Positions 1 to 64,000 of a DNA stretch of 64,000 nt are shown one piece after another. The stretch comes from Opitutaceae bacterium. GTDB lineage: Bacteria; Verrucomicrobiota; Verrucomicrobiia; Opitutales; Opitutaceae. The stretch spans positions 10,020 through 74,019 of the forward strand of contig JAHCAZ010000016.1 of assembly GCA_019634615.1 (NCBI GenBank), written 5' to 3'. The notes beneath the pieces were generated by a model, which saw nothing but the letters and a program-made list of their open reading frames with translations, had not been told where the DNA came from and did no database searches. Position numbers and translations under genes: made by a program. The number at the start of each line of letters is the position of its first letter. Position 1 is the first letter of the stretch.

Positions 1-268
1 CCCGGGCGGCGGCGAGATGATCGGCCTTGTCGCGGCGGCAGAGGAGTCCGCCGTGGATCTTCGGGTGCAGCGTCTTCACGCGGCCCTCCATCATTTCCGG
101 GAAGCCCGTGTGCTGGCTCACCTCGGTGACCGGCAGGCCTTTCCCTGCGAGGAGCTTGGCGGTGCCGCCGGTCGAGAGGAGCGTGTAGCCGTGCTCGCGG
201 ACGAGCGCCGTGGCGAACTCGACCAGGCCCGTTTTGTCGCTGACGGAAAGGAGAGCCAGTTTTGCCAT
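1..268 (-). CDS. purH: bifunctional AICAR transformylase/IMP cyclohydrolase PurH, N-terminal fragment running off the window
   Basis: Reverse translation from ATG at 268 reads [58 protein letters not shown], the MGS-like N-terminus typical of PurH. It is absent from the ORF track because the frame is open at the window edge. Confidence 0.85.
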
Positions 269-362
269 AGGATTTCCCTTTGTGCGCCCGGCCCGAAATC
301 GCGGCAAGTCCGAAACCCTCGCGCTGCTTGCACCGCGGCGGATTCTCGGCTTTCTGTGCGTC

Positions 363-752
363 GTGTCCTGTTCCAGCGCACTTCCCGGCCTGACCGCCCA
401 CCTCGACAAGCTTTGCTACCACCACGGCGGCATCAGCCTGCCCGCGGACAAGCCGCATGCGTTCGTCTATTTCATCACCATCGCCAACGGCTCCGACCGC
501 ACCGTGACGCTCCTCGGCCGCAAATGGGTCATCGCCCACGCCGACGGCACGCAACTGGTCGTCGAGGGCGACAAGATCGTCGGCGAGACCCCGCGCCTCG
601 CCCCGGGCGAGCAGTTTTCGTACAATAGCTACCATGTGACCAAGACCGATGCGGTCGTGCGCGGCTGCTTCCACGGGGTCGACGAGGCCGGCCGCAAGGT
701 GCACGTCAGCCTGGATCCCTTCGAGCTGCGCATCCCGCCGGATGCAGAATAA
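363..752 (+). CDS. apaG: ApaG (DUF525) domain protein
   Basis: The C-terminal ~125 aa of ORF 210..752 ([59 protein letters not shown]) fit the ApaG family. The upstream part of the ORF overlaps purH, so I placed the start at in-frame GTG 363. The start is uncertain. Confidence 0.7.
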
Positions 753-794
753 GGTTCCCGTGGAAGGGCGCTTCTGTTCCCCTCGGCGCATCTG

Positions 795-2153
795 ATGAAG
801 CTCATTGACCTGAACCGCACCGGCGGCATCGGCGCCAACTCGCACCTCATCCGCCTGGGCGACCTGTCGATCCTGGTGGACTGCGGCCTGCACCCAAAGC
901 TCAGCGGCCGCCAGGCGACGCCCGACCTCGCCCGCCTGCGCGGCCAGACGCTCGACCTGATTATCGTCACGCACTGCCACCTCGACCACATCGGCAGCCT
1001 GCCCCTGGTGATGCGCGAGCAGCCGAACACGCCGGTGATCATGACGACCTCGAGCCGCATCTTGATCGAGCGCATGCTGCACAACTCCGCCAGCGTGATG
1101 ATGCGGGAGAAGGCCGAGGGCGGCGCGGCGGATCTGCCGCTCTACACACACGAGGAGATCGACCGCTACACCGGCCGCATGACCGGGCTGCCCTTCGGCC
1201 ACGCCAAGCGCTTCCGCGGCACCAAGGACGAGATCGAGATCACTTTCCACCATGCCGGCCACGTCGCGGGCGCCGCGGGTGTCGAGCTGCGCCACAAGCA
1301 CCGCCACATCTTCATCACCGGCGACGTCCTCTTCGACGACCAGCGCATTCTGGCCGGCGCGAAATTCCCGGCCGGCCACTTCGACACGGTCATCATGGAG
1401 ACGACGCGCGGCGCCACCGAGCGGCACCTCGACCGCAACCGCGCGAGCGAGCTCGCCCGGCTCGTCGAGTCCATCAACCAGACGATCAAGCGCGGCGGCT
1501 CGTTCCTCATCCCCGTCTTCGCCCTCGGTCGCCTGCAGGAACTGCTCACCGTCCTCCACGACGCCCGGAAATTCGGGAAGCTGACCGAGTGTCCCATCTT
1601 TGCCTCCGGCCTCGGGATGGACCTCTGCGACTACTTCGACGAGATCGCGCGCAAGACCAAGCACATCCAGTTCACGCGCCAGGTCATCAAGGAACTCCAC
1701 ATCAAGCCGACGCCGCGCAAGATCAACGCCGGCGAGGACCCGCAGCAGAATGGTCTCTACCTTCTCGGCTCAGGCATGATGGTCGAGAAGACCCCGAGCT
1801 ACGCCATGGCCTCCGGCCTTCTCGGCCACGCGCGCAACAGCATCGGCTTCGTCGGCTACTGCGATCCCGAGACCCCCGGCGGCCGCCTGCTCGCGACGAA
1901 GCCCGGCGAGACCTTCCTCTTCGAGAAGCTCAACGTGAAGACCAAGGTGAAGGCCCACGTCGACCGCTTCAGCCTGAGCGGCCACGCCGAGCGCGACGAT
2001 CTCCTCGAGTTCGCGCTGCAGGCCACGCCGCGCAGCATCGTCCTCACCCACGGCGACCAACCCGCCCGCGATTGGTTCGCGCGGCAGCTCGCGCAGCACC
2101 TGCCCAAGAGCAAGGTGATCGACCCGGTGCCCGGGCAGGAATATCAGGTGTAG
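795..2153 (+). CDS. MBL-fold beta-CASP hydrolase (RNA-metabolising metallo-beta-lactamase type)
   Basis: It has the HCHLDHIGSLP metallo-beta-lactamase motif, then a beta-CASP-like middle region and a C-terminal SGHAERDDL..THGD motif. At 452 aa the size fits this family. Confidence 0.8.
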   Translation: MKLIDLNRTGGIGANSHLIRLGDLSILVDCGLHPKLSGRQATPDLARLRGQTLDLIIVTHCHLDHIGSLPLVMREQPNTPVIMTTSSRILIERMLHNSASVMMREKAEGGAADLPLYTHEEIDRYTGRMTGLPFGHAKRFRGTKDEIEITFHHAGHVAGAAGVELRHKHRHIFITGDVLFDDQRILAGAKFPAGHFDTVIMETTRGATERHLDRNRASELARLVESINQTIKRGGSFLIPVFALGRLQELLTVLHDARKFGKLTECPIFASGLGMDLCDYFDEIARKTKHIQFTRQVIKELHIKPTPRKINAGEDPQQNGLYLLGSGMMVEKTPSYAMASGLLGHARNSIGFVGYCDPETPGGRLLATKPGETFLFEKLNVKTKVKAHVDRFSLSGHAERDDLLEFALQATPRSIVLTHGDQPARDWFARQLAQHLPKSKVIDPVPGQEYQV

Positions 2154-2171
2154 GAGCGCTCCCTCCCCCAA

Positions 2172-2245
2172 ATCGTTCTCTTTCTCGTTCTCTTACTCGA
2201 GTCCATCGTTTCGAGAACGAGAACGATTAAGAGAACGAGTACGAT
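2172..2245. repeat. long imperfect low-GC hairpin, copy H1
   Basis: The pyrimidine-rich arm cgttctctttctcgttctcttactcga (2174-2200) pairs with the purine-rich arm tcgagaacgagaacgattaagagaacg (2211-2237), about 23/27 positions by hand count, with a 10-nt loop. It lies between convergent stops at 2153 and 2260. Confidence 0.8.
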
Positions 2246-2259
2246 GATGGACCAATCGT

Positions 2260-3060
2260 TCAAGCCTGGCCCAGCACCGCCTTCAACTGCGCGCACGCCC
2301 CGGCGCTGCCGGCGACGTAGAAGATCCGACCCATGCCAAGGTCGAATGCCTCGAGCGGGAACGGCGCCGGTGAGATGAACTCCACTTTGCCGCCCGCCGC
2401 CTCGACCAGCGGAACGGCGGCGGCGATGTCCCAGACCTTGACGTTGTGGTCCACCACCCCGTCGAGCAACCCGGCGGCCACATAGGCGAGGTGCATCGTG
2501 CTGCTGCCGAGGCCGCGCAGCTTGAAGTTCGCCGTCAGGATCGCGGCATGCGGCGCGAATTTCCGGTCATACGGGCTGTGGAAGCCGATCAGGCTCTGCG
2601 CGTCGAGCGGAGTCGCGCGCATCGTGACTTCGCGTTCCCCGCACCGGACGCCGAAGCCCGGACCGCCATGGATGAGCTGCCGGCCGGCATGATCGTAGAC
2701 CGCGCCGTAAACCGGCATGCCGTCCTCGAGCAGCGCGAGCGCGATGGCGCAATGCGGCAGGCCCAGTGCGAAGTTGTTCGTCCCGTCGATCGGGTCCAGC
2801 ACCCACGCGAACCGGGCGGTCCGCCGGCGCGGTCCCGCCGCCCCGGCCGCCTCCTCGCTGAAATACTGGTCGGCCGGAAACTGCGCCTCGAGCTCACGGA
2901 AGATGTTCTCCGAGATCGCCAGGTCGGTCGCGGTCACCCGGGTGCCGTCGGTTTTCCAGTTGGAGGCGGCCCGGCCGAATTCGCGGTGCAGGAGCCCGGT
3001 CTGGGCCTGGACCGCGTTTCGCGCGGCCGCTGCCCGGGCGGTGAGTTCGGGTGTGATCAT
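2260..3060 (-). CDS. inositol monophosphatase family protein (SuhB-like)
   Basis: It contains the WVLDPIDGTNNF and WDIAAAVPLVEAAGG motifs of the IMPase family. Its start ATG overlaps the upstream stop (ATGA). Confidence 0.85.
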   Translation of the reverse strand: MITPELTARAAAARNAVQAQTGLLHREFGRAASNWKTDGTRVTATDLAISENIFRELEAQFPADQYFSEEAAGAAGPRRRTARFAWVLDPIDGTNNFALGLPHCAIALALLEDGMPVYGAVYDHAGRQLIHGGPGFGVRCGEREVTMRATPLDAQSLIGFHSPYDRKFAPHAAILTANFKLRGLGSSTMHLAYVAAGLLDGVVDHNVKVWDIAAAVPLVEAAGGKVEFISPAPFPLEAFDLGMGRIFYVAGSAGACAQLKAVLGQA

Positions 3061-3611
3061 GAATCGTAGTCGTAGAGCTTCGGGTCGCGCCGCGGCGCCG
3101 CGCGCCGCGCGCGGAAACGGTGGCGGGCCTCTTTCTGCGCGGGCGTTTCCCCCGGGGGCGCCGAGGCATCACCGTAGGGATGGTCGGGGTCTCCCGGCGA
3201 GTCGCCGCCCAGTTGCTCGTCCAGCGAGTCGGGATCGGCGCCCTCTTCCAGCTTGCGGACGACCTCCTCCATCTCGCCGTCGATCTTCTCGCCGGTGACC
3301 TCGGCCATGCGGCGCATCATCCGCGCCATCGCCCGCGGGTCGTTCTCGTCGACGTTGGCGAACTCGCGCTCCATCGCCCCCATCGCGGCCTCCAGCTTCG
3401 GATCATCCGCCACCGGGCCCGCGGGTGCCGCCGCGCCGGCGGCGGGCTCGGCCTTGTGCCGGCCGGTGACCGCGAAGGCGGAGACCACCTTCTGCATGCG
3501 GAAGGCCGGGTTGTCGGGGCACTTCGGGATGCGCTGCCCCTGGGCTAGGGTCTTCGCATAGAACTGGTAGACGGTGTGATTGTCCAGGCAGTAGTATTCG
3601 TAGATCGGCAT
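3057..3611 (-). CDS. FmdB-like zinc-ribbon domain protein with an acidic C-terminal tail
   Basis: The N-terminus MPIYEYYCLDNHTVYQF..IPKCPDNP resembles the FmdB/CxxC_CxxC_SSSS family, but the Cys pairs are incomplete. It is translationally coupled to the IMPase gene. Confidence 0.5.
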   Translation of the reverse strand: MPIYEYYCLDNHTVYQFYAKTLAQGQRIPKCPDNPAFRMQKVVSAFAVTGRHKAEPAAGAAAPAGPVADDPKLEAAMGAMEREFANVDENDPRAMARMMRRMAEVTGEKIDGEMEEVVRKLEEGADPDSLDEQLGGDSPGDPDHPYGDASAPPGETPAQKEARHRFRARRAAPRRDPKLYDYDS

Positions 3612-3623
3612 AGGCGGGCTAAA

Positions 3624-4820
3624 TCAAGGGACTCGGCGGCGCGTGGCAAGTTGGTGTCCGTGCTGCACCTTCGCCTCCTTGCCGCCCTCGTTCAAGCGGT
3701 CGAGCACGGCGGCGAGGCGGCGGCGTTTCGCTTCGCCCTCGTTGAACATCTCGAGCTGTTCGGCGCCCTGCCCCACCCCGGAAAACTTCACGCTCACCAG
3801 GCGCAACGGCCGGCGCTTGGTCCAGGCGCCGCGCAGGAGCGGCGTGGCGAGGGCATAGAACGGCGCCTCCAGGTCGGCCGGAGCGGCCAGCGACTGCGCG
3901 TGCGAGGTTTGGCTGAAGTCCGGGTACCGGACCTTGACCGTCATCGTGGTCACCTTCTTCCCGTCGCGCCGGATCTTGGGCAGGAGGTCGTCGATCATGC
4001 CCTTCACGATCCGCTCGATCGCGGCAAAGTCACTGACATCGGCCCCAAAGGTCTCCTGCTGCGAGTAACTCTTCGCGTCGTCGTGCTCCACCTCGACCGG
4101 CCGGTCGTCCTCGCCGCGGGCCATCGCCACCATGGCGCGCCAGTCGCGGCCGAAGATGGCCTCGAGCTCGGATTCGTTGCGCGCGAGGATGTCGCCGACC
4201 TTGACGATGCCGCGGCGCTGCAGCGCCGCCTCGGTCTTGGCGCCGACCCCGGGGAGCTTGCCCACCGCGAGCGGCGCGAGGAAAGCAGCCTCATCACCCG
4301 CCGGGACCGTCACGAACCCGCGGGGCTTGCGCAGCTTGGAGGCGATCTGCGCGACCAGCCGGTTGCGGGCGATGCCCATCGAGACCGGCAGCTGGAGCTC
4401 GCGCCAGAGCCGGTCCTGCAGGCCGTGGACCGCGGCCACGATCTCCGCCTCGGTGGCAAAGCCGCAGGGTCCCAGGTCGAGGTAACCCTCGTCGATCGAG
4501 TTGCGCTGGACGACGGGCGTCAGCTGCTCGCAGAGATCGAACATCTGCCGGGACATCTTCCCGTACAGCCCGGACGTGTGCGGGATCAGGTAAAGATCCG
4601 GGCACACCTTCAGCGCGCGCGCCGTCGGCATCGGCGTGTAGACGCCGCAGGCCCGGGCCTCATAGCTCGCCGAGGAGATGATCCCGCGCTCCCGCCCGCC
4701 CACCGCGCACTTGGTGCCGCGCAATTCGGGCCGCAGCGCCTGCTCGCACGACACGAAAAACGCGTCGGCATCGAGATGGACGATGGTCGGAAGCAGGGCC
4801 ACCCCCGACCCGTACCACAA
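3624..4820 (-). CDS. dinB: DNA polymerase IV
   Basis: IVHLDADAFFVSCEQALRPELRGTKCAVGG..IISSASYEARACGVYTPMP is the Y-family polymerase N-terminal signature. At 398 aa the length fits. Confidence 0.9.
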   Translation of the reverse strand: MWYGSGVALLPTIVHLDADAFFVSCEQALRPELRGTKCAVGGRERGIISSASYEARACGVYTPMPTARALKVCPDLYLIPHTSGLYGKMSRQMFDLCEQLTPVVQRNSIDEGYLDLGPCGFATEAEIVAAVHGLQDRLWRELQLPVSMGIARNRLVAQIASKLRKPRGFVTVPAGDEAAFLAPLAVGKLPGVGAKTEAALQRRGIVKVGDILARNESELEAIFGRDWRAMVAMARGEDDRPVEVEHDDAKSYSQQETFGADVSDFAAIERIVKGMIDDLLPKIRRDGKKVTTMTVKVRYPDFSQTSHAQSLAAPADLEAPFYALATPLLRGAWTKRRPLRLVSVKFSGVGQGAEQLEMFNEGEAKRRRLAAVLDRLNEGGKEAKVQHGHQLATRRRVP

Positions 4821-4865
4821 TCGCCCGCGAAGTTAACCGTAAAGAACGCGCGACCCAAACCTATA

Positions 4866-4951
4866 CACCACTCATGCACACTCATGAGCCCGAAATTCCG
4901 GGAATCCGGCATTCCGAAAATTTCCGTGAGCATTAGTGTGTATTAGTGGTT
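4866..4951. repeat. long imperfect low-GC hairpin, copy H2
   Basis: The arms are caccactcatgcacactcatgagc (4866-4889) and gtgagcattagtgtgtattagtggtt (4926-4951), roughly three quarters complementary. It lies downstream of the stop at 4985 and upstream of the dinB start. Confidence 0.7.
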
Positions 4952-4984
4952 ATTCGGATTAGGTTCTGCACGCATCTCTCATGG

Positions 4985-5593
4985 TCAAAACTCTAGCCTG
5001 CCGGTCGTGGCCTTGGTGAGGTTGCGCTGGACCAGGGTGGCCAGCGGCTCGGCGTCGAGCTGGACCGAGGCGATCACAACCTGGCCGCGCTCGCAGGCGG
5101 CGACGCAGACTTCGATTTCGCCCTCGCCCGCATCTTCCGGCGCGTACACCAGCACGGTGTCCTCGCCATCGGCGACGCCGACGAGCCGGGTGTAGCCGCG
5201 GCGGGCCATGGCGGTGTCGGTGCGCTGGATGACGGTCGCGCGGGGCGGTTCCCCCTCGGTTGCGTAGACGCCGACGCTGACGCGGCGCACCGATTGCAGG
5301 GCGTCGCGCGCATCCGCCGGCAGGCTGGCGAAGCTCAGGCCGAAGCGCAGGAGGCTGAGCACCGGGCCCTCGAGGCTGAGCTGCACCCGGGTGATCGAGT
5401 CCCCCGTGTCCTGCAGCACCTCCCGTCGCAGGGCGGCGGCCCCGCCATGAAGCGCGAGGAGTTGGTACGCGCCGCCGGCCGCGAGCAGGAGAAAGGCCAG
5501 CGAGCCGAGCAGCAGCCAGCGCCAGGGATGGCGCCGCGGGGGCGAGGCAGAGGGTCCGGTGTTCATGATCGGGTCGGTGCCGGGCGCACGCAT
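4985..5593 (-). CDS. membrane-anchored hypothetical protein, possibly DUF4252-like
   Basis: ORF 4985..5821 was trimmed to ATG 5593 (the alternative is 5566) because the longer form overlaps the upstream gene. It has an N-terminal TM segment WRWLLLGSLAFLLLAAGGAYQLL. The C-terminal layout (VSVGVYA.., TVLVYAPED.., VVIASVQLD) resembles DUF4252. Confidence 0.5.
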   Translation of the reverse strand: MRAPGTDPIMNTGPSASPPRRHPWRWLLLGSLAFLLLAAGGAYQLLALHGGAAALRREVLQDTGDSITRVQLSLEGPVLSLLRFGLSFASLPADARDALQSVRRVSVGVYATEGEPPRATVIQRTDTAMARRGYTRLVGVADGEDTVLVYAPEDAGEGEIEVCVAACERGQVVIASVQLDAEPLATLVQRNLTKATTGRLEF

Positions 5594-5612
5594 CCGGTGC
5601 GCCCGAGGTGGG

Positions 5613-6185
5613 TCAGGTCTGCGTGTCGGCGACGGCGGCCGTCTTGACCTCGGGGCGCTTGAGCACCGGGATGTCGAGGCGCTTGCCGATCTCGCCGAGC
5701 TGCTCGGGGCGGATATTGCCCACGACGTTGACGAAGACGGCCTGCTTGCCGTCCTCGAGGACGGTGACGACGATGCCCTCGATGGCGTCATCCGCGCCGG
5801 ACTTGATGTAGATGGCGACATCCTCGCCCTTCTTCGGGTCGCGGACCTTGACGGTCGGGGCCCAGCCGGCCGCCTCGAGCTGGGTGCGGACGCTCGTGAT
5901 CTTGGCCGTGGCGTCGGCGACGTTCGCCTCGCTCAGCTCGACCACGTTGACGCGCACCGACTCGATGTTGCGGATGATCTCCGCAGCCTCGGGCTCACGG
6001 GCGGCGGCGACCTTGGCGGCGAACTTGAGCAGGCCGGACTCGACCTTCACCTCGACGAGCTGGCCGTCGGGATTCGGGAGGAAGGAGGCGAAATCGACCT
6101 GACCGGCGGACGTTTCCTTGGCGTGGACCTGGCAGGCCAGCGCGAGGCTGGCGGCGACGAGACTGCAACGAATGAGGTTTTTCAT
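5613..6185 (-). CDS. DUF4252 domain-containing secreted protein
   Basis: It has a signal peptide MKNLIRCSLVAASLALACQVHA. The pattern VEVKVESGLLKFAA..IESVRVNVVE..VAIYIKSG..IEGIVVTVLEDGKQAVFVNVVGNI is typical of DUF4252. I set the start at ATG 6185. Confidence 0.6.
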   Translation of the reverse strand: MKNLIRCSLVAASLALACQVHAKETSAGQVDFASFLPNPDGQLVEVKVESGLLKFAAKVAAAREPEAAEIIRNIESVRVNVVELSEANVADATAKITSVRTQLEAAGWAPTVKVRDPKKGEDVAIYIKSGADDAIEGIVVTVLEDGKQAVFVNVVGNIRPEQLGEIGKRLDIPVLKRPEVKTAAVADTQT

Positions 6186-6266
6186 GATCTGGGGATGGGT
6201 TGGAGCGCAGGCCAACCGGCCCACGTGCCCCCAGAACCCGCCGGCGCGGGCGGAAGTTGCAGGAAG

Positions 6267-9122
6267 TTACCCGGACCGCTGCCGCCACCTGGCCAGCGCT
6301 TGGCCGGTCAGCGAGCGCGGCTCGGCCTCGATACCGGGACGCGGCCCGGCATAGACGAGGTCGCCGCCGTCGCGGCCGCCGCCGGGGCCGAGGTCGATGA
6401 GCCAGTCGGCGAGGTTGATCACGTCGAGGTTGTGCTCGATGACGATCACGGTGTTGCCGGCGTCGCGCAGCTTGAAGAGCAGGTCCATGAGGCGCTGGAT
6501 GTCGGTCCAGTGAAGTCCCGTGGTCGGCTCGTCGAGGATGTAGAGCGTCTGGCCCTGCTGGCGCTTGCTGAGCTCGAGCGAGAGCTTGAGGCGTTGCGCC
6601 TCGCCGCCTGACAGCGTGGTGGCGGCCTGGCCGAGCTGGAGGTAGCCGAGGCCGACGGCCTCGAGGGTCGCAAGCCGGTCGAGGATGCGCGGGATATTGC
6701 GAAAAAGGGTGATGGCCTCGCGCACCGTCAGGTCGAGCACGTCGGCGATGGAGCGGCCATGGAACAGCACCTCGAGCGTCTCGCGGTTGAAGCGCCGCCC
6801 GCCGCAGCTCGGGCACGGGGCGTAGGCGTCGGCCATGAATTGCATGTCGAGCTTGATCACGCCGTCGCCCTGGCAGCGCTCGCAGCGGCCGCCGCGGACG
6901 TTGAAGGAGAACCGGCTCGCCTTGTAGCCGCGGATCCGCGCCAGCGGCACCTGGGCGAAGAGGTCGCGCAGGAGGTCGAGGAGGCCGGTGAACGTGGCGG
7001 GGTTCGAGCGCGGGCTGCGGCCGATGGGCTCCTGGTCAACCAGGACCAGCTTCTCGAAGAAATCGAGGTTCTCGATGTGGCGGTGGCGGCCGGGGATGGC
7101 CTTGGCGCCGTTGAGCTTCCGGGCGGCGGCCGCGGCGAGGATGTCGTTGACGAGGGTGCTCTTGCCCGAGCCTGAGACCCCGGTGACGCAGGTGAGCAGG
7201 CCGACCGGGAACCGGGCGTCGATGCCGCGCAGGTTGTGCTCGCGCGCCTCGCGGACGGTGAGCCAGGCGCCGTCGGGTTCGCGCGGCTCGGCCTCGCGGG
7301 TGACGCGCTGGCGGCCGGCCAGGTAGGGGCCCGTGCGGGACTCGCGGGGCGAGAGCCGGGCGCAGGCCGCGGGCGTGCCTTGAAACAGCAACTCGCCGCC
7401 CTCGGTGCCGGCCCCGGGGCCGAGTTCGATGACCTCGTCGGCCATGCGGATCGTCTCCTCGTCATGCTCGACGACGAGCACCGTGTTGCCGCGGTCGCGC
7501 AGTTCCCGCAGTTGGGCGAGCAGGCGCTCGTTGTCGGCCGGGTGCAGGCCGATGCTGGGCTCGTCGAGGACGTAGATGACGCCCATCAGGCCCATGCCGA
7601 GCTGGGTCGCCAGCCGCACGCGCTGGGCCTCGCCGCCGGAAAGGGTGGCGTAATCGCGGTCGAGGGTCAGGTAAGCCAACCCGGTCTGGAGGAGGAAGTG
7701 CAGGCGCTGGACGATGCCGGTGACGACCTCGGACAACGCCGCGCCCGGACCATGCGCGGCGGCGAGCTGCTCGGCGACGGCGTGGGCCGAGGCGACGTCC
7801 AGGGCGAGGAAGTCCGGGTAGGTGCGGCCGAGCACGGTGACGGCACTGCTGCGGGCGTTGAGGCGCCCGCCGCGGCATTCGGTGCAGGTGCCGCTGACCA
7901 TGAACGTGGTGAGCCGGGCGCGGAAGCCCTCGCTGTCGGTGTGCCGGAAGCTCTCCTCGAGATCCGCGATCACGCCGGCGAAGGGCATCGTCTTGGCCTC
8001 GCGCATGCGGCGCAGCTTGAAGGCGAACTGGCGCTCCCCCGCCCCGTGCAAAATGGCGTGGCGCGTCGCGTCGGGCAGATCCTGCCAGGGCGTGTCCGGG
8101 TCGAAGGGCAGCTGCTCGGCCAGCTGCTTCAGGAGCGCGTTGTGCTTAATGATGAGATTCTTCCCGCCGATGCGCCACGGCTTGAGCGCGCCGCCGCGCA
8201 CGCTCTTCGCCGGATCGGGCACGAGGAGCTCGGGGACGAACCGCATCTGCCGGCCGAGACCGCCGCAGGTGGTGCAGGCGCCCTCGCTGTGGTTGAACGA
8301 GAAATGCCGGGGCGTGAGTTTCTCGAAGACGTCGCCGCAGGTCTCGCAGGCGAGGTGCTGGCTGAGGGTCAGCTCCGTCCACGGCTGGTCGGCGGCGGCC
8401 TGCGCCAGCACGAGGGCGCGGTCCTTGCCCTCGCGGAAGGCGAGCTCGAGCGAGTCGGCGAGGCGGGCGCGCTGGTCGGCGGTCGCGACCAGGCGGTCGA
8501 CGACCAGGTCGACGGCGATCTCCTTGGCGCCGGTCGGCACGATGTTGGGCTCGTCGAGGCTGCGGATCTCGCCGTTCAGGCGCACGCGCTGAAAGCCCCG
8601 CTGGCGCAGGCGCGGCAACTCGTCGCGCAGGACGCTGGGCTTGGCCCGCAGCAGCGGGGCGAGCAGCATGAGCCGCTGGCCCGCGCAGGCGGTCAGAAGG
8701 CGCTGGACATTGTCGTCCAGCGAACGGCGGATGACGCGGCCGCCATCCTTGGGGCAGCGCTGCTCGCCGGCCAGCGCCCACAGCAGCCGCGCGTAGTCGG
8801 CGATCTCCGTCGCGGTGGCGATCGTGCTGCGCGGCCCGCCGGCGCCCACGCGCTGCTCGATGGCGAGCACGGGGGAAAGCCCGTGGATGAAGTCCACCTC
8901 GGGGCGCTTCAACTGGTCGAGCACCGCCCGCGCCTGCGTGGAGAGCGACTCCATGTACTTGCGGTAGCCCTCGGCGTAGATCGTGTCGAAGGCCAGCGAC
9001 GACTTGCCGGACCCGCTCGGGCCGGTGATCACGGTGAGTTTTCCGCGGGCGAGACGCAGCTCCAGGTCCTTCAGGTTGTGTTCCCGGGCCCCTTTGACGT
9101 GGATGTGCGTGGCAGCCTGCAT
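6267..9122 (-). CDS. uvrA: excinuclease ABC subunit A
   Basis: [47 protein letters not shown] is present, together with two ABC ATPase modules and zinc-finger Cys clusters. I set the start at ATG 9122. Confidence 0.95.
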
Positions 9123-9334
9123 ACGGCCAGCGCACAAATTAACCCGTGCACCGCAAGGTCAAAGCCGAGCGCGAGATTCGCAAGATATGCGCAGGCCGTA
9201 TGACACTTTCATCCTTGAACGCCTTCTCCCAAATGCGTTTCGTGGCGCCCAGCAAACCCATCGTGTCGGTAAGAACCCCAAAACCTTGGCAGCGGGCTCC
9301 CGGCGGAGCTCGTGCTCCCCAAAAACCCTCATCC

Positions 9335-11314
9335 ATGAAAGCCCCCCTGCTTGCTTGCTCCCGCAAACCGCGCCTGCCCCTGTTCGCCGCCGCCCTGCTG
9401 GCCGGCCTGGCCTCCCCCTTGGCCGCCTTCCAGTTCGGCAGCGGTGACATCACCGGCACGTTCGACTCCACGTTCTCGGCCGGTCTCCTCTACCGGGTGA
9501 GCCCGCCCGCCCGCGGCCTTTACGGCACCGCCAACGGCGGCCTGCAGAACTCGGTCAATTCCGACGACGGCAACCTCAACTTCGATTCCGGCGTGGTCTC
9601 GAGCCTCTTCAAGGGCTCCCACGACCTGCAGCTCAAGTGGAACGATGTCAGCGTCTTCGCCCGCGGCTATTACTTCTGGGACGCCAAGGCGGACGACACC
9701 CAGCGCACGGTCCTGAGCGACCAGGCGGAAAAGCGCACCGTGCAGGGCGCGGAGCTGCTCGACCTCTACGTCGCCACGGGGATCGACGCGGGCGGCATCC
9801 CGATCGACCTGCGTTTCGGCCGCCAGGTGCTCAGCCTCGGTGAAAGCACCTTCATCCCCAACGGCATCAACGTCGTGAACCCCGTGGACCTCTCGAAGCT
9901 GCGCGTCCCCGGCGCCGAGCTGAAGGAGGCCTTCCTGCCGGTCAACATGCTCAAGGCCTCCATCGGCCTGACCGAGAACCTGACGATCGAGCCGTTCTGG
10001 CTCCTCGAGTTCCGCCGCAACGAGCTCGAGCCCGCCGGCTCCTACTTTTCGACCAACGACTTCGCCAGCCGCGGTGGCAGCACCCTCTGGCTGGGCTTCG
10101 GCGGCATCTCCGACCGCACCGGCGCCAGCGGCACCGGCCTCGGCGGCATCCAGCGCGACCTCGACCGCGAGGGCGGCAACTACAACCAGTACGGCATCGC
10201 CGCCCGCTACCTCACGCCGTCGGGCGCCGAGGTCGGCCTCTACTACGCCAATTACCACAGCCGCTCGCCGGTCATCAGCGCGCGCACGCCGACCGGGCCG
10301 ATCAGCTCGGTCTACGTGCAGACGGTCGCCGGCAACCTCGCCAACGCCCAGCTCGCGCCGGCGATGATCGGCGCGGGCATCCCGGCCGCCACCGTCGCCG
10401 CCGTCCTGCCCAACCTGGTCGGCGCGGCGCTCCTCGGCGTCCCGGCGGCGGGCCTGCCGCCGACGCTCGCGCCCTACGTCGCGTTCTACGATGGCGCCAC
10501 CAAGATCGCCGCCAGCGCCCGGACCCTCGGCTTCCTGAGCGCCGCCCAGACCGGGCGGTATTTCACCGAGTATCCCACCGACATCCAGATGGTCGGCGCG
10601 AGCTTCAACGCGGATCTCGGCTCCACGGGCATCTCGTGGCAGGGCGAGGTCTCGCTCAAGCAGGACGTGCCGCTGCAGGTGGACGACGTCGAGCTCCTCT
10701 TCGCCGCCCTCTCCTCCCTCAACCCCGCGTACGGCGCCAGCAACCAGATCGGCAACTACCTCGGCCAATACGGCAAGGAGGTCTCGGGCTACCGCCGGCA
10801 CGACGTCTGGACCGCGCAGACCACGCTGACCAAGGTCTTCGGCCCGCAGCTCGGCGCCAGCCAGCTCACGGTGGTCGGCGAGGTCGGCGGCGTCTGGGCC
10901 GATCTCCCGGACAAGAGCGTCCTCCGCTACGACGGCCCCGGCAGCTTCACCAGCGGCAGCGCCGCGTACATGCTGAGCAGCGGCAACGGCACGCTGCCGG
11001 CCACGCCGGAGGATGCGTTCGCCGACAGCGCCTCGTACGGTTACCAGATCCTGGCGCGCCTTGACTACAACAACGCCTTCGCCGGCATCAACGTCTCGCC
11101 CAGCATCGCCTTCGTCCACGACTTCAGCGGCACCACGCCGCTCCCGCTGGGCAACTTCATCGAGGGCCGCAAGAGCATCACGATCGGCGCGGAGTTCACC
11201 TTCCAGAACAGCTGGGTGTTCGAGCTGCGCTACGTGGATTTCACCGGCGCCGGCGCCTACAACCTCCTGAGCGACCGCGACTACGTCGCCACGACCCTGA
11301 AATACTCGTTCTGA
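9335..11314 (+). CDS. DUF1302 family outer-membrane beta-barrel-like protein
   Basis: It has a signal peptide MKAPLLACSRKPRLPLFAAALLAGLASPLAA, followed by FQFGSGDITGTFDSTFSAGLLYRV, which is typical of DUF1302. It ends in ..LKYSF, a terminal aromatic as in OMP beta-signals. I trimmed it from ORF 9146. Confidence 0.8.
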   Translation: MKAPLLACSRKPRLPLFAAALLAGLASPLAAFQFGSGDITGTFDSTFSAGLLYRVSPPARGLYGTANGGLQNSVNSDDGNLNFDSGVVSSLFKGSHDLQLKWNDVSVFARGYYFWDAKADDTQRTVLSDQAEKRTVQGAELLDLYVATGIDAGGIPIDLRFGRQVLSLGESTFIPNGINVVNPVDLSKLRVPGAELKEAFLPVNMLKASIGLTENLTIEPFWLLEFRRNELEPAGSYFSTNDFASRGGSTLWLGFGGISDRTGASGTGLGGIQRDLDREGGNYNQYGIAARYLTPSGAEVGLYYANYHSRSPVISARTPTGPISSVYVQTVAGNLANAQLAPAMIGAGIPAATVAAVLPNLVGAALLGVPAAGLPPTLAPYVAFYDGATKIAASARTLGFLSAAQTGRYFTEYPTDIQMVGASFNADLGSTGISWQGEVSLKQDVPLQVDDVELLFAALSSLNPAYGASNQIGNYLGQYGKEVSGYRRHDVWTAQTTLTKVFGPQLGASQLTVVGEVGGVWADLPDKSVLRYDGPGSFTSGSAAYMLSSGNGTLPATPEDAFADSASYGYQILARLDYNNAFAGINVSPSIAFVHDFSGTTPLPLGNFIEGRKSITIGAEFTFQNSWVFELRYVDFTGAGAYNLLSDRDYVATTLKYSF

Positions 11315-11334
11315 ACCCCCGCCCCTTACCCGCC

Positions 11335-12687
11335 ATGAAAAAGCTTACCCTCATCCCCCTCCTCCTGGCCGCCCTGCTCCCGGCCACGCTCGCCGCGGCC
11401 GTCAGCGAAACCGACGCGGCCCGCCTCGGCCAGGACCTCACGCCGCTCGGTGCCGAGATGGGCGCCAATGCCGACGGTTCCATCCCGGCCTGGACGGGCG
11501 GCATCACCACCCCGCCCGCCGGCTACACGGTCGGCGATCACCACCCGGATCCCTTCGCCGGCGACCATGCCCTCTACACCGTCACGGCGGACAACGCCGC
11601 GCAGCACGAGGCCAGGCTCACCGCAGGCCACCTCGCGATGCTCAAGGCCTACCCGGACTACAAGCTCAACGTCTACCCGACCCGCCGCAGCGCCTCCTAC
11701 CCGGAGCGCATCTACGCCGCGACGCGGCAGAACGCCGTCACCGCGAAGCTGGTGAACGACGGCGCCGGTTTCGCCGACGCGATCCACGGCATCCCGTTCC
11801 CGATCCCGCAGAACGGCCTCGAGGTTATCTGGAACCACCTCGCCCGCTACCGCGGCGTCGCCGCGGCCCGCTACATCGGGCAGGCCGCCCCGACGCGCGG
11901 CGGCAGCTACACGCTCGTCGAGTTCGAGGACGATTTCCTCTTCAACTACGCCCGCGAGGACATGACCTACGCCCAGCTCGACAACGTGCTGGTGTACTTC
12001 AAACAGTCCGTCGTCGGCCCGGCCCGCCTCGCCGGCACGATCCTCCTGGCCCACGAGACGATGGACCAGGTCAAGGAGCCCCGCCGCGCCTGGGTCTACA
12101 ACGCCGGCCAGCGCCGCGTCCGCCGCGCGCCGAACGTCGCCTACGACAACCCTGGCACCGCCGCCGACGGCATGCGCACCAGCGACCAGTTCGACATGTA
12201 TAATGGCGCGCCCGACCGCTACGACTGGCAGCTCGTCGGCAAGAAGGAGCTCATCGTCCCGTACAACTCCTACAAGCTGCACGCGAAGGACGTGAAGTAC
12301 GCCGAGATCCTCAAGCCGCTCCACATCAACCAGGACCTCGCCCGCTACGAGTTGCACCGCGTCTGGGTCGTCGAGGCCACCCTCAAGGCCGGCACCAAGC
12401 ACGTTTACCCGCGCCGCACGTTTTACGTCGACGAGGACAGCTGGCAGATCCTGGCGGTCGACCAGTACGACACGCGCGGCCAGCTCTGGCGCGTCTCGGA
12501 GGCGCATTGCATCAATTACTACGATGCCCGGCTCTTCTGGAGCACGCTCGAGGTGCACACCGACCTTCAGGCCGGCCGCTACCTCGCCATCGGCCTTGAT
12601 AACGAGGGCCGGATGTACGACTTCAACATCAAGCGGACGTCCGCCGACTACAGTCCCGACGCCCTGCGTCGTGAAGGCGTGCGCTGA
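11335..12687 (+). CDS. DUF1329 domain-containing periplasmic protein
   Basis: It has a signal peptide MKKLTLIPLLLAALLPATLAAA, followed by LGQDLTPLGAEMGANADGSIPAWTGG, the characteristic DUF1329 N-terminus. It starts 20 nt after the DUF1302 gene. Confidence 0.8.
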   Translation: MKKLTLIPLLLAALLPATLAAAVSETDAARLGQDLTPLGAEMGANADGSIPAWTGGITTPPAGYTVGDHHPDPFAGDHALYTVTADNAAQHEARLTAGHLAMLKAYPDYKLNVYPTRRSASYPERIYAATRQNAVTAKLVNDGAGFADAIHGIPFPIPQNGLEVIWNHLARYRGVAAARYIGQAAPTRGGSYTLVEFEDDFLFNYAREDMTYAQLDNVLVYFKQSVVGPARLAGTILLAHETMDQVKEPRRAWVYNAGQRRVRRAPNVAYDNPGTAADGMRTSDQFDMYNGAPDRYDWQLVGKKELIVPYNSYKLHAKDVKYAEILKPLHINQDLARYELHRVWVVEATLKAGTKHVYPRRTFYVDEDSWQILAVDQYDTRGQLWRVSEAHCINYYDARLFWSTLEVHTDLQAGRYLAIGLDNEGRMYDFNIKRTSADYSPDALRREGVR

Positions 12688-12719
12688 TCCTGCGCGCACC
12701 GCCTTCCCCGCCTGACCAC

Positions 12720-13652
12720 ATGGCCACCATCCGGAGCCGCCGGCTGCTGATCGCAGGCGGCTTCGCCCTTTTCTGGCCCCTGCTCGCCGCCACGCCGGTG
12801 GCGCCGAACATGCTGCTGCTGGACGGCGTGGCCGTGGGGGCCGAGATCCTCGCCGTCGGGGAGCGCGGCACCATCATCGGCTCGGCCGACCAAGGCCGCA
12901 CCTGGGAGGCGCGTCCCTCCCCGGCCACGGCCACCCTGACCGGCCTCAGCTTCGCCCCCGATGGCCGCCGCGGCTGGGCCGTCGGGCATGACGCCCTGAT
13001 CCTGGCCACCGACGACGGCGGCCGGTCGTGGCGCCGGCAATGGCAGGGCGCCAACCTCACCGACTCCTTCCTCGACGTCCTGGCCCTCGACGAGCGGCAC
13101 GTGATCGCCGTCGGCGCCTTCGGCTTGTGCGTCGAGACGACCGACGGCGGCGCCACCTGGACCACCCGGCGCCTGCTCGACGACGACTACCACCTCAACC
13201 GCCTCACCCGCGGGCCGACCGGCACGCTCTACCTGGCGGGCGAGCACGGCACGCTCCTCCGCTCCCGCGATCGCGGCGCCACCTGGGACGGCATCCATTC
13301 ACCCTACGACGGCTCGTTCTACGGCATCCTGCCCCTGGGCGAGACGCGCGTGCTCGCCTACGGGCTGCGCGGCCGCCTCTACCTGTCCGAGGATGACGGC
13401 GACACCTGGGAACCGGTGGAGAACGAGCGCCGCAACCTCATGCTGACCGCCGTCGCCGTCGCGCCGGGGCGCGTAATCGTGGCCGGCCAGGCCCGCGCCT
13501 TCGTGGCCCTCGACCTCGCGCAGCGCACGCTGCAGTCCACTCATCCTGCGATGCAGACCGCCGTGGCGGAACTGCTGCTCCTGCCCGACGGGGCGCTGCT
13601 CTGCCTCGGCGAGGCCGGTGTCACCGTCCTGCCCGCGGCCCCTCAGCCATGA
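12720..13652 (+). CDS. BNR/Asp-box repeat beta-propeller protein (Ycf48-like)
   Basis: It has five Asp-box-like motifs: SADQGRTWE, TDDGGRSWR, TTDGGATWT, SRDRGATWD and SEDDGDTWE. It also has an N-terminal signal-like segment. Confidence 0.75.
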   Translation: MATIRSRRLLIAGGFALFWPLLAATPVAPNMLLLDGVAVGAEILAVGERGTIIGSADQGRTWEARPSPATATLTGLSFAPDGRRGWAVGHDALILATDDGGRSWRRQWQGANLTDSFLDVLALDERHVIAVGAFGLCVETTDGGATWTTRRLLDDDYHLNRLTRGPTGTLYLAGEHGTLLRSRDRGATWDGIHSPYDGSFYGILPLGETRVLAYGLRGRLYLSEDDGDTWEPVENERRNLMLTAVAVAPGRVIVAGQARAFVALDLAQRTLQSTHPAMQTAVAELLLLPDGALLCLGEAGVTVLPAAPQP

Positions 13653-15994
13653 TTGCCAAGTTCTCCGACTGGGTCTTCCGCAACCGGCTTCTCCTGGTCC
13701 TGGTCTTCGCGGCCTTCACGGCGGTCATGGCCTGGCAGGCCTCCAAACTGAAGGTCGACGCCAGCTTCAACAAGGGTCTCCCGAGCGACCATCCCTACAT
13801 CCAGACCTTCACCCGGTACCAGAGCGAGTTCGGCGGCGCCAACCGCGTCCTCATCGCCCTGATGGCCAAGGAGGGCGACATCTTCACGCCCGAGTTCTTC
13901 GGGCAGCTGCGCGCGACGACCGACGAGGCGACCTTCCTCACCGGCGTCGACCGGGCCCAGGTCCAGTCGCTCTTCACGCCCAACGTCCGCTACATCGAGG
14001 TCGTCGAGGACGGCTTCTCCGGCGGCGACGTGATCCCGGCGGATTTCCAGCCCGGCCCGGCCAGCTTCGCCCGCGTCCGCGAGAACATCATCAAGTCCGG
14101 CAAGCTCGGCCAACTCGTCGCCAACGACTTCAGCGGCGCCATGGTCAGCGCCCAGCTGCACGAGGTCGATCCCCAGACCGGCGCGAAGCTCGACTACATC
14201 CGGATCGCCGGCGAGCTCGAGGCGATCCGCGAGCGCGTCGAGCGCGAGTCGGAGGGCCGCATCAGCGTCCACATCATCGGCTTCGCCAAGGTCATCGGCG
14301 ACGTCAGCGACGGCGCCCGCAACGTGCTCGGGCTCTTCGCCATCTCGATCTTCGTCACGACGCTCCTCGTCTGGAATTACGCCGGCCGCTGGAAACTCGC
14401 GTTCGCGCCCGTCCTCTGCTCGCTCGTCGCCGTCGTCTGGCAGCTTGGCTCCGTGGCCGCGCTCGGGTACGGCATCGACCCGTTCTCCATCCTCGTCCCC
14501 TTCCTCGTGTTCGCCATCGGTGTCAGCCACGGCGTGCAGCAGATCAACCGCTTCCGCAACGAGGTCTTCGACGGCCGGGACGGCTTCACCGCCTCGAAGC
14601 GCGCCTTCGCCACGCTGCTCATCCCGGGCTCCGTCGCGCTGGCCACCGACACGATCGGGTTCCTGACGATGCTGGTGATCAAGATCCCGTCGATCCACCA
14701 GCTCGCCATCACGGCCAGCCTCGGCGTCGGCGTGATCATCATCACCAACTTCTTCCTGCTGCCCATCATCCTCTCCTACCTGCGCCTCCCGCTCAACTAC
14801 CGCGACTGGGTCGTCCAGCGCCGGGCGATGGGCAACGCCATTTGGGAGCGCCTCGCGCACGAGATGAAGCCCAAGCCGTCGCAGCTCATCATCGCCCTCG
14901 CCCTGATCGTCGGCGCCTGGGCGTTCTGGATCGCCGGGCGCGTGCACATCGGCGACACCGACGCCGGCGTGCCGGAGCTGCGGGCCGATTCCCGCTACAA
15001 CCGCGACACGCGGCTCATCACCAGCGAGTTCAGCATCGGCGTGGACATCCTCTCGGTCATCGTCGAGACCGTGCCGAACGGCTGCGTCGACCATGACGTC
15101 GTCAGCCTCATGGACCAGTTCGAGGGCCACATCCGCCGCGTGCCCGGCGTCCAGTCCGTCATCTCGCTCCCGGCCGTCGCCAAGATCGTCAACGCCGGCT
15201 GGAACGAGGGCTCGCTCAAGTGGCGCATCCTGCCGCGCGACCAGCAGGCGCTGGCGCAGACGGTCTCACCGATCGAGACGGCCACCGGGCTCCTCAACGC
15301 CGACGCGAGCGTGATGCCGATCCTGATTTTCCTCACCGACCACAAGGCCGAGACCCTGAACGCCGTGACCGCCGCCGTGAAGGAGTTCTCCGCCCGGCAC
15401 CCGTCGGACAAGGCCAGGTTCCTCCTCGCCAGCGGCAACGCCGGCGTCATGGCCGCGACCAACGAGGTCGTGAAGGCGACCCAGATGCCGATCGTGCTGT
15501 GGGTCTTCGGCGCGGTGATCGGGCTGTGTTGGATCACCTTCCGCTCCTTCCGCGCCGTGCTCTGCATCGTCCTGCCGCTCGCGATCGTGAGCTACCTCGC
15601 CTACGCGCTCATGGTCTTCACCAACATCGGCCTCAAGACCTCGACCCTGCCGGTCGTCGCGCTCGGCGTCGGCATCGGCGTGGACTACGGCATCTACCTG
15701 TTCGCCCGGCTGCAGTCGGCGCTCGAGGCCGGGGAGTATTTCGAGGACGCGATGTTCCTCGCCTTCAAGGACACCGGGGCTGCGATCGTGTTCACCGGCC
15801 TGACGTTGGCCATCGGCGTCAGCACGTGGCTGTTCTCGGCGCTGAAGTTCCAGGCTGACATGGGCCTGCTGCTCGCCTTCATGTTCCTCGTGAACATGCT
15901 CGGCGCGATCATCCTCCTCCCGGCCATCGCCCGCTGGCTCTGGCGGCACCACACCGGCCGGACGCAGGTCCCCTTCCCGCTGGCGAAGCCATAG
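13649..15994 (+). CDS. RND superfamily exporter, MMPL/HpnN-like
   Basis: At 781 aa it has two repeated halves, each with a large loop followed by a cluster of TM helices, in the MMPL-type arrangement. Its start overlaps the upstream stop (ATGA). Confidence 0.85.
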   Translation: MIAKFSDWVFRNRLLLVLVFAAFTAVMAWQASKLKVDASFNKGLPSDHPYIQTFTRYQSEFGGANRVLIALMAKEGDIFTPEFFGQLRATTDEATFLTGVDRAQVQSLFTPNVRYIEVVEDGFSGGDVIPADFQPGPASFARVRENIIKSGKLGQLVANDFSGAMVSAQLHEVDPQTGAKLDYIRIAGELEAIRERVERESEGRISVHIIGFAKVIGDVSDGARNVLGLFAISIFVTTLLVWNYAGRWKLAFAPVLCSLVAVVWQLGSVAALGYGIDPFSILVPFLVFAIGVSHGVQQINRFRNEVFDGRDGFTASKRAFATLLIPGSVALATDTIGFLTMLVIKIPSIHQLAITASLGVGVIIITNFFLLPIILSYLRLPLNYRDWVVQRRAMGNAIWERLAHEMKPKPSQLIIALALIVGAWAFWIAGRVHIGDTDAGVPELRADSRYNRDTRLITSEFSIGVDILSVIVETVPNGCVDHDVVSLMDQFEGHIRRVPGVQSVISLPAVAKIVNAGWNEGSLKWRILPRDQQALAQTVSPIETATGLLNADASVMPILIFLTDHKAETLNAVTAAVKEFSARHPSDKARFLLASGNAGVMAATNEVVKATQMPIVLWVFGAVIGLCWITFRSFRAVLCIVLPLAIVSYLAYALMVFTNIGLKTSTLPVVALGVGIGVDYGIYLFARLQSALEAGEYFEDAMFLAFKDTGAAIVFTGLTLAIGVSTWLFSALKFQADMGLLLAFMFLVNMLGAIILLPAIARWLWRHHTGRTQVPFPLAKP

Positions 15995-15997
15995 GCC

Positions 15998-17890
15998 ATG
16001 GCGGACCGGCGGCAGCGCGACGGGATCCTTCTTGCGGTCGGCCTCGGGATCGCGCTGCTCGTCGCCTACTGGCCGGCCCTCCACGGCGGCATGCTGTGGG
16101 ACGACGATGCGCACGTCACCAGGCCCGAGCTGCGTTCAGCGGAGGGACTGATCCGCATCTGGACCGAGCCCGGGGCCACGCAGCAGTTCTATCCGCTGCT
16201 CCACAGCGTGTTCTGGCTCGAGCACCGGCTCTGGGGTGACGCCGTCCTCGGCTACCACCTGGCCAACCTGCTCCAGCATGGCCTGGCGGCATGCCTCGTG
16301 TTTCTGCTCGTGCGCCGGCTCGAGCTGCCGGGCGCCGCGCTGGCCGCCGGCGTCTGGGCCCTGCATCCGGTGTCGGTCGAGTCGGTCGCCTGGATCAGTG
16401 AGCAGAAGAACACGCTCTCCGCCGTCCTCTACCTCGGCGCGGCGCTGTGCTACCTCAAGTTCGACGCGACGCGGGGGCGCGGGCCCTACCTGGCGGCCTT
16501 CGGGCTCTTCGGCCTCGCCCTGCTCACCAAGACCGTGACCGCCACGCTCCCGGCCGCGCTGCTCGTCATCTTCTGGTGGCGCCGCGGCCGGCTCGGGTTT
16601 CGTCGCGACGTGGCGCCGCTGCTGCCGTGGTTCGCCCTCGGGATCGCATCCGGGCTGTTCACCGCCTGGATGGAGCGGAGCTTCATCGGGGCGCAGGGGA
16701 CGGATTTCGCGCTCGGCCCGGTGGAGCGCGTGCTCCTCGCGGGCCGCGCCGTCTGCTTTTATTTCGGCAAGCTCGTCTGGCCGGTCGACCTTGTGTTCAT
16801 CTATCCGCGATGGACGATCGATGCGGCCGTCACCTGGCAATATGTCTTCCCGCTCGCGGTCGCGGTCGTCGGCGGCGGATTCATCTGGCTGGCGCGCCGC
16901 CGCCGGGGCCCGCTGGCGGCGCTGCTGCTCTACGGCGGCACGCTTTTCCCGGCCCTCGGGTTCCTGAATGTTTACCCGTTCCTGTTCTCCTTCGTCGCCG
17001 ATCACTTCCAGTACCTCGCGAGCCTCGCCGTCATCGTGCCGGTGGCCGGGCTCGCGACCCGGCTGGCCGCGCCGCTCCCGGTCGCCGGCCGCGGCGCCCT
17101 GGCCGCCGCATTGTTGTTGGGCCTCACCCTGCTCTCGCGCTCGCAGGCGCGGCCCTACGCCGACGCCGAGACCCTTTACCGCACGATCCTGCGCGCCAAT
17201 CCCGACTGCTGGCTCGCCGCCAACAATCTCGGCAACCTGGCCAGCCGGAGCCCCGACCGGGCGGCGGAGGCGGCCGCGTTGTACGCCGAGGTCGTGCGGC
17301 TGCGGCCGGGTATGGCCGATGCGCACTACAACCTGGCCAACGCGCTCGCCCGCCTGCCGGGCCGCGCGGGCGAGGCCGAGGCGCACTACCGGAACGCCCT
17401 GCGCCTGCAGCCCGACCTCGTCGAGGCCCGCAATCACTACGGCAACCTGCTCGCCCGCGAGCCCGCGCGCACCCCCGAGGCCATCGCGCAGTTCCAGGCG
17501 GCGTTGCGGCTCGAGCCCGGCTTCGCCGAGGTGCACAACAATCTCGGCAACCTGCTGGTTCGCCTGCCCGGGCGGCGCGCCGAGGCCATCACCCACTACG
17601 AGACCGCCGTGCGGCTGCAGCCCGACTTCGCCGACGCGCATTACAACCTCGCCGTGGCCGCCGCCCGCGAGCCTGGCGGGCGCGACCGGGCGCTGGCGGC
17701 CTTCGCCGCGGCGCTGCGCCTGCGGCCCGATTTCGCCGAGGCGCACTTCGGCTGCGGCGTGCTGCTCCACGAGGACCCGGCCCGGCGCGCCGAGGCCGAC
17801 GAGCATTTTGCCGCGACCCTCCGGCTGCGCCCGGATTGGGTCGCCGCCCGGCGACACATCGAGCTGTTGAAGCGCAGGGCAGGTCCCTGA
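15998..17890 (+). CDS. GT-C-like (PMT/TMTC-type) membrane protein fused to TPR repeats
   Basis: The N-terminal half is polytopic, with LWDDDAHV in the first loop and LHPVSVESVAWISEQKN. The C-terminal half has about 7 TPR units (AHYNLANALARLPGR.., HNNLGNLLVRLPGR.. and others). It starts 3 nt after the RND gene. Confidence 0.75.
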   Translation: MADRRQRDGILLAVGLGIALLVAYWPALHGGMLWDDDAHVTRPELRSAEGLIRIWTEPGATQQFYPLLHSVFWLEHRLWGDAVLGYHLANLLQHGLAACLVFLLVRRLELPGAALAAGVWALHPVSVESVAWISEQKNTLSAVLYLGAALCYLKFDATRGRGPYLAAFGLFGLALLTKTVTATLPAALLVIFWWRRGRLGFRRDVAPLLPWFALGIASGLFTAWMERSFIGAQGTDFALGPVERVLLAGRAVCFYFGKLVWPVDLVFIYPRWTIDAAVTWQYVFPLAVAVVGGGFIWLARRRRGPLAALLLYGGTLFPALGFLNVYPFLFSFVADHFQYLASLAVIVPVAGLATRLAAPLPVAGRGALAAALLLGLTLLSRSQARPYADAETLYRTILRANPDCWLAANNLGNLASRSPDRAAEAAALYAEVVRLRPGMADAHYNLANALARLPGRAGEAEAHYRNALRLQPDLVEARNHYGNLLAREPARTPEAIAQFQAALRLEPGFAEVHNNLGNLLVRLPGRRAEAITHYETAVRLQPDFADAHYNLAVAAAREPGGRDRALAAFAAALRLRPDFAEAHFGCGVLLHEDPARRAEADEHFAATLRLRPDWVAARRHIELLKRRAGP

Positions 17891-17956
17891 CCAGCCCTGC
17901 TGACCTCCCGCGCTTTAGGCTGGCAACACCCCGGAACCCGGGTCTTTTTCTCCCGC

Positions 17957-19108
17957 ATGGCCGAGCCCACGGTCCCCAGCTTCCTGACTTCCGGCCAGCG
18001 CCGCGTCATCGGCTTCGCGCTCACGCTCCTGGCGCTGCTGGCCACCGCCGCGTTCTTCGTCGGCGGCATCATCGCGCTCGGGCGCCTCGCCGGGTACTTC
18101 TCCGGCGTGCTCTGGCCGCTGGCGTGCGCCGGCGTCATCGCGCTCATCCTGCGGCCGGTCGTCGAGATCCTGGAGCGGCGCCTCCGTATCCGGCGGCTCG
18201 TGGCGGTGATTCTCCTCTTCGGGGTGTTCGGCCTCGCGCTCACGGGCGCGCTGGTCCTCATCCTGCCTCCGGTCATCGACCAGGCGATCGCGTTCATCGC
18301 CTACCTGCCGACGCTCTGGCAGAGCGCCAGCGGCTACGTCGAGCGCAACTACCCGGAGTGGATCGCGCTGGTGCAGCGGCAGATGGAGAACCCGGCGGTC
18401 CGCCAGCTGGTCGAGAACCTCAGCGGTGAGTTCAAGACCCTCCTCTCCTCGGCCCTCCCGTCGCTGCGCGCGGCCGGGGTCGGCGTGCTGGGCGTCTTCG
18501 CCTTCGCCGCCCATGTCGCGATCATCCCGATCTACCTGTTCTTCTTCCTGCTCTCGCAGGGCAACACCGGCTGGCGGCTCGACCGCCACCTGCCGTTCCT
18601 CAGCCCCGGGGCGCGCGACGACGTCGTGTTTCTGGTCCGCGAGTTCGTCGGCATCGTCGTGTCCTTCTTCCGCGGCCAGCTCCTCATCGGCCTCCTCATG
18701 GGCATGCTCCTCGCCGTCGGCTTTTCGGTCGTCGGCCTGAAATTCGGCCTCGTGATCGGGCTCGCGCTCGGCGTGCTGAACATCGTGCCCTACCTCGGCA
18801 CCATCATCGGCCTGGTCATCACGCTCCCGCTCGCCTTCTTCCAGCCCGACGGCGGCTGGCACCTCATCGGCCTGGTGCTGCTCGTCTACATCATCGTGCA
18901 GAACATCGAGGGCTGGTTCCTCACCCCCAAGATCATGGGCGACCGCACCGGCCTGCACCCGGTCACGATCATCGTCGCCATCTTTTTCTGGGGCACCGCG
19001 TTCGACGGCATCCTCGGCATGCTGTTCGCGATCCCGCTCACCGCGTTCTTCGTCACCGCCTGGCGGTTGGTCCGGCACAAGTACCTCGAGGACACCCCGG
19101 CCGCCTGA
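17957..19108 (+). CDS. AI-2E family transporter (PerM/UPF0118)
   Basis: It is polytopic and contains VLNIVPYLGTIIG..FLTPKIMGDRTGLHPVTIIVAIFFWG..GMLFAIPLTA, which is characteristic of the family. Confidence 0.85.
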   Translation: MAEPTVPSFLTSGQRRVIGFALTLLALLATAAFFVGGIIALGRLAGYFSGVLWPLACAGVIALILRPVVEILERRLRIRRLVAVILLFGVFGLALTGALVLILPPVIDQAIAFIAYLPTLWQSASGYVERNYPEWIALVQRQMENPAVRQLVENLSGEFKTLLSSALPSLRAAGVGVLGVFAFAAHVAIIPIYLFFFLLSQGNTGWRLDRHLPFLSPGARDDVVFLVREFVGIVVSFFRGQLLIGLLMGMLLAVGFSVVGLKFGLVIGLALGVLNIVPYLGTIIGLVITLPLAFFQPDGGWHLIGLVLLVYIIVQNIEGWFLTPKIMGDRTGLHPVTIIVAIFFWGTAFDGILGMLFAIPLTAFFVTAWRLVRHKYLEDTPAA

Positions 19109-19115
19109 GCCCGCC

Positions 19116-20126
19116 ATGTCCTGGGACGTCCGCGCCTCCAACGGCATCTGGCTGCCGCAGCTCGGCTGGCGCCTCGACGCCGCCAAGTCCGTCGATCGCG
19201 CGGTCATTTCGCACGCCCATTCCGACCATATTGCGCGCCATCGCGAGATCGTCTGCTCCCCGCCCACGGCGCGGCTCCTGCGCGCGCGGATGCCCGGCCG
19301 GCGCGTCGAACACGTCCTGCCTTTCGGCCACACCGAGGCCCTCACGACCGACACCGCGGTGACCCTGCACCCCGCGGGCCATATCCTCGGGTCGAGCCTC
19401 GTGCACCTCCAAGGTCCGCCCGGCACGCTCCTCTACACGGGCGATTTCAAGCTTCGACCCGGCTACGCCGCCGAGCCATGCCAGCCGCCGCGCGCCGACG
19501 TGCTGGTCATGGAGACGACTTTCGGCCTGCCGCGTTATGCCTTTCCCCCGCAGGAGGAGGTGGTCGCCGCGCTGATCGCGTTCTGCCGGCAAGCCCTCGC
19601 TGACGGGGCCGTGCCCGTGCTTTACTGCTACAGCCTCGGCAAGAGCCAGGAAGTCCTCCGCGCGCTCGCGCCGGCCGGGATCCCGGTGATGCTGCATGCC
19701 GCCGCGGCGCAACTCACGCGCATCTACGAGCAGCTGGGCTGGACCTTTCCGGCCTACCGCGATTTCGACGCCCGCGAGGCCAATGGCCACATCGTGATTT
19801 GCCCGCCCGCGCACCAGGGCACCGGGTTCCTGCGCCACCTGCCGGCCCGGCGCACCGCCGTCGTCACCGGCTGGGCCCTCGATGCCGGCGCGATCTACCG
19901 CAATCGTTGCGATGCGGCGTTTGCCTTGTCCGACCACGCGGACTACGCGGATCTCCTCCGGTTGGTCGACCTCGTGCAGCCGCGCCGCGTCTACACCGTC
20001 CATGGCTTTGCGCGTGAATTTGCCTCCGACCTCCGGGCGCGCGGTGTCGAGGCGTGGGCCCTGGGGCGGTCCAATCAGCTTGAGTTGCCGCTGGGAACCG
20101 CCACACATACGCCCGGTCCGTCGTAG
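19116..20126 (+). CDS. short MBL-fold/beta-CASP exonuclease, resembling ligase-associated DNA damage response exonuclease
   Basis: The motifs ISHAHSDHI, HPAGHILGSS, YTGDFK, METTFGLPRYAFP and LSDHADYADLL..VYTVHG are present. At 336 aa it is too short for RNase J/CPSF types. Confidence 0.65.
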   Translation: MSWDVRASNGIWLPQLGWRLDAAKSVDRAVISHAHSDHIARHREIVCSPPTARLLRARMPGRRVEHVLPFGHTEALTTDTAVTLHPAGHILGSSLVHLQGPPGTLLYTGDFKLRPGYAAEPCQPPRADVLVMETTFGLPRYAFPPQEEVVAALIAFCRQALADGAVPVLYCYSLGKSQEVLRALAPAGIPVMLHAAAAQLTRIYEQLGWTFPAYRDFDAREANGHIVICPPAHQGTGFLRHLPARRTAVVTGWALDAGAIYRNRCDAAFALSDHADYADLLRLVDLVQPRRVYTVHGFAREFASDLRARGVEAWALGRSNQLELPLGTATHTPGPS

Positions 20127-20142
20127 CCACGTCTCCCCTTCC

Positions 20143-20976
20143 ATGCTTTTCCGCGCCGCCGCCGTCCTGCTCCTCTCCGCCTCGCTGCTCGAGGCCACAC
20201 CGCTGGCCCTGAGCCACGGTGAGGTCCTGACCTACCGGGTCGGCTGGGGCCTGTTCATCAACGCCGGCGAGATCACGATCGCCGCGCGCCAGGACGACGC
20301 GCCGCCGACGCCGCAGCTGCGTGTCACCACGACGACCGCCACCCGGGGCTTCCTGCGGGGTTTCTTCCCGTTCGACGCCACCGGCGAGTCCTGGTTTCGC
20401 CTGAGCGACGGCCGGATCCTCGGCTCAAGCGAGCAAAGCCTGTCGAAGAAAAAGCAGACCCGGCAGTCCCTGGCCTTCGACTACGTCCGCGGCAAGGCGA
20501 CGTACGTCAACGCCGTCCGCCCGGAAAAGAACGCCGAGCTCGATTTGCCGGCCGGCGACCCGATGGACCTCATCACGAGCCTCGTGCAGACGCGCACGTG
20601 GGATCTCAAGCCCGGCGAGAAACAGGATGCCCTGGTGGTCTTCGACGACGATTTTTACGAGCTGACGATCTACGCGGACGGTTATGAGGAGGTCCGCACG
20701 CCGCTGGGCAAGTTCCGCGCCCTGCGCCTGACGCCGCGCATGGAAAAGACGGAACCGAAAGGCATGTTCAAGCGCGGCTCGGAGGTGCACGTCTGGATCT
20801 CGCAGGATGGCCGGCGTCTGCCCGTCAAGTTCCAGGTCGACTTCAAGTTCGGCGCGGGCGTCGCGACGCTCGTCGATCACCAGATCATTCCCGCAATCGA
20901 GTCCACCGCGCCGGCCGCCCCGGCAGTCTCGGCCACGAGCACGGCGGGCGCGACGGCGACCGAACCTCGCAGCTGA
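20143..20976 (+). CDS. DUF3108 domain-containing protein
   Basis: It has a signal peptide MLFRAAAVLLLSASLLEA. It also has LTYRVGWGLFINAGEITI.. and ..GSEVHVWISQDGRRLPVKFQVDFKFGAGVATLV, a pattern typical of DUF3108. I trimmed it from ORF 19882. Confidence 0.65.
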   Translation: MLFRAAAVLLLSASLLEATPLALSHGEVLTYRVGWGLFINAGEITIAARQDDAPPTPQLRVTTTTATRGFLRGFFPFDATGESWFRLSDGRILGSSEQSLSKKKQTRQSLAFDYVRGKATYVNAVRPEKNAELDLPAGDPMDLITSLVQTRTWDLKPGEKQDALVVFDDDFYELTIYADGYEEVRTPLGKFRALRLTPRMEKTEPKGMFKRGSEVHVWISQDGRRLPVKFQVDFKFGAGVATLVDHQIIPAIESTAPAAPAVSATSTAGATATEPRS

Positions 20977-21006
20977 GCGCCGCACCTGGGCGAGGGAATT
21001 TCAGGC

Positions 21007-22461
21007 ATGACTTCCGACAGTCGCGCTGATTTACGCTCACCAGCTGTGGACGCATCTTCCGCCCATCACGGACCCGGGCCTTCCTTACGACGCAACCTGA
21101 GGCTGTGCACTTTGGACGGGATCAACGCGGTGCCGCTGACCATCCTCAGTTCGCCCGGCAACGCCGTGATCGCGGCGCTCCTGACCGGCACCTTTGCCCT
21201 TTCGACGCGGACCTATGGCGTGATCACGTCGCTGCCCTTCTGGTTCAACTTCCTGCAGGTCGTGCTGACGCCACTCTTCGCGCAGCGGCTGTCCGCCCGG
21301 GCCCTGTGCATCGCCAGCGCCTGGATGCATGTCGCGGGCTGGCTGACCTTCGTGGCGGTGCTGCCCTTCGTGCCGATGGGCGACGATCCGGTGACGCGGC
21401 TGACCTTCATCGCGATCTTCTCGTTCATTGCGCTCTCGACGGCCATCAACGGCGTCGCGTGGAACACGTGGATGCAGGGTGCCGTGCCGCTCCGGGTGCG
21501 GGGCAAGTTCTTCGGCCGGCGCAACCGTCTCCTCTACATCTCGCTGCTGGCGTTCCTGTTCGCGGCCTCCGGCGTCCTCGCGTGGTTCGAGGGCTCGCTG
21601 CTCGCGTTCCACATGCTCCTTTCGGTCGCCATCATCATGCGCACGATCTCCGTGCTGTCACAGCACCGGATGCACCTGACCTCGAGCAGCAAGCCGGCGC
21701 ACGCCGAGACGCCGTGGCCGGAGCAGGTTCGCCGGGTCTGGCAGGACAAGACCTACATGCGCTTCATCGCCTTCGCGGCGCTGATGGGCTTCGGCGTGAA
21801 CCTGTTCGCGCCTTTCTACCCGGTGTTCATGTACGAGCAGCTCCACCTGAGCGCGGCGCAGACCAACTTCATGCTCCTTACCGGCATCGTCGGTGCCGCC
21901 GTCGCCTTCCCGGCCTGGGGTCACATGATCGATCGCTACGGCAACATCCCGGTGATGATCGTCGCCCTGTTCCTCTGGCAGATCTTCAACTTCCTCTGGT
22001 GCTTTGTCACCCCCGACAACATCTGGCTTCTCTACATCCCGCTCACCACCGGCGGCATCTTTTCGGCCGGTTACGGCGTCGGCGTCTTCGGGCTCCTGCT
22101 CAAGATCACGCCGCCGGAGGCCCGCACGATGGGCATGGCGCTCTTCGTCTCACTGTCCTCGCTCGCGGCGGCGCTGGGCCCGATCACCGGCAGTAATCTC
22201 ATCAGCTGGGCCATCGGCCAGGGCTGGCCGGGACTCACCGTCTATCACCTCGCCTTCATCGTGATGCCCGTCTTCACGATGCTCAATTGCATCCTCCTGA
22301 AGAAAGTCGCGGAGGCGCGTTCGGCGCGGGTCACGGAGGTGGTCGGGGCGATGCGCAACGTCCGCACGCTGGCTTCGATCTTCGGCCTCTCGTTCCTCGT
22401 CAACCAGGTCTTCTACCGCACGTCGGGCACGGGCACCGGGATTCGGACGGGCCGCAATTAA
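21007..22461 (+). CDS. MFS transporter (paralog 1)
   Basis: It is a polytopic ~12-TM protein. WNTWMQGAVPLRVRGKFFGRRNRL lies between the halves. It is clearly paralogous to the next gene. Confidence 0.75.
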   Translation: MTSDSRADLRSPAVDASSAHHGPGPSLRRNLRLCTLDGINAVPLTILSSPGNAVIAALLTGTFALSTRTYGVITSLPFWFNFLQVVLTPLFAQRLSARALCIASAWMHVAGWLTFVAVLPFVPMGDDPVTRLTFIAIFSFIALSTAINGVAWNTWMQGAVPLRVRGKFFGRRNRLLYISLLAFLFAASGVLAWFEGSLLAFHMLLSVAIIMRTISVLSQHRMHLTSSSKPAHAETPWPEQVRRVWQDKTYMRFIAFAALMGFGVNLFAPFYPVFMYEQLHLSAAQTNFMLLTGIVGAAVAFPAWGHMIDRYGNIPVMIVALFLWQIFNFLWCFVTPDNIWLLYIPLTTGGIFSAGYGVGVFGLLLKITPPEARTMGMALFVSLSSLAAALGPITGSNLISWAIGQGWPGLTVYHLAFIVMPVFTMLNCILLKKVAEARSARVTEVVGAMRNVRTLASIFGLSFLVNQVFYRTSGTGTGIRTGRN

Positions 22462-22470
22462 GCCGGCGTT

Positions 22471-23916
22471 TTGACTCGCGCTGTCGGCGCGCTTCCCTTT
22501 CCACGTCACCACGTGGAAACCTACGACAAGGAAACCGGGCAGACGATCGCCCAGATCAAGGCCGACCTCCGGCAGAGCTTCCGGCTCTGCACGATGGAGG
22601 GTTTCGTGGCCATGCCGCTCGTCACCATGTCGTTGCCGGTCAATGTCTTCCTGACGGCGCTGGTCACCCGCGGGCTCGACCTGCCCAAGGAGTCCATCGG
22701 CCTGATCAGCGCCCTGCCCTTCATCGGCAACTTCCTCCCGATCTTCGTCGCGCCGCTCCTCTCGCACTGGCGGCCGCCCAAGACGCTGGCCGTCCTGTTC
22801 GCGTCGCTGCACCTCATCACGTGGCTGGTGCTCGGCGTGATGCTGTCCTGGATCCCGGTGGGCGACCCGGCCGCCGCCGGCCGCTGGCTCATCGCGTGGT
22901 TTGCGGTGTCGAGCGTCTGCATCGCGATCGCCGGCGTGTCGTGGAACTCGTGGGTGCAGGAATGGGTGCCCGTCCGCCTCCGCGGCAAGTATTTCGGCCG
23001 CCGCAACCGCCTGCTCCAGGTCTCCACGCTCCTGTTTCTCCTCGCGACCGGCTGGGTGCTGGCGCAGTGGGACTACGCGATGCCGGCGTTCCAGGGCGTG
23101 ATCGCGGGCGCGGTCATCCTGCGGTTGTTCTCGCTGCGCTGGTCCTGGCAGATGCCGACGCGCCCGCACCGCGAGTCCACGGCGCCGAAGCTGCCGTTCA
23201 GGGAGCAGCTCGCCGTGCTGCGCGGCGCGAGGTCGTTCGTCCTCTTCATCGCCTTCGGCGCGATCTGGTCGTTCGCGGCCAACTGCTTCGGCCCGTTCTA
23301 CCACGTCTTCATGTTCGAGGAGCTCGGCTTCTCGGCCTTCGACGTCGGCATCCTCTCGACGCTCTCGGCCCTCGGCGGCGCGCTGTCGCTGCCGGCGTGG
23401 GGGGCCCTGCTCGACCGGTTCGGCAACAAGCCGGTCATGGCCTTCTCGCTCATCCTCTGGCAGGGCATGAATTTCGTCTGGTGCTTCATCGGTCCCGAGA
23501 ACCGCCACTGGCTCTACCCGCTCTGGGTGTGGGGCGGCATGACCAGCGCCGGCTTCGTGCTCGGGCAGTTCACTTTCCTCCTCAAGCTGATCCCGCTCGA
23601 GGCGAAGAACCTCGCGATCGGCTTCAACCTCGCGATCACGTCGCTGTTCGCCGCCATCGCGCCCATCATCGGCGGCGCGATCCTGGGCTGGGCCCTGGCC
23701 CGCGGCGACGGCGCGCTCACCGTCTATCACCTCTGCTTCATCGTCCAGCCGGTGCTGGCCCTCCTGGGCAGCATGCTCCTGCTGCGCATCCACGAGCAGC
23801 AGGCCAGCTCGCTCACGATGGTGTTCGGCGCGATGCGCAACATCCGCACGCTCTCCGGCGTGCTCGGCCTCGACTTCTTCATCAACTACGTGTTCTACCG
23901 TCCGGGCAAACGATGA
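22471..23916 (+). CDS. MFS transporter (paralog 2)
   Basis: It aligns along its length with the previous gene: FRLCTMEGFVAMPL, WNSWVQEWVPVRLRGKYFGRRNRL and GAMRNIRTLSGVLGLDFFINYVFYR. It uses a TTG start 9 nt after paralog 1. Confidence 0.75.
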   Translation: MTRAVGALPFPRHHVETYDKETGQTIAQIKADLRQSFRLCTMEGFVAMPLVTMSLPVNVFLTALVTRGLDLPKESIGLISALPFIGNFLPIFVAPLLSHWRPPKTLAVLFASLHLITWLVLGVMLSWIPVGDPAAAGRWLIAWFAVSSVCIAIAGVSWNSWVQEWVPVRLRGKYFGRRNRLLQVSTLLFLLATGWVLAQWDYAMPAFQGVIAGAVILRLFSLRWSWQMPTRPHRESTAPKLPFREQLAVLRGARSFVLFIAFGAIWSFAANCFGPFYHVFMFEELGFSAFDVGILSTLSALGGALSLPAWGALLDRFGNKPVMAFSLILWQGMNFVWCFIGPENRHWLYPLWVWGGMTSAGFVLGQFTFLLKLIPLEAKNLAIGFNLAITSLFAAIAPIIGGAILGWALARGDGALTVYHLCFIVQPVLALLGSMLLLRIHEQQASSLTMVFGAMRNIRTLSGVLGLDFFINYVFYRPGKR

Positions 23917-24818
23917 GCGCGGCCCCGCACCTGTTCACCCTCACCGGCAACCTGCTCGCGGAGCGCACGCTCGAGTTCGCCGACTGGCAGGTCGGCCGCA
24001 CCCAGCGGGCCGTGCGGGAGACCTTCCACACGCGCGGCAAGGGCGTGAACGTCTCGAACCTGCTCGCCCGGCTCGGCGCACCCACCACCGCGCTGATCTT
24101 CGCCGGCGGCGCCCCGGGGGCCGAGAGCGAGGCCTGGCTCCGGCGGCGCGGCATCGCCTACCAGGCCTTCGCCACCCAGGCGGCCTCGCGCACCGGCACG
24201 GTGATCTGGAGCGACCGCCAGGCGGAGACGACTTTCCTCGGACCCGACGTGCCGCCCGACGCCGCCGCGGTTTCCGCGTGCGCCACGTGGCTCGACACGC
24301 AGGCCGACAGGCAGGTCCTCGCGCTCTGCGGCAGCTTTCCGGGCTGGAACGAGGCGGCCTTCGACCCGCTCCGCGCCGTGCTCCGGCGCTGGGCGCAGCG
24401 CGGCGTGCTCGTGGCCGACGCCTATGGCCCGCCGCTCGGCTGGCTGGCCCAGTTGCCTCTCGCCCTCGTGAAGATCAACCGCCAGGAGTTCGACGCTTTC
24501 CGCCCGGGCGCCGGCGACATGGCGGCGCGGCTGCGCCAGGCCGGCGACGAACTCCCGGTGCAGGTCTGGATCGTCACCGACGGCCCCGGCTCGCTCTGGC
24601 TCGCCCTCCCGGGCGAAAGGCCCCGGGAGTTTCACCCGCCCGTGCTGCGCGAGGTGTCACCCACGGGCTCGGGCGACGTTTTCCTGGGAGCATTGCTGCA
24701 CGGCCGCTGGCACCTGGGCCTCGGCTGGCCGGAGGCGATCGCGTATGCCCTGCCCTTCGCCGCCGCCAACGCCGCGCACCCGGGTGTGGCGGATTTCGAG
24801 TTGCCGGTGACAAATTGA
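23913..24818 (+). CDS. PfkB family carbohydrate kinase (1-phosphofructokinase-like)
   Basis: It has an N-terminal LTGNLLAERT..GKGVNVS and the C-terminal PfkB signature SPTGSGDVFLGALL. ATG 23913 overlaps the MFS stop (ATGA). I trimmed it from the fused ORF 22287..24818. Confidence 0.75.
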   Translation: MSAAPHLFTLTGNLLAERTLEFADWQVGRTQRAVRETFHTRGKGVNVSNLLARLGAPTTALIFAGGAPGAESEAWLRRRGIAYQAFATQAASRTGTVIWSDRQAETTFLGPDVPPDAAAVSACATWLDTQADRQVLALCGSFPGWNEAAFDPLRAVLRRWAQRGVLVADAYGPPLGWLAQLPLALVKINRQEFDAFRPGAGDMAARLRQAGDELPVQVWIVTDGPGSLWLALPGERPREFHPPVLREVSPTGSGDVFLGALLHGRWHLGLGWPEAIAYALPFAAANAAHPGVADFELPVTN

Positions 24819-24820
24819 TA

Positions 24821-24887
24821 ACCGCGAAGGGCGGGAAGGTGCGCGAAGTTCCAACGGGCCTTCGCGTCTCTTCGCGCCCTTCGCGGT
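24821..24887. repeat. long imperfect hairpin, copy H3
   Basis: The arms are accgcgaagggcgggaaggtgcgcgaag (24821-24848) and cttcgcgtctcttcgcgcccttcgcggt (24860-24887), about 24/28 paired by hand count. It starts 3 nt after the pfkB-like stop. Confidence 0.8.
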
Positions 24888-24955
24888 GGGAAAATTCCGC
24901 CGCAAACGTGGACAACCCGCGAACCACGCTTACACTTTGCGGTCACTGACCGGCC

Positions 24956-25651
24956 ATGAACCGCACCCTCCTCATCATCGCTGGCGCGCTGCTCCTGGCC
25001 GGGGCGTTTTTCGGTTATCGCGCCTATGTGAAGCACAAGCAGGAATCCGCGCTTGCCGCGCAGGCGCTGGCGCGGGAGCAGGCGGAGCGCGACCGGTTGA
25101 CGGCGTTGGAGCGCCGCGCAGCCGCCGAAGCCGAGGCCCATCGCCTGGCGGAAGAGCAGGCCCGCCTCGCTGCGGCCGATTCGGCCCGGCGGCTGGAGGA
25201 GCTCCAGGCCGCGGAGGCCCGGGCCGCCGCGGAGCGCGCCGCCGCCGAGGCGACCCTCGCGCGGATGCGGGCCGAGGCTGATCGCCTCCGCGCCGAGAAG
25301 GAGGCCGCCCAGGGCGAGGCGCGCCGGCTGGCCGAGTTGCGCGAGCAGGAAGCCGCTGCCGCGCACGCGGCCCGGTTGGCCGCCCTGGAAAAGCTCCGCG
25401 CCCTCGAGCGGGAGGTGCAGGACAACGCCGCCCGGGAGGCGGCCCGCCTCGAAGCCCTGCGCCGGCAGGCAGAATTGGAAGCCCTTGCCTACCAGAAGGC
25501 CCGCCCGGCTGACCGGATCGTCTATCCACCCGACTACAAGGCGCGGGATCACCACAATCTCCGGGCGACCCTTGAGTGGGAGGCCTACCGTCAGGCCGGT
25601 GCCACCGTTCCGCCACTTCCAGAGCCAGAAACGACGCAAACCGAGAAATAA
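24956..25651 (+). CDS. membrane-anchored Ala/Glu/Arg-rich coiled-coil protein
   Basis: It has an N-terminal TM segment [17 protein letters not shown], followed by about 150 aa of heptad-like [18 protein letters not shown].. sequence. Long antisense ORFs here are attributed to low complexity. Confidence 0.5.
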
Positions 25652-25672
25652 ATCCTTGCTTTCACCGGCGCG

Positions 25673-25698
25673 AAACCGCTTTCTCTGCGGTTTTATTT
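25673..25698 (+). terminator. terminator-like hairpin abutting the rplU start
   Basis: The sequence is aaaccgc-tttctct-gcggttt followed by ttttattt. The ATG of rplU follows immediately at 25699. Confidence 0.45.
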
Positions 25699-26013
25699 AT
25701 GAAAGCCACTATCAAAACCCAAGGCCAACAGTTCACTGTGACCGAAGGTGATATCCTCATCGTCAACCGCTATCCGAACACGGAAGCCGGTGCCACCGTG
25801 GAGATTAAGGACGTGCTCACGGCCGGCGAAGGAACCAATTTCAAGATCGGCACCCCGACCCTCCCCGGCGCCGTCGTCTCGGCCAAGGTGCTCGAGAACA
25901 AGCGCGGCGACAAGGTCATCGTCTTCAAGAAAAAGAAGCGCAAGGGCATGGAGCGCAAGCGCGGCCACCGCCAGGAACTGTCCGTCATCAAGATCGAGTC
26001 CATCAAAGCCTAA
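25699..26013 (+). CDS. rplU: 50S ribosomal protein L21
   Basis: [46 protein letters not shown] matches L21. Confidence 0.95.
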
Positions 26014-26027
26014 GGAGAACCAACGTC

Positions 26028-26267
26028 ATGGCGCATAAAAAAGGTCAGGGAACATCCAGCAACGGACGCGAGAGCAAGTCGAAGCGTCTCGGCGTGAAAC
26101 TCTTCGGCGGCCAGTCCGTCATCGCCGGCAACATCATCGTCCGCCAGCGCGGCAGCAAGCTGCACGCCGGCAAGAACGTCGGCACCGGCCGCGATTGGAC
26201 GCTGTTCGCCCTCAAGGACGGCACGCTCGAGTTCGACAAGGCCCACCGCCGCGTGTCGGTCGTCTGA
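26028..26267 (+). CDS. rpmA: 50S ribosomal protein L27
   Basis: [48 protein letters not shown] matches L27. Confidence 0.95.
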
Positions 26268-26292
26268 GCGCCCCGCTCATTTTTTAGCTTTC

Positions 26293-26324
26293 AAACGCAG
26301 CCCAAACCGGGCTGCGTTTTTTTT
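26293..26324 (+). terminator. Rho-independent terminator of rplU-rpmA
   Basis: An 11-bp stem aaacgcagccc/gggctgcgttt has a 5-nt loop and runs into a stretch of 8 T. Confidence 0.85.
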
Positions 26325-26405
26325 GTCGGTCCATTGGACCGACAACCCTCCGTAGCCTAGGCGAAGGAGGGTCGCCCGCGTTGCGAGCACCGCCCTTCCC
26401 CCCCC

Positions 26406-26762
26406 ATGTCCGACCGCCTCACCGACCTCCGCCGCCAGCGCGCCGCGATCCAGCAGCATCTCGACTGGCTGGACCGCGAGATCGCCGCCGCACAGTCGGT
26501 TCAGGCAACGACACCGGCTTCACCCGCGCCCGTTCCCCTTTCTCCCCCCGTCGCCCCGATCCCGCCAGATCCTGCTGCCGCCCTGCCCGACCTCGGCCAG
26601 CCCGATCCCGTCAACGCCGCCCGACAGGCGAAAAAGGGCTGCCTGCTCGCCCTCGCCGTCGCGCTCGTGATCTTTTTCGGGACTGTCTTCGCCATATTCT
26701 TCTTCGCCTACGGCGACCGCCCCTGGCTGTTCATGGATCGCAGCGAGGCCGTGCAGCCCTGA
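26406..26762 (+). CDS. small tail-anchored membrane protein, hypothetical
   Basis: Third-position GC is high in this frame. The layout is an N-terminal helix LTDLRRQRAAIQQHLDWLDREIAAAQ, a Pro-rich linker, and a single C-terminal TM segment CLLALAVALVIFFGTVFAIFFFA. Confidence 0.5.
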   Translation: MSDRLTDLRRQRAAIQQHLDWLDREIAAAQSVQATTPASPAPVPLSPPVAPIPPDPAAALPDLGQPDPVNAARQAKKGCLLALAVALVIFFGTVFAIFFFAYGDRPWLFMDRSEAVQP

Positions 26763-26831
26763 GTTGGTTGCAGCGCGGTTCGGAAAATTCCCGCGAACCG
26801 ATTTCTCAAGTCGTGGTCTAGCGCCGCGAAC

Positions 26832-27248
26832 TTGAACACCGCCTCTTCGTTCACACCGGCAGATCCTGCTCCGTCCTGGGAGGACGTGGCGGCGATTTAC
26901 CGGCGCGTCTGCCTGCTGCGCTACAGCGGCCGGGCTGCGGAAGCGGCGCGCCTCGAGTCCGGCGACCTCGCGCGCTCGTTGCGGCAGGTAGCGGCTCCGG
27001 CGGGCGAAACCGCCGCCTTTGTCACCTTTCGCGACGGGCTCTTTGAACTCGAGGCCGAGCGCGTGCGCCACGCCCATGCCGTGGCCGAACTGCTCGCCCC
27101 GCTGCTGCTCGAGCGCCTGGGCCGCATACCCGATCCCGCCAAACCCCAACGCCCGCCGCCAGCGCCGTCTACCGTCCGCGGCCCGGTCGATATCGCCGAC
27201 ATGATCGACACCATGCTCGCCCAGCAAACCGAGCTGCCGGGCCGTTGA
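26832..27248 (+). CDS. small soluble hypothetical protein upstream of the actin-like gene
   Basis: Third-position GC is high. It uses a TTG start, with an in-frame GTG alternative at 26886. Its stop overlaps an in-frame TTG of the downstream actin-like ORF. Confidence 0.45.
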   Translation: MNTASSFTPADPAPSWEDVAAIYRRVCLLRYSGRAAEAARLESGDLARSLRQVAAPAGETAAFVTFRDGLFELEAERVRHAHAVAELLAPLLLERLGRIPDPAKPQRPPPAPSTVRGPVDIADMIDTMLAQQTELPGR

Positions 27249-27301
27249 CCGGCCCCCGTCCCTTCCAGCGTCCCTGCGTCCCAACCCTCCACACCACTGC
27301 C

Positions 27302-28465
27302 ATGACTGCCACCACCCTCGAAAAAGCTCCCGCCTCCACGCCCACCGTCCCCAGCGCCGCCGTGCCGGCCAACACCCGCCCGCCGTCCGCCTCGCGCCCG
27401 GCCCAGAAAACCGTCCTTGTCGGCCTCGACCTCGGGACGAACAAATCGTGCGTCCTCGCCGGGCCCGCCGGCGGCAGCGACATCACCGTGAGCAAGGTGA
27501 TCCCGACCTGTGTCGGCTACGTGAAGGAAGGAATCGTCGACGGCATCATCGCCGGCAACGCGTCCATCCTGTATGGCGAGGACGCCCTGCAGAACCGCCT
27601 GCACGTCAACCTCGTGACCCCGCTCGCCCAGGGCGTCATCGCCCAGCCCGCCGCGGCGCGGGATTTCCTGCTGCACATCCGCACGCTGGCGGATCCCTCG
27701 GGTCAGGCGGACATCCGGGCCGTCATCGGCATCCCGGCCAACGCCGACGAACCCGCGCGTGAGGAGATCCGCCGCACCGCGGTCGGCATTTTCAGCCGCG
27801 TGCTCCTGATCCCCGAGCCTTTTCTCGCCGCCTTGGGTTACCGCGACGCCTCCCGCGTCGGCCAGCCCGGCTACATCGACCCGGTGGTCAACTCCCTCTT
27901 CATCGACATCGGGGGCGGCACGACGGATCTCTGTCTCGTGCAGGGATATTTCCCGGGGCGCGACGACCAGGTCTGCATCCCGTTCGCCGGCGACGCGATC
28001 GACCAGGCCATGGAGGCCGAACTGGCCCGGACCTACCCGAACAACGGCCTCACCCGCCACACGATCCGCGAGCTCAAGGAAACCCACGCCTACGTGGGCC
28101 CCTCGCGGCGGCCGCTCGACGTGAAGGTCGTCATCGGCGGCAAGGCGCACGTGCTCGAGCTGGCCGACGTCATCGGCCACGCCTGCAACACGCTGATCGA
28201 CCGGCTCTATCCCGCGCTCACTAGCCTGATCGCCCGCGCGTCGTCGGACTCCGTGGTCACGCTGCTGCAGAACATCATCGTCACCGGCGGCGGTTCGCAG
28301 ATCAAGGGGATCGACACGGTCCTTCAGAAGCGGCTGGCCGACGATGGGTACGAGGCGCCGAAAGTCCGCCTCGCCGGCCAGGATTTCAAACGCTACGTCG
28401 CCATCGGCGCCCTCAAGGCGGCCCGCGCCGCCCGCGAGAACCAGTGGCAGACGCTGCTCAGCTGA
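27302..28465 (+). CDS. actin-like ATPase (MamK/MreB-like bacterial actin)
   Basis: The motifs LVGLDLGTNKSCV (phosphate 1), IPEPFLAALGY, SLFIDIGGGTTDLCLV (phosphate 2) and IIVTGGGSQIKGI (adenosine) occur in the order and spacing of bacterial actins. I placed the start at ATG 27302, but the ORF is open from TTG 27245. Confidence 0.8.
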   Translation: MTATTLEKAPASTPTVPSAAVPANTRPPSASRPAQKTVLVGLDLGTNKSCVLAGPAGGSDITVSKVIPTCVGYVKEGIVDGIIAGNASILYGEDALQNRLHVNLVTPLAQGVIAQPAAARDFLLHIRTLADPSGQADIRAVIGIPANADEPAREEIRRTAVGIFSRVLLIPEPFLAALGYRDASRVGQPGYIDPVVNSLFIDIGGGTTDLCLVQGYFPGRDDQVCIPFAGDAIDQAMEAELARTYPNNGLTRHTIRELKETHAYVGPSRRPLDVKVVIGGKAHVLELADVIGHACNTLIDRLYPALTSLIARASSDSVVTLLQNIIVTGGGSQIKGIDTVLQKRLADDGYEAPKVRLAGQDFKRYVAIGALKAARAARENQWQTLLS

Positions 28466-29537
28466 TCGCCGGGTAGCTGCCCATCCACTTCACCATCGGG
28501 CAGAATTTCCGCAGCTCGGCGAGGGCGGCCTTCATGTTCGCGTCCTCGTAGTGGCCGGTGACGTCGATGAAGAAATAATAGTCCCACGGGCGCTTCTTGC
28601 TCGGGCGCGACTCGACCTTGGAGAGGTTGATGCCGCGCTCGGCCAGCGGCATCAGCATGCGCAGCAGCGCGCCGGAGTGCGACGCGGCCTCGTCGCCGAG
28701 GGAGACGAGGAAGCTCGTGATGTCCTTGCCGTTGCCCACCGGGCCGGACGGCTGGCGGCCGAGGACGAAGAAGCGCGTGGTGTTGTCGGCCTTGTCCTGG
28801 ATGTTCTTCACCAGCACCGGCACGCCGTAATGCTGCGCAGCCAGTTCACCGGCCACGGCCGCGGCACCGGGCTCGTCGTGGGCGATCTGCACGGCGCGGG
28901 AGGTGCTCGACGCCTCGACCAGCTGGGCATGCGGGAGATGCCGCTGCAGCCAGTGGCGGCACTGCGCCAGGGCCTGATCCTTGGAGTAAACCTTCGTGAT
29001 CTGCTCCAGCGGGAACTTCGAGATCAGGGCGTGCGTGATCTCGGTGTAGATCTGGGCGACGATCTTGAGGTCGCTCTCGACAAAGCTGTCCAGCGTCTCG
29101 CGCACCGAGCCCTCGGTCGAGTTCTCGATCGGGATGACCGCGTAATCGGTCTCGCCCTTCTCCACCGCGGTGAAGATGTCGCTGATCGTGGCCATCGCGT
29201 GGTAATCCACGCTGGCGCCGAACTTCTTCATCGCCGCCGCATGCGTGTTGCTGGCCTCAGGTCCGAGGTAGGCGATGAGCAGGGGCTTCTCCAGGGCGAT
29301 GGCCGCCGACATGATCTCGCGGTAGATCGCCTTCAGCGCCTCCTGCTTGATGGGACCCTGGTTCTGCGCGGTGACCTTGCGGAGGACGGCGTCCTCACGC
29401 TCGGCCACGTAGATCTGGCCGCCCTGGCCCCGCTTCACCTTGCCGATCTCAGCCGCGAGCGCGAGGCGCTCGTTCAGGAGGCTGACCAATTGGCGGTCGA
29501 TCGCGTCGATCTTTTCGCGGATGGGGCCGAGGTCCAT
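28458..29537 (-). CDS. pheA: bifunctional chorismate mutase/prephenate dehydratase
   Basis: It has an N-terminal CM domain IREKIDAIDRQLVSLLNERLALAAEIGKVK, then a PDT domain IAYLGPEASNTH..IPIENSTEGSV, and a C-terminal ACT-like region. Confidence 0.9.
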   Translation of the reverse strand: MDLGPIREKIDAIDRQLVSLLNERLALAAEIGKVKRGQGGQIYVAEREDAVLRKVTAQNQGPIKQEALKAIYREIMSAAIALEKPLLIAYLGPEASNTHAAAMKKFGASVDYHAMATISDIFTAVEKGETDYAVIPIENSTEGSVRETLDSFVESDLKIVAQIYTEITHALISKFPLEQITKVYSKDQALAQCRHWLQRHLPHAQLVEASSTSRAVQIAHDEPGAAAVAGELAAQHYGVPVLVKNIQDKADNTTRFFVLGRQPSGPVGNGKDITSFLVSLGDEAASHSGALLRMLMPLAERGINLSKVESRPSKKRPWDYYFFIDVTGHYEDANMKAALAELRKFCPMVKWMGSYPAIS

Positions 29538-29538
29538 G

Positions 29539-30411
29539 TCAGGAAGTCTTTTCGTCCGAAGCCGGCCCGGCTTCCGGGGTGCCGGCCGATGCGGTCGTGT
29601 GTTCCACCGAAACCGACTCGAGGTTCGGCGTGGCGCCCTCGCCCTCTTCCAGCGGAAGTCCCATCTCGGCGTCGGCAGGCGGCTTCGCGGCGTTGTTTGC
29701 CGCGGCCTGCAGCCAATCGTCGATCTGGCGGTTGGAGAGGACGTCGGATGCCGGCAGCTCGTCGAGCGACTTGATGCCGACGAATTCGAGGAACTGGTCC
29801 GTCGTGCCGTACTGGATCGGGCGACCGGGGAGATCGGCGCGGCCGACGATGTAGATGAGTTCGCGCTCGAGGAGCTTGTTGATGCCGGCCTCGGCGGACA
29901 CGCCGCGGATGGTCTCGATCTCGCCGCGCGTCACGGGTTGGCGGTAGGCGACGATGGCGAGGGTCTCGAGGGAGGACTGGCTCAGCTTCACCGGCGGCGG
30001 GTCATCGCGGAGGATGCGCACCCAGCGGGCGTACTGCGGGTGCGTCACCAGGCGGTAGCCATTGGCGCCCTCGATCAGCAGCAGGCCCTCGCTCGCCGCC
30101 TTGAGCTCGGCCGCGATGGCGTCCATCGCCTCCCGGATCTCCGTCGCCGTGACCAGCGACGGCACGTCCTGGTACAGCTCGGGATCGCCGGGAGCCTCGT
30201 CGATGATCTCGGCGACTTCCTCGGCGACCGGCGCGGGCGCAGCGCCCTCGGCGGCGGGCGCCGCCGTCTCCGGGGTCCCGGCCTCGGGAGCCGCGGGCAG
30301 CTCGGCCTGCTCGTGAAAACGCGTGAACGCCGCTTGGATGTCGTTGATGGAGAGCGGCTGGCTGGACGAGAAGAGCAGCGCCTTGAGCACTTTTTTCAGA
30401 TTGAAGGCCAT
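29539..30411 (-). CDS. scpB: segregation and condensation protein B
   Basis: KALLFSSSQPLSINDI.., GYRLVTHPQYARWV.., and SQSSLETLAIVAYRQPVTRGEIETIRGV..RADLPGRPIQYGTT are present. Confidence 0.85.
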   Translation of the reverse strand: MAFNLKKVLKALLFSSSQPLSINDIQAAFTRFHEQAELPAAPEAGTPETAAPAAEGAAPAPVAEEVAEIIDEAPGDPELYQDVPSLVTATEIREAMDAIAAELKAASEGLLLIEGANGYRLVTHPQYARWVRILRDDPPPVKLSQSSLETLAIVAYRQPVTRGEIETIRGVSAEAGINKLLERELIYIVGRADLPGRPIQYGTTDQFLEFVGIKSLDELPASDVLSNRQIDDWLQAAANNAAKPPADAEMGLPLEEGEGATPNLESVSVEHTTASAGTPEAGPASDEKTS

Positions 30412-30522
30412 GCGGGGGAAGTCGTCCGAATGAAGGTGGCGCCGCTGGGCTAAGCAACCATGAAAAGAGGCTGAGGAGAGTCTTGCCCGTCACCGTGGCG
30501 TCTGGTTCGCTCCGCGCCGACC

Positions 30523-32229
30523 ATGTGTGCCGCCTCCTCCTCCAACCCGCTCCGCCCTCATTCCTCCGTGGTGCTCGACGGCCCCAGCCGCGCCGGCGCC
30601 CGCTCGATGCTCCGCCCCGTCGGCTTCAGTGATGCCGACTTCAGCAAACCGGTCGTCGGCATCGCCTCGACCTGGAGCATGGTCACGCCGTGCAACATGC
30701 ACATCGACCAGCTCGCCCGCGACGCCGAGGCCGGGGCCAACGCCGCCGGCGGCAAGGCCGTGATCTTCGGCACCATCACCGTGTCCGACGGCATCAGCAT
30801 GGGCACGCCCGGCATGCGCTACTCGCTCGTGTCGCGCGAGGTCATCGCCGACTCGATCGAGACCGTCGCCGGCGCCGAGGGCTTCGACGCCCTCGTGACC
30901 ATCGGCGGCTGCGACAAGAACATGCCGGCCTGCATCATGGCCATGGCCCGCCTCAACCGCCCGTCCGTCTTTGTCTACGGCGGCACCATCCTTCCCGGCA
31001 TTCACCCCGAGACGAAGCACGAGTGCGACATCGTCTCGGTCTACGAGGCCATCGGCAAACACGCCGCCAACAAGATCGACGACGCCGGCCTGAAGGCGAT
31101 CGAGGCCTGCTCCGTCCCCGGCCCCGGTGCCTGCGGCGGCATGTACACGGCCAACACCATGGCTTCCGCCATCGAAGCCCTCGGCCTCAGCCTGCCGAAC
31201 AGCTCCAACCAGATCGCGATCAGCAAGGACAAGCAGGAAGACTGCCGCCGTGCCGGCGCCGCCGCCGTCGCCCTCCTGAAGGCCGGGATCCGCCCGCGCG
31301 ACATCATCACCCGCAAGGCCTTCGAGAACGCCATCACGGTCGTGATCGCGCTCGGCGGCTCGACCAACGCCGTCCTGCATTTGCTCGCAATCGCCCACGA
31401 GTCCGGCGTCCGCCTCTCGATCGACGACTTCACCCGCATCGGCAAGCGCGTCCCCGTGCTCGGCGACCTCAAGCCCTCCGGCAAGTACGCCATGGCCCAC
31501 CTCACCCGCATCGGCGGCCTCCCGCCGCTCATGAAGATGCTCCTCGACGCGGGCCTCCTCCACGGCGACTGCCTCACCGTGACCGGCAAGACCCTCGCCG
31601 AGAACCTCCGCGACGTCGCCCCCTACCCGGCCGACCAGGACGTGATCCGCCCGCTGTCCAACCCGATCAAGCCCGACAGCCACCTCCGCATCCTCTACGG
31701 CAACCTCGCCCCCGAGGGCGCGGTGGCCAAGATCTCCGGCAAGGAAGGCCTCGTCTTCTCCGGCAAGGCCATCGTCTTCGAGGGCGAGGAAAAGGCGCTC
31801 GACGCCATCCTCGGCGGCAAGGTCAAGCCCGGCCACGTCATCGTGATCCGCAACGAGGGCCCCGTCGGCGGCCCCGGCATGCGCGAGATGCTCTCCCCGA
31901 CCAGCGCCGTGATGGGCCGCGGCCTCGGCAAGGAGGTCGCCCTCATCACCGACGGCCGCTTCTCCGGCGGCAGCCACGGCTTCGTCGTCGGCCACATCAC
32001 CCCGGAAGCCGCCATCGGCGGCCCCATCGGGATCGTCCGCAACGGCGACCCGATCACCATCGACGCGCAGGCCAACACGCTCTCCCTCGGCATCTCCGCC
32101 AAGGAGATCAAGGCCCGCCTCAAGGCCCGCAAGCCGCGGAAGCCCAGCGAGACCCGCGGCGTCCTCGCCAAGTACGCGAAGCTCGTCTCCACGGCGTCCG
32201 AAGGCGCGGTGACGGACAAGAAGCTGTGA
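30523..32229 (+). CDS. ilvD: dihydroxy-acid dehydratase
   Basis: [45 protein letters not shown] and [17 protein letters not shown] are present. Confidence 0.95.
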
Positions 32230-32239
32230 ACCGACTGCC

Positions 32240-33808
32240 ATGACCTGGAACCGCTTCAAGACCCACTGCTACCAGTACCCGAACGTCGGTGTCGCCCTCG
32301 ACATCTCGCGGATCCCGTTCCCGGACGATTTCCTCGCCGGCATCGAGCCGCGGATGAAGCAGGCGTTCGCCGACATGGCGGCCCTGGAAAAGGGCGCCAT
32401 CGCCAATCCCGATGAGCAGCGCATGGTCGGTCACTACTGGCTGCGCGCCCCGCAGCTCGCCCCGACGCCCGAGCTCGCGACCGAGATCACGGCGACGCTC
32501 GCCGCCATCAAGGAGTTCGCGGCCAAGGTGCACAAGGCCGAGATCGCCGGCCCCGCCGGGAAGTTCCGCGAGCTGCTGGTCATCGGCATCGGCGGCTCGG
32601 CCCTCGGCCCGCAGCTCGCCACCCACGCGCTCGGTCGCCTCCGCGGTCGCGACAAGCTGAACGTGCGGTTTTTCGACAACACCGATCCCGATGGCATGGA
32701 CTACGTGCTCAAGGAGATCGGCTCGAAGCTGAAGCAGACCCTCGTCCTCGTCATCTCCAAGTCCGGCGGCACCGCCGAGACCCGCAACGGCATGCTCGAG
32801 GCCGCCGCCGCCTTCAAGGCCGCCGGGCTCGATCCGGCAAAGCACTTCGTCGCCGTGACCGGCGCCGGCTCCAAGCTCGACCAGCTCGCGCAGAAGGAAG
32901 GCTGGCTCGCCCGCTTCCCGATGTGGGACTGGGTCGGCGGACGCACCTCGGAACTTTGCGCCGTCGGCCTGCTGCCCGCCGCGCTGCAGGGCATCAAGAT
33001 CGACCAGCTCCTCGCCGGCGCCGCCGCGATGGACAAGCTGACCCGCAAGCCTTCGCTCAAGGACAACCCGGCCGCTCTCCTCGCCGCCATGTGGTACTTC
33101 GCCACCGACGGTCGCGGGTCGAAGGACATGGTCGTGCTCCCCTACAAGGACCGCCTGCTCCTCTTCTCGCGCTACCTCCAGCAGCTCGTGATGGAATCAC
33201 TCGGCAAGGAGCTCGATCTCCAGGGCAACGTGGTCAACCAAGGCATCGCCGTTTACGGCAACAAGGGCTCCACCGACCAGCACGCCTACGTCCAGCAGCT
33301 CCGCGAGGGTGTGAACAATTTCTTCGTCACCTTCATCGAGGTCCTCAAGGACCGCGCCGGTGATTCCCTCGAGGTCGAGCCGGGCGTCACCAGCGGCGAC
33401 TACCTGCAGGGCTTTTTCCTCGGCACCCGCGCCGCCCTCACGGAGAAGGACCGCGCCTCGGTCACGCTCACGATCCCGGATGTCTCGCCGAAGTCGCTCG
33501 GCATGCTCATCGCCCTCTACGAGCGCGTCGTCGGCCTCTACGCCTCCCTCATCGGCATCAACGCCTATCACCAGCCGGGCGTCGAGGCCGGCAAGAAGGC
33601 CGCCGGCGGCGTCATCGCCCTCAAGCTGAAGCTCGCGGCCGCGCTGAAGGCAGCCCCGGGTCAGGCTTTCACCGCCGAGCAGCTCGCCACCCAGGTCGGC
33701 GGCGACCCCGAGCTAGCCTACAAGATCCTCGAACACCTCGCCGCCAACGGCGCCGTCCAGAAGACCGCAAAGCAACCCTGGTTCGAATCCACCTACACCC
33801 AAGCATAG
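32240..33808 (+). CDS. pgi: glucose-6-phosphate isomerase
   Basis: [39 protein letters not shown] and [14 protein letters not shown] are present. Confidence 0.9.
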
Positions 33809-33810
33809 GA

Positions 33811-33894
33811 ACCACTGATAGACACTTATGAACACTGAGATGTCGGGGACTTCCTTCCCGGCCGAATCAGTGAAAATAAGTGCACATCAGTGGT
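33811..33894. repeat. long imperfect low-GC hairpin, copy H4
   Basis: The arms are accactgatagacacttatgaacactga (33811-33838) and tcagtgaaaataagtgcacatcagtggt (33867-33894), about 22/28 paired. It starts 3 nt after the pgi stop. Confidence 0.8.
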
Positions 33895-33991
33895 TAATCC
33901 CTTTTGCCGTTTCGACCGGAACCAAACGTGCCAGACCGTTTCCTACCGCCTTGCCTTGACCGCCTTCCGGTGTCTTAACCGACCTCAATCC

Positions 33992-34156
33992 ATGAAACAC
34001 GCCAAGACTGCCATCCTCGGAACCCTGCTGCTCCTGCTCGGCCTTGCCTTCACCGGTTGCACGACGCGGAAGGGCGATTCGTCCATTCCGTGGAGCCGTC
34101 CGGCCGACTGGGAAGGCCAGATCCCGGGGCTCTCGAACCCCAACATGGGACGCTGA
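33992..34156 (+). CDS. small lipoprotein, hypothetical (54 aa)
   Basis: MKHAKTAILGTLLLLLGLAFTGC carries a lipobox. A clean terminator follows. I trimmed it from ORF 33890. Confidence 0.5.
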   Translation: MKHAKTAILGTLLLLLGLAFTGCTTRKGDSSIPWSRPADWEGQIPGLSNPNMGR

Positions 34157-34180
34157 TCCCTCACCCGCGTCTCGCGCACA

Positions 34181-34205
34181 AATCCGGCTTCGGCCGGATT
34201 TTTTT
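34181..34205 (+). terminator. Rho-independent terminator
   Basis: An 8-bp stem aatccggc/gccggatt has a ttcg loop and is followed by a T-run. Confidence 0.75.
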
Positions 34206-34244
34206 GTTGGGCGCCCGGACAGCTCGCGCAGAGTGTCCCTGCCC

Positions 34245-34958
34245 ATGTCGGACAACGCCTCGCTCACGCCGCAACCCGGCCACCTTTACGTCGTGGCCAC
34301 CCCGATCGGCAACCTGGCCGACCTGACCGAGCGGGCCCGCGCGATCCTCGGAGCCGTCGATCTCGTGGCCTGCGAGGACACCCGCACGACCGGGGCGATG
34401 CTTTCCCGCTTGGGCCTGCACAAGGAACTCGTGCCGTATCATGAGCACAACGAGACCGAGGCCGCCGAGCGCCTCGCCGACCTCCTCGCGGGCGGCAAGT
34501 CCATCGCCGTCGTCAGCGACGCCGGCACGCCCGCCCTGAGCGACCCCGGCTTCCGTCTCGTCCGCGCCTGCCGCCGGCGCAACCTCCCGGTCGTCCCCGT
34601 CCCCGGCCCCAGCGCGCTGACCGCCGTGCTCAGCGCCAGCGGCCTGCCGACCAACGGGTTTCTCTACGTCGGCTTCCTGCCGCCGAAGTCCGCCGCGCGT
34701 ATCAGTTTCTTCGAGCAGCACCGCGCGTTTCCCTACACCCTCGCCCTGTACGAAAGCTGCCACCGCATCGACAAGGCCGTCGACGAAATCGTCGCAACGC
34801 TCGGCCCCGAGCGCGTGCTCTGCGTGGCCAAGGAAGTGACCAAGCTCCACGAGACCTTTTTCGTCGGCCCGGCCGGCACCGTGCGCGAACGCTTGGCCAA
34901 GGCCAGCCTCAAGGGCGAGTTCGTGCTCCTGATCGCGCCGGCTGATTTCGTCCTCTGA
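34245..34958 (+). CDS. rsmI: 16S rRNA (cytidine1402-2'-O)-methyltransferase
   Basis: GHLYVVATPIGNLADLTERA..LVACEDTRTTG..VSDAGTPALSDPG are present. I trimmed it from ORF 34044. Confidence 0.9.
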   Translation: MSDNASLTPQPGHLYVVATPIGNLADLTERARAILGAVDLVACEDTRTTGAMLSRLGLHKELVPYHEHNETEAAERLADLLAGGKSIAVVSDAGTPALSDPGFRLVRACRRRNLPVVPVPGPSALTAVLSASGLPTNGFLYVGFLPPKSAARISFFEQHRAFPYTLALYESCHRIDKAVDEIVATLGPERVLCVAKEVTKLHETFFVGPAGTVRERLAKASLKGEFVLLIAPADFVL

Positions 34959-34959
34959 C

Positions 34960-35898
34960 ATGCCCTCGCCCGCCGTCGCCGTCATCGATATCGGCAGCAA
35001 CACCATCAAGGTGCTGGTGGCGCGCCGCGCGGATGATGGTGCCCTCGTGTCCGAGCATTTCCAGTCGCTCGACGCCCGCATCAGCACCGGCATCAGCCAA
35101 GCCCGGCCGGAGCTCGGACGCGAAGGCATGGCCCGCGGCCTGGCCGCCATCCGCGCACTGCTCGCCGGCGTGGCCCCCTTTCAACCCGCAAAGGTCCTGC
35201 TCGTGGCCACCAGCGCCGTGCGTGATGCCGCCAATGGCGCCGCGTTCCGCGCCGAGGTCAAGGCCGCCACCGGTCACGAGATCCGCCTGCTCTCCGGCGA
35301 CGAGGAGGCGCACTACATCGGCGCCGGCCTGACCTGCGATCCCGAGCTGCGCGACCTGCAGGATTTTCAGGTCTTCGATCTCGGCGGCGGCAGCCTCGAA
35401 TGTCTCACCTTCCGTCAGCGGCGGGTGCAACAGGCCCTGAGCCTGCAGCTGGGCTGCGTGCGCTTGACCGAGCGTTTGTTTGGCGATGCCGTCGCGGCCC
35501 TGCCAACTGACGCCGCGACCCGCGTCGGCGCCGAATGCGACGCCGCGATGCGCGCGGCCGGGTTCCGCTTCGACCTCCCCGCTGGCGCTGGTGCCGTCGG
35601 CACCGGCGGCACGCTGACCGTCGCCCGGGCCATCGCCGCGCACCGCGCGGGCGTTCCCGGGCTGGGTGCCTCGCTCCTGACCGTCGCCGAGATCGAGCGA
35701 CAGTTCACGTTCCTCTCCCGCCAGACCCTTGCCGAACGCCGCACCTGTCCCGGCCTGCCGGCGGCCCGCGCCGACGTCTATCCCACCGCACTGGCGACCT
35801 ACCTCGCGATCGCGCGCCGCGGTGGTTTCACGGCGTTTCGTCACTCGCTCTACAACCTGCGCTACGGAATAGCGCAGGAGTTGCTGGCTAGTGGGTAG
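34960..35898 (+). CDS. Ppx/GppA family phosphatase
   Basis: VAVIDIGSNTIKVLVA.., VATSAVRDAANG and LSGDEEAHYIG are present. It starts 1 nt after the rsmI stop. Confidence 0.85.
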   Translation: MPSPAVAVIDIGSNTIKVLVARRADDGALVSEHFQSLDARISTGISQARPELGREGMARGLAAIRALLAGVAPFQPAKVLLVATSAVRDAANGAAFRAEVKAATGHEIRLLSGDEEAHYIGAGLTCDPELRDLQDFQVFDLGGGSLECLTFRQRRVQQALSLQLGCVRLTERLFGDAVAALPTDAATRVGAECDAAMRAAGFRFDLPAGAGAVGTGGTLTVARAIAAHRAGVPGLGASLLTVAEIERQFTFLSRQTLAERRTCPGLPAARADVYPTALATYLAIARRGGFTAFRHSLYNLRYGIAQELLASG

Positions 35899-35968
35899 CG
35901 GCCGGCCTCCGGACGGCCGGCTCGATGTGCGCACGCCAAACCGGCCGTCCGGAGGCCGGCCGCTACCC
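35893..35968. repeat. perfect GC-rich palindromic REP-like element, copy 1
   Basis: gggtagcggccggcctccggacggccgg (35893-35920) and its exact reverse complement (35941-35968) flank a 20-nt loop. Confidence 0.9.
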
Positions 35969-37810
35969 AACGTCCGTAATCCGAATAGCCTTCGTCTCCG
36001 CCGACAGCGGCACGCTGATCCTCGCCACGTAATCCTCCTTCGCCGGCAAACCGTCCTGCGTGTACGAATTGTGCGGCACCAGCGGGTAGTCGAGCAGTGC
36101 ACCCTCGGGTAATTCCCAGTTAAGGCCGCGCCAATTGAAGCCACGCTGCGGCCGCGGGCCGCCGTTGTGATGGATCAGTACCGTCGGGTCGATCTGCTCC
36201 TCGCCATGCTCGCTCTTCAGCGTGTCCCCCGGGCGCAGGGCCAGCATCAGGCCGAACTCGTAGTGCACCCCCGGTTCCGCCTTCGCCAGGCGGGCGGTGA
36301 CCTCGCAGCGGCTGCCGGCGACACTCACGCCGACGACGATCTCGTCGGCGCCGAAGCTGTAGGCGACGTCGGCCGAAGTCGCCGTCGCCTGCACGCATCG
36401 GGCGCTGACCGGCACATACGCGCGACCAGCGCTGGTGCGACGCACAGTCGAGAACCGGGGCATGAACTTGCTGTTGCCCGTGCCCGCGAGATATCCGGCC
36501 CGCCGGTGCCAGATCTCGAGGAAGTTCTGCGCATCGAGCACGAAGCGGCTCGGGTGCTCGGGCACCACCTGCCATGAGAGCGCGGCCTGCCAGTCTCCCG
36601 AGCGCAGGCAGGCGGCGGGCAACGTCGCCGGCGGGATGATGTCGAACCCGGGGCGCGCCGCCAGGTCGGCGGCGAAGGCAAGCGCCGCAAACGAACCATA
36701 GAACGCGAAACCCTGCGCGGCGTTGTCGCGCACGCCCTTGCTGGCCAGGTGCGCCCGGGCCGCCGGCAGGCGCTGGGCGATGAGCCGCCGTCCGGCGGCG
36801 GTGCGCAGGAAGCTCGGCGGCAGGAACATGAACGGCGACGGGTAATACCGCATCCGCACATCCAGCGCCACCGAGGCTGAACCGTCGGGGAAACTGAGGT
36901 GCTCGAGGAAGCCCGCAAAACGCCCGAGGCTGGCCAGCGTCGCGGCGTCGCCCGAGGCCTCCGCATAGAGCGAAACCGCCTCGGCCGTGACCAAGGCGTA
37001 ACCCACCACGATGCCATGCCCCTCGGGCCAATAGCCGTCGGCCGTCTGGAACGGCAGGACGCAGCGCGCGAAGAAATCGCGGGCAAAGTCCACCCATTCC
37101 GGCCGCTGGAAACGCCGGCCGGCCGCGTCGAAGAGCAGGCCGTGCCAGACGTCGTGGTTGCCCGGGAACTCCGCCGGCGTCACCCGGAACTTCTCGACGA
37201 ATCGGGCATGCAGGGCGCCGGTCGCACCCTCGACGGCGCGCGCCAGCCGGGCGCGCAGCTCCGGCGTGCCGAGGTTGTGCCGCTCCATCACGCCGAGGGA
37301 ACCCAGCAGGTAGTAATTGAGCCACTCGCCGATGTGCCGGCCCCAGTCGCGCCCGCGCGAGAAATGCGGCGTGTGAAACTCGGCATCGGTGATCGACAAC
37401 ACGTACTCGAGATTACGCAGGGCAAACGCGGCATACTGCGTGCGCTCCGCCGGCGTCGCCCCGGGCACCTCGCCGGTGGCGAGCAGGAGCAGCGCGTGAT
37501 GACTGAACTGGTTGTAATAGGAGGGCCCCCGGGCGGTCGGCCAGTCGACCAGGTCCAGGTCCATGCTGCCGGACTTGCCGTAGTGCGGGGCGAGCAGCCG
37601 GGCGTAATCGAGGAGGTAACCGGCGATCTGCGGACGCAGGGTCGCCAGGTCGGGCGCGGGATCGTGGGCGGGGTTGGCTGGGGTCGGGTCGGATGGGGCG
37701 CTCATGGCAAGGCTGGGGATCAGGCGGAGGGCGGGCAAACCGGCGGCCAGCACGGCGGACCGGCGAAGAAAGGCGCGACGCGAGGCGGGATCGTCAGGTT
37801 TCCCGGACAT
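35963..37810 (-). CDS. Tat-signal secreted protein of unknown function (615 aa)
   Basis: The N-terminus has a twin-arginine motif, SRRAFLRRSAVLAAGLPAL. I see no confident family signature. The helical-repeat-then-beta layout is only loosely suggestive of a polysaccharide lyase or hydrolase. Confidence 0.6.
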   Translation of the reverse strand: MSGKPDDPASRRAFLRRSAVLAAGLPALRLIPSLAMSAPSDPTPANPAHDPAPDLATLRPQIAGYLLDYARLLAPHYGKSGSMDLDLVDWPTARGPSYYNQFSHHALLLLATGEVPGATPAERTQYAAFALRNLEYVLSITDAEFHTPHFSRGRDWGRHIGEWLNYYLLGSLGVMERHNLGTPELRARLARAVEGATGALHARFVEKFRVTPAEFPGNHDVWHGLLFDAAGRRFQRPEWVDFARDFFARCVLPFQTADGYWPEGHGIVVGYALVTAEAVSLYAEASGDAATLASLGRFAGFLEHLSFPDGSASVALDVRMRYYPSPFMFLPPSFLRTAAGRRLIAQRLPAARAHLASKGVRDNAAQGFAFYGSFAALAFAADLAARPGFDIIPPATLPAACLRSGDWQAALSWQVVPEHPSRFVLDAQNFLEIWHRRAGYLAGTGNSKFMPRFSTVRRTSAGRAYVPVSARCVQATATSADVAYSFGADEIVVGVSVAGSRCEVTARLAKAEPGVHYEFGLMLALRPGDTLKSEHGEEQIDPTVLIHHNGGPRPQRGFNWRGLNWELPEGALLDYPLVPHNSYTQDGLPAKEDYVARISVPLSAETKAIRITDVG

Positions 37811-38801
37811 GGGCCGCCGTCTTCTGCCGCCGCGCCCCGGGCCGCGGGCCCTTGACTGCGGCCTTCGCCGCCGCGCGCAGGACCGTCATCATCCGGAGCA
37901 TGTCGGCCGGGAGCGGTGCCTCGAGATCGAGCACCTTGCCGGAGATCGGGTGCGTGCAGACGAGGTGCGCCGCGTGGAGCATCACGCGCGGCGGCTGCTG
38001 CCTCAGGCGGGCGTCCGGTTTCCAGCCATAGACCTCGTCACCGAGGAGGATGTGGCCCAGCGATTTCAGATGCACGCGGATCTGGTGCGTGCGGCCCGTG
38101 TGGATGCGGCAGCGGATCAATGCGCCGACCTGGCCGAATTTCTCGACGACCTCCCAGTCGGTGTGCGCGTCGCGTCCGCCGGCCTCGGTCTCAACGACGG
38201 CCATCTTGTGCCGCTGCTGCTGGTTGCGGCCGATGGCCTTGCGGATGGACCCGCTGAGGAGGGCCGGGGCGCCGGCGACGAGGGCGAGGTATTCCTTCTG
38301 GGTGGTGCGGCTGGAAAACTGCTCGGCGAGCCCGCGGTGGGCGCGGTCGTTCTTGGCCACGACCATCACGCCCGAGGTTTCACGGTCGAGGCGGTGCACG
38401 ATGCCGGGGCGCTCCACCCCGCCGATGCCGCTGAGGCTGCCTTGGCAGTGCGCCAAGAGGGCGTGCACCAGCGTGTCCTCCCCGGTGCCCGCGCCGGGAT
38501 GGACGATCATGCCCGCAGCCTTGTTGATCGCGAGGACGTGCCTGTCCTCGAAGAGGATGTCCAACGGGATCGCCACGGCCTTCAGCGCGGCCGGCTTGGT
38601 CTCGGGCAGGACGAAGGTCAGCTCATCGCCGGAGTTCACGGCCTGGTCGCGCTTGATCACGCGGCCGTGGAGCGTGACCAGCCCGGCGTCGAAGGCGCGC
38701 TGCAGGGCGACGCGGCTGTGCTCGGGGAAGGCCTCGGCCAGCACCTTGTCCGCGCGGCGGCCGCGGCAACCGGCCGGGATCAGGTAGGGCTGGGGAGGCA
38801 T
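37794..38801 (-). CDS. rluD: RluA-family 23S rRNA pseudouridine synthase (RluD-like)
   Basis: It has an S4-like N-terminus, then LAINKAAGMIVHPG, HRLDRETSGVMVVAK and HTGRTHQIRVHL. I trimmed it from the fused ORF 37794..39701 to ATG 38801. Confidence 0.9.
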   Translation of the reverse strand: MPPQPYLIPAGCRGRRADKVLAEAFPEHSRVALQRAFDAGLVTLHGRVIKRDQAVNSGDELTFVLPETKPAALKAVAIPLDILFEDRHVLAINKAAGMIVHPGAGTGEDTLVHALLAHCQGSLSGIGGVERPGIVHRLDRETSGVMVVAKNDRAHRGLAEQFSSRTTQKEYLALVAGAPALLSGSIRKAIGRNQQQRHKMAVVETEAGGRDAHTDWEVVEKFGQVGALIRCRIHTGRTHQIRVHLKSLGHILLGDEVYGWKPDARLRQQPPRVMLHAAHLVCTHPISGKVLDLEAPLPADMLRMMTVLRAAAKAAVKGPRPGARRQKTAAHVRET

Positions 38802-38806
38802 GCAGG

Positions 38807-39784
38807 TCAGTTGCCGCCAACGAGCCGGTCGATCTCGGCCGTCATGGCGCGGCGCACGTCCGCCGCGACCGAGGCGACGGCCCAGCCGTTCTTGGCCACG
38901 CGGCCGAGCTCGGCGGGGGTGAAACCAAGCTCGGCGGCGAGCACGGTGTATTCCTCCGTGATCGTATTGGCGAAGCAGAGGGGGTCGTCGGTGCTCACCG
39001 TGCAGCGCACGCCGGCCTCCATGAGGCGGCGGATGGGGTGCTCGGCCATCGAGGGAACCACGCGGAGGCCGACGTTGCTGAGCGGGCAGACGTCGAACGT
39101 GACTCCGCGTTCGGCCGCGAGGCGGACGACCGCCGGGTCCTCGATTGCCCGCACGCCGTGCTGGATGCGATCGACCCCGAGTTCCTCGATGGCCTCGCGC
39201 ACGCGCGCCGGGCCGTCGAACTCGCCGGCGTGGCACTTGGTCACCTTGCCGGCGGCGCGCAGGCGCGCCCAGATGGCGGCGGTCCCGGTCTCGGTGCGCA
39301 TCTGCTCGTAGCCGTGAAGGTCGACCCCGGCGAGGTCGTCCCAGGTGTGCAACTGGTCGATCACCGGCCGCAGGTCGCCGGTGATGTCGCTGCGCAGCAT
39401 GCCGGCAAAGACGCGGACCTCCAGCCCGGCCGGCGCGGCGGCGCGGATGGCGGCGATGATCTCGGGACCCGGCGTGTTGATGAACTTCGTCACCGGGAGA
39501 TGAAAACTGGTCTCCACATAGCGCACGTGCTGCCGCACGTGGCCGGCGAAGAGTTCGCGGCAGGCCTCGTGGTAGCGATCGGCCGAGGTGAACCATGGTA
39601 GCGCCTGCGACAGGAGCGTGTTCTCGAAGTCCGGGAACGACGGATAACGGTAAGCCCGCGCACGGTACGGCGGATGCTCGGGATAATCCTGCGGACGCCA
39701 CCGGTGCAGCAGATGATACGGCAGCGCGCCCTCGACGTGCAAGTGGGTCTCCGTCTTCGGGAGCGCCTGGATGAAGTCGAGCAT
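38807..39784 (-). CDS. adenosine deaminase family protein
   Basis: [19 protein letters not shown].., and VSTDDPLCF are metal and catalytic motifs of the ADA fold. I set the start at ATG 39784. Confidence 0.8.
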
Positions 39785-39804
39785 GCGATCAGGTATGATT
39801 CCTT

Positions 39805-39882
39805 GGGTAGGGCCCGGCCTCCGGACGGGCCGCGTTGCGCATGCGCAAATCAAACCGGCCGTCCGGAGGCCGGCCGCTACCC
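39805..39882. repeat. GC-rich palindromic REP-like element, copy 2
   Basis: The right arm (39855-39882) is identical to the copy 1 right arm. The left arm gggtagggcccggcctccggacgggccg is a drifted version. Confidence 0.85.
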
Positions 39883-39907
39883 ATGGACCAAGAGGCTTTG
39901 AGCATCC

Positions 39908-41035
39908 TCATCTCTTTTTGCTGCCCAGGAGATATTCCGGGTTCAGCTTGTGCAGCGACTTCGGGACGAAGATGCCGTCCTTGCGGATGAGTTTGCCGTC
40001 GAACCAGATCTCGCCGCCGCCGTACTCGGGGCGCTGGATGCAGACCATGTCCCAGTGGACCTGCGACTTGTTGCCGTTGCCGCAGTCCTCGTATGCCTGG
40101 CCGGGCGTGAAGTGGAAGGAGCCGGCGATCTTCTCGTCGAAGAGGATGTCGCGCATGGGCTCGAGAATGTGCGGGTTGAAGCCGATGGCGAACTCGCCGA
40201 TGTAGCGGGCACCGGCGTCGCTATCGAGGATCTCGTTGAGACGTTTCGTGTTGTTGGACGTGGCCTCGACGATGCGGCCCTGCTTGAAGACGAGGCGGAT
40301 GTTGTCGAACGACGAGCCGAGATAGACCGTCGGGGCATTGTACTGGATCACGCCCTCGACGGAATCGCGCACCGGGCACGAGAACACCTCGCCGTCGGGG
40401 ATGTTGCGCAGGCCGCCGCAGGTCTTGGCGCCGATGCCCTTGATGGAGAACTTGAGGTCGGTGCCGGGGCCCTTGATGTGCACGCGGTCGGTTTTCACCA
40501 TCAGGTCATGCAGCGCCTTCATGCCGGGCTCCATGCGCGCGTAGTCGAGGGTGCAGACCTTGAAGTAGAAATCCTCGAAGGCCTCGGTGCTCATGCCGGC
40601 CTGCTGGGCCATGGCGCTGGTGGGCCAGCGAAGGACGACCCACTTGGTCTGGCCGACACGGTAGTCGAGCACGGGCTTCATCAGGCGGCTGACGAGCTGG
40701 ACCTTGGCCGCGGGGACGTCGGAGGCCTCAAAGATATTTTCCGATCCGCGCAGGGCGATGTAGGCGTCCATCTTCTGCATCCGGGCGAGTTCGATGTCGG
40801 CCAGCGGCGCGTACTGCGCCTCCTCGGCCCCGAGCGTGAGCTCGCGGGTCACGCGGGCGCGGTGGAGCTGCACGTAGGGATGGGCGCCGCGGGCGCGGAC
40901 GGCACGGACCAGCGCGATGACCATGGCCTCGGGGATGTCGAAGGCGTCGATGAGGACGCGCTCGCCCTTCTTGAGGGCGGTCGAGAACCGGGTGAGGCCG
41001 GCGGCCAGGTCGTGGTAGCGGGAGTCGATAATCAT
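39908..41035 (-). CDS. aminopeptidase, M29 (AmpS/PepS) family
   Basis: The overall layout fits, with [21 protein letters not shown] and [12 protein letters not shown] present. I set the start at ATG 41035. Confidence 0.85.
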
Positions 41036-41083
41036 GGGGGGAGCTAACCGGGTCGGGGCCGGGGCGAGCAAGGCAATAGCGGG

Positions 41084-42277
41084 TCAGTTCCGCGCCGGCT
41101 CGCTCCGCGGGAAGCAGATCCGCCCCACGGCCTCGTCGAAGTCGGCGGCGCCGTGCAGGATCTCGATCTCGAGGCGCAGGTAGTAGAGCGGGAGCGGATA
41201 GGCGCGGTTTTCCGGGATGCGCACGGCGTCCTTCTCGGTCGTCACGAGGCACTCGGCGCCCTCGCGCTTGGCCAGGGCGAAGAGCTCGTCGAAGTCCTCG
41301 TCGACGTAGCGGTAGTGGTCGAGGTAGCGCTCACGCGCGACGATCTTCGCGCCGAGGTCGCGCAGGAACTTCTCGAAGCTCTCGGGCGTCGCGATGCCGC
41401 TGAACGCAAGGACGCGGCGGCCCTTCAGCCACGCGAGTTCCTGGCGCTCGCCGCTGCCGAAGCGCTGGAGGTGCTGCGGCCGGTGGGCGCACTCGATGAT
41501 GTCGACGCCCGGGTTGAACTTCTGGATCGTGGCCTCGAGCTCCGGATCGCGCTGACCGTTGGACTTGGTGAGGAACACGTAGGAGGCCCGGCGCAGGTGC
41601 TTCACGGGCTCGCGCAGGATGCCGCGCGGGAGGAGGTGGCCGTTGCCGAAGGGGTTGGTCTTGTCGACGAGAAGCAGGTTGAGCCGGCCCTTCAGCGGCA
41701 GGTACTGGAAGCCGTCATCGAGGACCAGCGTGTCGCAGCCGAAGCGCTTGATGGCGTAGGCGCCGGCCTTCACGCGGTTCTTGTCCACGAGCACGATCAC
41801 GCCCGGCAGGTTGCGGGCGAGCATGTAGGGTTCGTCGCCGGCCTGCTCGCTGTCGAGGAGCACGGTGTTGCCGTCGCTGACGACGCGCGGGGGCGGCTCC
41901 TCGGCGTGGGTGAAGGCCCACCACCAGCGCTTCCAGCGCGGGGCGGACTTGCTCTTGTAGCCGCGGCTCAGGATGGCGACCTTGCGGCCGCGGTCGCGCA
42001 GGGCGCGGGCGAACTTTTCCACGACGGGGGTCTTGCCGGTGCCGCCGACGGTGAGATTGCCGACCACCACGACAAGGCAGCCGAGGGGCTCGTCGTGGAG
42101 GATGCGGTGCCGGTAGAGCCAGAATCGCAGCTGCGCCAGGGCGCTGAAGATGAACGACAAGGCGTAGAGAACGGCCGCGTAGACCGCCGCGCCCGTGCCC
42201 GCCCGCCGGCCGAGGATCACGTCCACCGTGAACAGCTCGAGGGCATTGGACTTTTTCTTCAGCCAGGATTGCGACAT
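41084..42277 (-). CDS. lpxK: tetraacyldisaccharide 4'-kinase
   Basis: The [22 protein letters not shown]-loop context is typical of LpxK. I set the start at ATG 42277. Confidence 0.85.
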
Positions 42278-42362
42278 GCGGCAATGACAGCAATGAGGGT
42301 TGACGCGCCTTTTGGAAAGGAGCTTTCGTAAACAGCTTTTGCGGCACCTGCCAAGCCACGCC

Positions 42363-43451
42363 ATGACCTACAAGCTCTTCATTCCCGGCCCCATCGCCGT
42401 CTCCGAAAAGACCCTGCGCGCCATGGCGCAGCCCATGATCGGCCATCGCAGCACGGACTTCGTCGCGCTCTACCGCGCGCTCCAGCCCGAGCTCCAGGCC
42501 CTGTTCTACACCCAGGACCCGGTGTACCTCTCGACGAGCAGCGCTTGGGGCGTGATGGAGGGTGCGATCCGCAATGTCGTGCGGAAGAAGGTGCTGAACT
42601 GCATGAACGGCGCCTTTTCCGACAAGTGGTTCGACGTCGCCCAGCGCTGCGGCAAGCAGGCCGGTGCGCTGAAGTTCGACTGGGGCCAGCCCGTCGACCC
42701 GGCCGCGCTCCGCCGCGAGCTTGCCACGGGCGCCTACGACGCCGTCACCCTCATCCACAATGAGACCTCAACCGGCACCATGAGCGACCTCCCGGCCATC
42801 ATGGCCGTGCTGCGCGAGTTCCCCGACGTGATCTCGATCGTCGACACGGTCAGCTCATTCAGCGTCCTCCCGATCAAGAAGGACGAGCTCGGCATCGACA
42901 TCCTCCTCACCGGCTCGCAGAAGGCCCTCGCCCTGCCCCCGGGCCTGGCGATCTTCTCGGTTTCAAAGCGTGCCCTCGACCGGGCGGCGCAGGCCGCGGA
43001 CCGCGGGTATTACTTCGACCTCGTGGAATTCCAGAAGAACCACGAGAACGGCATGACCCCGAGCACACCGGTCATCCCGCTGATCTATGCCCTGCAGTCG
43101 AAGCTCGCCGACATCAAGGCCGAGGGTCTCGAGGCCCGCTACGCCCGCCACCGCCGCCTCAACGCCACCGTGCGCGCCTGGGGCTACGCCAACGGCTTCA
43201 AATTGTTCCCGGCGGAGGCCTACGGCTCGCTCGCCCTCAACTGCTTCGCCAACACCCGCAATCTGGACCTCGGCGTGTTGAACAAAGTCCTCAAGGCCAA
43301 GCACGGCCTCGTGATCGACGGCGGCTACGGCAAACTGAAGGGTAAAACCTTCCGCATCTCCAACATGGGTGACGAGACCGATGGCACGATCGCCGAGCTG
43401 ATTGCGGCCCTCGACAGCGCCCTGAAAGAGACCCCCGTGGCCTCGGCCTGA
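42363..43451 (+). CDS. class V aminotransferase (serine-pyruvate/alanine-glyoxylate type)
   Basis: [16 protein letters not shown].. and [16 protein letters not shown] (PLP lysine context) are present. I set the start at ATG 42363. Confidence 0.85.
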
Positions 43452-43526
43452 ACGCGTGCCGGCAGCTGCACTGAAAAAACAAAGCCTTGAAATCGGTCGG
43501 CGCGGCGCCTAACGCCTCGCCGCCTC

Positions 43527-46313
43527 ATGAAGTCACTCATCATCGCCGAGAAGCCGTCCGTCGCGGCGGATCTCGCGCGGGCCCTCGGCAAAATCCACAA
43601 GCAAGGCGACCATTACGAGAACGACGAGTACGTGATCTCGTCGGCGGTCGGCCACCTCGTGGAGCTCGAGATGCCCGAGGATATCGACAAGAAGAAATAC
43701 GGCTTCTGGCGCCTCGAGACCCTCCCGATCATCCCGTCCAAGTTCGGCCTCAAGCCGATCGCCGATTCGAAGGATCGCTTCGGCCACCTGAAAAAGCTGC
43801 TCGCGCGGAAGGACATCGGCCTCGTCATCAACGCCTGCGACGCCGGCCGCGAGGGCGAGCTGATCTTCACCTACATCTACCAGCTCACGAAGTGCAAAAT
43901 CCCGTTCAAGCGCGCGTGGATGCAGACCATGACCAAGGAGGGCATCCTCGAGGCCTTCCGCAGCCTGCGCAGCGCCGAGCAGATGGCCGGACTCGCCGAC
44001 GCGGCCCGGTGCCGCAGCGAGAGCGACTGGCTCATCGGCATCAACGGCACCCGCGCCCTGACCAAGCGCATGTTTGGCTCCCGCGCCGGCAACGTCGCCT
44101 CGGTCGGCCGCGTGCAGACCCCCACCCTCGCCATCGTTTACGCGCGCGAACTGGAAATCCGCAATTTCAAGCCGCGCGACTACTGGCGCATCACCGCCAA
44201 GTTCGAAATCGCCAAGGGCACCTACGAGGGCGTTTACCAGCGGCCTGATTTCAAGAAGGCCGAAGGCGACGACCACGACCGCATCGACCGCATCTGGGAC
44301 CGCGCCGTCGCCGAGGCCGTCACCGCCGCCTGCCAGGGTCACCCGGCCGCGGAGGTCACCGAGGAAAAGAAGGCCAGCACCCAGGCCGCCCCGCGCCTCT
44401 ACGACCTCACCACCCTCCAGCGCGAGGCCAACAACCGCTTCGGCCTGCCCGCCCGCCGCACGCTCCAGATCGCCCAGGCCCTCTACGAGCGGCACAAGAT
44501 GATCACCTACCCCCGCACCGACTCGCGCGCGCTGCCGGAGGACTACATCCCGACCTGCCGCGAGACCCTGCAGAACCTGCACGGCGAGCTCGCCCCGCAC
44601 GCGCACCGCGTCCTCGACCAGGGCTGGCTGCGCCCGAACAAGCGCATCTTCAACAACGCGCAGATCTCCGATCACTTCGCCATCATCCCCACCACGCACG
44701 AGGCCAAGCACCTCGACGAGATGGAGGCCAAGATCTTCGACATGATCGCCCGCCGCTTCGTCGCCGCGTTTCACCCGGCCGCGGAGTTCGATGTCACCAC
44801 CCGCACCAGCACGGTCAAGGGTCACGCCTTCAAGACCGAGGGCAAGGTGATGACCGCCCCCGGCTGGCTTGCCGTCTATGGCAAGGGCGTGGCCGTCGGC
44901 GAGGCCGCCGACGCCCCCGAGCTGCCCGCGCTTTCGCCCGATGACCGCGGCCACGCGAAGACCCTCGAGGCCACCCTGCACGCCGAGGCCACCAAGCCGC
45001 CGCCGCGCTACACCGAAGCCACGCTGCTCTCCGCGATGGAAGGCGCCGGCAAGCTCGTCGACGACGATGAGCTCGCCGAGGCCATGAAGGAACGCGGCCT
45101 GGGCACGCCCGCCACCCGCGCCGACACGATCGACGGCCTCATCAACCAGAAGTACATGGACCGGAACCAGCGCGAGCTGGTGCCGACCGCCAAGGCCGAG
45201 CAGCTCCTCCAGTTCCTCACCGCCGTGAAGACCGAGGCGCTCACCAGCCCCGCCATGACCGGCGAGTGGGAGTTCAAGCTCCGCCAGATGGAGCACGGCA
45301 AGTTCTCCCGCGAGAAATTCATGGAGGAGGTCATCGAGCAGACCAAGGGCATCGTCGAGCGCGTGAAGGGCTTCGAGGAGGACGACTCCGCCGCCCGCGT
45401 CACCGACATTCCCTCGCCCACCGATGGCCTGCCGCTGCGCGAGACCCTCCGCGGCTACAAGTCGCAGGACGGCGAGCTCATGCTCTACAAGGTCATCGGC
45501 GGCCGCAAGATGGAGGAGCACGAGATCCGCGAACTCGTGGCCAAACGCACCATCGGGCCGCTCGACGGCTTCATCTCCGCCAAGACCCGCAGCCGCTTCG
45601 CCGCCACCCTGCGCCTCGTGAAGGACGAAGAGAAGGGCAAGTGGAAGGCCGAGTTTGATTTCGGCGACAAGGTGGACCTCGGCACCGTCGAGCCCTTCTG
45701 GACCGATCCCGCCACGGGCACCCAGCTCTGCGAAGTCGGCTCCAGTTATGTCCTGCGCGAGCAGGTCGGCGGCGAATGGAAGCAGGCTTTCCGCGTCGGC
45801 CGCCTCATGTGCCAGAAGCCGATCACCCGCGAGCACGCCATCCAGCTCGTGAGCCAGGGAAAGACCGACCTGATCCAGGGCTTCATCTCCAAGAAGGGCC
45901 GCCCCTTCGACGCCTTCCTCAAGCGCGAGGCCGGCCGCATCGCCTGGGAATTTCCGCCGCGCGCGCCGAAGATCGGCAAGGACGGCAAGCCCATCGAGCG
46001 CAAGGCCAAGGCGCCGCCGGACCTGTCCAAGGCCGTCGTCCTCGGCGAAAGCAAGTTGCATGGCGGCGAGCTCATGCAGACCGAGGACGCCTACTACGTG
46101 CGCAAGCCCGACCAGGACAACCGCGTCGTCTTCAAGCTCACCCGCAACCTGTGCCAGAAGGACATCGGCGCCGACGAGGTGCAGCGCCTCGTCACGGATG
46201 GGAAGACCTCGCTCATCGAGGGCTTCGTCTCAAAGCGCGGGGCGCATTTCAGCGCCTACCTCGTCCTCTCGCCCAAGAAGGACAAGGCCGATTTCGAGTT
46301 CCCGCCGCGGTGA
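43527..46313 (+). CDS. topB: DNA topoisomerase III with three C-terminal repeats
   Basis: It has a TOPRIM N-terminus (MKSLIIAEKPSVAADLARALG, CDAGREGELIF) and YPRTDSRALPEDY. Three C-terminal GF(I/V)S(K/A)K.R.F.A.L units follow. Confidence 0.9.
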   Translation: MKSLIIAEKPSVAADLARALGKIHKQGDHYENDEYVISSAVGHLVELEMPEDIDKKKYGFWRLETLPIIPSKFGLKPIADSKDRFGHLKKLLARKDIGLVINACDAGREGELIFTYIYQLTKCKIPFKRAWMQTMTKEGILEAFRSLRSAEQMAGLADAARCRSESDWLIGINGTRALTKRMFGSRAGNVASVGRVQTPTLAIVYARELEIRNFKPRDYWRITAKFEIAKGTYEGVYQRPDFKKAEGDDHDRIDRIWDRAVAEAVTAACQGHPAAEVTEEKKASTQAAPRLYDLTTLQREANNRFGLPARRTLQIAQALYERHKMITYPRTDSRALPEDYIPTCRETLQNLHGELAPHAHRVLDQGWLRPNKRIFNNAQISDHFAIIPTTHEAKHLDEMEAKIFDMIARRFVAAFHPAAEFDVTTRTSTVKGHAFKTEGKVMTAPGWLAVYGKGVAVGEAADAPELPALSPDDRGHAKTLEATLHAEATKPPPRYTEATLLSAMEGAGKLVDDDELAEAMKERGLGTPATRADTIDGLINQKYMDRNQRELVPTAKAEQLLQFLTAVKTEALTSPAMTGEWEFKLRQMEHGKFSREKFMEEVIEQTKGIVERVKGFEEDDSAARVTDIPSPTDGLPLRETLRGYKSQDGELMLYKVIGGRKMEEHEIRELVAKRTIGPLDGFISAKTRSRFAATLRLVKDEEKGKWKAEFDFGDKVDLGTVEPFWTDPATGTQLCEVGSSYVLREQVGGEWKQAFRVGRLMCQKPITREHAIQLVSQGKTDLIQGFISKKGRPFDAFLKREAGRIAWEFPPRAPKIGKDGKPIERKAKAPPDLSKAVVLGESKLHGGELMQTEDAYYVRKPDQDNRVVFKLTRNLCQKDIGADEVQRLVTDGKTSLIEGFVSKRGAHFSAYLVLSPKKDKADFEFPPR

Positions 46314-46375
46314 GCAGTCGTCAGCGCCGGAAACGATAGGGCGGGCCATCAGCCCTCCCCGTATGTGGGCCAAAA

Positions 46376-46612
46376 TACCTGGGGCTTCGCCCCAGGCTGT
46401 TATCGGCCGCGCCGTCGGCGCTCCTGCGATCACCTGGGATTCAGCGTTAGTGTTAGGAGAATTGGGTAGCGGACGGCCAACGCGTGATCCCCGGCTGTGA
46501 TCGGTCGCGCCATCGGCGCTCTGGAACGGCGCACTGAAGGTGCGCACCATAATAGCCCGGGGTGAAACCCCGGGTTTCCGGTGTTTTCCCGCTGCGGAGG
46601 GCTGAAAGCCCG
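46376..46612. repeat. composite cluster of short GC-rich hairpins and a ~30-nt direct repeat
   Basis: The hairpins are cctggggc-ttc-gccccagg (46378-46396), gcgcac-tgaag-gtgcgc (46529-46545), cccgggg-tgaaa-ccccggg (46556-46574) and gggct-gaa-agccc (46599-46611). The direct repeat is ggctgttatcggccgcgccgtcggcgctc versus ggctgtgatcggtcgcgccatcggcgctc, about 97 nt apart. A gggtagcggacggcc fragment sits at 46464. Confidence 0.75.
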
Positions 46613-46721
46613 TTCCATAGGAGCGGTTTCCAACTACGCTCCGGCGAACCTCCATCAACCCGCGCCGCCGCTCATCCCGGCCGGCTTGCCTGAACCTTTC
46701 CGCCCCGCCAGGGTCGCACAT

Positions 46722-47735
46722 ATGCGATCCATGAAGAACTACGTGATATTCTTCCTGACCCTCACGACGCTCGGAACTGGCTACTTGGCGTGGAGCCAGC
46801 ATCGGGAACTCGCCACCCTGCGGGCTGCGCCCGGCAACCCTGAGCGCGCCGCTGCCCGCCGTCAGGCCTGGAACGCATCCCCCACCGCCCCGGCGGCGGC
46901 CGACCAACCCGCGGAAAAACCCGCCGCGCCCCCCACCCCCGGCGCCGCCGACGTCACCCGCCGTGGTGACCGCGCCTTTGGCCAGGTCATGCAGGTGCTC
47001 GAGAATCCCGACTACCAGACCCTGATGAATCTCACCCAGAAGGGCATGCTCGACGGCCGGTATGCCGCGCTCTTCAAGCAGCTCAAGCTCACGCCCCAGC
47101 AGCTGGAGCAGTTCAAGGAATACCTCGTCGAGAAGCAGACCGCGGTCATGGACGTGCTCGCGGCGGCGCGTGCCCAGGGCCTCGATCCGCGCAAGGACGG
47201 CGAAGCCATTGGGACGATGATGAAAGCCACGCAGGCCGAGATCGACGCCAACATCCGCGCCGCGCTGGGCGACAGCACCTTTGAGACCTACCAGGAATAC
47301 GAGCGCACCCTGCCCACCCGCAACGTCATCGGCCAACTGGAGTCCCGCCTGAGCTATTCCGGCACCCCGCTGACCCAGTCGCAGAGCCAGGAGATGGTCC
47401 GGATCCTTGCCGAGACCGGTGAAGGCGGCCGCGTTCCAACCATCCGCACCGCCACACCCGCGGTTTCGATCGCCGGCGGGCCGGGCGCCAATGTCCAGAT
47501 GGGCGCGGCCATCGCCATCGCATCCGGCGGCGGCGTCCTCATCACCGATGCCACCGTGGCCCGATCCCAATCCGTCCTATCCTCCGACCAGGTCGCGGCT
47601 TTGCAGGAAATCCAGCAGGAGCAGCAGGCGGCCCAGCAGCTCGGCCGCTCCATGCGGGCGGAAATGGGCACCCGCCTGACCCCGCCGCCCGGCGCGTCGG
47701 CCGCCACCCCCGCCGTCCCCGCCGCCCGCCCCTAA
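46722..47735 (+). CDS. membrane-anchored periplasmic helical protein with LTXXQ-like motifs, hypothetical
   Basis: It has an N-terminal TM segment YVIFFLTLTTLGTGYLAW. The motifs LTPQQLEQF, LTQSQSQEM and LSSDQVAAL resemble CpxP/Spy-type LTXXQ motifs. I trimmed it from ORF 46581. Confidence 0.5.
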   Translation: MRSMKNYVIFFLTLTTLGTGYLAWSQHRELATLRAAPGNPERAAARRQAWNASPTAPAAADQPAEKPAAPPTPGAADVTRRGDRAFGQVMQVLENPDYQTLMNLTQKGMLDGRYAALFKQLKLTPQQLEQFKEYLVEKQTAVMDVLAAARAQGLDPRKDGEAIGTMMKATQAEIDANIRAALGDSTFETYQEYERTLPTRNVIGQLESRLSYSGTPLTQSQSQEMVRILAETGEGGRVPTIRTATPAVSIAGGPGANVQMGAAIAIASGGGVLITDATVARSQSVLSSDQVAALQEIQQEQQAAQQLGRSMRAEMGTRLTPPPGASAATPAVPAARP

Positions 47736-47812
47736 TCGGGCGCTGAAGTTGCCGTCATAGAGGAAAAAATGCCTTGTTGATGCGGCGTGGCCGCCGGTAG
47801 GTTGATCCTGCC

Positions 47813-48763
47813 ATGATCGTCACCACTGCACAGCTCTTCAAGCATGCCTACGGCAAGTACGCCGTCGGCGCTTACAACATCAATAATGCCGAGCAGGCGA
47901 TGGGTCTCTTCCGGGGCTGCATCCAGTCGAAGGCTCCCTTCATCATCCAGATCTCGAAGGGCGCGCGGAAGTACACCGACAAGAAGATGCTCGAGGCGAT
48001 CATCCGCGCCGCCGACCAGATCTTCCCCGAGGCGATCTTCGCGGTGCACCTCGATCATGGCGACGAGGAGACGTGCTACGATTGCATCAAGTCGGGCTTC
48101 TACAGCTCGGTGATGATCGATGCCTCCCACGAGCCGTACGACCAGAACGTGGCGATCACGAAACGCGTCGTCGAGGCCGCCCACAAGGCCGGCCTCTCCG
48201 TCGAGGCCGAGCTCGGCATGCTCGGCGGCGTCGAGGAGGACATCAAGGTCGAGGACGGCCACGCCACCCTGACCAACCCGGCTGAGGCCCAGGACTTCGT
48301 CCAGAAGACCGGCTGCGACTCCCTCGCCTGCGCCATCGGCACCTCGCACGGCGCCTACAAGTTCAAGGGCCGGCAGTCGCTCCATTTCGACGTGCTCAAG
48401 AAGATCCAGCAGCTCATGCCGGGCTTCCCGCTCGTCATGCACGGCTCGTCCTCCGTCCCGCAGGACGAGGTCAAGCGCATCAACGCCGCCGGCGGCACCC
48501 TCGGCTCCGCGGTCGGCGTGGACGTCAACGAGTACCTCCCCGCCGCCAAGCTCGGCGTCACCAAGATCAACATCGATACCGACGGCCGCCTCGTCTGGAC
48601 CCGCGTCCATCGCGAGTTCTTCCGCGACAAGTCGGGCGAGTTCGACTTCCGCCCGCCGGGCAAGATCTTCATGGAGGAGTACGCGAAGTTCATCGCGAGC
48701 CGTAATGTCCTCCTCGGCAGCGCCAACCAGCTCGACGACCTCCGCAAGAGTCTCGGGAAGTAA
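47813..48763 (+). CDS. fba: class II fructose-bisphosphate aldolase
   Basis: YAVGAYNINN, HLDHG, EAELG.LGG.EE, and the GTSHGAYKF and MHGSSSVP motifs are present. Confidence 0.9.
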   Translation: MIVTTAQLFKHAYGKYAVGAYNINNAEQAMGLFRGCIQSKAPFIIQISKGARKYTDKKMLEAIIRAADQIFPEAIFAVHLDHGDEETCYDCIKSGFYSSVMIDASHEPYDQNVAITKRVVEAAHKAGLSVEAELGMLGGVEEDIKVEDGHATLTNPAEAQDFVQKTGCDSLACAIGTSHGAYKFKGRQSLHFDVLKKIQQLMPGFPLVMHGSSSVPQDEVKRINAAGGTLGSAVGVDVNEYLPAAKLGVTKINIDTDGRLVWTRVHREFFRDKSGEFDFRPPGKIFMEEYAKFIASRNVLLGSANQLDDLRKSLGK

Positions 48764-48786
48764 GCCTTAGCCAGTTTTTCCACACA

Positions 48787-48813
48787 GGGCAGGTCTCCGA
48801 CCTGCCCATTTTT
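48787..48813 (+). terminator. Rho-independent terminator of fba
   Basis: A 9-bp stem gggcaggtc/gacctgccc has a tcc loop and is followed by attttt. Confidence 0.8.
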
Positions 48814-48883
48814 GCGTCCGCCTTTCCGCCATCCTCCCCAGATTGCTGCTCGCCATCCGCCCGGAAAACGCTAAAGCCAAATC

Positions 48884-49765
48884 ATGGCATTTACCACACC
48901 TCGCGCCTTTGCCCTGCTCTGCGCCCTCTGCGCGAGCCTTCAAGCGCAGTTTCTGACCACGGGTATCGAGAGCATCACCTTGTCCATGTCCGGCGTGGAC
49001 GGATCGACGCCGATGAACATCGCGTGGCATCCGGACTTCCAGCAGTACTACGGCGGCCGGGGCGGCAATTCGAGTTACGGCGGCCGGGTCTGGAGCGCCA
49101 GCGGTTCCATCGTGCAGACGTTGGAGCCGATCAACACCGACCTGCGCAGCTTTTTCTACAATTCCAACACCGGCAAACTCGAGAACATCACCTACGCGGC
49201 GAATGTCAGCTCGGCCGGTTACCGCACGGTCGGTTTGGACAGCAGCGGCCTTTTCACCGGTGCGTACACCGACGCCAGCGTCGTGCTTTCCGGCCTACCG
49301 AGCAATCAGGTCGCGCCGGCCTACGACGCCGCGCGCAACCTGTTCTACGCCTACGATAGCGGCGGGACCGTGAAGACGGTGAATCCCGCGACCGGCGCGG
49401 TGATCGGCACGATCACGCTCGACCTGACCGCCGCCGGCTCGACGAATATCCCGTATCATGTCATCGGCTACGAGCCGACCTACGACGCGCTGATCACCTA
49501 CACGACGACCGGCGGCGCCCGCGCGCTCGCCTTCAACCCCACGACCGGCGCCTTCATCACGTCGGTCTCGCTCCCCGGGACGCTGCCGTCGCCCGATTAC
49601 TGGCGCATGGGCTACGCCAACCACCTGCTGTTTGTCTACGATAGCAACATCGACGCCTTCCGCGGTTACCAGATCACCACGATCCCGGAGCCTGGCACCG
49701 TGGCGCTCCTCGCCGTGGGCGTGACGCTGCTCGGGATCGGCCATTTCCGCCGCCGCCGCCGCTGA
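48884..49765 (+). CDS. PEP-CTERM sorting domain-containing secreted protein
   Basis: It has a signal peptide MAFTTPRAFALLCALCASLQA. The C-terminal IPEPGTVALLAVGVTLLGIGHFRRRRR combines a PEP motif, a TM segment and an Arg cluster. Confidence 0.75.
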   Translation: MAFTTPRAFALLCALCASLQAQFLTTGIESITLSMSGVDGSTPMNIAWHPDFQQYYGGRGGNSSYGGRVWSASGSIVQTLEPINTDLRSFFYNSNTGKLENITYAANVSSAGYRTVGLDSSGLFTGAYTDASVVLSGLPSNQVAPAYDAARNLFYAYDSGGTVKTVNPATGAVIGTITLDLTAAGSTNIPYHVIGYEPTYDALITYTTTGGARALAFNPTTGAFITSVSLPGTLPSPDYWRMGYANHLLFVYDSNIDAFRGYQITTIPEPGTVALLAVGVTLLGIGHFRRRRR

Positions 49766-49813
49766 TCGGCGGCGGGAACATCCGGTGACCGCGACCGGTC
49801 GGATGGGGGTGTC

Positions 49814-50395
49814 GTGGACTCCCCCGCCCCGCTCCAGCCGGCCGACGAGAACGAACTGCTGCGCCGTGCGCGGCAGGGGGACGAGGAGGCTTTTGGCCGA
49901 CTCATGCAGGCCCACCACGGCTACGTTTACCGCCTCGTCTGGGCCATCGTCCGCCATGACCACGACGCGCACGACATCTGCCAGGAAGTCTGGCTGACGG
50001 TCTGGCGGAAACTGCCGACCTATGCCGGCACCGGCAGGTTCACCACCTGGCTGCACCCCATCGCGACCCGCCGCGCCCTCGATCACCTGCGCCGGCGCCG
50101 ACGCTGGTTCGACCGGTTTCTCCCGTTTGCCGCGAACCCGGACGGCACGGTCGTCGAGCCGGCCGACACCGAGGATCCGCGCGCGGACACCGCGGCGACG
50201 GAGCGGCGCGAGCGCCTCGATCGCGCCCTCGCCGCGCTGCCGCCGCTGCACCGCACGGTGCTGGCGCTGCGCGAGGTGCAGGGGCTTACGTACGAGGAAA
50301 TCGCCCGCGCCGTCCGCATTCCGGCTGGCACCGTCATGTCCCGCCTTTATCATGCCCGCCGTTTACTGGCGCAAAAACTGAAGGAACCCCGATGA
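49814..50395 (+). CDS. ECF-type RNA polymerase sigma factor
   Basis: Region 2 is RARQGDEEAFGRLMQAHHGYVYRLVWAIV..DICQEVWLTVW. Region 4 is LREVQGLTYEEIARAVRIPAGTVMSRLYHARR. It uses a GTG start. Confidence 0.85.
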   Translation: MDSPAPLQPADENELLRRARQGDEEAFGRLMQAHHGYVYRLVWAIVRHDHDAHDICQEVWLTVWRKLPTYAGTGRFTTWLHPIATRRALDHLRRRRRWFDRFLPFAANPDGTVVEPADTEDPRADTAATERRERLDRALAALPPLHRTVLALREVQGLTYEEIARAVRIPAGTVMSRLYHARRLLAQKLKEPR

Positions 50396-50832
50396 AACCG
50401 CTCCGCCTGCTGCTCGCCCTCCTCCTCACCGCCACGGCTTGCTGTTCCCTGCGCGCGGCCGAGCGCACGTCACTCCGCGCCATTTTGGTCGCCGCCTCCA
50501 ACGAGAAGGGCGCCAGCGACCGCCGCCTGGCCGCCTACGAGCCCACCTTGCGCAGCATCCTGCGCTTCGAGAGCTACCGCTTCCTCGGCGAAGGCTCCGC
50601 CACGCTCGGCGTGCCGGAGGAAGGCACGCTGGCGCTCGGCCAGGGCCACCGCCTCGAGATCGAGACCGAGGGCTCCGGCAAGGGCGCCATCCGCCTGCGG
50701 GTCGCCTGGTACGACGGCGACCAGATCCTCATGCGCACCGTCATCACGCAACGCCCCGGCGTGCCTTCCGTCCTCGGCGGACCGCGTCGGAGTGATGGCG
50801 AGGTCTATGCGGTGATCGTGGTTGGGCGGTGA
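50392..50832 (+). CDS. secreted hypothetical protein coupled to the ECF sigma gene
   Basis: It has a signal peptide MKPLRLLLALLLTATACCSLRA. Its ATG overlaps the sigma stop (ATGA). Confidence 0.55.
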   Translation: MKPLRLLLALLLTATACCSLRAAERTSLRAILVAASNEKGASDRRLAAYEPTLRSILRFESYRFLGEGSATLGVPEEGTLALGQGHRLEIETEGSGKGAIRLRVAWYDGDQILMRTVITQRPGVPSVLGGPRRSDGEVYAVIVVGR

Positions 50833-50840
50833 GGCGAAGG

Positions 50841-50939
50841 TTCTTTCTCTTTCCTCTTTCTCGTTATCTTTCTCTGGCTTGGGGAATTAGACCTGCCTCC
50901 GCCGGGAGAAAGATTAAGAGAAAGAGGAAAGAGGAAGAT
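50841..50939. repeat. long imperfect low-GC hairpin, copy H5
   Basis: The 34-nt arms are ttctttctctttcctctttctcgttatctttctc (50841-50874) and gagaaagattaagagaaagaggaaagaggaagat (50906-50939), about 30/34 paired. The arms are about one-third G+C by hand count. The loop is 31 nt. Confidence 0.85.
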
Positions 50940-51009
50940 TTAGTGAATAAACCCCGCGCGAGCCGCGTCTCATGGGCAGAACCAACCCCCCAACACGGAG
51001 AAACCCACC

Positions 51010-51414
51010 ATGAACAAGCTCGCAGCCATCACGCTCCTCACCGCCGGCGCCCTGACCGTCGCGCCCAGCCCCGCCTACGCGGGATCGAAGGAAAAGGCCC
51101 TGATCGGCGGCTTCATCGGCGGCCTGATTGTCGGGCACGCCATCGCCGAGAGCCACAGCTCCACCTGCCCGCCCGAGCCCGGCACGGTGGTCGTGTACGA
51201 CTCCCGCGACCGCGATTGCGGTTACTGGAGGGAAGTCCGCGTCAAGGTCTGGGTGCCCGGCCATTGGGTGGTCCGCCATGAACGCGGCTGCCGCACCCGC
51301 TACTACGTCGCCGGCCGCCACGAGTGGCGCACCGAGCGCGTCTGGGTCGCCGACGGCCGCGGCGATCATCGCCGGCACGACCACCGGGACCGCCACTACG
51401 CCTACAACCGCTGA
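51010..51414 (+). CDS. secreted glycine-zipper / WXXGXW-like protein with a His/Arg/Asp-rich tail
   Basis: It has a signal peptide MNKLAAITLLTAGALTVAPSPAYA, a glycine zipper GGFIGGLIVGHAI, VWVPGHWV (WxxGxW), and a tail GRGDHRRHDHRDRHYAYNR. Confidence 0.55.
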   Translation: MNKLAAITLLTAGALTVAPSPAYAGSKEKALIGGFIGGLIVGHAIAESHSSTCPPEPGTVVVYDSRDRDCGYWREVRVKVWVPGHWVVRHERGCRTRYYVAGRHEWRTERVWVADGRGDHRRHDHRDRHYAYNR

Positions 51415-51429
51415 CCCGCCCTGATCCCC

Positions 51430-51882
51430 GTGAACTGCCGCGACTGCGCACGACTGCTCCTCGGTGAGGAAGGCGAACGCTCCGCCACCGCCGCGGCCGC
51501 CGTCGCGGCGCATGTGCAGGACTGCCCGACCTGCCGCGCGCTGCAGGACTCCCTCGCCGCCGCGCTCGGGCAATGGCGGACCGAGGCGGCCGCACAGGCG
51601 CCCGACGCGGCCGCCGCCTGGCGATCGTTGCGTCCGCGACTGGCCGCCCGCCCCGCTCGATCGCGCCGGCTCGCGCCGCTGCTCTGGCTCAGCGCGCCGC
51701 TGGCCGCGGCCGCCGCCCTGACCTTGGTGTTTCTCCGTCCCGCCCCGGTGGAGCGCGACCATGACTCGATCTTCGCCCACGCCGATTACGTCGAGGCTGG
51801 CAATCCGTCCGCCTCGACCGTCGTCTACGTCGACAACGACAGCGGCTGGCTCGTCGTCTGGGCTGCAGACGCGGGGCGCTGA
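51430..51882 (+). CDS. putative zf-HC2 anti-sigma factor
   Basis: It has an N-terminal CRDC...HVQDCPTCR (H-x3-C-x2-C) motif, one TM segment LAPLLWLSAPLAAAAALTLVFL, and a short extracytoplasmic tail. It uses a GTG start. Confidence 0.6.
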   Translation: MNCRDCARLLLGEEGERSATAAAAVAAHVQDCPTCRALQDSLAAALGQWRTEAAAQAPDAAAAWRSLRPRLAARPARSRRLAPLLWLSAPLAAAAALTLVFLRPAPVERDHDSIFAHADYVEAGNPSASTVVYVDNDSGWLVVWAADAGR

Positions 51883-51893
51883 ATTGGGGTCAT

Positions 51894-51951
51894 GTAGGAC
51901 AACAGCGCGCTTGCGCGCGCCCAAACCGCGCCCGCAAGCGGGCTGACCTAC
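51894..51951. repeat. GC-rich imperfect palindrome
   Basis: gtaggac..agcgcgcttgcgcgcgc - ccaaacc - gcgcccgcaagcgggct..gacctac lies between convergent stops at 51882 and 51964. Confidence 0.65.
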
Positions 51952-51963
51952 AAAGAACCTTAC

Positions 51964-52797
51964 CTACGGCAGCCAGGGGAATTTCCGTGCGTCGGGTTTC
52001 CGCTTCTCCCGCTGCGCGGCGTGGAATTCCTTCGCCTCCTCGCTCATGTAATAGAGCAGCGTGGCGTTGCCTGCGAGTTCCTGGATGCCGGCCTGGCCGT
52101 CGAGCTCGGCGTTGAAGCCGCTCTTGAGCATGCGGATCGCGAGCGGGCTGTGCTGCAGGATCTGCTGCGCCCAGGCCACGCCCTCCGCCTCGAGCTCCGC
52201 CACCGGGACCACCTTGTTGACGAGCCCCATCTCGAGCGCCTCCTGCGCGCCGTACTGCCGACAGAGGAACCAGATCTCGCGGGCCTTCTTCTGCCCCACG
52301 ACCCGGGCCAGGTAACTGGAGCCGAACCCGCCGTCAAAGCTGCCCATCTTGGGGCCCACCTGGCCGAAGATGCCGTTGTCAGCCGCAATCGTGAGGTCGC
52401 ACACGACATGGAGGACGTGCCCGCCCCCGATCGCATAACCGGCCACGAGGGCGATGACGACCTTCGGCATCGAGCGGATGAGCTTCTGCAGGTCGAGGAC
52501 ATTGAGCCGCGGCACGCCGTCCTTGCCGATGTAGCCGGCATGGCCGCGCACCGACTGGTCACCACCGGCGCAGAAGGCATACTTGCCGTCGGTGTGCGGC
52601 CCGGCCCCCGTCAGGAGCACCACGCCAACCGCCTGGTCCTCCCGGGCGTCGCTGAACGCCTCGTACATCTGCGCGACGGTCTCCGGCCGGAACGCATTGC
52701 GCTTCTCGGGCCGGTTGATGGTGATCTTCGCCATCCCGTCCGCCTTCTGGTAGAGGATGTCGGAGTACGTTTTGACAGTTTTCCACGCGGTTGCCAT
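51964..52797 (-). CDS. menB: 1,4-dihydroxy-2-naphthoyl-CoA synthase
   Basis: [14 protein letters not shown].., [11 protein letters not shown], and [20 protein letters not shown] are crotonase-fold motifs with MenB-specific context. Confidence 0.95.
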
Positions 52798-52917
52798 AGT
52801 CGCATTCAGCTCGGAAAGCCGCTGATCGCAAATGTTTTAGCGACGCTGCCGGTTGATTCCCGCCCTGCAGAATCAGCTTGGACCGCGGCGCCGCATCCGC
52901 AAGATACGACCCCTTCC

Positions 52918-54801
52918 ATGCAGAACCACGTCCAGCCATCCGGCAGCCTGGCGCAATCCGGGTTAGCCCTGGGAGCCTTGGGCGTCGTGTTTGGAGATAT
53001 CGGCACCAGCCCGCTTTACACGATTCGCGAGTGCCTCGCCGTCCTGCCGGCCGCGGAGCACAACACGGCCATTTTGGGGGTCCTGTCGCTGGTCTTCTGG
53101 TCGCTGATCTTGGTCGTCAGCGTCAAGTATACGGTCTTCGTGCTCCGCGCGGACAACCGCGGCGAGGGCGGCATTTTCGCCCTTCTCTCCCTTTCCCAGA
53201 TCGACCGCAATGCCAAGGGCCGGCTCAGCGTGGGCGTGATCGTGGTCCTGTGCGGCGCCGCCATGCTGTGCGGCGAGGCGATCATCACCCCGGCCATCAC
53301 CGTCCTCTCCGCGACCGAGGGCTTCAAGCTGGTGTGGCCCGGCGTCGAGAAGTGGGTGGTCATGATCGCCTGCCTGATCCTGGCCGGCCTCTTCGCCTTC
53401 CAGTACCGCGGCAGCAAGTTCATCGGCGGCATCTTCGGGCCCATCATGCTGATCTGGTTCGTGGTGCTCGGCCTCTTCGGCCTCTGGCACGTCTGGCAGA
53501 CCCCCGTGGTCCTCGAGGCGCTGAATCCCGCGCTCGGGATCAGCCTGCTCATCAACCACACCCGCGAGGCCACGGTCCTGCTCGGCTCGGTGGTGCTGGC
53601 GATCACCGGCGTCGAGGCGCTGTATGCCGACATGGGCCACTTCGGCCGGAAGGCCATCCGGCGCAGCTGGTACGGGGTTGTCCTCCCGGGGCTCACGCTC
53701 AACTACTTCGGCCAGGGCGCGTATGTGCTCGCCCACGGCGGCCCGGTCGACAACCCCTTCCTCTCACTCGCCCCGGAGGGCATCCTGCGCTACGGCCTCC
53801 TCGCGCTGTCCATCGTGGCGGCCATCATCGCCAGCCAGGCGCTGATCTCCGGCGCCTTCTCGCTCATCCGCCAGGCCATCCAGCTCGGCTACTTCCCCCG
53901 CCTCCTCGTCCGCCACACGAATGCCGACCAGTCGGGCCAGATCTTCCTCCCGCTCGTCAACACGGTCCTCGCCTGCGGCTCCATCGCCACGGTCTACGGG
54001 TTCAAGTCGAGCTCGGCCCTCGCCGCCGCGTACGGCATCGCCGTAACGGCCACGATGATCGTGACCACGCTGGCCCTGTTCCTCGTCATGCGCCGCGCGT
54101 GGTCGTTCCGCTGGTGGCAGGCCCTGCCGCTCTGCGCGTTCTTCCTCGTGCTCGATGTCACGTTCTTCGGCGCCAACCTGCACAAGTTCTCCGACGGCGG
54201 CTGGCTGCCGGTCTTCATCGCCCTGGGCCTGATCGCCATCATGACGACCTGGAAGCAGGGCAAGCGTGAGATCTTCCGCCGCGTCTATGCGAACGAGATC
54301 ACCGAGGCCGAGCTCTGCGACATCGCCTCCAGCCGGCACATCCTCCGCGTGCGCGGCACCGGCGTCTTCATGGCCGGCAACCCGCGCGGGACCCCGCTCG
54401 TGCTCCTGCACCACGTGAAGTCCAACAAGGTCCTGCACGAGACCGTCGTCCTGCTCAGCGTGCTGACCGAGGAGGTGCCGTTCGTCACCGAGACCGAGCG
54501 CCTCGAGGTTCGCGCGATCGGCCAGGGCGTCTGGCGCGCGATCGCGAAATACGGCTACATGGAGTCCCCCGACGTCGCCTCGCTCATCCAGCGCATCCGC
54601 GAGGCCGGCGTCCCGCTCAAGCCGTCCGAGGCCACCTACTACTTCAACCGCGAGATGATCATCACCGGCGGCGACGCCCGCATGTGGGAATGGCAGAAGC
54701 ACTTCTACGCCTTCCTCAGCCGCAACGCCCGCCAGGCTCGCGACTACTACCAGTTGCCGCCCATGCAGATCATCGAGGTCGGCCTGCCGATCCAGTTGTG
54801 A
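52918..54801 (+). CDS. kup: KUP/HAK/KT potassium transporter
   Basis: LALGALGVVFGDIGTSPLYT.. and NRGEGGIFALLSL are present. I trimmed it from the fused ORF 52021..54801 to ATG 52918. Confidence 0.9.
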   Translation: MQNHVQPSGSLAQSGLALGALGVVFGDIGTSPLYTIRECLAVLPAAEHNTAILGVLSLVFWSLILVVSVKYTVFVLRADNRGEGGIFALLSLSQIDRNAKGRLSVGVIVVLCGAAMLCGEAIITPAITVLSATEGFKLVWPGVEKWVVMIACLILAGLFAFQYRGSKFIGGIFGPIMLIWFVVLGLFGLWHVWQTPVVLEALNPALGISLLINHTREATVLLGSVVLAITGVEALYADMGHFGRKAIRRSWYGVVLPGLTLNYFGQGAYVLAHGGPVDNPFLSLAPEGILRYGLLALSIVAAIIASQALISGAFSLIRQAIQLGYFPRLLVRHTNADQSGQIFLPLVNTVLACGSIATVYGFKSSSALAAAYGIAVTATMIVTTLALFLVMRRAWSFRWWQALPLCAFFLVLDVTFFGANLHKFSDGGWLPVFIALGLIAIMTTWKQGKREIFRRVYANEITEAELCDIASSRHILRVRGTGVFMAGNPRGTPLVLLHHVKSNKVLHETVVLLSVLTEEVPFVTETERLEVRAIGQGVWRAIAKYGYMESPDVASLIQRIREAGVPLKPSEATYYFNREMIITGGDARMWEWQKHFYAFLSRNARQARDYYQLPPMQIIEVGLPIQL

Positions 54802-54805
54802 ATAT

Positions 54806-54868
54806 GGAACTCAGGAAAACAGGAACGAGCCTCGGAGTTCTCCTTCCGTTCCAGCTTTCCTGAGTTCC
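54806..54868. repeat. long imperfect hairpin, copy H6
   Basis: The arms are ggaactcaggaaaacaggaacg (54806-54827) and cgttccagctttcctgagttcc (54847-54868), about 20/22 paired. It starts 5 nt after the kup stop. Confidence 0.8.
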
Positions 54869-54895
54869 ACCTTCATTTCTGAAGTTCCTCATGCC

Positions 54896-55336
54896 ATGAT
54901 TGCTGACGGTTACATTCTTCGTCCGATGCTGCTGGCGGATTATGCCGCCGTGCGCCGGCTTTGGGAGCAGACGGAGGGGATGGGCCTCAACGAGTCCGAC
55001 ACGTCGGAGGCCATCGCGCTGTTCCTCGAGCGCAACCCGGAGCTGAGCCTCGTGATCACGACGCCCTCAGGGGCGATCGTCGGCGCGGTGCTCTGCGGGC
55101 ACGATGGGCGCCGCGGCTACCTGCACCATCTCGCCGTGGCGCGGTCCAAGCGCGGCCAGGGTCTCGGCCGGCTGCTGGTGAATGAATGCCTCCGCCGCCT
55201 GCGCGCGCTCGGCATCGCCAAGTGCAACATCTATCTCTTTGCCACCAACGAGGCCGGCCGCAGCTTCTGGCTCCACGAGGGCTGGGCCGTGCGCGACGAT
55301 CTCGTGGTCATGCAGCGCGGCGCCTGCGGGTGCTGA
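54896..55336 (+). CDS. GNAT family N-acetyltransferase
   Basis: LHHLAVARSKRGQGLGRLLVNECLRRL is the acetyl-CoA binding motif A. Confidence 0.85.
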   Translation: MIADGYILRPMLLADYAAVRRLWEQTEGMGLNESDTSEAIALFLERNPELSLVITTPSGAIVGAVLCGHDGRRGYLHHLAVARSKRGQGLGRLLVNECLRRLRALGIAKCNIYLFATNEAGRSFWLHEGWAVRDDLVVMQRGACGC

Positions 55337-55349
55337 CGCGAGCCTCCGC

Positions 55350-57086
55350 CTAACCTCCGCCGGCTGCCGCCGCGGCGGCAGCGAACAACTGCTTGCGCGT
55401 CTGCACGTCGCGTTTGCGGTCCGTGCAGACTTCGAGCACCCGCAGGCCCTGCGCCGGCAACTCCGCCACCCGCTCCGCCAACTGGGCCAAGCTGCCGATC
55501 TTGACATGCTCGACGCCATACGCGGCGCACAGGCGGGAGAAATCCACGGCCTGCGGCGTCGCGAAGAACTCCTCGAACGGCGGCTCGAACTGCGCCACCG
55601 GCAGGTGCCCGAAGATGCCGCCGCCGCGGTTGTTGATGAGCACGATGGTCAATGAACCGGCGAGTTTCGGCGCGATCAGAAAACCATTGGTGTCGTGCAG
55701 CAGCGCCAGGTCACCCGTGAGCAGCACCGCCGGCTGATTACGGTGCGCCACGCCGAGCGCGGTCGAAAGCGTGCCGTCGATGCCGTTGGCGCCGCGGTTG
55801 AAGTGGAAGACGCGTCCGCGGTTGTCGGCCGGCCAGAGATACTCGACATCGCGCACCGGCATGCTGCTCGCCACGAAGAGCGGCGTCCGGTCGGGCAGCA
55901 CCCGCGCCAAGGTCAGCGTCACGTCGCCCTCGAAGATCTCCGGCGCGCCAGCGCGGTCGGCCCGGAGCACGGCGGCGGCGGCCTGATCGGCCCGATGCCA
56001 GAGCTCGCGGTAACCCGTGTCGCCCGATCCGCTTCCCTCCAAGGCCAGGGTCTCCAGCGCGACCGGCAGGTGCCGCGTGCGGCCGTGCAGCGCGTCGCGG
56101 TTGCCGCTGCGCGGACTGACCAGGACGACGTCCGCCTCGACGGATTCCAGCCATTGGCGCACCACCTTGCTCGTCGGCCAATTGCCCAAGACGAGGACCG
56201 CTCGCGGCGCGAGTTCGCGTGCAAGCGCCCGGTTGCGGAGCAAGGCGTCGTAGGCCGTGATGACGACGGCGCCCTTCGGCTGATGATGCCGCAGGACCGA
56301 AAGCGCATCGGCCAGCACCGGCCACCCGGTGCGGGCCGCGATCTGGCCCACCTTGGCGGCGTAAGCCGCGGGATCGGTGCACGTGTCGTCGCCCGCGATG
56401 ATGAGGCCTCGCGCGGTCACCGGGGGCACCCAGGCGAAATGCGCCCCGGACACGGGCGCAACCGGCCCGAGATGCGCGAAGAATGTCTCATCGAGCGCGG
56501 CGGCCAGGGGCTTGGCGGACTCATTCTCCACCGGCGCGAGCGGATCGCGAAACGGCGCATTTAGGTGCACCGGGCCCGGCTCCGGCCGCAGCGTCTGCGC
56601 GCAGGCCTGGGCGATCGTCTGCCGCAGATAGGCCAGCAGCCGGAGATTCGGCTCCGGCACGGCCAGCTCATGGAAGAAACTCACGTAGCCGCCATAGAGC
56701 TTCTGCTGGTCGATCGCCTGACCGGCGGCGCAGGCGCGCAGCTCGGGCGGACGGTCGGCGGTGATCACCAGGAGCGGCACGCCGCTCTCGTGCGCCTCGA
56801 TCACGGCGGGCAGGTAATTGGCGGCGGCCGTGCCCGAGGTGCAGACCAGCGCGACCGGCCGGCGACTTTGCCGGGCGAGGCCAAGCGCGAAAAATCCGGC
56901 CGAGCGCTCGTCCAGCACGGGAATCGCCTCGAGCTCCGGGTGCCGCGCAAAGGCGATGGTCAGCGGCGTCGACCGCGAACCGGGCGACACCACCGCCTGC
57001 CGCACGCCGCAGCGCACGAGCGTCTCGGCCACGACGCTGCCCCAGAGCGTGTTGGTGTTGCGGAAATCCAGGGTCGGCTGGCTCAT
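55350..57086 (-). CDS. menD: 2-succinyl-5-enolpyruvyl-6-hydroxy-3-cyclohexene-1-carboxylate synthase
   Basis: It has ThDP-enzyme layout. NTLWGSVVAETLVRCGVRQAVVSPGSRSTPL and VITADRPPELR are typical of MenD. Confidence 0.9.
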   Translation of the reverse strand: MSQPTLDFRNTNTLWGSVVAETLVRCGVRQAVVSPGSRSTPLTIAFARHPELEAIPVLDERSAGFFALGLARQSRRPVALVCTSGTAAANYLPAVIEAHESGVPLLVITADRPPELRACAAGQAIDQQKLYGGYVSFFHELAVPEPNLRLLAYLRQTIAQACAQTLRPEPGPVHLNAPFRDPLAPVENESAKPLAAALDETFFAHLGPVAPVSGAHFAWVPPVTARGLIIAGDDTCTDPAAYAAKVGQIAARTGWPVLADALSVLRHHQPKGAVVITAYDALLRNRALARELAPRAVLVLGNWPTSKVVRQWLESVEADVVLVSPRSGNRDALHGRTRHLPVALETLALEGSGSGDTGYRELWHRADQAAAAVLRADRAGAPEIFEGDVTLTLARVLPDRTPLFVASSMPVRDVEYLWPADNRGRVFHFNRGANGIDGTLSTALGVAHRNQPAVLLTGDLALLHDTNGFLIAPKLAGSLTIVLINNRGGGIFGHLPVAQFEPPFEEFFATPQAVDFSRLCAAYGVEHVKIGSLAQLAERVAELPAQGLRVLEVCTDRKRDVQTRKQLFAAAAAAAGGG

Positions 57087-58504
57087 GGGGTCAGGAGGGC
57101 GTCCAACATGGCCTTAAACTTCAGCTCGGTTTCCGCAAACTCCTTCTCGGGCGCCGAGCCGGCGACGATCCCGGCACCGGCATAGACCCGGGCGCGGGTT
57201 CCCTCGACGAGGGCGGAGCGCAGGCCGACGAAGAACTCACCACCGTCGCGCGCATTCAGCCAGCCGATGGCGCCGGCATACAGCCCGCGCGGGAAACCCT
57301 CGAGCTCGCGGATCCGCGCCACCGCCGCCTCGCGCGGCGTGCCGCCGACGGCCGGCGTCGGGTGCAGCGCCGCCACGGCGTCGAGCAGCCGCACCCCACC
57401 CCGCAGTTCCGCGCGGATGGGCGTGTGCAGGTGCTGCACGTTCGCGAGCCGGCGCAAGGTCGGTGTCGACGGGTGCTCGGGCGCGAGGCCCAGCCCCGTC
57501 AGCCGACGCGCGATCGCATCCACGACCAGCTGCTGCTCGCGCAGGTCCTTCTCGCTGTGCAGGAGTGCGGCCGCCAGCGCGGCGTCCTCGCTCGCGCCGG
57601 CGCCGCGGCGGATCGAGCCCGCTAGGGCCTCGGTCTCGAGCAGTCCCTTGCTGACGCGAACAAGGCGCTCGGGGCTTGCGCCGATGAAGCTCTGACCCCG
57701 GCCATTGGCCATCGAGAACGCGTAGCAATCGGGGAAGCGCTCGCGCAGGCCGTTCAGCATGCGCAGCGGGTGGAGCGCGGCACCGGCAGTGACGTCGAGG
57801 GCGCGAGCGAGGACGATCTTCTTGAACTCGCCGTCGCCGATGCGACGGATCGCCAGGGCCACCGCGCTGCGATAATCGCCCGACTCCCGGACCTCGCGGC
57901 GCGGCACGGCCGGCGTGGAGGCGACGCCCGTCGGCTCGCGATAGGTGAACCCGCGGAATTTGCCGTGGGCGCGCCACACGCGCTCGGCCAGCGCCGTCAG
58001 TTCGCCGCTGGGCGCCACCATGAGGTTTGCCACCGCCGTGGTCACCGCGCCGGCGCGGGCCACCTGCCAGCGCGGCACGAACACCTGCGCCGCCGGGAAC
58101 GGTTCTCCCGCCTCGACGTGATCGTGGAAGGCGAATCCCGTGAAGAAATGCGGCCCGCCGAAGGGGGCATTGACGTCGCCCACGGCAATGGTGTTGGCAA
58201 GGATCTCATCCACCCAGCGTTGCACGGCGGTGAAGCGATCCGGGCCCTCAGCCGCAAACGCGGCGGCGGTTTCGGCGCCGGCCAGCGCGCTCCCGATGTC
58301 GGGTCGCTCCGCGTAGAAGTGCGGCTCGTGGGACTCGAAGATCGACTCGAGGACCGCCAGCGGATCGAGCGCCTCGACCTGCAGCGAGATGCTCACGAGC
58401 TGCGGGCGCCCGCGCGCGACCGCCGCCGCGCGACACTGCGTCAGGAAGGCGTGCAGCGCCTCCGGGGTCGCGTTCGCGGCGGGGTCGAGCGGGAGGACGG
58501 TCAT
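57083..58504 (-). CDS. menF: isochorismate synthase
   Basis: The chorismate-binding C-terminus is LHPTPAVGGTPREAA..GFPRGLYAGAIGW..RSALV..AGAGIVAGSAPEKEFAETELK. I trimmed it from the fused ORF 57083..59419 to ATG 58504. Its stop overlaps the menD start. Confidence 0.85.
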   Translation of the reverse strand: MTVLPLDPAANATPEALHAFLTQCRAAAVARGRPQLVSISLQVEALDPLAVLESIFESHEPHFYAERPDIGSALAGAETAAAFAAEGPDRFTAVQRWVDEILANTIAVGDVNAPFGGPHFFTGFAFHDHVEAGEPFPAAQVFVPRWQVARAGAVTTAVANLMVAPSGELTALAERVWRAHGKFRGFTYREPTGVASTPAVPRREVRESGDYRSAVALAIRRIGDGEFKKIVLARALDVTAGAALHPLRMLNGLRERFPDCYAFSMANGRGQSFIGASPERLVRVSKGLLETEALAGSIRRGAGASEDAALAAALLHSEKDLREQQLVVDAIARRLTGLGLAPEHPSTPTLRRLANVQHLHTPIRAELRGGVRLLDAVAALHPTPAVGGTPREAAVARIRELEGFPRGLYAGAIGWLNARDGGEFFVGLRSALVEGTRARVYAGAGIVAGSAPEKEFAETELKFKAMLDALLTP

Positions 58505-58518
58505 GGCCGCGCCCCTCG

Positions 58519-60051
58519 TCACGCCTTGGCCGGCGGCGTCGGACGCGGGAACAGCACGAGGGCCTCGGCCACCTTGTTGCCCGTGAGGCGGTCGCCCCAA
58601 TGCAGCTCCGCCTGCCAATCGGCGCCGGGCTGGTGGCCGATGACGGCGTTGATGCGATCGTGGGCCGTGGGCATCACGGCGCGCAGCAGCGCGTTGGCGA
58701 GGCGCAGGGCCTCGGCCATCGTGGCGAGCGACGTGCGCAGCAGGGCCTGGTCCTTGGCTTCCGCCGACTTGCCGAGCTTCCACGGCGCGCGTTTCTCGAT
58801 GTAGGCGTTCGTGGCCGTGACAAACTGGAACGTGCGCTCGAGCGCGGCATGGAACTGGAAGCCCGCCCACAGCGGGAGGACCTCGTCGCGGGTCGCGGCC
58901 CACAGGGCGTGGAGCTCCCGCTCGGGATCCTCGGTCACCTCCGCCGCCGGGAGCACGCCAGCCGCGAAACGGTTGGTCATGTTGAGGGTGCGGTTGACGA
59001 GGTTGCCGAGGTTGTTGGCGAGCTCGCTGTTGTAGCGCACGAGGAACTGCTCGCGCGTGAACTCGCTGTCCTGGCCGACATTCATCTCGCGGATCAGGAA
59101 GTAGCGGAAGGCATCGGCGCCGAACTCGGTCACGAGGTCGAGCGGGTTGAGGGCGTTGCCCGTGCTCTTCGACATCTTGGCGCCGCTCTGCAGCCACCAG
59201 CCGTGGGCGATGATGCCACCGGGCAGCGGCAGGCCGGCGGCGTGCAGCATGATGGGCCAGTAGACGGCGTGCGGCGGGACGAGGATGTCCTTGCCGATCA
59301 CGTGCCAGTTGGCGGGCCAGACGCCGGGCCGGTCGGCCACGGCCGAGTAGTAGTTCAACAGGGCGTCGAACCACACGTAGGTGACGTAGTCGGGCGCGAA
59401 GGGCAGCGGGATGCCCCACTCCAGCCGCTCGCGCGGACGCGAGATGCAGAGGTCGTTGAGCGGCTCCTTGAGGAACTCGAGGACCTGCTTCTGGCGGAAC
59501 GACGGAAAGATGAAGTGCGGGTGCGCGGTCAGGTGCCCGATGAGCCAGTCCTGGTACTGCTTCAGCTTGAAGAAGTAGTTGCGCTCCGTGATCTCGGTGA
59601 CCTCGCCGAAGATCTCGGGCCAGGTGCCGTCCGGGTTGCGGTCCTTCTCCTGGAGGAACTGCTCCTGGCGCGTGGAGTAGAACCCCTTGTACTCGGCGAG
59701 GTAGATCTGCCCCTGGTCGAAGAGGCGCTGGAGGATCTCGCCGACGACCCGCTTGTGCCGCGGCTCGGTGGTGCGGATGAAATCGTCGTTCGAGATGTTG
59801 AGCTTGGGCAGGAGCGCGCGGAACTCGGCGCTCACCTCGTCGGCGAACTGCTGCGGCGAGACCCCGCGCTTGCGGGCGCTCTGCTGGACCTTCTGGCCAT
59901 GCTCATCCACGCCCGTCAGGAAATGCACGCGGTCGCCCATCATCCGGCGATAACGGGCTATGACGTCCGTCAGCACCTTTTCATAGGCATGGCCCAGGTG
60001 CGGCGAACCGTTCACGTAGTCGATCGCGGTGGTGATGTAGAACGAATTCAT
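58519..60051 (-). CDS. metG: methionine--tRNA ligase (short form)
   Basis: FYITTAIDYVNGSPHLGHAYE (HIGH region) and KMSKSTGN (KMSKS) are present. I set the start at ATG 60051. Confidence 0.9.
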   Translation of the reverse strand: MNSFYITTAIDYVNGSPHLGHAYEKVLTDVIARYRRMMGDRVHFLTGVDEHGQKVQQSARKRGVSPQQFADEVSAEFRALLPKLNISNDDFIRTTEPRHKRVVGEILQRLFDQGQIYLAEYKGFYSTRQEQFLQEKDRNPDGTWPEIFGEVTEITERNYFFKLKQYQDWLIGHLTAHPHFIFPSFRQKQVLEFLKEPLNDLCISRPRERLEWGIPLPFAPDYVTYVWFDALLNYYSAVADRPGVWPANWHVIGKDILVPPHAVYWPIMLHAAGLPLPGGIIAHGWWLQSGAKMSKSTGNALNPLDLVTEFGADAFRYFLIREMNVGQDSEFTREQFLVRYNSELANNLGNLVNRTLNMTNRFAAGVLPAAEVTEDPERELHALWAATRDEVLPLWAGFQFHAALERTFQFVTATNAYIEKRAPWKLGKSAEAKDQALLRTSLATMAEALRLANALLRAVMPTAHDRINAVIGHQPGADWQAELHWGDRLTGNKVAEALVLFPRPTPPAKA

Positions 60052-60172
60052 GGGTTGAGCGGGACAAGGAAACGCGACCTCCGCCAAATGTCGAAAGTTT
60101 TGCTAAACCCGCCGGCCCCCGGGAAACGGTTTGCGTCCCCGTCGCGACCAACGCAGGTTGGCGCGACCGCGC

Positions 60173-61423
60173 ATGCCCAGCCTCGCCCGCCTGCTTGTCC
60201 TGTCCGCCGTGCTCCTCGGCCTGTTCCTGGCCGCCGTGCTGGCCGCGCAGGGCTGGCTGCGACGCCAGGACGAGCGGCTGCGCGCCGAGGCCGTCGCGAC
60301 CCGCCGCGCCCAACTGCAGGCGGCGGCCGCCCTGCTGCCCCCGGCTCCCGCGGCCTGGACCGAGCGCCAGCGGGCGCAGCTGGCGGACATGATCGAGGCG
60401 GCGGTGACCGTCCTCGCGCCGGGTGCGCCGGCGCCCGCGGTACCCGCGGGCCAGCTCGGCTTCGTCGCCGAGCTGGGCGGGTCCAGCGTCACCGCGCCCG
60501 ACCGCGTGGCCGTCTCCTTCGCCCTGCCGCCGCTCCTGCGCCTGCCGCTCATCCACCACCGCACGTGGGCCTTCCTCCTCGTGCTGGCCCTGGCCATCAT
60601 GCTGCTCTTCGTCGCCCTCGCGACATTGGGGCCGCGCCAGGTCGGCGCGGCCGGCGACAGCCGCACCCCCTGGCGCGCGTCGAAGCGCGAGATGGGCAGC
60701 CTCGAGCAGCTGGCCAAGGTCTCCGCCGCCCAGAGCACGGCCCTCGCCGCGGCGCGCGACGTGCAGCAGCGCACCGAGCAGGACCTGCTGTTGAACCAGC
60801 GCCTGCTCAACCAGTCGCTCGAGCAGAAGATCCGGCTCGGCCGCGATCTCCACGACGGCCTGATCCAGTCGTTGTACGCCGCGGGGCTCACCCTCGAGTC
60901 GATCCGGCCGCTGATCGCGGAGCAGCCCGCCGAGGCTGATCGCCGCCTCGAGCAATGCCTCGGCCAGTTGAACAATGCCATCCGCGACGTCCGCGACTAT
61001 ATCACCGGGCTGGCGCCGAACGAGCTGCGCCGCCTGAGCTTCGGCGCGGCCATCGAGCTCTTCATCCGCGAGCTGCGCGCCGGCCGCGAGGTCGAGTTTC
61101 GCCCGACGATCGATGAGGACGCGGCCGCCGCCCTGCCCCCCGACCGCACGCTCGAGGTGCTGCAGATCGCGCGCGAGGCCATCAGCAACAGCCTGCGGCA
61201 CGGCGGCGCGACCCGGCTCAGCGTCCGGCTGCACCGCAGCGGCGACGAGGTCGGCCTGCTGGTGCAGGACAATGGGGCCGGCTTCGAACCGGCCAGCCGC
61301 GCCGGCGCCGGCCACGGCCTCGGCAACATGCAGGCGCGCGCGGCGCACCTCGGCGCCGTTTTGCGGATCGACAGCCGCCCCGGCGATGGCACACGTGTCG
61401 TCCTGACGATTCCCGTCACCTGA
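60173..61423 (+). CDS. sensor histidine kinase (HisKA_3/NarX-type)
   Basis: It has two TM segments flanking a periplasmic region, the H-box LGRDLHDGLIQSLYA, and the HATPase motifs EAISNSLRHG, VQDNGAGF and GHGLGNM. Confidence 0.8.
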   Translation: MPSLARLLVLSAVLLGLFLAAVLAAQGWLRRQDERLRAEAVATRRAQLQAAAALLPPAPAAWTERQRAQLADMIEAAVTVLAPGAPAPAVPAGQLGFVAELGGSSVTAPDRVAVSFALPPLLRLPLIHHRTWAFLLVLALAIMLLFVALATLGPRQVGAAGDSRTPWRASKREMGSLEQLAKVSAAQSTALAAARDVQQRTEQDLLLNQRLLNQSLEQKIRLGRDLHDGLIQSLYAAGLTLESIRPLIAEQPAEADRRLEQCLGQLNNAIRDVRDYITGLAPNELRRLSFGAAIELFIRELRAGREVEFRPTIDEDAAAALPPDRTLEVLQIAREAISNSLRHGGATRLSVRLHRSGDEVGLLVQDNGAGFEPASRAGAGHGLGNMQARAAHLGAVLRIDSRPGDGTRVVLTIPVT

Positions 61424-61427
61424 CCCG

Positions 61428-62090
61428 ATGGCCGCCACGAGTTCCCCTCCCATCCGCATCCTGCTCGTCGACGACAGCGAGCTCGTCCGCGCGGGCCTCC
61501 GCGCCCTCCTCAGCGGCGATGCGCGCCTGGCGCTGGTCGGCGAGGCCGGCAGCGTCGCCGAGGCGATCGAGGCGAGCGGCCGCCTCGCCCCGGATGTCAT
61601 CCTGCTCGATATCCGCCTGCCAGATGGCACCGGCTTCGATGCCTGCCGGCGGATCCTCCAGCGCCAGCCGGACGTGCGGGTCCTGGTGCTGACCTCGGTG
61701 GTCGACGAGAGCATGGTCGACGAGGCCATCCGCGCCGGCACCCACGGTTACCTGCTCAAGGAGATCAACGCCCGCGGGCTCGTGCAGGCGATCCTCGACG
61801 TGGCGGACGGCAAATCGATCCTCGACCCGGCCATCACCGCCCGCGTCCTCCAGCTGGTGCGCAGCGGTTCCGGGTCGGCCGGCGCCAACCTCGCGACCCT
61901 CTCGACGCAGGAACGGCGCGTCCTCGCGTGCATCGCCGCCGGGAAGACCAACAAGGAGGCCGGCGCGGAGCTCGGGCTCAGCGAGAAGACCGTCAAGAAT
62001 TACCTGGGCAACATCTTTGAGAAGCTGCACGTGACGCGCCGGGCGCAAGCCGCCGCGCTGTTCGCGCAGGAAAAGCGCATCCCCGGTTAA
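61428..62090 (+). CDS. NarL/LuxR-family response regulator
   Basis: The receiver domain has ILLVDDSELVR..DVILLDIRLPDG. The C-terminal HTH is LSTQERRVLACIAAGKTNKEAGAELGLSEKTVKNY. Confidence 0.9.
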   Translation: MAATSSPPIRILLVDDSELVRAGLRALLSGDARLALVGEAGSVAEAIEASGRLAPDVILLDIRLPDGTGFDACRRILQRQPDVRVLVLTSVVDESMVDEAIRAGTHGYLLKEINARGLVQAILDVADGKSILDPAITARVLQLVRSGSGSAGANLATLSTQERRVLACIAAGKTNKEAGAELGLSEKTVKNYLGNIFEKLHVTRRAQAAALFAQEKRIPG

Positions 62091-62211
62091 GGCAGATCCC
62101 GGCTGCAACGTTTTTTCCGGCGCTAGAGTCTTTCGGCCCTACGGATTTCAGGGTCCTTTGTCAGACCGTAAGCCTCTTATGGCCTACCGCGTCAGGTGAT
62201 AGCATCCTGGC

Positions 62212-62847
62212 GTGCGCAAAACTGCTGCAAACCCAACCACCCGGGGCATGACCCTGGTCGAGGTGATGGTCGCCCTGTTCCTGATGGCGACCGTCATGGT
62301 CGGCTTCCTCGGGGCCAACATCCAGTCCCGCCGGATCACCGAGTCGAGCGTGCTGCACGCCGCCGCGACGAGCATGATCTACGGCATCATCGAGCAGATC
62401 AAACAGCTCGACTACGTCACGCTGCTGCCGAACTACGAGACCGATCCGTTCGCGCCCACCGCGAAGACCCCGCCCTACATCCGCGTCCGCCTGAACCAGT
62501 CGCAGGTCGTTTGGCTACAGGTGGTCCACACCCTCCCCTCGACCGAGGATGCGCCCACGACCCCGCAGGGGCCGACCACCACGCCGGCGCCGACCGCGAC
62601 CGCCGCCAGCGTCGGCGCGATCTCCAACTTCCTCGGCGCCATCCCGCTCTCGACCGTCACCGGCACGACGTCGCAGCAGATCAATTTGGATATCTGGGTG
62701 TGGATCGACGAGATCCCCGACGCCGGCCACGACGTGTCCGAGGTGAAGAAGGTCACCGTCGTCTACACCTACAGTTACCTCGACGGCTCGGTGGAACGCA
62801 TCGTGCGCGACCGCGAGGTCTTCCTCCGCACCCGCTTCGACCAATGA
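62212..62847 (+). CDS. prepilin-type N-terminal cleavage/methylation domain protein (PilV-like minor pilin)
   Basis: The leader is MRKTAANPTTRG, followed by MTLVEVMVALFLMATVMVGF. It uses a GTG start. Confidence 0.7.
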   Translation: MRKTAANPTTRGMTLVEVMVALFLMATVMVGFLGANIQSRRITESSVLHAAATSMIYGIIEQIKQLDYVTLLPNYETDPFAPTAKTPPYIRVRLNQSQVVWLQVVHTLPSTEDAPTTPQGPTTTPAPTATAASVGAISNFLGAIPLSTVTGTTSQQINLDIWVWIDEIPDAGHDVSEVKKVTVVYTYSYLDGSVERIVRDREVFLRTRFDQ

Positions 62848-63623
62848 AAAACCGCCGCCCCGCCGCCTTCACCCTCGTCGAGGTCATGGTGAGCATGACC
62901 GTCGGTGCCATCGTCATGGGCATGTGCCTCAGCACGTTCCTCATGGGCATGCGCACCCTCTACAAGGACAACCAGCGCCTCGCCACCAACGCCAGCCTCC
63001 GGAGCTTCATGGCGCAGATCTCCAAGGAGACCCTCGACGCCTCCTACTTCTACGTCTTCCCGTATTACACGTCGCTCACGAGCAGCATCGATCTCGCGAC
63101 CGCGCCCGCCAGCATGGCGCAGATCGAGGATGCGGCCGACAACGACTACGACAAGTGGGTCGCGCAGGGCGACTGCCTTGTGCTCGTGACCCGGACCTCC
63201 CAGTACCGCACGACCGACATCCGCCAGATCCGCATCTACTATCGGACGACCACGAGCCAGGGCAGCCGCAACCAGGAGGCGCCGCTCCGGTATTACGAGA
63301 CTGCCGACTGGGGCGAAGGCACGGCCAGCACGTCCAATGGGCACACCGACCTCGCCACCGAGCTGGGCGCGATCAACCTCAACGCCAACCCGCTCCGCTC
63401 GGGTTCGCGCCTCATCCACCCGCGCACCGTCGGCCGCAAGGTCCCGGCCCCCTACACGGGGTACACCGCCGGCGACCGCTACCCGATCTTTTGCACGGAG
63501 TCACCCGACTCCACGCCGACCAACGGCTTCATCGCGCTCAACCTCGAGTTCATCAACGGCTCGACCACCAACAACCTGCTCTCCAGCAGCAGCTTCAACT
63601 ACACGATTTCTCCCCGAAGGTAA
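62844..63623 (+). CDS. prepilin-type N-terminal domain protein (PilW-like minor pilin)
   Basis: MKNRRPAAFTLVEVMVSMTVGAIVMGM is present. Its ATG overlaps the upstream stop (ATGA). I trimmed it from ORF 62196. Confidence 0.7.
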   Translation: MKNRRPAAFTLVEVMVSMTVGAIVMGMCLSTFLMGMRTLYKDNQRLATNASLRSFMAQISKETLDASYFYVFPYYTSLTSSIDLATAPASMAQIEDAADNDYDKWVAQGDCLVLVTRTSQYRTTDIRQIRIYYRTTTSQGSRNQEAPLRYYETADWGEGTASTSNGHTDLATELGAINLNANPLRSGSRLIHPRTVGRKVPAPYTGYTAGDRYPIFCTESPDSTPTNGFIALNLEFINGSTTNNLLSSSSFNYTISPRR

Positions 63624-63627
63624 TCCC

Positions 63628-64000
63628 ATGCACTCGATCTATCGCCTCCCCCGTTCCGAACGCGGATCCGCCCTCCTGACCGTCGTGCTGCTCACGGCGG
63701 TGATGGCCATCCTCACCGCGAGCATGCTCTCGTACACGCTCACCGAGCGCCGCGGCAACGAGCGCAACCGCCTGATCCTGCGGGCCAAGAACACCGCGGA
63801 GAACATCTCGCTCTACGCCGCGGAGCAGATCAGCGCCAAGCTCTACCGCACGCGCAGCAGTTCGCCGATGGCGTTCATGACCGGGTCCAATCAGGTTCAC
63901 CTGCCCCCGGCCAGCGTGCTCGATTCCGCCTTCACCTCCGCCACCAACGGCATGGAGGTCCGCGCGGGCCTCGTCTCCGCTACCGGCCTCACGTTCATCA
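63628..64000 (+). CDS. PilX/GspK-like pseudopilin, N-terminal fragment running off the window
   Basis: Translation from ATG 63628 gives MHSIYRLPRSERGSALLTVVLLTAVMAILTASMLSY. This is a hydrophobic N-terminus without a cleavage Gly-Phe, as in PilX-type proteins. It is not in the ORF track because the frame is open at the edge. Confidence 0.55.
   Translation, partial: MHSIYRLPRSERGSALLTVVLLTAVMAILTASMLSYTLTERRGNERNRLILRAKNTAENISLYAAEQISAKLYRTRSSSPMAFMTGSNQVHLPPASVLDSAFTSATNGMEVRAGLVSATGLTFI

Follow-up and report, generated by a model that had tools for sequence, protein, structure and literature searches.

The closest described system to the locus studied here is AmeABCD of the betaproteobacterium Castellaniella defragrans 65Phen, an inducible tetrapartite RND system of the HAE3 type encoded within an island of monoterpene catabolic genes (Puentes-Cala and Harder 2018, PMC6394551). 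Its four proteins are an outer-membrane DUF1302 protein, a LolA-like DUF1329 protein of the periplasm, a BNR protein of the COG4447/Ycf48-like type and an RND pump (about 780 amino acids) that has 12 TM segments and two loops in the periplasm. A ΔameABCD strain accumulated more Nile Red and tolerated less limonene even when acetate supported growth, and both ameB::Tn5 and ΔameABCD strains grew poorly on monoterpene hydrocarbons as sole carbon source (PMC6394551). The same families in the same order form the cofit cluster Sama_1588-1591 of Shewanella amazonensis (10.1101/072470), whereas in Pseudomonas the cluster is divided between two loci and has a LuxR-type regulator associated with it. P. 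putida mutants of PP_0765/0766 and PP_2018/2019, which are located near fatty-acid catabolic genes, fail on Tween 20 and butyl stearate (10.1101/2020.07.04.188060; 10.1101/072470; PMC10866462), the phenotypes of Shewanella and P. stutzeri mutants are pleiotropic, and further cassettes are found in islands for the catabolism of phenanthrene, steroids and p-cresol (10.1101/072470). AlphaFold-Multimer models have been published for a DUF1302-DUF1329 complex (ipTM 0.84, PMC13499233) and for a DUF1329-BNR-RND heterotrimer (PMC10866462).

Genes 1 to 4 correspond to AmeABCD

The window analysed here, a stretch of 64,000 nucleotides from an Opitutaceae bacterium (Verrucomicrobiota), carries five plus-strand genes at positions 9335-17890, whose ORF coordinates give gaps of 20, 32, −4 and 3 nt, as an earlier reading of the DNA (the first-pass annotation) had described. 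Genes 1 to 4 are a Verrucomicrobial copy of a previously described system of four proteins for envelope transport of hydrophobic molecules; their likeness to AmeABCD lies in composition, order and description, with the same set of four proteins encoded in matching order, all of them here in one locus. The first-pass annotation had regarded the module as known at the DUF level only, which is no longer tenable given its name, its deletion and transposon phenotypes and its multimer models. The five domain assignments made at that time were all right, and the trans-envelope apparatus that was proposed is identical to the model already in the literature for this cassette, including the cofit cluster (PMC6394551; 10.1101/072470; PMC10866462).

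Gene 1 (9335-11314, plus strand, 659 aa) encodes an AmeA-like DUF1302 protein matching Pfam PF06980 over the full length of the profile (E = 6.2e-150, positions 5-541 of 541). Translation from the ATG at 9335, a start in line with gene calls of 658-662 aa in loci L002 and L003, gives a signal-peptide-like N-terminus and a C-terminal end of TLKYSF, so that the LKYSF end noted before was found again, and the product is a putative outer-membrane β-barrel. Gene 2 (11335-12687, plus strand, 450 aa) encodes an AmeB-like DUF1329 protein (PF07044, 1.3e-158; LolA_like, 3.2e-11) with the signal peptide already pointed out and without a lipobox Cys, consistent with a periplasmic LolA-like protein. Gene 3 (12720-13652, plus strand, 310 aa) encodes an AmeC-like BNR β-propeller of the Ycf48 type (Pfam PSII_BNR, 1e-20; NCBIfam Ycf48, 2.3e-20, under the curated cut-off), and exactly five Asp boxes of the form [ST]xDxGxxW were located, at residues 55, 97, 140, 182 and 223, the same number as had been counted before.

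Gene 4 (13649-15994, plus strand) encodes an AmeD-like inner-membrane RND pump of the MMPL/HAE3 type. Its 781 aa are arranged, as was first read, in two halves, with two hydrophobic blocks and two soluble periplasmic stretches of about 190 aa each. It matched Pfam MMPL over two stretches (8.4e-34) and TIGR00921 HAE3 of NCBIfam below the curated cut-off (1.1e-51). ACR_tran (25.3, cut-off 28) also fell short, and the NCBIfam models for HpnN (80, cut-off 752) and BstA (14, cut-off 1400) did so by a wide margin. S293/H294 in the first half and D679/Y680 in the second were invariant in 35 homologues with identities down to 26%, and these pairs lie at the positions of the proton relay in RND pumps. 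The solved structures nearest by sequence are MmpL5, MmpL4 and HpnN. The lipid and siderophore exporters HpnN and MmpL3/4/5 (HAE3 and HAE2) have the RND fold and small periplasmic domains in common with gene 4, as well as the conserved Asp-Tyr pair in a transmembrane helix of the second half, but they operate without a set of barrel, LolA-like carrier and propeller of their own such as the present module has. Since its periplasmic domains are only two and small, gene 4 alone would be unable to span to the outer membrane.

Regarding the tripartite HAE1 pumps AcrAB-TolC and TtgABC, the inner-membrane RND protein is shared, and AmeABCD is reported to contribute to the tolerance of hydrophobic compounds; however, the periplasmic domains of gene 4 are far smaller, and no HlyD/MFP or OEP/TolC family was matched in the neighbouring ORFs scanned (positions 795-28465), which bears out the lack of an adjacent adaptor or TolC-like gene seen at first reading and agrees with AmeABCD, likewise devoid of a classical MFP or TolC. 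The locus differs from AmeABCD in its surroundings: the identifiable flanking genes in the same scan are uvrA and those for an AI-2E transporter, an MBL hydrolase, a DUF3108 protein and an MFS protein, with LpxK and topA farther off in the window, and no catabolic gene was found among the scanned ORFs of this housekeeping region.

The four-gene module is conserved across phyla

Across the 80 genome loci surveyed, which represent many phyla, genes 1 to 4 kept their order in 61 of the 62 loci with sufficient upstream sequence, and this recurrence in independent loci places the arrangement far beyond chance. The loci belong to Verrucomicrobiota, Pseudomonadota, Desulfobacterota, Acidobacteriota, Planctomycetota, Rhodothermales and Binatia, so the recurrence claimed for Proteobacteria is not limited to that group, to which the window itself does not belong. 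Outside Opitutaceae, identity to the window proteins was 52-66% for gene 2, across other phyla, and 46-57% for gene 4; two Shewanella loci (L071 and L072) had the same gene order with identities of 56-57% and 49-50%, respectively. The uvrA-adjacent housekeeping region of the present locus is syntenic across Opitutaceae.

At least one gene of acyl-lipid type was present within 6 kb of the module in 25 of the 80 loci (FadD-like in 8 loci, thiolase in 8, FadB-like in 6, a same-strand lipase immediately upstream in 6, PlsB in 4 and Mpo1-like in 6); the lipase is of secreted type and is separated from the module by about 100 nt. The β-oxidation and lipase gene links, together with the Tween 20 phenotype, suit uptake better than export. 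These neighbours (lipase, FadD/FadA/FadB-like, PlsB and Mpo1-like) indicate an acyl-lipid cargo, and the cargo is most likely a hydrophobic molecule bearing a fatty-acyl chain, in line with the lipid or other hydrophobic cargo suggested before. Because the neighbours in the window are housekeeping genes, this indication is imported from other phyla.

A proposed envelope shuttle and its direction

We consider it highly probable that genes 1 to 4 work as a four-part envelope shuttle of the AmeABCD type. The RND protein of gene 4 would be powered in the inner membrane by the proton gradient, with the Ycf48-like propeller of gene 3 docked onto it; the soluble LolA-like protein of gene 2 would ferry the cargo through the periplasm, and the DUF1302 barrel of gene 1 would serve as the station at the outer membrane. 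NPC2-NPC1 and the Lol pathway (LolCDE-LolA-LolB), in which lipidic cargo is handed between a transporter and a second membrane by a soluble carrier whose cavity is hydrophobic, are mechanistic analogues only: DUF1329 has a LolA-like fold and NPC1 an RND fold, but homology goes no further, and the energy sources and cargos differ.

As for the direction of transport, we lean slightly towards outward, on the ground that ΔameABCD cells accumulate more Nile Red and tolerate less limonene. To our knowledge, no bacterial RND pump imports its substrates, and the characterised ones run outward. The same hardware could also run inward, a reading that we regard as credible though somewhat improbable: the barrel would admit fatty esters, acyl lipids or terpenes, gene 2 would ferry them, and the propeller and RND protein would insert them into the inner membrane by a hand-off as from NPC2 to NPC1, whereupon the cargo would be activated and β-oxidised, with gene 5 unrelated. 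The FadD-like, FadA, FadB-like and Mpo1-like neighbours in several phyla and the same-strand upstream lipase fit such uptake, as do the specific requirement for the P. putida genes on Tween 20 and butyl stearate, the poor growth of both ame mutants on monoterpene hydrocarbons, the cassettes within catabolic islands and the substrate transport system proposed by the Foldy authors. However, uptake would lead one to expect lower, not higher, Nile Red in ΔameABCD, whose limonene sensitivity persists on acetate; the Shewanella and P. stutzeri phenotypes are pleiotropic, and the Opitutaceae locus sits amid housekeeping genes away from catabolic ones. The explanation that we find best as a whole, an AmeABCD-type outward shuttle for hydrophobic or acyl cargo with gene 5 as an add-on, is offered tentatively.

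Gene 5 encodes a GT-C/TPR protein

The N-terminal domain of gene 5 (residues 1-385, 15998-17152, plus strand; whole gene 15998-17890) is polytopic and resembles PMT_2-like GT-C glycosyltransferases. The PMT_2 score was 25.0 bits for the whole protein (E = 2.5e-5) and 26.3 bits for the GT-C domain alone, i.e. at the Pfam threshold of 26.1, and 8 of 12 members of the family matched. In a Foldseek search of the PDB with the AF2 model behind this assignment (pLDDT 79.7), 9 of the 10 best matches were GT-C enzymes (ArnT, Pmt4, PglB, AftD and STT3), with ArnT at the top. The LWDDD motif that had been noticed in the first loop occupies residues 33-37, just past the first hydrophobic helix, with W34-D35-D36-D37 in the loop; D36 is invariant in the family, D35 is conserved in at least 90%, and many further residues are invariant, which argues for an enzyme under selection. 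With its acidic motif intact, the GT-C enzyme is probably active.

The C-terminal domain (17153-17890, plus strand) comprises 14 helices, i.e. the about seven TPR units counted before (TPR_11, 6.3e-32, and other TPR families), and its Foldseek and PDB matches were the OGT TPR domain and consensus TPR proteins (full-length AF2 model, pLDDT 90.8). From the count of 11 helices and the positive-inside rule, this domain most likely lies on the periplasmic side. Gene 5 shares with TMTC1-4, PMT and ArnT (GT-C_A; PF13231 PMT_2 clan) a polytopic N-domain whose first extracytoplasmic loop carries an acidic DD(D), and with TMTCs the C-terminal TPR array and the number of predicted TM helices, which is eleven in the TMTC model too (PMC7801869); on the other hand, its family is bacterial, its PMT_2 score is only at threshold, and the TMTC-specific DUF1736 loop model found no match in it. 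Our literature search found no paper on the bacterial family.

Gene 5 is a lineage-specific addition

A GT-C/TPR gene followed the pump in none of the 69 other module loci with at least 2 kb downstream and is likewise missing from AmeABCD and from the Shewanella and Pseudomonas cofit clusters, in keeping with its description as an unusual addition. In the sister Opitutaceae loci L007, L014 and L033, the AI-2E gene comes directly after gene 4, whereas in the six module-linked loci checked gene 5 is placed between the two, and the linked forms make up one monophyletic subclade. By gene order and phylogeny, gene 5 is a one-time insertion between the pump and the next gene, dating from the ancestor of a narrow subclade within Opitutaceae. 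The family is very large and occurs in many genomic contexts, often as tandem paralogues: 80 metagenome loci of relatives 51-72% identical over the GT-C domain, 50 of which offer at least 1.5 kb upstream for testing, had no module gene nearby, and the two distant homologues looked up (50-55% full-length identity) likewise lay in unrelated contexts. Regarding synteny in relatives, the test set out in the first-pass annotation, the outcome is split: synteny extends to all five genes in the closest relatives and to only four in all others. Its domains, apparatus model and cargo type stood; the DUF-level status and the limit to Proteobacteria did not, and the five-protein functional unit that it implied found no backing in comparative genomics. 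Since the four-gene system is already known and gene 5 was added in one small group of relatives only, the locus is largely ordinary.

We take gene 5 to be probably accessory and not integral to the machine. All six checked module-linked copies are joined to the pump gene (junctions of 3, 3, 40, −4, 4 and −4 nt), and this tightness, kept despite divergence of gene 5 to 64-86% identity, leaves room for a real functional tie. Five proteins in one pathway, in which the GT-C/TPR enzyme would take its sugar from a polyprenyl-phosphate donor and glycosylate the lipid cargo (cf. ArnT) or a module component in the periplasm or outer membrane (cf. PMT and TMTC), nevertheless seem unlikely to us. The junctions, the selection on the enzyme, the lipid A-modifying ArnT as its best structural match and a presumably periplasmic TPR domain that could bind a module protein would all suit such a pathway, by which a glycoconjugate would be exported or required by the machine in this Opitutaceae clade. 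Against it stand the single origin of the association and the relatives without module genes; moreover, genes 1 to 3 showed neither clade-specific insertions nor a notable gain of Ser/Thr in the clade carrying gene 5, and no polyprenyl-phosphate sugar synthase was matched among the scanned window ORFs. As an accessory, gene 5 would be co-expressed with the pump, possibly with translational coupling, and would most likely glycosylate its own periplasmic or envelope acceptor.

That the DUF1302/DUF1329 pair is an outer-membrane esterase, as Thompson et al. proposed for the missing hydrolysis step of Tween 20 and butyl stearate, or chiefly an adhesin, as laminin binding by P. aeruginosa PA3923 (taken here as a DUF1302 member) and the reduced biofilm of its mutants might suggest, is very improbable in view of the lack of any Pfam hydrolase family in genes 1 and 2, the later recasting of the pair as transport components by the same group on the basis of structure prediction, the conserved order with the pump and propeller, and the separate lipase gene beside the module in six loci.

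Operon boundaries

Between uvrA (6267-9137, minus strand; Pfam) and gene 1 lies a divergent intergenic region, 9138-9334, presumed from direct reading of the sequence to hold the operon promoter; no σ70-type consensus was found in it, and an Rfam scan of the whole window gave no family at gathering score there. GC3 of gene 5 resembles that of the neighbouring genes. In the 66-nt gap ahead of the AI-2E transporter gene (17957-19108), a consensus scan and the sequence revealed a terminator-like hairpin on the plus strand (CCCGG-AAC-CCGGG followed by TCTTTTTCTC, 17930-17952); with a 5-bp stem, and with such sites in the region about as many as expected from shuffling, it is a weak candidate for a possible operon end.

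Organization of the operon and domain assignment of its products

Five co-directional genes occupy positions 9335–17890 of the window and are separated by 20, 32, −4 and 3 nt, exactly as laid out in the first-pass annotation, all domain calls of which were upheld by Pfam. The first gene (g1, 9335–11314, + strand) encodes a DUF1302 protein (PF06980; full-length match, E = 6.2e-150, 501 bits against a cut-off of 23.2) with a signal-peptide-like N-terminus and a C-terminus ending in LKYSF, Phe being the final residue. The product of g2 (11335–12687, +) is a DUF1329 protein (PF07044, E = 1.3e-158) bearing a signal peptide and no lipobox, and it gave an additional match to LolA_like (3.2e-11, 43.6 bits against a cut-off of 30). 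No PDB chain was matched by g1 or g2 in the sequence search. The third gene (g3, 12720–13652, +) encodes a Ycf48/PSII_BNR-like protein (PSII_BNR, 1e-20, 74.6 bits against 27) with five [ST]xDxGxxW Asp boxes, and its score with the NCBIfam Ycf48 equivalog was below cut-off, as expected, since g3 is not the photosynthetic orthologue. These Asp boxes, the signal peptides of g1 and g2 and the LKYSF end had been pointed out from the sequence alone and were seen again here.

The fourth gene (g4, 13649–15994, +) encodes an MMPL-type RND protein, in which MMPL was matched in two stretches (8.4e-34, 117 bits against 20.5). Each of its two hydrophobic halves follows a soluble stretch of ~190 residues, which bears out the two-halved architecture described earlier, and the hydropathy profile is compatible with a 1+5 / 1+5 helix layout. 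The pairs S293-H294 in the first half and D679-Y680 in the second half, located where RND pumps have their proton relay, were invariant among homologues of 26–78% identity. Finally, g5 (15998–17890, +) encodes a GT-C protein, recognized by PMT_2 at threshold level, with a strongly matched TPR array. No paralogues of the five genes were found elsewhere in the window.

An NCBI protein from 'MAG: Opitutaceae bacterium' has the same sequence as g5 (100% identity), and the closest relatives of g4 are likewise from Opitutaceae or Opitutus, indicating that the host belongs to Verrucomicrobiota, not Proteobacteria. The window has a G+C content of ~68%, and its identifiable genes are housekeeping ones: a divergent uvrA lies upstream of the operon, genes for an AI-2E-family transporter, an MBL-fold hydrolase, a DUF3108 protein and an MFS protein lie downstream, and ScpB, IlvD, PGI, LpxK, TopA, Kup, MenD and MenF-like genes are found farther along.

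Regarding expression signals, a weak terminator-like hairpin was found 3' of g5 (17930–17942). A sigma-70 promoter scan upstream of g1 gave no match, and promoters of other types may operate in the host. No regulatory RNA was detected in the g1 leader when the entire window was scanned with Rfam at gathering scores. None of the five genes has a purine-rich Shine-Dalgarno-like stretch within the 25 nt ahead of its start codon (9310–15997), so that translation in the operon probably starts independently of a canonical Shine-Dalgarno sequence, and arguments for translational coupling based on the placement of such sequences are weakened.

A four-gene core distributed over at least seven phylum-level lineages

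In order to survey the module formed by g1–g4, diverse g4 homologues (26–78% identity) were aligned, and the alignment was used to scan species-representative genomes. A single pass gave at least about 600 pattern matches. The genome scan yielded 80 loci, on which tblastn was run with all five window proteins, spanning other Opitutaceae, Gamma-, Beta- and Alphaproteobacteria, Desulfuromonadales, Acidobacteriota, Planctomycetota, Rhodothermales and Binatia. Of the 62 loci with sufficient upstream DNA, 61 kept the one-strand order g1<g2<g3<g4, and identities to the window proteins outside Opitutaceae were 52–66% for g2 and 46–57% for g4. The module is thus widespread in at least seven phylum-level lineages rather than restricted to Proteobacteria, which corrects the proteobacterial premise of the first-pass annotation, and it is a conserved core locus of Opitutaceae. 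The expectation that all five genes would be syntenic in relatives held only in part: the six closest loci keep all five, and elsewhere the conserved order comprises four genes.

Within Opitutaceae, the same block, uvrA followed by the divergent DUF1302 module (window 6267–22461), was seen at loci L001–L004, L007–L015, L033, L167 and L168. In those Opitutaceae loci that reach far enough, the module is followed on its 3' side by genes for an AI-2E transporter, an MBL hydrolase and DUF3108, a trio which may be a further envelope-related unit; some loci add a GT9 heptosyltransferase-like gene after DUF3108.

Relation of the core to known transport systems

The main correction to the first-pass annotation, which had regarded these genes as known at the DUF level only, is that the four-gene core has already been named and partly characterised. 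The cassette was given the name AmeABCD in Castellaniella defragrans by Puentes-Cala and Harder, who called its lineage a conserved four-gene cassette (PMC6394551). Its members are an outer-membrane protein of family DUF1302, a LolA-like DUF1329 protein, a BNR protein of COG4447 and an RND pump of the HAE3 family. Deletion of AmeABCD impaired both growth on monoterpene hydrocarbons and their tolerance, and it increased Nile Red accumulation (PMC6394551). The DUF1302, DUF1329 and BNR families and the gene order, i.e. barrel, DUF1329, BNR and RND, are matched by g1–g4, and Verrucomicrobiota is a new phylum for this core. The AmeABCD pump is an HAE3 protein with 12 TM segments and two periplasmic loops; TIGR00921 HAE3 was also the best NCBIfam model for g4 (1.1e-51), although its 175.8 bits are under the curated cut-off of 351.9. 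The NCBIfam models of the lipid transporters HpnN and BstA scored far below their cut-offs (HpnN: 80 against 752 for TIGR03480 and 36 against 1100 for NF052374; BstA: 14 against 1400).

Phenotypes of the core have also been reported from other species. Price et al. reported cofitness among the four genes in Shewanella amazonensis, Kangiella, P. stutzeri and P. fluorescens; in their proposal, the set exports a cell-wall component (10.1101/072470). PP_0765/0766 and PP_2018/2019 proved necessary on Tween 20 and butyl stearate in the work of Thompson et al. (10.1101/2020.07.04.188060). Structural modelling by others predicted that the barrel forms a complex with DUF1329 and that DUF1329, BNR and RND assemble into a trimer (Foldy paper, PMC10866462), and in a 2026 paper DUF1302 was modelled as an 18-stranded barrel without a PDB representative, its model with DUF1329 reaching an ipTM of 0.84 (PMC13499233). 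The module would not surprise a specialist, and current views are not overturned. Regarding its importance, the module influences how cells grow on hydrophobic substrates, tolerate solvents and form biofilms. PA3923 of P. aeruginosa, presumably the DUF1302 member of this species, binds laminin and promotes biofilm formation.

Two other assignments were rejected. As already noted from the sequence, g4 has no adaptor or TolC-like neighbour: no HlyD/membrane-fusion or OEP/TolC-like family was matched among the scanned neighbouring ORFs (positions 795–28465), whereas AcrAB-TolC-type HAE1 pumps have adjacent HlyD and OEP genes. Since, in addition, the ACR_tran score of g4 (25.3 bits) was under the Pfam cut-off of 28, a classical tripartite HAE1 efflux pump was rejected. 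A reading of DUF1302/DUF1329 as an esterase was rejected as well.

Genes next to the module and the probable class of its cargo

In the 80 genome loci, ORFs lying up to 6 kb from the module were all clustered, and recurrent clusters were annotated. AMP-binding/FadD-like enzymes, thiolase (FadA) and FadB-like 3-hydroxyacyl-CoA dehydrogenase/enoyl-CoA hydratase occurred near the module in 8, 8 and 6 of the 80 loci, respectively (L016–L018, L021, L029, L038, L039, L048, L060, L067, L068 and L081, from Desulfuromonadales, Competibacteraceae, Azonexus, Burkholderiales, Kiloniellaceae and Thermoanaerobaculia). A Lipase_bact_N lipase of ~780 aa was encoded on the same strand ~100 nt upstream of the DUF1302 gene in 6/80 loci (L032, L047, L052, L057, L073 and L076; for instance, L052 3290–5632, +), which belong to Xanthomonadaceae/Lysobacteraceae, Wenzhouxiangella, Marinicella, an unclassified Pseudomonadota MAG and a Rhodothermales MAG; this arrangement suggests that lipase and module form a five-gene operon there. 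PlsB was located directly upstream of the module in four of the 80 loci (L024, L028, L042 and L059, from Ectothiorhodospiraceae, Steroidobacteraceae and unclassified Gammaproteobacteria MAGs), and an Mpo1-like 2-hydroxy-fatty-acid dioxygenase was near it in six.

Combined, acyl-lipid genes accompany the module in 25/80 loci from several phyla. This recurrence, in line with the need for module genes on Tween 20 and butyl stearate, points to a cargo carrying a fatty-acyl part, and such neighbours across lineages narrow the likely cargo class. No acyl-lipid genes of this set were found near the module in the window, so that for the Opitutaceae host the cargo assignment would apply by homology. 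In Alteromonadales, an NAD-glutamate dehydrogenase gene downstream and a PepN gene upstream of the module were considered as functional partners and rejected, as both look like plain lineage synteny.

Proposed mechanism and direction of transport

In the relay proposed here, g4 would act as the energy-coupled RND pump, with periplasmic domains that appear too small to span the periplasm; g2 would serve as a soluble carrier with a LolA-like fold, the g3 propeller probably docks on the pump, and g1 would provide the outer-membrane barrel. Regarding direction, the module may, by analogy, transport inwards through a hand-off like that from NPC2 to NPC1, in favour of which are the beta-oxidation and lipase gene neighbourhoods as well as the carbon-source phenotypes. 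To our knowledge, however, all characterised bacterial RND pumps work outwards. This behaviour and the housekeeping setting in the window, together with the Nile Red and limonene-tolerance data (PMC6394551), speak for outward transport, which is slightly the more likely direction.

Gene 5 encodes a GT-C/TPR protein

The full-length AF2 model of g5 was confident (pLDDT 90.8), and its 14 C-terminal helices correspond to ~7 TPR units, the number estimated earlier. Since Foldseek with the full-length model returned TPR proteins only, the N-domain (residues 1–385) was modelled separately (pLDDT 79.7), and 9 of its 10 best PDB matches were GT-C proteins (ArnT, Pmt4, PglB, AftD and STT3/OST) with probabilities of ~1.0 and TM-scores of 0.40–0.54 (for instance, ArnT 5f15: E = 3e-3, probability 1.00, TM 0.45). 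The E-values were marginal (3e-3 and above), yet the GT-C ranking was consistent. A sequence profile of the N-domain found no PDB chain even at E ≤ 10. PMT_2 (PF13231) scored 25.0 bits with the full protein and 26.3 with the N-domain alone against a gathering score of 26.1, and was matched by 8 of 12 family members; the further weak matches (PTPS_related, DUF2142 and GtrII) are to GT-C clan families, too.

The LWDDD motif, reported earlier for the first loop, was located at residues 33–37, directly after the first hydrophobic helix (residues 10–28), and corresponds to the acidic motif (DxD, DD or ExD) that GT-C glycosyltransferases conserve in their first extracytoplasmic loop. Among 44 homologues, W34 and D36 were invariant and D35 was at least 90% conserved, and E135, K137, K178, H336 and many other residues were also invariant; this conservation suggests that the enzyme is very probably active. 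Based on the AF2 helices, their count of 11 and the distribution of Arg/Lys-rich loops, we infer 11 TM helices with a cytoplasmic N-terminus, so that the TPR array would face the periplasm. The topology of eukaryotic TMTC proteins has been deduced with the same sidedness (PMC7801869). The TMTC-specific DUF1736 (PF08409) was not matched at E ≤ 0.1 by g5 or by any of 11 relatives, and g5 is thus TMTC-like by architecture and not classed as a TMTC.

The family of g5 is very large (>7,900 matches at E ≤ 1e-10 among the matches listed) and rich in Acidobacteriota and Verrucomicrobiota, with frequent tandem paralogues in 2–3 copies (L006, L129, L135, L140 and L159). Its membrane domain is unusually conserved, with 51–72% identity across apparent Acidobacteriota/Verrucomicrobiota loci (L005, L006 and L087–L166). 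Our literature search for this bacterial GT-C/TPR family or its acceptor returned only papers on eukaryotic TMTC and PMT.

Origin of gene 5 and its tie to the module

That the GT-C/TPR gene is an unusual addition to the module, as first supposed, could be quantified: the GT-C domain of g5 was absent by tblastn from all 80 genome module loci, 69 of which extend at least 2 kb past g4. In the sister Opitutaceae loci L007, L014 and L033, which share the uvrA-module synteny, the AI-2E transporter gene adjoins g4 directly. All six loci with a g5 homologue of 64–86% identity have uvrA, g1-g2-g3-g4-g5 and then AI-2E (where the contig reaches), with g4-g5 junctions of 3, 3, 40, −4, 4 and −4 nt. Homologues of 50–55% identity (L005 and L006) lie in unrelated contexts. 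Furthermore, none of 80 metagenome loci with a g5-like GT-C domain (51–72% identity; 50 with at least 1.5 kb upstream for testing) carried module genes, the closest relative being L087 (61% identical, full-length). The 14 g5 homologues with at least 64% identity formed one clade in a neighbour-joining tree, and uvrA identity to the window was 86–97% in g5-bearing loci and 73–81% in Opitutaceae without g5. All these distribution data are explained if g5 was inserted once, in the ancestor of a narrow subclade; the fifth gene is a clade-specific variation. A recent transfer of g5 was rejected because GC3 gave no signal of it (0.92 against 0.93–0.97 for g1–g4); its similarity to the neighbours indicates that the insertion is not recent.

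It could be that g5 was recruited in this Opitutaceae subclade as a dedicated fifth subunit, glycosylating the moved lipid or a periplasmic or outer-membrane protein of the module. The persistently tight g4-g5 junction is consistent with such integration, but g5 joined the module only once, and its family occurs in promiscuous contexts, which argues against it. A weak test of co-evolution was negative, too: comparing Opitutaceae with and without g5, g1 differed by only three indels of 3–4 residues, the fixed differences in g1, g2 and g3 were 6, 0 and 1, respectively, and there was no meaningful gain of Ser/Thr in g1–g3 of the g5-bearing clade. We consider this recruitment unlikely. Given the single origin and the promiscuous contexts, g5 is probably a co-expressed add-on with its own acceptor. 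If integration were true, this would be the first locus where a co-encoded enzyme reveals a cargo or assembly requirement of the widespread module, and the very large bacterial GT-C/TPR family would gain its first assigned acceptor. The g5-bearing clade allows an inexpensive genetic test of a possible interaction between glycosylation and the system. Apart from this test, the analysis is useful in that it corrects the first-pass premise, puts numbers on the lack of g5 at other loci and links the module to acyl-lipid genes across phyla.

Other features in the window

Two Acido-Lenti-1 RNA motifs (Rfam, gathering score 37) form an inverted pair just 3' of the topoisomerase I gene (43527–46313), one at 46378–46422 (+, 45.5 bits) and the other at 46530–46574 (−, 37.4 bits). 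ARAGORN called a 92-nt tRNA-Pro(cgg) at 35878–35969, between a Ppx/GppA gene (34960–35898, +) and an unannotated ORF (35963–37810, −), where the Rfam tRNA model gave no match even at E ≤ 1. The same stretch matched miRNA-precursor hairpin models on both strands, suggesting that it is probably a long symmetric hairpin, which, instead of being a tRNA, could terminate transcription in both directions. Lastly, a 406-aa ORF at 27245–28465 (+), which had weak matches only (MreB_Mbl, 4.5e-17; Actin; Salactin), may encode a divergent actin-like protein.

Follow-up and report, generated by a model that had tools for sequence, protein, structure and literature searches.

A co-inherited upstream gene encodes a plausible, apparently unreported partner of the BeeR actin in Opitutaceae

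The window analyzed here, a 64,000-nt stretch of DNA from an Opitutaceae metagenome-assembled genome, encodes an actin that is, judged by its sequence, an ortholog of BeeR. Directly upstream of it lies a small gene, ORF-B, which is co-inherited with beeR almost without exception and whose product resembles known actin-groove binders in its domain layout. The BeeR family is already known, and the co-inherited ORF-B is what is new here; its product is a plausible, apparently unreported partner of BeeR. We consider it probable that the two genes constitute a BeeR cytoskeletal module, consisting of BeeR and a dedicated partner encoded upstream, which are probably co-transcribed and would interact by the docking mechanism proposed below.

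Three ORFs lie on the forward strand, at 26406-26762 (ORF-A, 118 aa with a C-terminal transmembrane tail), 26832-27248 (ORF-B, 138 aa from a TTG start) and 27302-28465 (beeR, 387 aa), where the initial annotation had placed them, and the actin-fold motifs it quoted are found in the translation. The neighbours of the actin are PfkB, a coiled-coil protein, L21, L27, ORF-A, ORF-B, PheA, ScpB and IlvD, confirming a position between the L21/L27 genes and a convergent pheA. The latter (28458-29537, reverse strand; CM_2, PDT and ACT domains by Pfam) shares 8 bp with beeR at the stop codons and forms the downstream boundary, outside the module. The stop codon of ORF-B (27246-27248) indeed overlaps an in-frame TTG of the actin ORF at 27245; with alternative starts at 27245 or 27302 and a stop at 28465, the actin would have 406 or 387 aa. 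The likely start is the ATG at 27302, which agrees with the NCBI model (P0023 [Opitutaceae bacterium], 100% identical) and gives a 387-aa protein with an N-terminal extension of ~37 aa. The start of ORF-B is uncertain: NCBI uses the TTG at 26832, and gene models from other sources begin 18 codons further downstream, giving 120 aa.

Upstream of ORF-A, a terminator scan detected two tandem intrinsic terminators after rpmA (26265-26319, forward strand), with stems at 26265-26279 and 26293-26319 that are each followed by a T run; the second stem has 11 bp, 7 of them G-C. Folding of this region gave z = -4.2, and none of 200 shuffles equalled the real fold. Most of the related rpmA-ORF-A spacers inspected also have a stem-loop with a T run 3' of rpmA; their stem sequences differ. 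The tandem terminators close the rplU-rpmA transcript and are the real upstream boundary, outside the actin module. A further hairpin at 26776-26800, which had been thought to separate ORF-A from the other two ORFs, does exist as a 7-bp stem, but its fold is insignificant (spacer z = -1.0; equalled or surpassed by 29 of 200 shuffles), so that neither a terminator nor a separating role was retained for it. The coding nature of the small ORFs was borne out by their GC3 values (0.82 for ORF-A and 0.80 for ORF-B), by dN/dS ratios against the closest relative, L001, of 0.29 for ORF-A and 0.19 for ORF-B (0.06 for the actin), and by homologs conserved in many genomes. Each of the three ORFs is a genuine, conserved gene subject to purifying selection. 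The small ORFs are not unannotated, as had been stated, since both have NCBI entries as hypothetical proteins (MBX3750366.1 for ORF-A and MBX3750367.1 for ORF-B). Within the 64-kb window, a phmmer search gave no further actin-like ORF besides beeR, no Rfam family was found in 24500-29000, and no centromere-like or operator-like repeats were found around ORF-B and beeR.

Profile HMM searches place the 387-aa actin in the BeeR family. On NF053558, the NCBIfam equivalog for BeeR, it scored 582.5 bits (cutoff 530), with all 349 model positions matched at residues 38-386. Correspondingly, PDB 8r2n (Opitutus terrae BeeR) was aligned end to end (E = 1.9e-190, 636 bits), and the identity to O. terrae BeeR (B1ZZL4) is 74% overall and 76% in the core. 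The 37 aa that precede the first model position (residues 1-37, 27302-27412) are rich in Pro, Ala, Ser and Thr and, from this composition, are probably disordered. BeeR has been described as a Verrucomicrobiota actin that forms an ATP-dependent, rigid, three-stranded, hollow right-handed tube; the family hallmark is an N-terminal extension of 30-50 aa, disordered and not conserved, a tail which prevents bundling (Bergeron et al., PNAS 2025, PMC11929497). BeeR proteins in other genomic contexts also scored above the family cutoff and have N-terminal extensions of 28-42 aa. Among the 12 cross-strand interface residues named in PMC11929497, eight are identical at aligned positions (E149, E153, R157, R242, N246, I277, L284 and L385), and T307 and Q310, which belong to the minor cross-strand contact, are replaced by S and A, respectively. 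R252 and N380 as given in the paper mismatch the numbering of B1ZZL4 (H252 and Q380), but the window protein retains R255 and N379 close by. The O. terrae protein is thus matched as an ortholog, in its disordered N-terminal extension and in most cross-strand residues, and its locus has the same upstream order, rplU-rpmA-ORF-A-ORF-B-beeR, with mscS downstream there and pheA here. The 80 related loci are nearly all labelled Opitutaceae, Opitutales or Verrucomicrobiota, the exceptions being one labelled Gammaproteobacteria (L024) and one labelled 'uncultured bacterium' (L038). The actin is therefore not an orphan of undescribed type, as initially suggested, but a BeeR ortholog whose filament structure was published in 2025 (PMC11929497). 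[quoted passage not shown]

That the actin is instead the MreB of the cell, a MamK or a DNA-segregation actin of the ParM/Alp type is extremely improbable. NCBI names it 'rod shape-determining protein', and NCBI and JGI call it 'rod shape-determining protein MreB'; it has the actin fold and passes the Pfam gathering score for MreB_Mbl (62 bits). On the MreB models, however, it reached 44.6-46.4 bits against cutoffs of 293-366 (TIGR00904, 44.6 against 365.75; NF010539, 46.4 against 293). No mreC, mreD, rodA, pbp2 or magnetosome gene is among its neighbours within the window, as had already been noted for the first four, and cultured Opitutaceae are cocci (PMC5303756). MamK is the nearest characterized actin outside BeeR (NF040964, 211.4 bits; PDB 5jyg and 5ljv, E of about 1e-33, with 5jyg at 2.5e-33), but the NF040964 score lies below the cutoff of 400, and the filament architecture of MamK is a different one (PMC11929497). 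The earlier MamK/MreB-like label is thus replaced by BeeR. As for ParM, a weak match to a PHROG 'partition protein' (E = 3.4e-7) is set against a Pfam ParM_N match far below threshold (E = 0.018), the lack of iterated, parC-like or centromere-like repeats, and the finding of no BeeR homolog among 72,556 plasmids. Moreover, ParR/AlfB-type DNA-binding adaptors are typically encoded downstream of their actin. ORF-B is encoded upstream, is acidic and carries neither a ribbon-helix-helix nor another DNA-binding signature. ORF-B is also not known to resemble the MamK partners, MamJ and MamY.

The BeeR relatives sampled were the best 80 genome matches and the best 120 protein matches, all at least 64-72% identical, and the loci used for linkage are from Opitutaceae or Opitutales. 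In 76 of 80 BeeR loci, the gene immediately preceding beeR, on the same strand, is a homolog of ORF-B; three of the other four loci have no upstream DNA, which leaves 76 of 77 testable loci. Conversely, look-ups starting from ORF-B found beeR adjoining in all seven cases. These data uphold the expectation that a chromosomal non-MreB actin would be accompanied by a small dedicated partner gene next to it. In locus L048, beeR follows rpmA after 372 nt without ORF-B, indicating that a genome can lose the partner gene or carry it at another site. The pair was found in at least five neighbourhoods: between rpmA and pheA; between rpmA and mscS; between an outer-membrane-protein-like ORF and a permease-like ORF, both labelled from sequence appearance only; between a GGDEF-HD gene and hsp90; and next to a peptidase M3 or M28 gene with varied downstream genes. 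On the BeeR tree these correspond to at least three relocations, in each of which both genes moved together. The gap between ORF-B and beeR ranges from -3 to 157 nt in the 76 loci, measured to the tblastn start of BeeR, and from 12 to 55 nt between called genes in the seven reverse look-ups. In the window, the C-rich spacer of 53 nt (27249-27301, forward strand) has a minimum free energy of -3.3 kcal/mol (z = +1.0), and the terminator scan found no terminator in it; the lack of a terminator or a stable structure is consistent with co-transcription of ORF-B and beeR.

ORF-B belongs to a family of about 466 clusters at 50% identity, all of small proteins, and its named members are all from Opitutae, Opitutaceae or Lacunisphaera. 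The O. terrae homolog is ACB76418.1 (B1ZZL5, WP_044891812.1). ORF-B had no meaningful match in Pfam/NCBIfam at E ≤ 1, none in PADLOC and PHROGs, and none by sequence profile in the PDB (best E = 0.74). A Foldseek search of its model against the PDB likewise revealed no known adaptor or regulator fold (best E = 1.9). Resemblances to FliT and to MIT domains in the Foldseek results were weak matches among generic helical bundles and were discarded. According to AlphaFold2 and the family alignments, ORF-B is predicted to consist of a bundle of three helices, followed by a disordered linker that varies across the family and by a near-invariant helix at the C-terminus. The predicted bundle (residues 16-97, 26877-27122, forward strand) comprises helices at 16-31, 35-53 and 61-97 with pLDDT of 86-98 for the block, and carries an invariant RRxCLLR and the motif ExxRVxxAxxLAELLxP. 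The Pro/Ala-rich linker (residues 98-120, 27123-27191, forward strand) is predicted to be disordered, with pLDDT below 50 at residues 103-117, and varies widely in length and sequence across the family; by a rough regular expression spanning the helix-3 motif to the C-terminal motif, this distance is 37 residues at the median and 111 at most. The C-terminal helix, IADMIDTMLAQ (residues 121-131, 27192-27224, forward strand; also predicted by AlphaFold2), is the candidate BeeR-docking peptide. Of 77 family members, 76 carry its motif, I-A-D-[F/L/M]-[I/L]-D-x-M-[L/I]-x-Q-[E/D] (69 by strict regular expression and 7 by eye, with G or A at position 3), and its hydrophobic residues fall at i, i+3, i+4, i+7 and i+8, making the helix amphipathic. 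The net charge of ORF-B is -2.

A comparable layout is known from other actins. Arcadin-2 is encoded beside crenactin in the arcade cluster of Pyrobaculum, and its conserved C-terminal helix binds the crenactin groove between subdomains IA and IIA and depolymerizes the filament (Izore et al., eLife 2016, PMC5173319). Likewise, the C-terminal helix of ParR inserts into the hydrophobic groove of ParM (ParM:ParR 4A62, cited in PMC5173319). ORF-B shares with arcadin-2 that it is a small protein encoded beside an actin, with a folded domain and a conserved C-terminal helix, and with ParR that it would serve a bacterial actin as a small dedicated adaptor with such a helix. Both features of the arcadin-2/ParR type, adjacency to the actin and a conserved C-terminal helix, are thus found in ORF-B, this type being a functional class and not a homologous family. 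Indeed, no sequence or fold homology between arcadin-2 and ORF-B was detected in the PDB, the arcadin-2 peptide complex included. Crenactin further differs in its archaeal rather than verrucomicrobial host and in its double-stranded rather than three-stranded filament, and the ParM-ParR-parC system, which combines an actin with a DNA-binding adaptor and an iterated centromere site and usually resides on a plasmid or phage, differs from the chromosomal locus described here. Groove binding is known for arcadin-2 and crenactin, whereas its counterpart in ORF-B and BeeR is a proposal.

We infer that ORF-B binds BeeR, and the site and the direction of the effect given here are equally conjectural. 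The invariant amphipathic C-terminal helix of ORF-B (IADxIDxMLxQ), carried on its flexible linker, would dock onto BeeR; the most likely site would be its hydrophobic groove, between subdomains IA and IIA. The three-helix bundle might then act as an adaptor that links the filaments to another component. Alternatively, ORF-B might sequester, cap or depolymerize, and in this way regulate the assembly and turnover of a polymer that is otherwise very stable. Purified BeeR polymerizes alone (PMC11929497), indicating that ORF-B is unnecessary for assembly. BeeR filaments showed no depolymerization over ~12 h in vitro (bioRxiv 10.1101/2023.11.07.565980), and this stability makes a cellular modulator plausible. 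Speculatively, the ORF-B motif loosely resembles in sequence a conserved segment of BeeR itself, VKEGIVDGIIAG in subdomain IB, which might be the equivalent of the D-loop; such a likeness would fit competition for the groove, as between arcadin-2 and the D-loop of crenactin.

The module could be thought to have a third member, with BeeR, the 138-aa ORF-B as adaptor and the tail-anchored 118-aa ORF-A as the tether that holds the filament at the membrane. ORF-A immediately precedes ORF-B in the window, and it does so too in O. terrae and in 45 of the 80 BeeR loci. It has no family in Pfam/NCBIfam. Its alignment shows that the tail-anchored protein is conserved, as is its N-terminal cytoplasmic helix (DRLxELRRQRALxxxHLxWLDREIA); a Pro-rich linker comes next, and then, at the C-terminal end, an RRGC motif and the transmembrane tail. 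Where the genes lie apart, ORF-A might still act in trans. Nevertheless, the three-gene reading, which had been put forward for this locus, is unlikely. Of the arrangement expected in relatives, the ORF-B and beeR pair is conserved, but ORF-A is found in those 45 loci solely in the rpmA context, is missing from every relocated pair and has been lost in 7 rpmA-context loci that retain the pair. Among 80 metagenome loci anchored on ORF-A, rpmA lies directly upstream in 68 of 68 testable ones; ORF-B is carried by 18 and demonstrably missing in 38, of which 27 also have no BeeR within at least 2.2 kb. In L087 and L127, rplU-rpmA-ORF-A is directly followed by the convergent pheA without the pair. 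In some lineages, 24-26 nt without a terminator separate rpmA from the start of ORF-A, suggesting co-transcription with the ribosomal-protein genes. By synteny, ORF-A is a separate, rpmA-linked gene and merely a neighbour of the BeeR module in this lineage.

Tight linkage of ORF-B and beeR, taken alone, is also compatible with a regulatory or an unrelated co-expressed function. ORF-B as a transcriptional regulator of beeR instead of a filament-binding partner would agree with its small, helical product, its place directly upstream of the putative target, its conserved basic patch RRxCLLR and the original GenBank record of O. terrae, in which ACB76418.1 (B1ZZL5) is named 'transcriptional regulator'. 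We nonetheless regard this as improbable: RefSeq has renamed the O. terrae homolog 'hypothetical protein', no helix-turn-helix or other DNA-binding family was matched in Pfam/NCBIfam at E ≤ 1, the predicted helices of 16, 19 and 37 residues are unlike a helix-turn-helix, the net charge is negative, and no conserved operator-like repeats occur upstream of ORF-B or beeR. Moreover, conservation in ORF-B is highest in its acidic-hydrophobic C-terminal peptide, which is carried on a disordered tether, as is typical of protein-docking motifs. It is also conceivable that ORF-B and beeR stay together only through co-expression or chance of descent, with no direct physical or functional coupling. All sampled genomes are from one family, Opitutaceae, and the linkage could therefore partly reflect shared ancestry; in addition, the L048 genome has no ORF-B. 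This explanation appears slightly less probable still than a regulatory role, with the pair intact through at least three independent relocations in which all other neighbours changed, with ORF-B never found without beeR in the seven independent look-ups, and with the spacing between them staying short throughout.

Pairing with a dedicated partner thus remains our preferred reading of the linkage between ORF-B and beeR. With more reserve, and at middling confidence, we propose that ORF-B founds an undescribed family of BeeR-dedicated partners, so far seen only in Opitutaceae, whose C-terminal helix would dock in the BeeR groove and either control assembly and disassembly of the tube or couple the tube, via the bundle, to a cellular target. 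Our assignment also corrects the name 'rod shape-determining protein MreB', a misannotation widely applied to BeeR in coccoid Opitutaceae, and removes the tail-anchored neighbour ORF-A from the candidate module. The BeeR actin was described recently and its three-stranded tubular filament is unusual, and ORF-B offers a route to its interaction partners and hence to its function. If ORF-B does represent a dedicated partner family, it would provide the first experimental handle on the role of the BeeR filament in coccoid bacteria.

The three ORFs placed here by the initial annotation were recovered at exactly the same coordinates: ORF-A, encoding a 118-aa tail-anchored protein (26406-26762, +), ORF-B, encoding a 138-aa protein from a TTG start (26832-27248, +), and the actin gene, here termed beeR, extending from 27302 (ATG) or 27245 (TTG) to 28465 (+). 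Pfam domains also bore out the flanks described there, with the L21 and L27 genes upstream of the three ORFs and a convergent pheA (CM_2, PDT and ACT domains) overlapping the actin gene by 8 bp, beyond which lie scpB and then ilvD. GC3 was 0.80-0.91 across ORF-A, ORF-B and the actin gene, and dN/dS against the closest relative was 0.29, 0.19 and 0.06, respectively; codon-position GC and dN/dS thus support that all three are genuine coding genes. The two small ORFs had been described as unannotated, but exact sequence matches are present at NCBI as hypothetical proteins (MBX3750366.1 and MBX3750367.1), encoded on an 86.6-kb contig of an Opitutaceae MAG. The hairpin reported between ORF-A and ORF-B proved to be noise. 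Antisense ORFs of 254 aa (26520-27284, -) and 419 aa (26921-28180, -) overlap ORF-A, ORF-B and beeR, but these, rich in Arg, Gly and Ala, resemble the spurious frames common at ~68% G+C rather than genes. Further upstream, between a PfkB-family kinase gene and rplU, lies a gene (24956-25651, +) for a 231-aa protein with a hydrophobic N-terminal segment and a long Ala/Glu/Arg-rich region that is probably a coiled-coil. Many relatives keep it at this position, among them O. terrae with a 187-aa version, and it matched no Pfam family, the single hit being a weak one to a ZipA model (E = 0.006).

The actin is an ordinary ortholog of BeeR, a family with a published filament structure, rather than the orphan MamK/MreB-like actin initially suggested. 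It scored 582.5 bits on NCBIfam NF053558 ('BeeR family actin-like protein'; curated equivalog cutoff 530), compared with 211 bits on the MamK model (cutoff 400) and 44.6-46.4 bits on MreB models (cutoffs 293-366), so that its separation from both MreB and MamK stands. Its best solved-structure match was the Opitutus terrae BeeR filament (8r2n, E = 1.9e-190), followed by MamK (~1e-33) and MreB (~1e-10), and it is 74% identical to O. terrae BeeR along its whole length (76% in the core). The 37-aa Pro/Ala/Ser/Thr-rich N-terminus, which falls outside the NF053558 model, is the counterpart of the disordered extension of 30-50 aa described as the family hallmark (Bergeron et al., PNAS 2025, PMC11929497). 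Moreover, of the 12 residues to which that paper assigns cross-strand contacts, 8 align with the same residue here, and two in the minor contact have changed (T307 to S, Q310 to A). The remaining two do not fit the numbering of O. terrae BeeR (UniProt B1ZZL4), and our actin retains the Arg and Asn next to them. The paper gives these two as Arg 252 and Asn 380, positions that B1ZZL4 fills with His and Gln, its closest Arg and Asn being R255 and N379; this points to a small slip in residue numbers or a construct offset in the paper. BeeR orthologs are systematically named 'rod shape-determining protein (MreB)' in NCBI and JGI, including a protein identical to the window actin that NCBI calls 'rod shape-determining protein'; the orthologs so named fail the MreB family cutoffs. 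No second actin was found within the 64-kb window.

We scanned for beeR loci, taking one genome per species, and analyzed the best 80, in which BeeR identity was 64-93%. Nearly all carry Opitutaceae, Opitutales or Verrucomicrobiota labels, and all represent one family-level lineage. In a profile search, 76 of these 80 loci had an ORF-B homolog immediately 5' of beeR and in the same orientation, with -3 to 157 nt between the two genes. Of the other four, three offer under 300 nt of sequence upstream, leaving L048 (CAUJJL010000148.1, 2380-2752) as the sole genuine absence; there, rpmA is followed by 372 nt and then beeR, with neither ORF-A nor ORF-B present. This exception could reveal if the partner can be dispensed with or is encoded at another site. 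Homology tagging of flanking genes placed the ORF-B-beeR pair between rpmA and pheA (as in the window), rpmA and mscS (as in O. terrae), an outer-membrane-protein-like and a permease-like ORF (both labeled by sequence appearance, not by family search), GGDEF-HD and hsp90, or next to a peptidase gene (M28 or M3) and followed by hsp90 or PIN/VapB; further contexts also exist. Non-rpmA contexts occupy at least three separate clades of a neighbour-joining tree of BeeR; therefore, the pair has relocated at least three times, as a unit each time. Conversely, reverse look-ups from ORF-B homologs found a beeR-like gene next downstream in 7/7 cases (gap 12-55 nt), encoding proteins of 382-392 aa with MreB_Mbl/Actin Pfam domains, and the four of these scored on the BeeR model all exceeded its cutoff. 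The expectation that a small dedicated partner is encoded beside the actin is therefore supported from both directions.

The ORF-B family comprises 466 clusters at 50% identity (302 at E <= 1e-10), consists exclusively of small proteins and has no Pfam domain; its organism-labelled members come only from Opitutae, Opitutaceae or Lacunisphaera. A contig of a MAG labeled 'Gammaproteobacteria bacterium' (L024, JADZEE010000115.1) carries an rplU-rpmA-ORF-A ... ORF-B-beeR-pheA locus typical of Opitutaceae, with a BeeR 72% identical to that of the window, and is probably mis-binned. An AlphaFold2 model with 17 homologs predicted a three-helix bundle (residues 16-31, 35-53 and 61-97; pLDDT ~86-98), a disordered stretch (pLDDT <50 at residues 103-117) and a short C-terminal helix (121-131). 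RRxCLLR and ExxRVxxAxxLAELLxP mark the bundle throughout the 77 family members compared, the linker is highly variable in length and sequence, and in 76 of the 77 the protein has a C-terminal peptide of the form I-A-D-[F/L/M]-[I/L]-D-x-M-[L/I]-x-Q-[E/D]. This peptide (AVADLIESMLLQQ) is hydrophobic at i, i+3, i+4, i+7 and i+8, with acidic residues interspersed; with a net charge of -2, the whole protein is slightly acidic. No PDB relative was found by sequence or fold. The 53-nt spacer between ORF-B and beeR contains neither a terminator nor a stable structure. The start of ORF-B is called differently between sources, NCBI giving 138 aa from TTG and others 120 aa from 18 codons further downstream; the longer form is the more likely, given conserved residues upstream of the 120-aa start and helix 1 of the model. 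O. terrae PB90-1 (CP001032.1, 4949-7161), the source of the BeeR structure, has the same upstream gene arrangement (ORF-A, B1ZZL6/ACB76419.1; ORF-B, B1ZZL5/ACB76418.1; BeeR, B1ZZL4), and there too the ORF-B start differs, with 123 aa in GenBank and 153 aa in RefSeq (WP_044891812.1).

ORF-A follows a different pattern. It consists of an N-terminal helix (DRLxELRRQRAL..WLDREIA), a Pro-rich linker, an RRGC motif and a transmembrane segment. Of the three-gene arrangement, the ORF-B-beeR part held in relatives and the ORF-A part did not: ORF-A occurs in 45 of the best 80 BeeR-anchored loci, only where rpmA is present, and is missing from every relocated pair as well as from seven rpmA-context loci, in which ORF-B or unrelated DNA directly follows rpmA. 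Among 80 metagenome loci anchored on ORF-A, rpmA was directly upstream in all 68 with enough upstream DNA. ORF-B was downstream in 18 and absent from 38 despite at least 900 nt of downstream sequence; BeeR was also absent from 27 loci lacking ORF-B with at least 2.2 kb downstream. Two of these metagenome loci retain the core gene order of the window minus the 1.7-kb ORF-B-beeR segment, namely PfkB, coiled-coil protein, rplU, rpmA, ORF-A, convergent pheA and, further on, ilvD in L087, and rpmA, ORF-A, convergent pheA and ilvD in L127. In L109, L121, L127, L135 and L138, only 24-26 nt and no terminator separate the rpmA stop from the ORF-A start, which suggests co-transcription with the ribosomal-protein genes; in the window, two strong terminators divide them. 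This synteny in both sets of loci identifies ORF-A as a conserved uncharacterised tail-anchored protein family tied to rplU-rpmA in these Verrucomicrobiota. On present evidence it lies beside the actin pair only incidentally, and the 118-aa protein, initially considered as a possible membrane tether in the module, is a bystander.

Downstream of the rpmA terminators, the spacer at 26320-26375 holds two further conserved elements, a perfect 11-bp palindrome (26323-26345; TTGTCGGTCCA-t-TGGACCGACAA), single-copy in the window, and a hairpin (26345-26372; CCCTCCG-AGCC...GGCG-AAGGAGGG) with a symmetric GAA/GAA internal loop. The spacer is near-identical in the window, L001, L003 and L004, although the ORF-A beside it shares only ~50% identity in the last two. 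Of 115 rpmA-ORF-A spacers, 12 contain the hairpin, distant ones included, and by eye there appears to be a single compensatory change in it, from C-G to T-A. Besides the window, the elements were traced in L001, L003, L004, L005, L021, L097, L098, L105, L117, L150 and L155. There was no Rfam match, and the hairpin may be a cis-regulatory element for ORF-A.

These patterns bear on other explanations of the locus. That the actin is an MreB, MamK or ParM fails on family thresholds and context tests, and cultured Opitutaceae are cocci (PMC5303756), which argues further against MreB. A three-gene module including ORF-A is contradicted by the synteny of both the ORF-A-anchored and the BeeR-anchored loci, although ORF-A could still interact in trans. 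For ORF-B, the original O. terrae GenBank record names B1ZZL5 a 'transcriptional regulator', but RefSeq has dropped this name in favour of 'hypothetical protein', and nothing supports DNA binding: neither the sequence nor the model points to it, no DNA-binding signature was found in Pfam or NCBIfam, and no centromere-like or operator-like repeats flank the gene. Mere co-expression of ORF-B and beeR, with no functional link between them, is unlikely but conceivable, as the pair stayed intact through three relocations.

ORF-B shares its plan, a folded domain, a flexible tether and a terminal amphipathic helix encoded by an actin-adjacent gene, with the partners in the arcadin-2/crenactin and ParR/ParM systems. 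In arcadin-2 and ParR, the C-terminal helix sits in the actin hydrophobic groove between subdomains IA and IIA, and binding of the arcadin-2 helix leads to filament depolymerisation (PMC5173319). BeeR filaments showed no depolymerisation in vitro over ~12 h (bioRxiv 10.1101/2023.11.07.565980), so a dedicated cellular modulator is plausible. From this shared layout and the stability of BeeR filaments, we propose that ORF-B would bind BeeR via its C-terminal helix and may act as a regulator of BeeR assembly, or as an adaptor via its bundle. The function of BeeR is stated as unknown in the PNAS paper and its preprint, neither of which mentions its gene neighbourhood, operon or locus, and no later BeeR paper turned up in the literature collection searched. 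The actin itself belongs to a known family; the strongly conserved putative partner gene is apparently unreported, and with it the function of BeeR becomes experimentally approachable.
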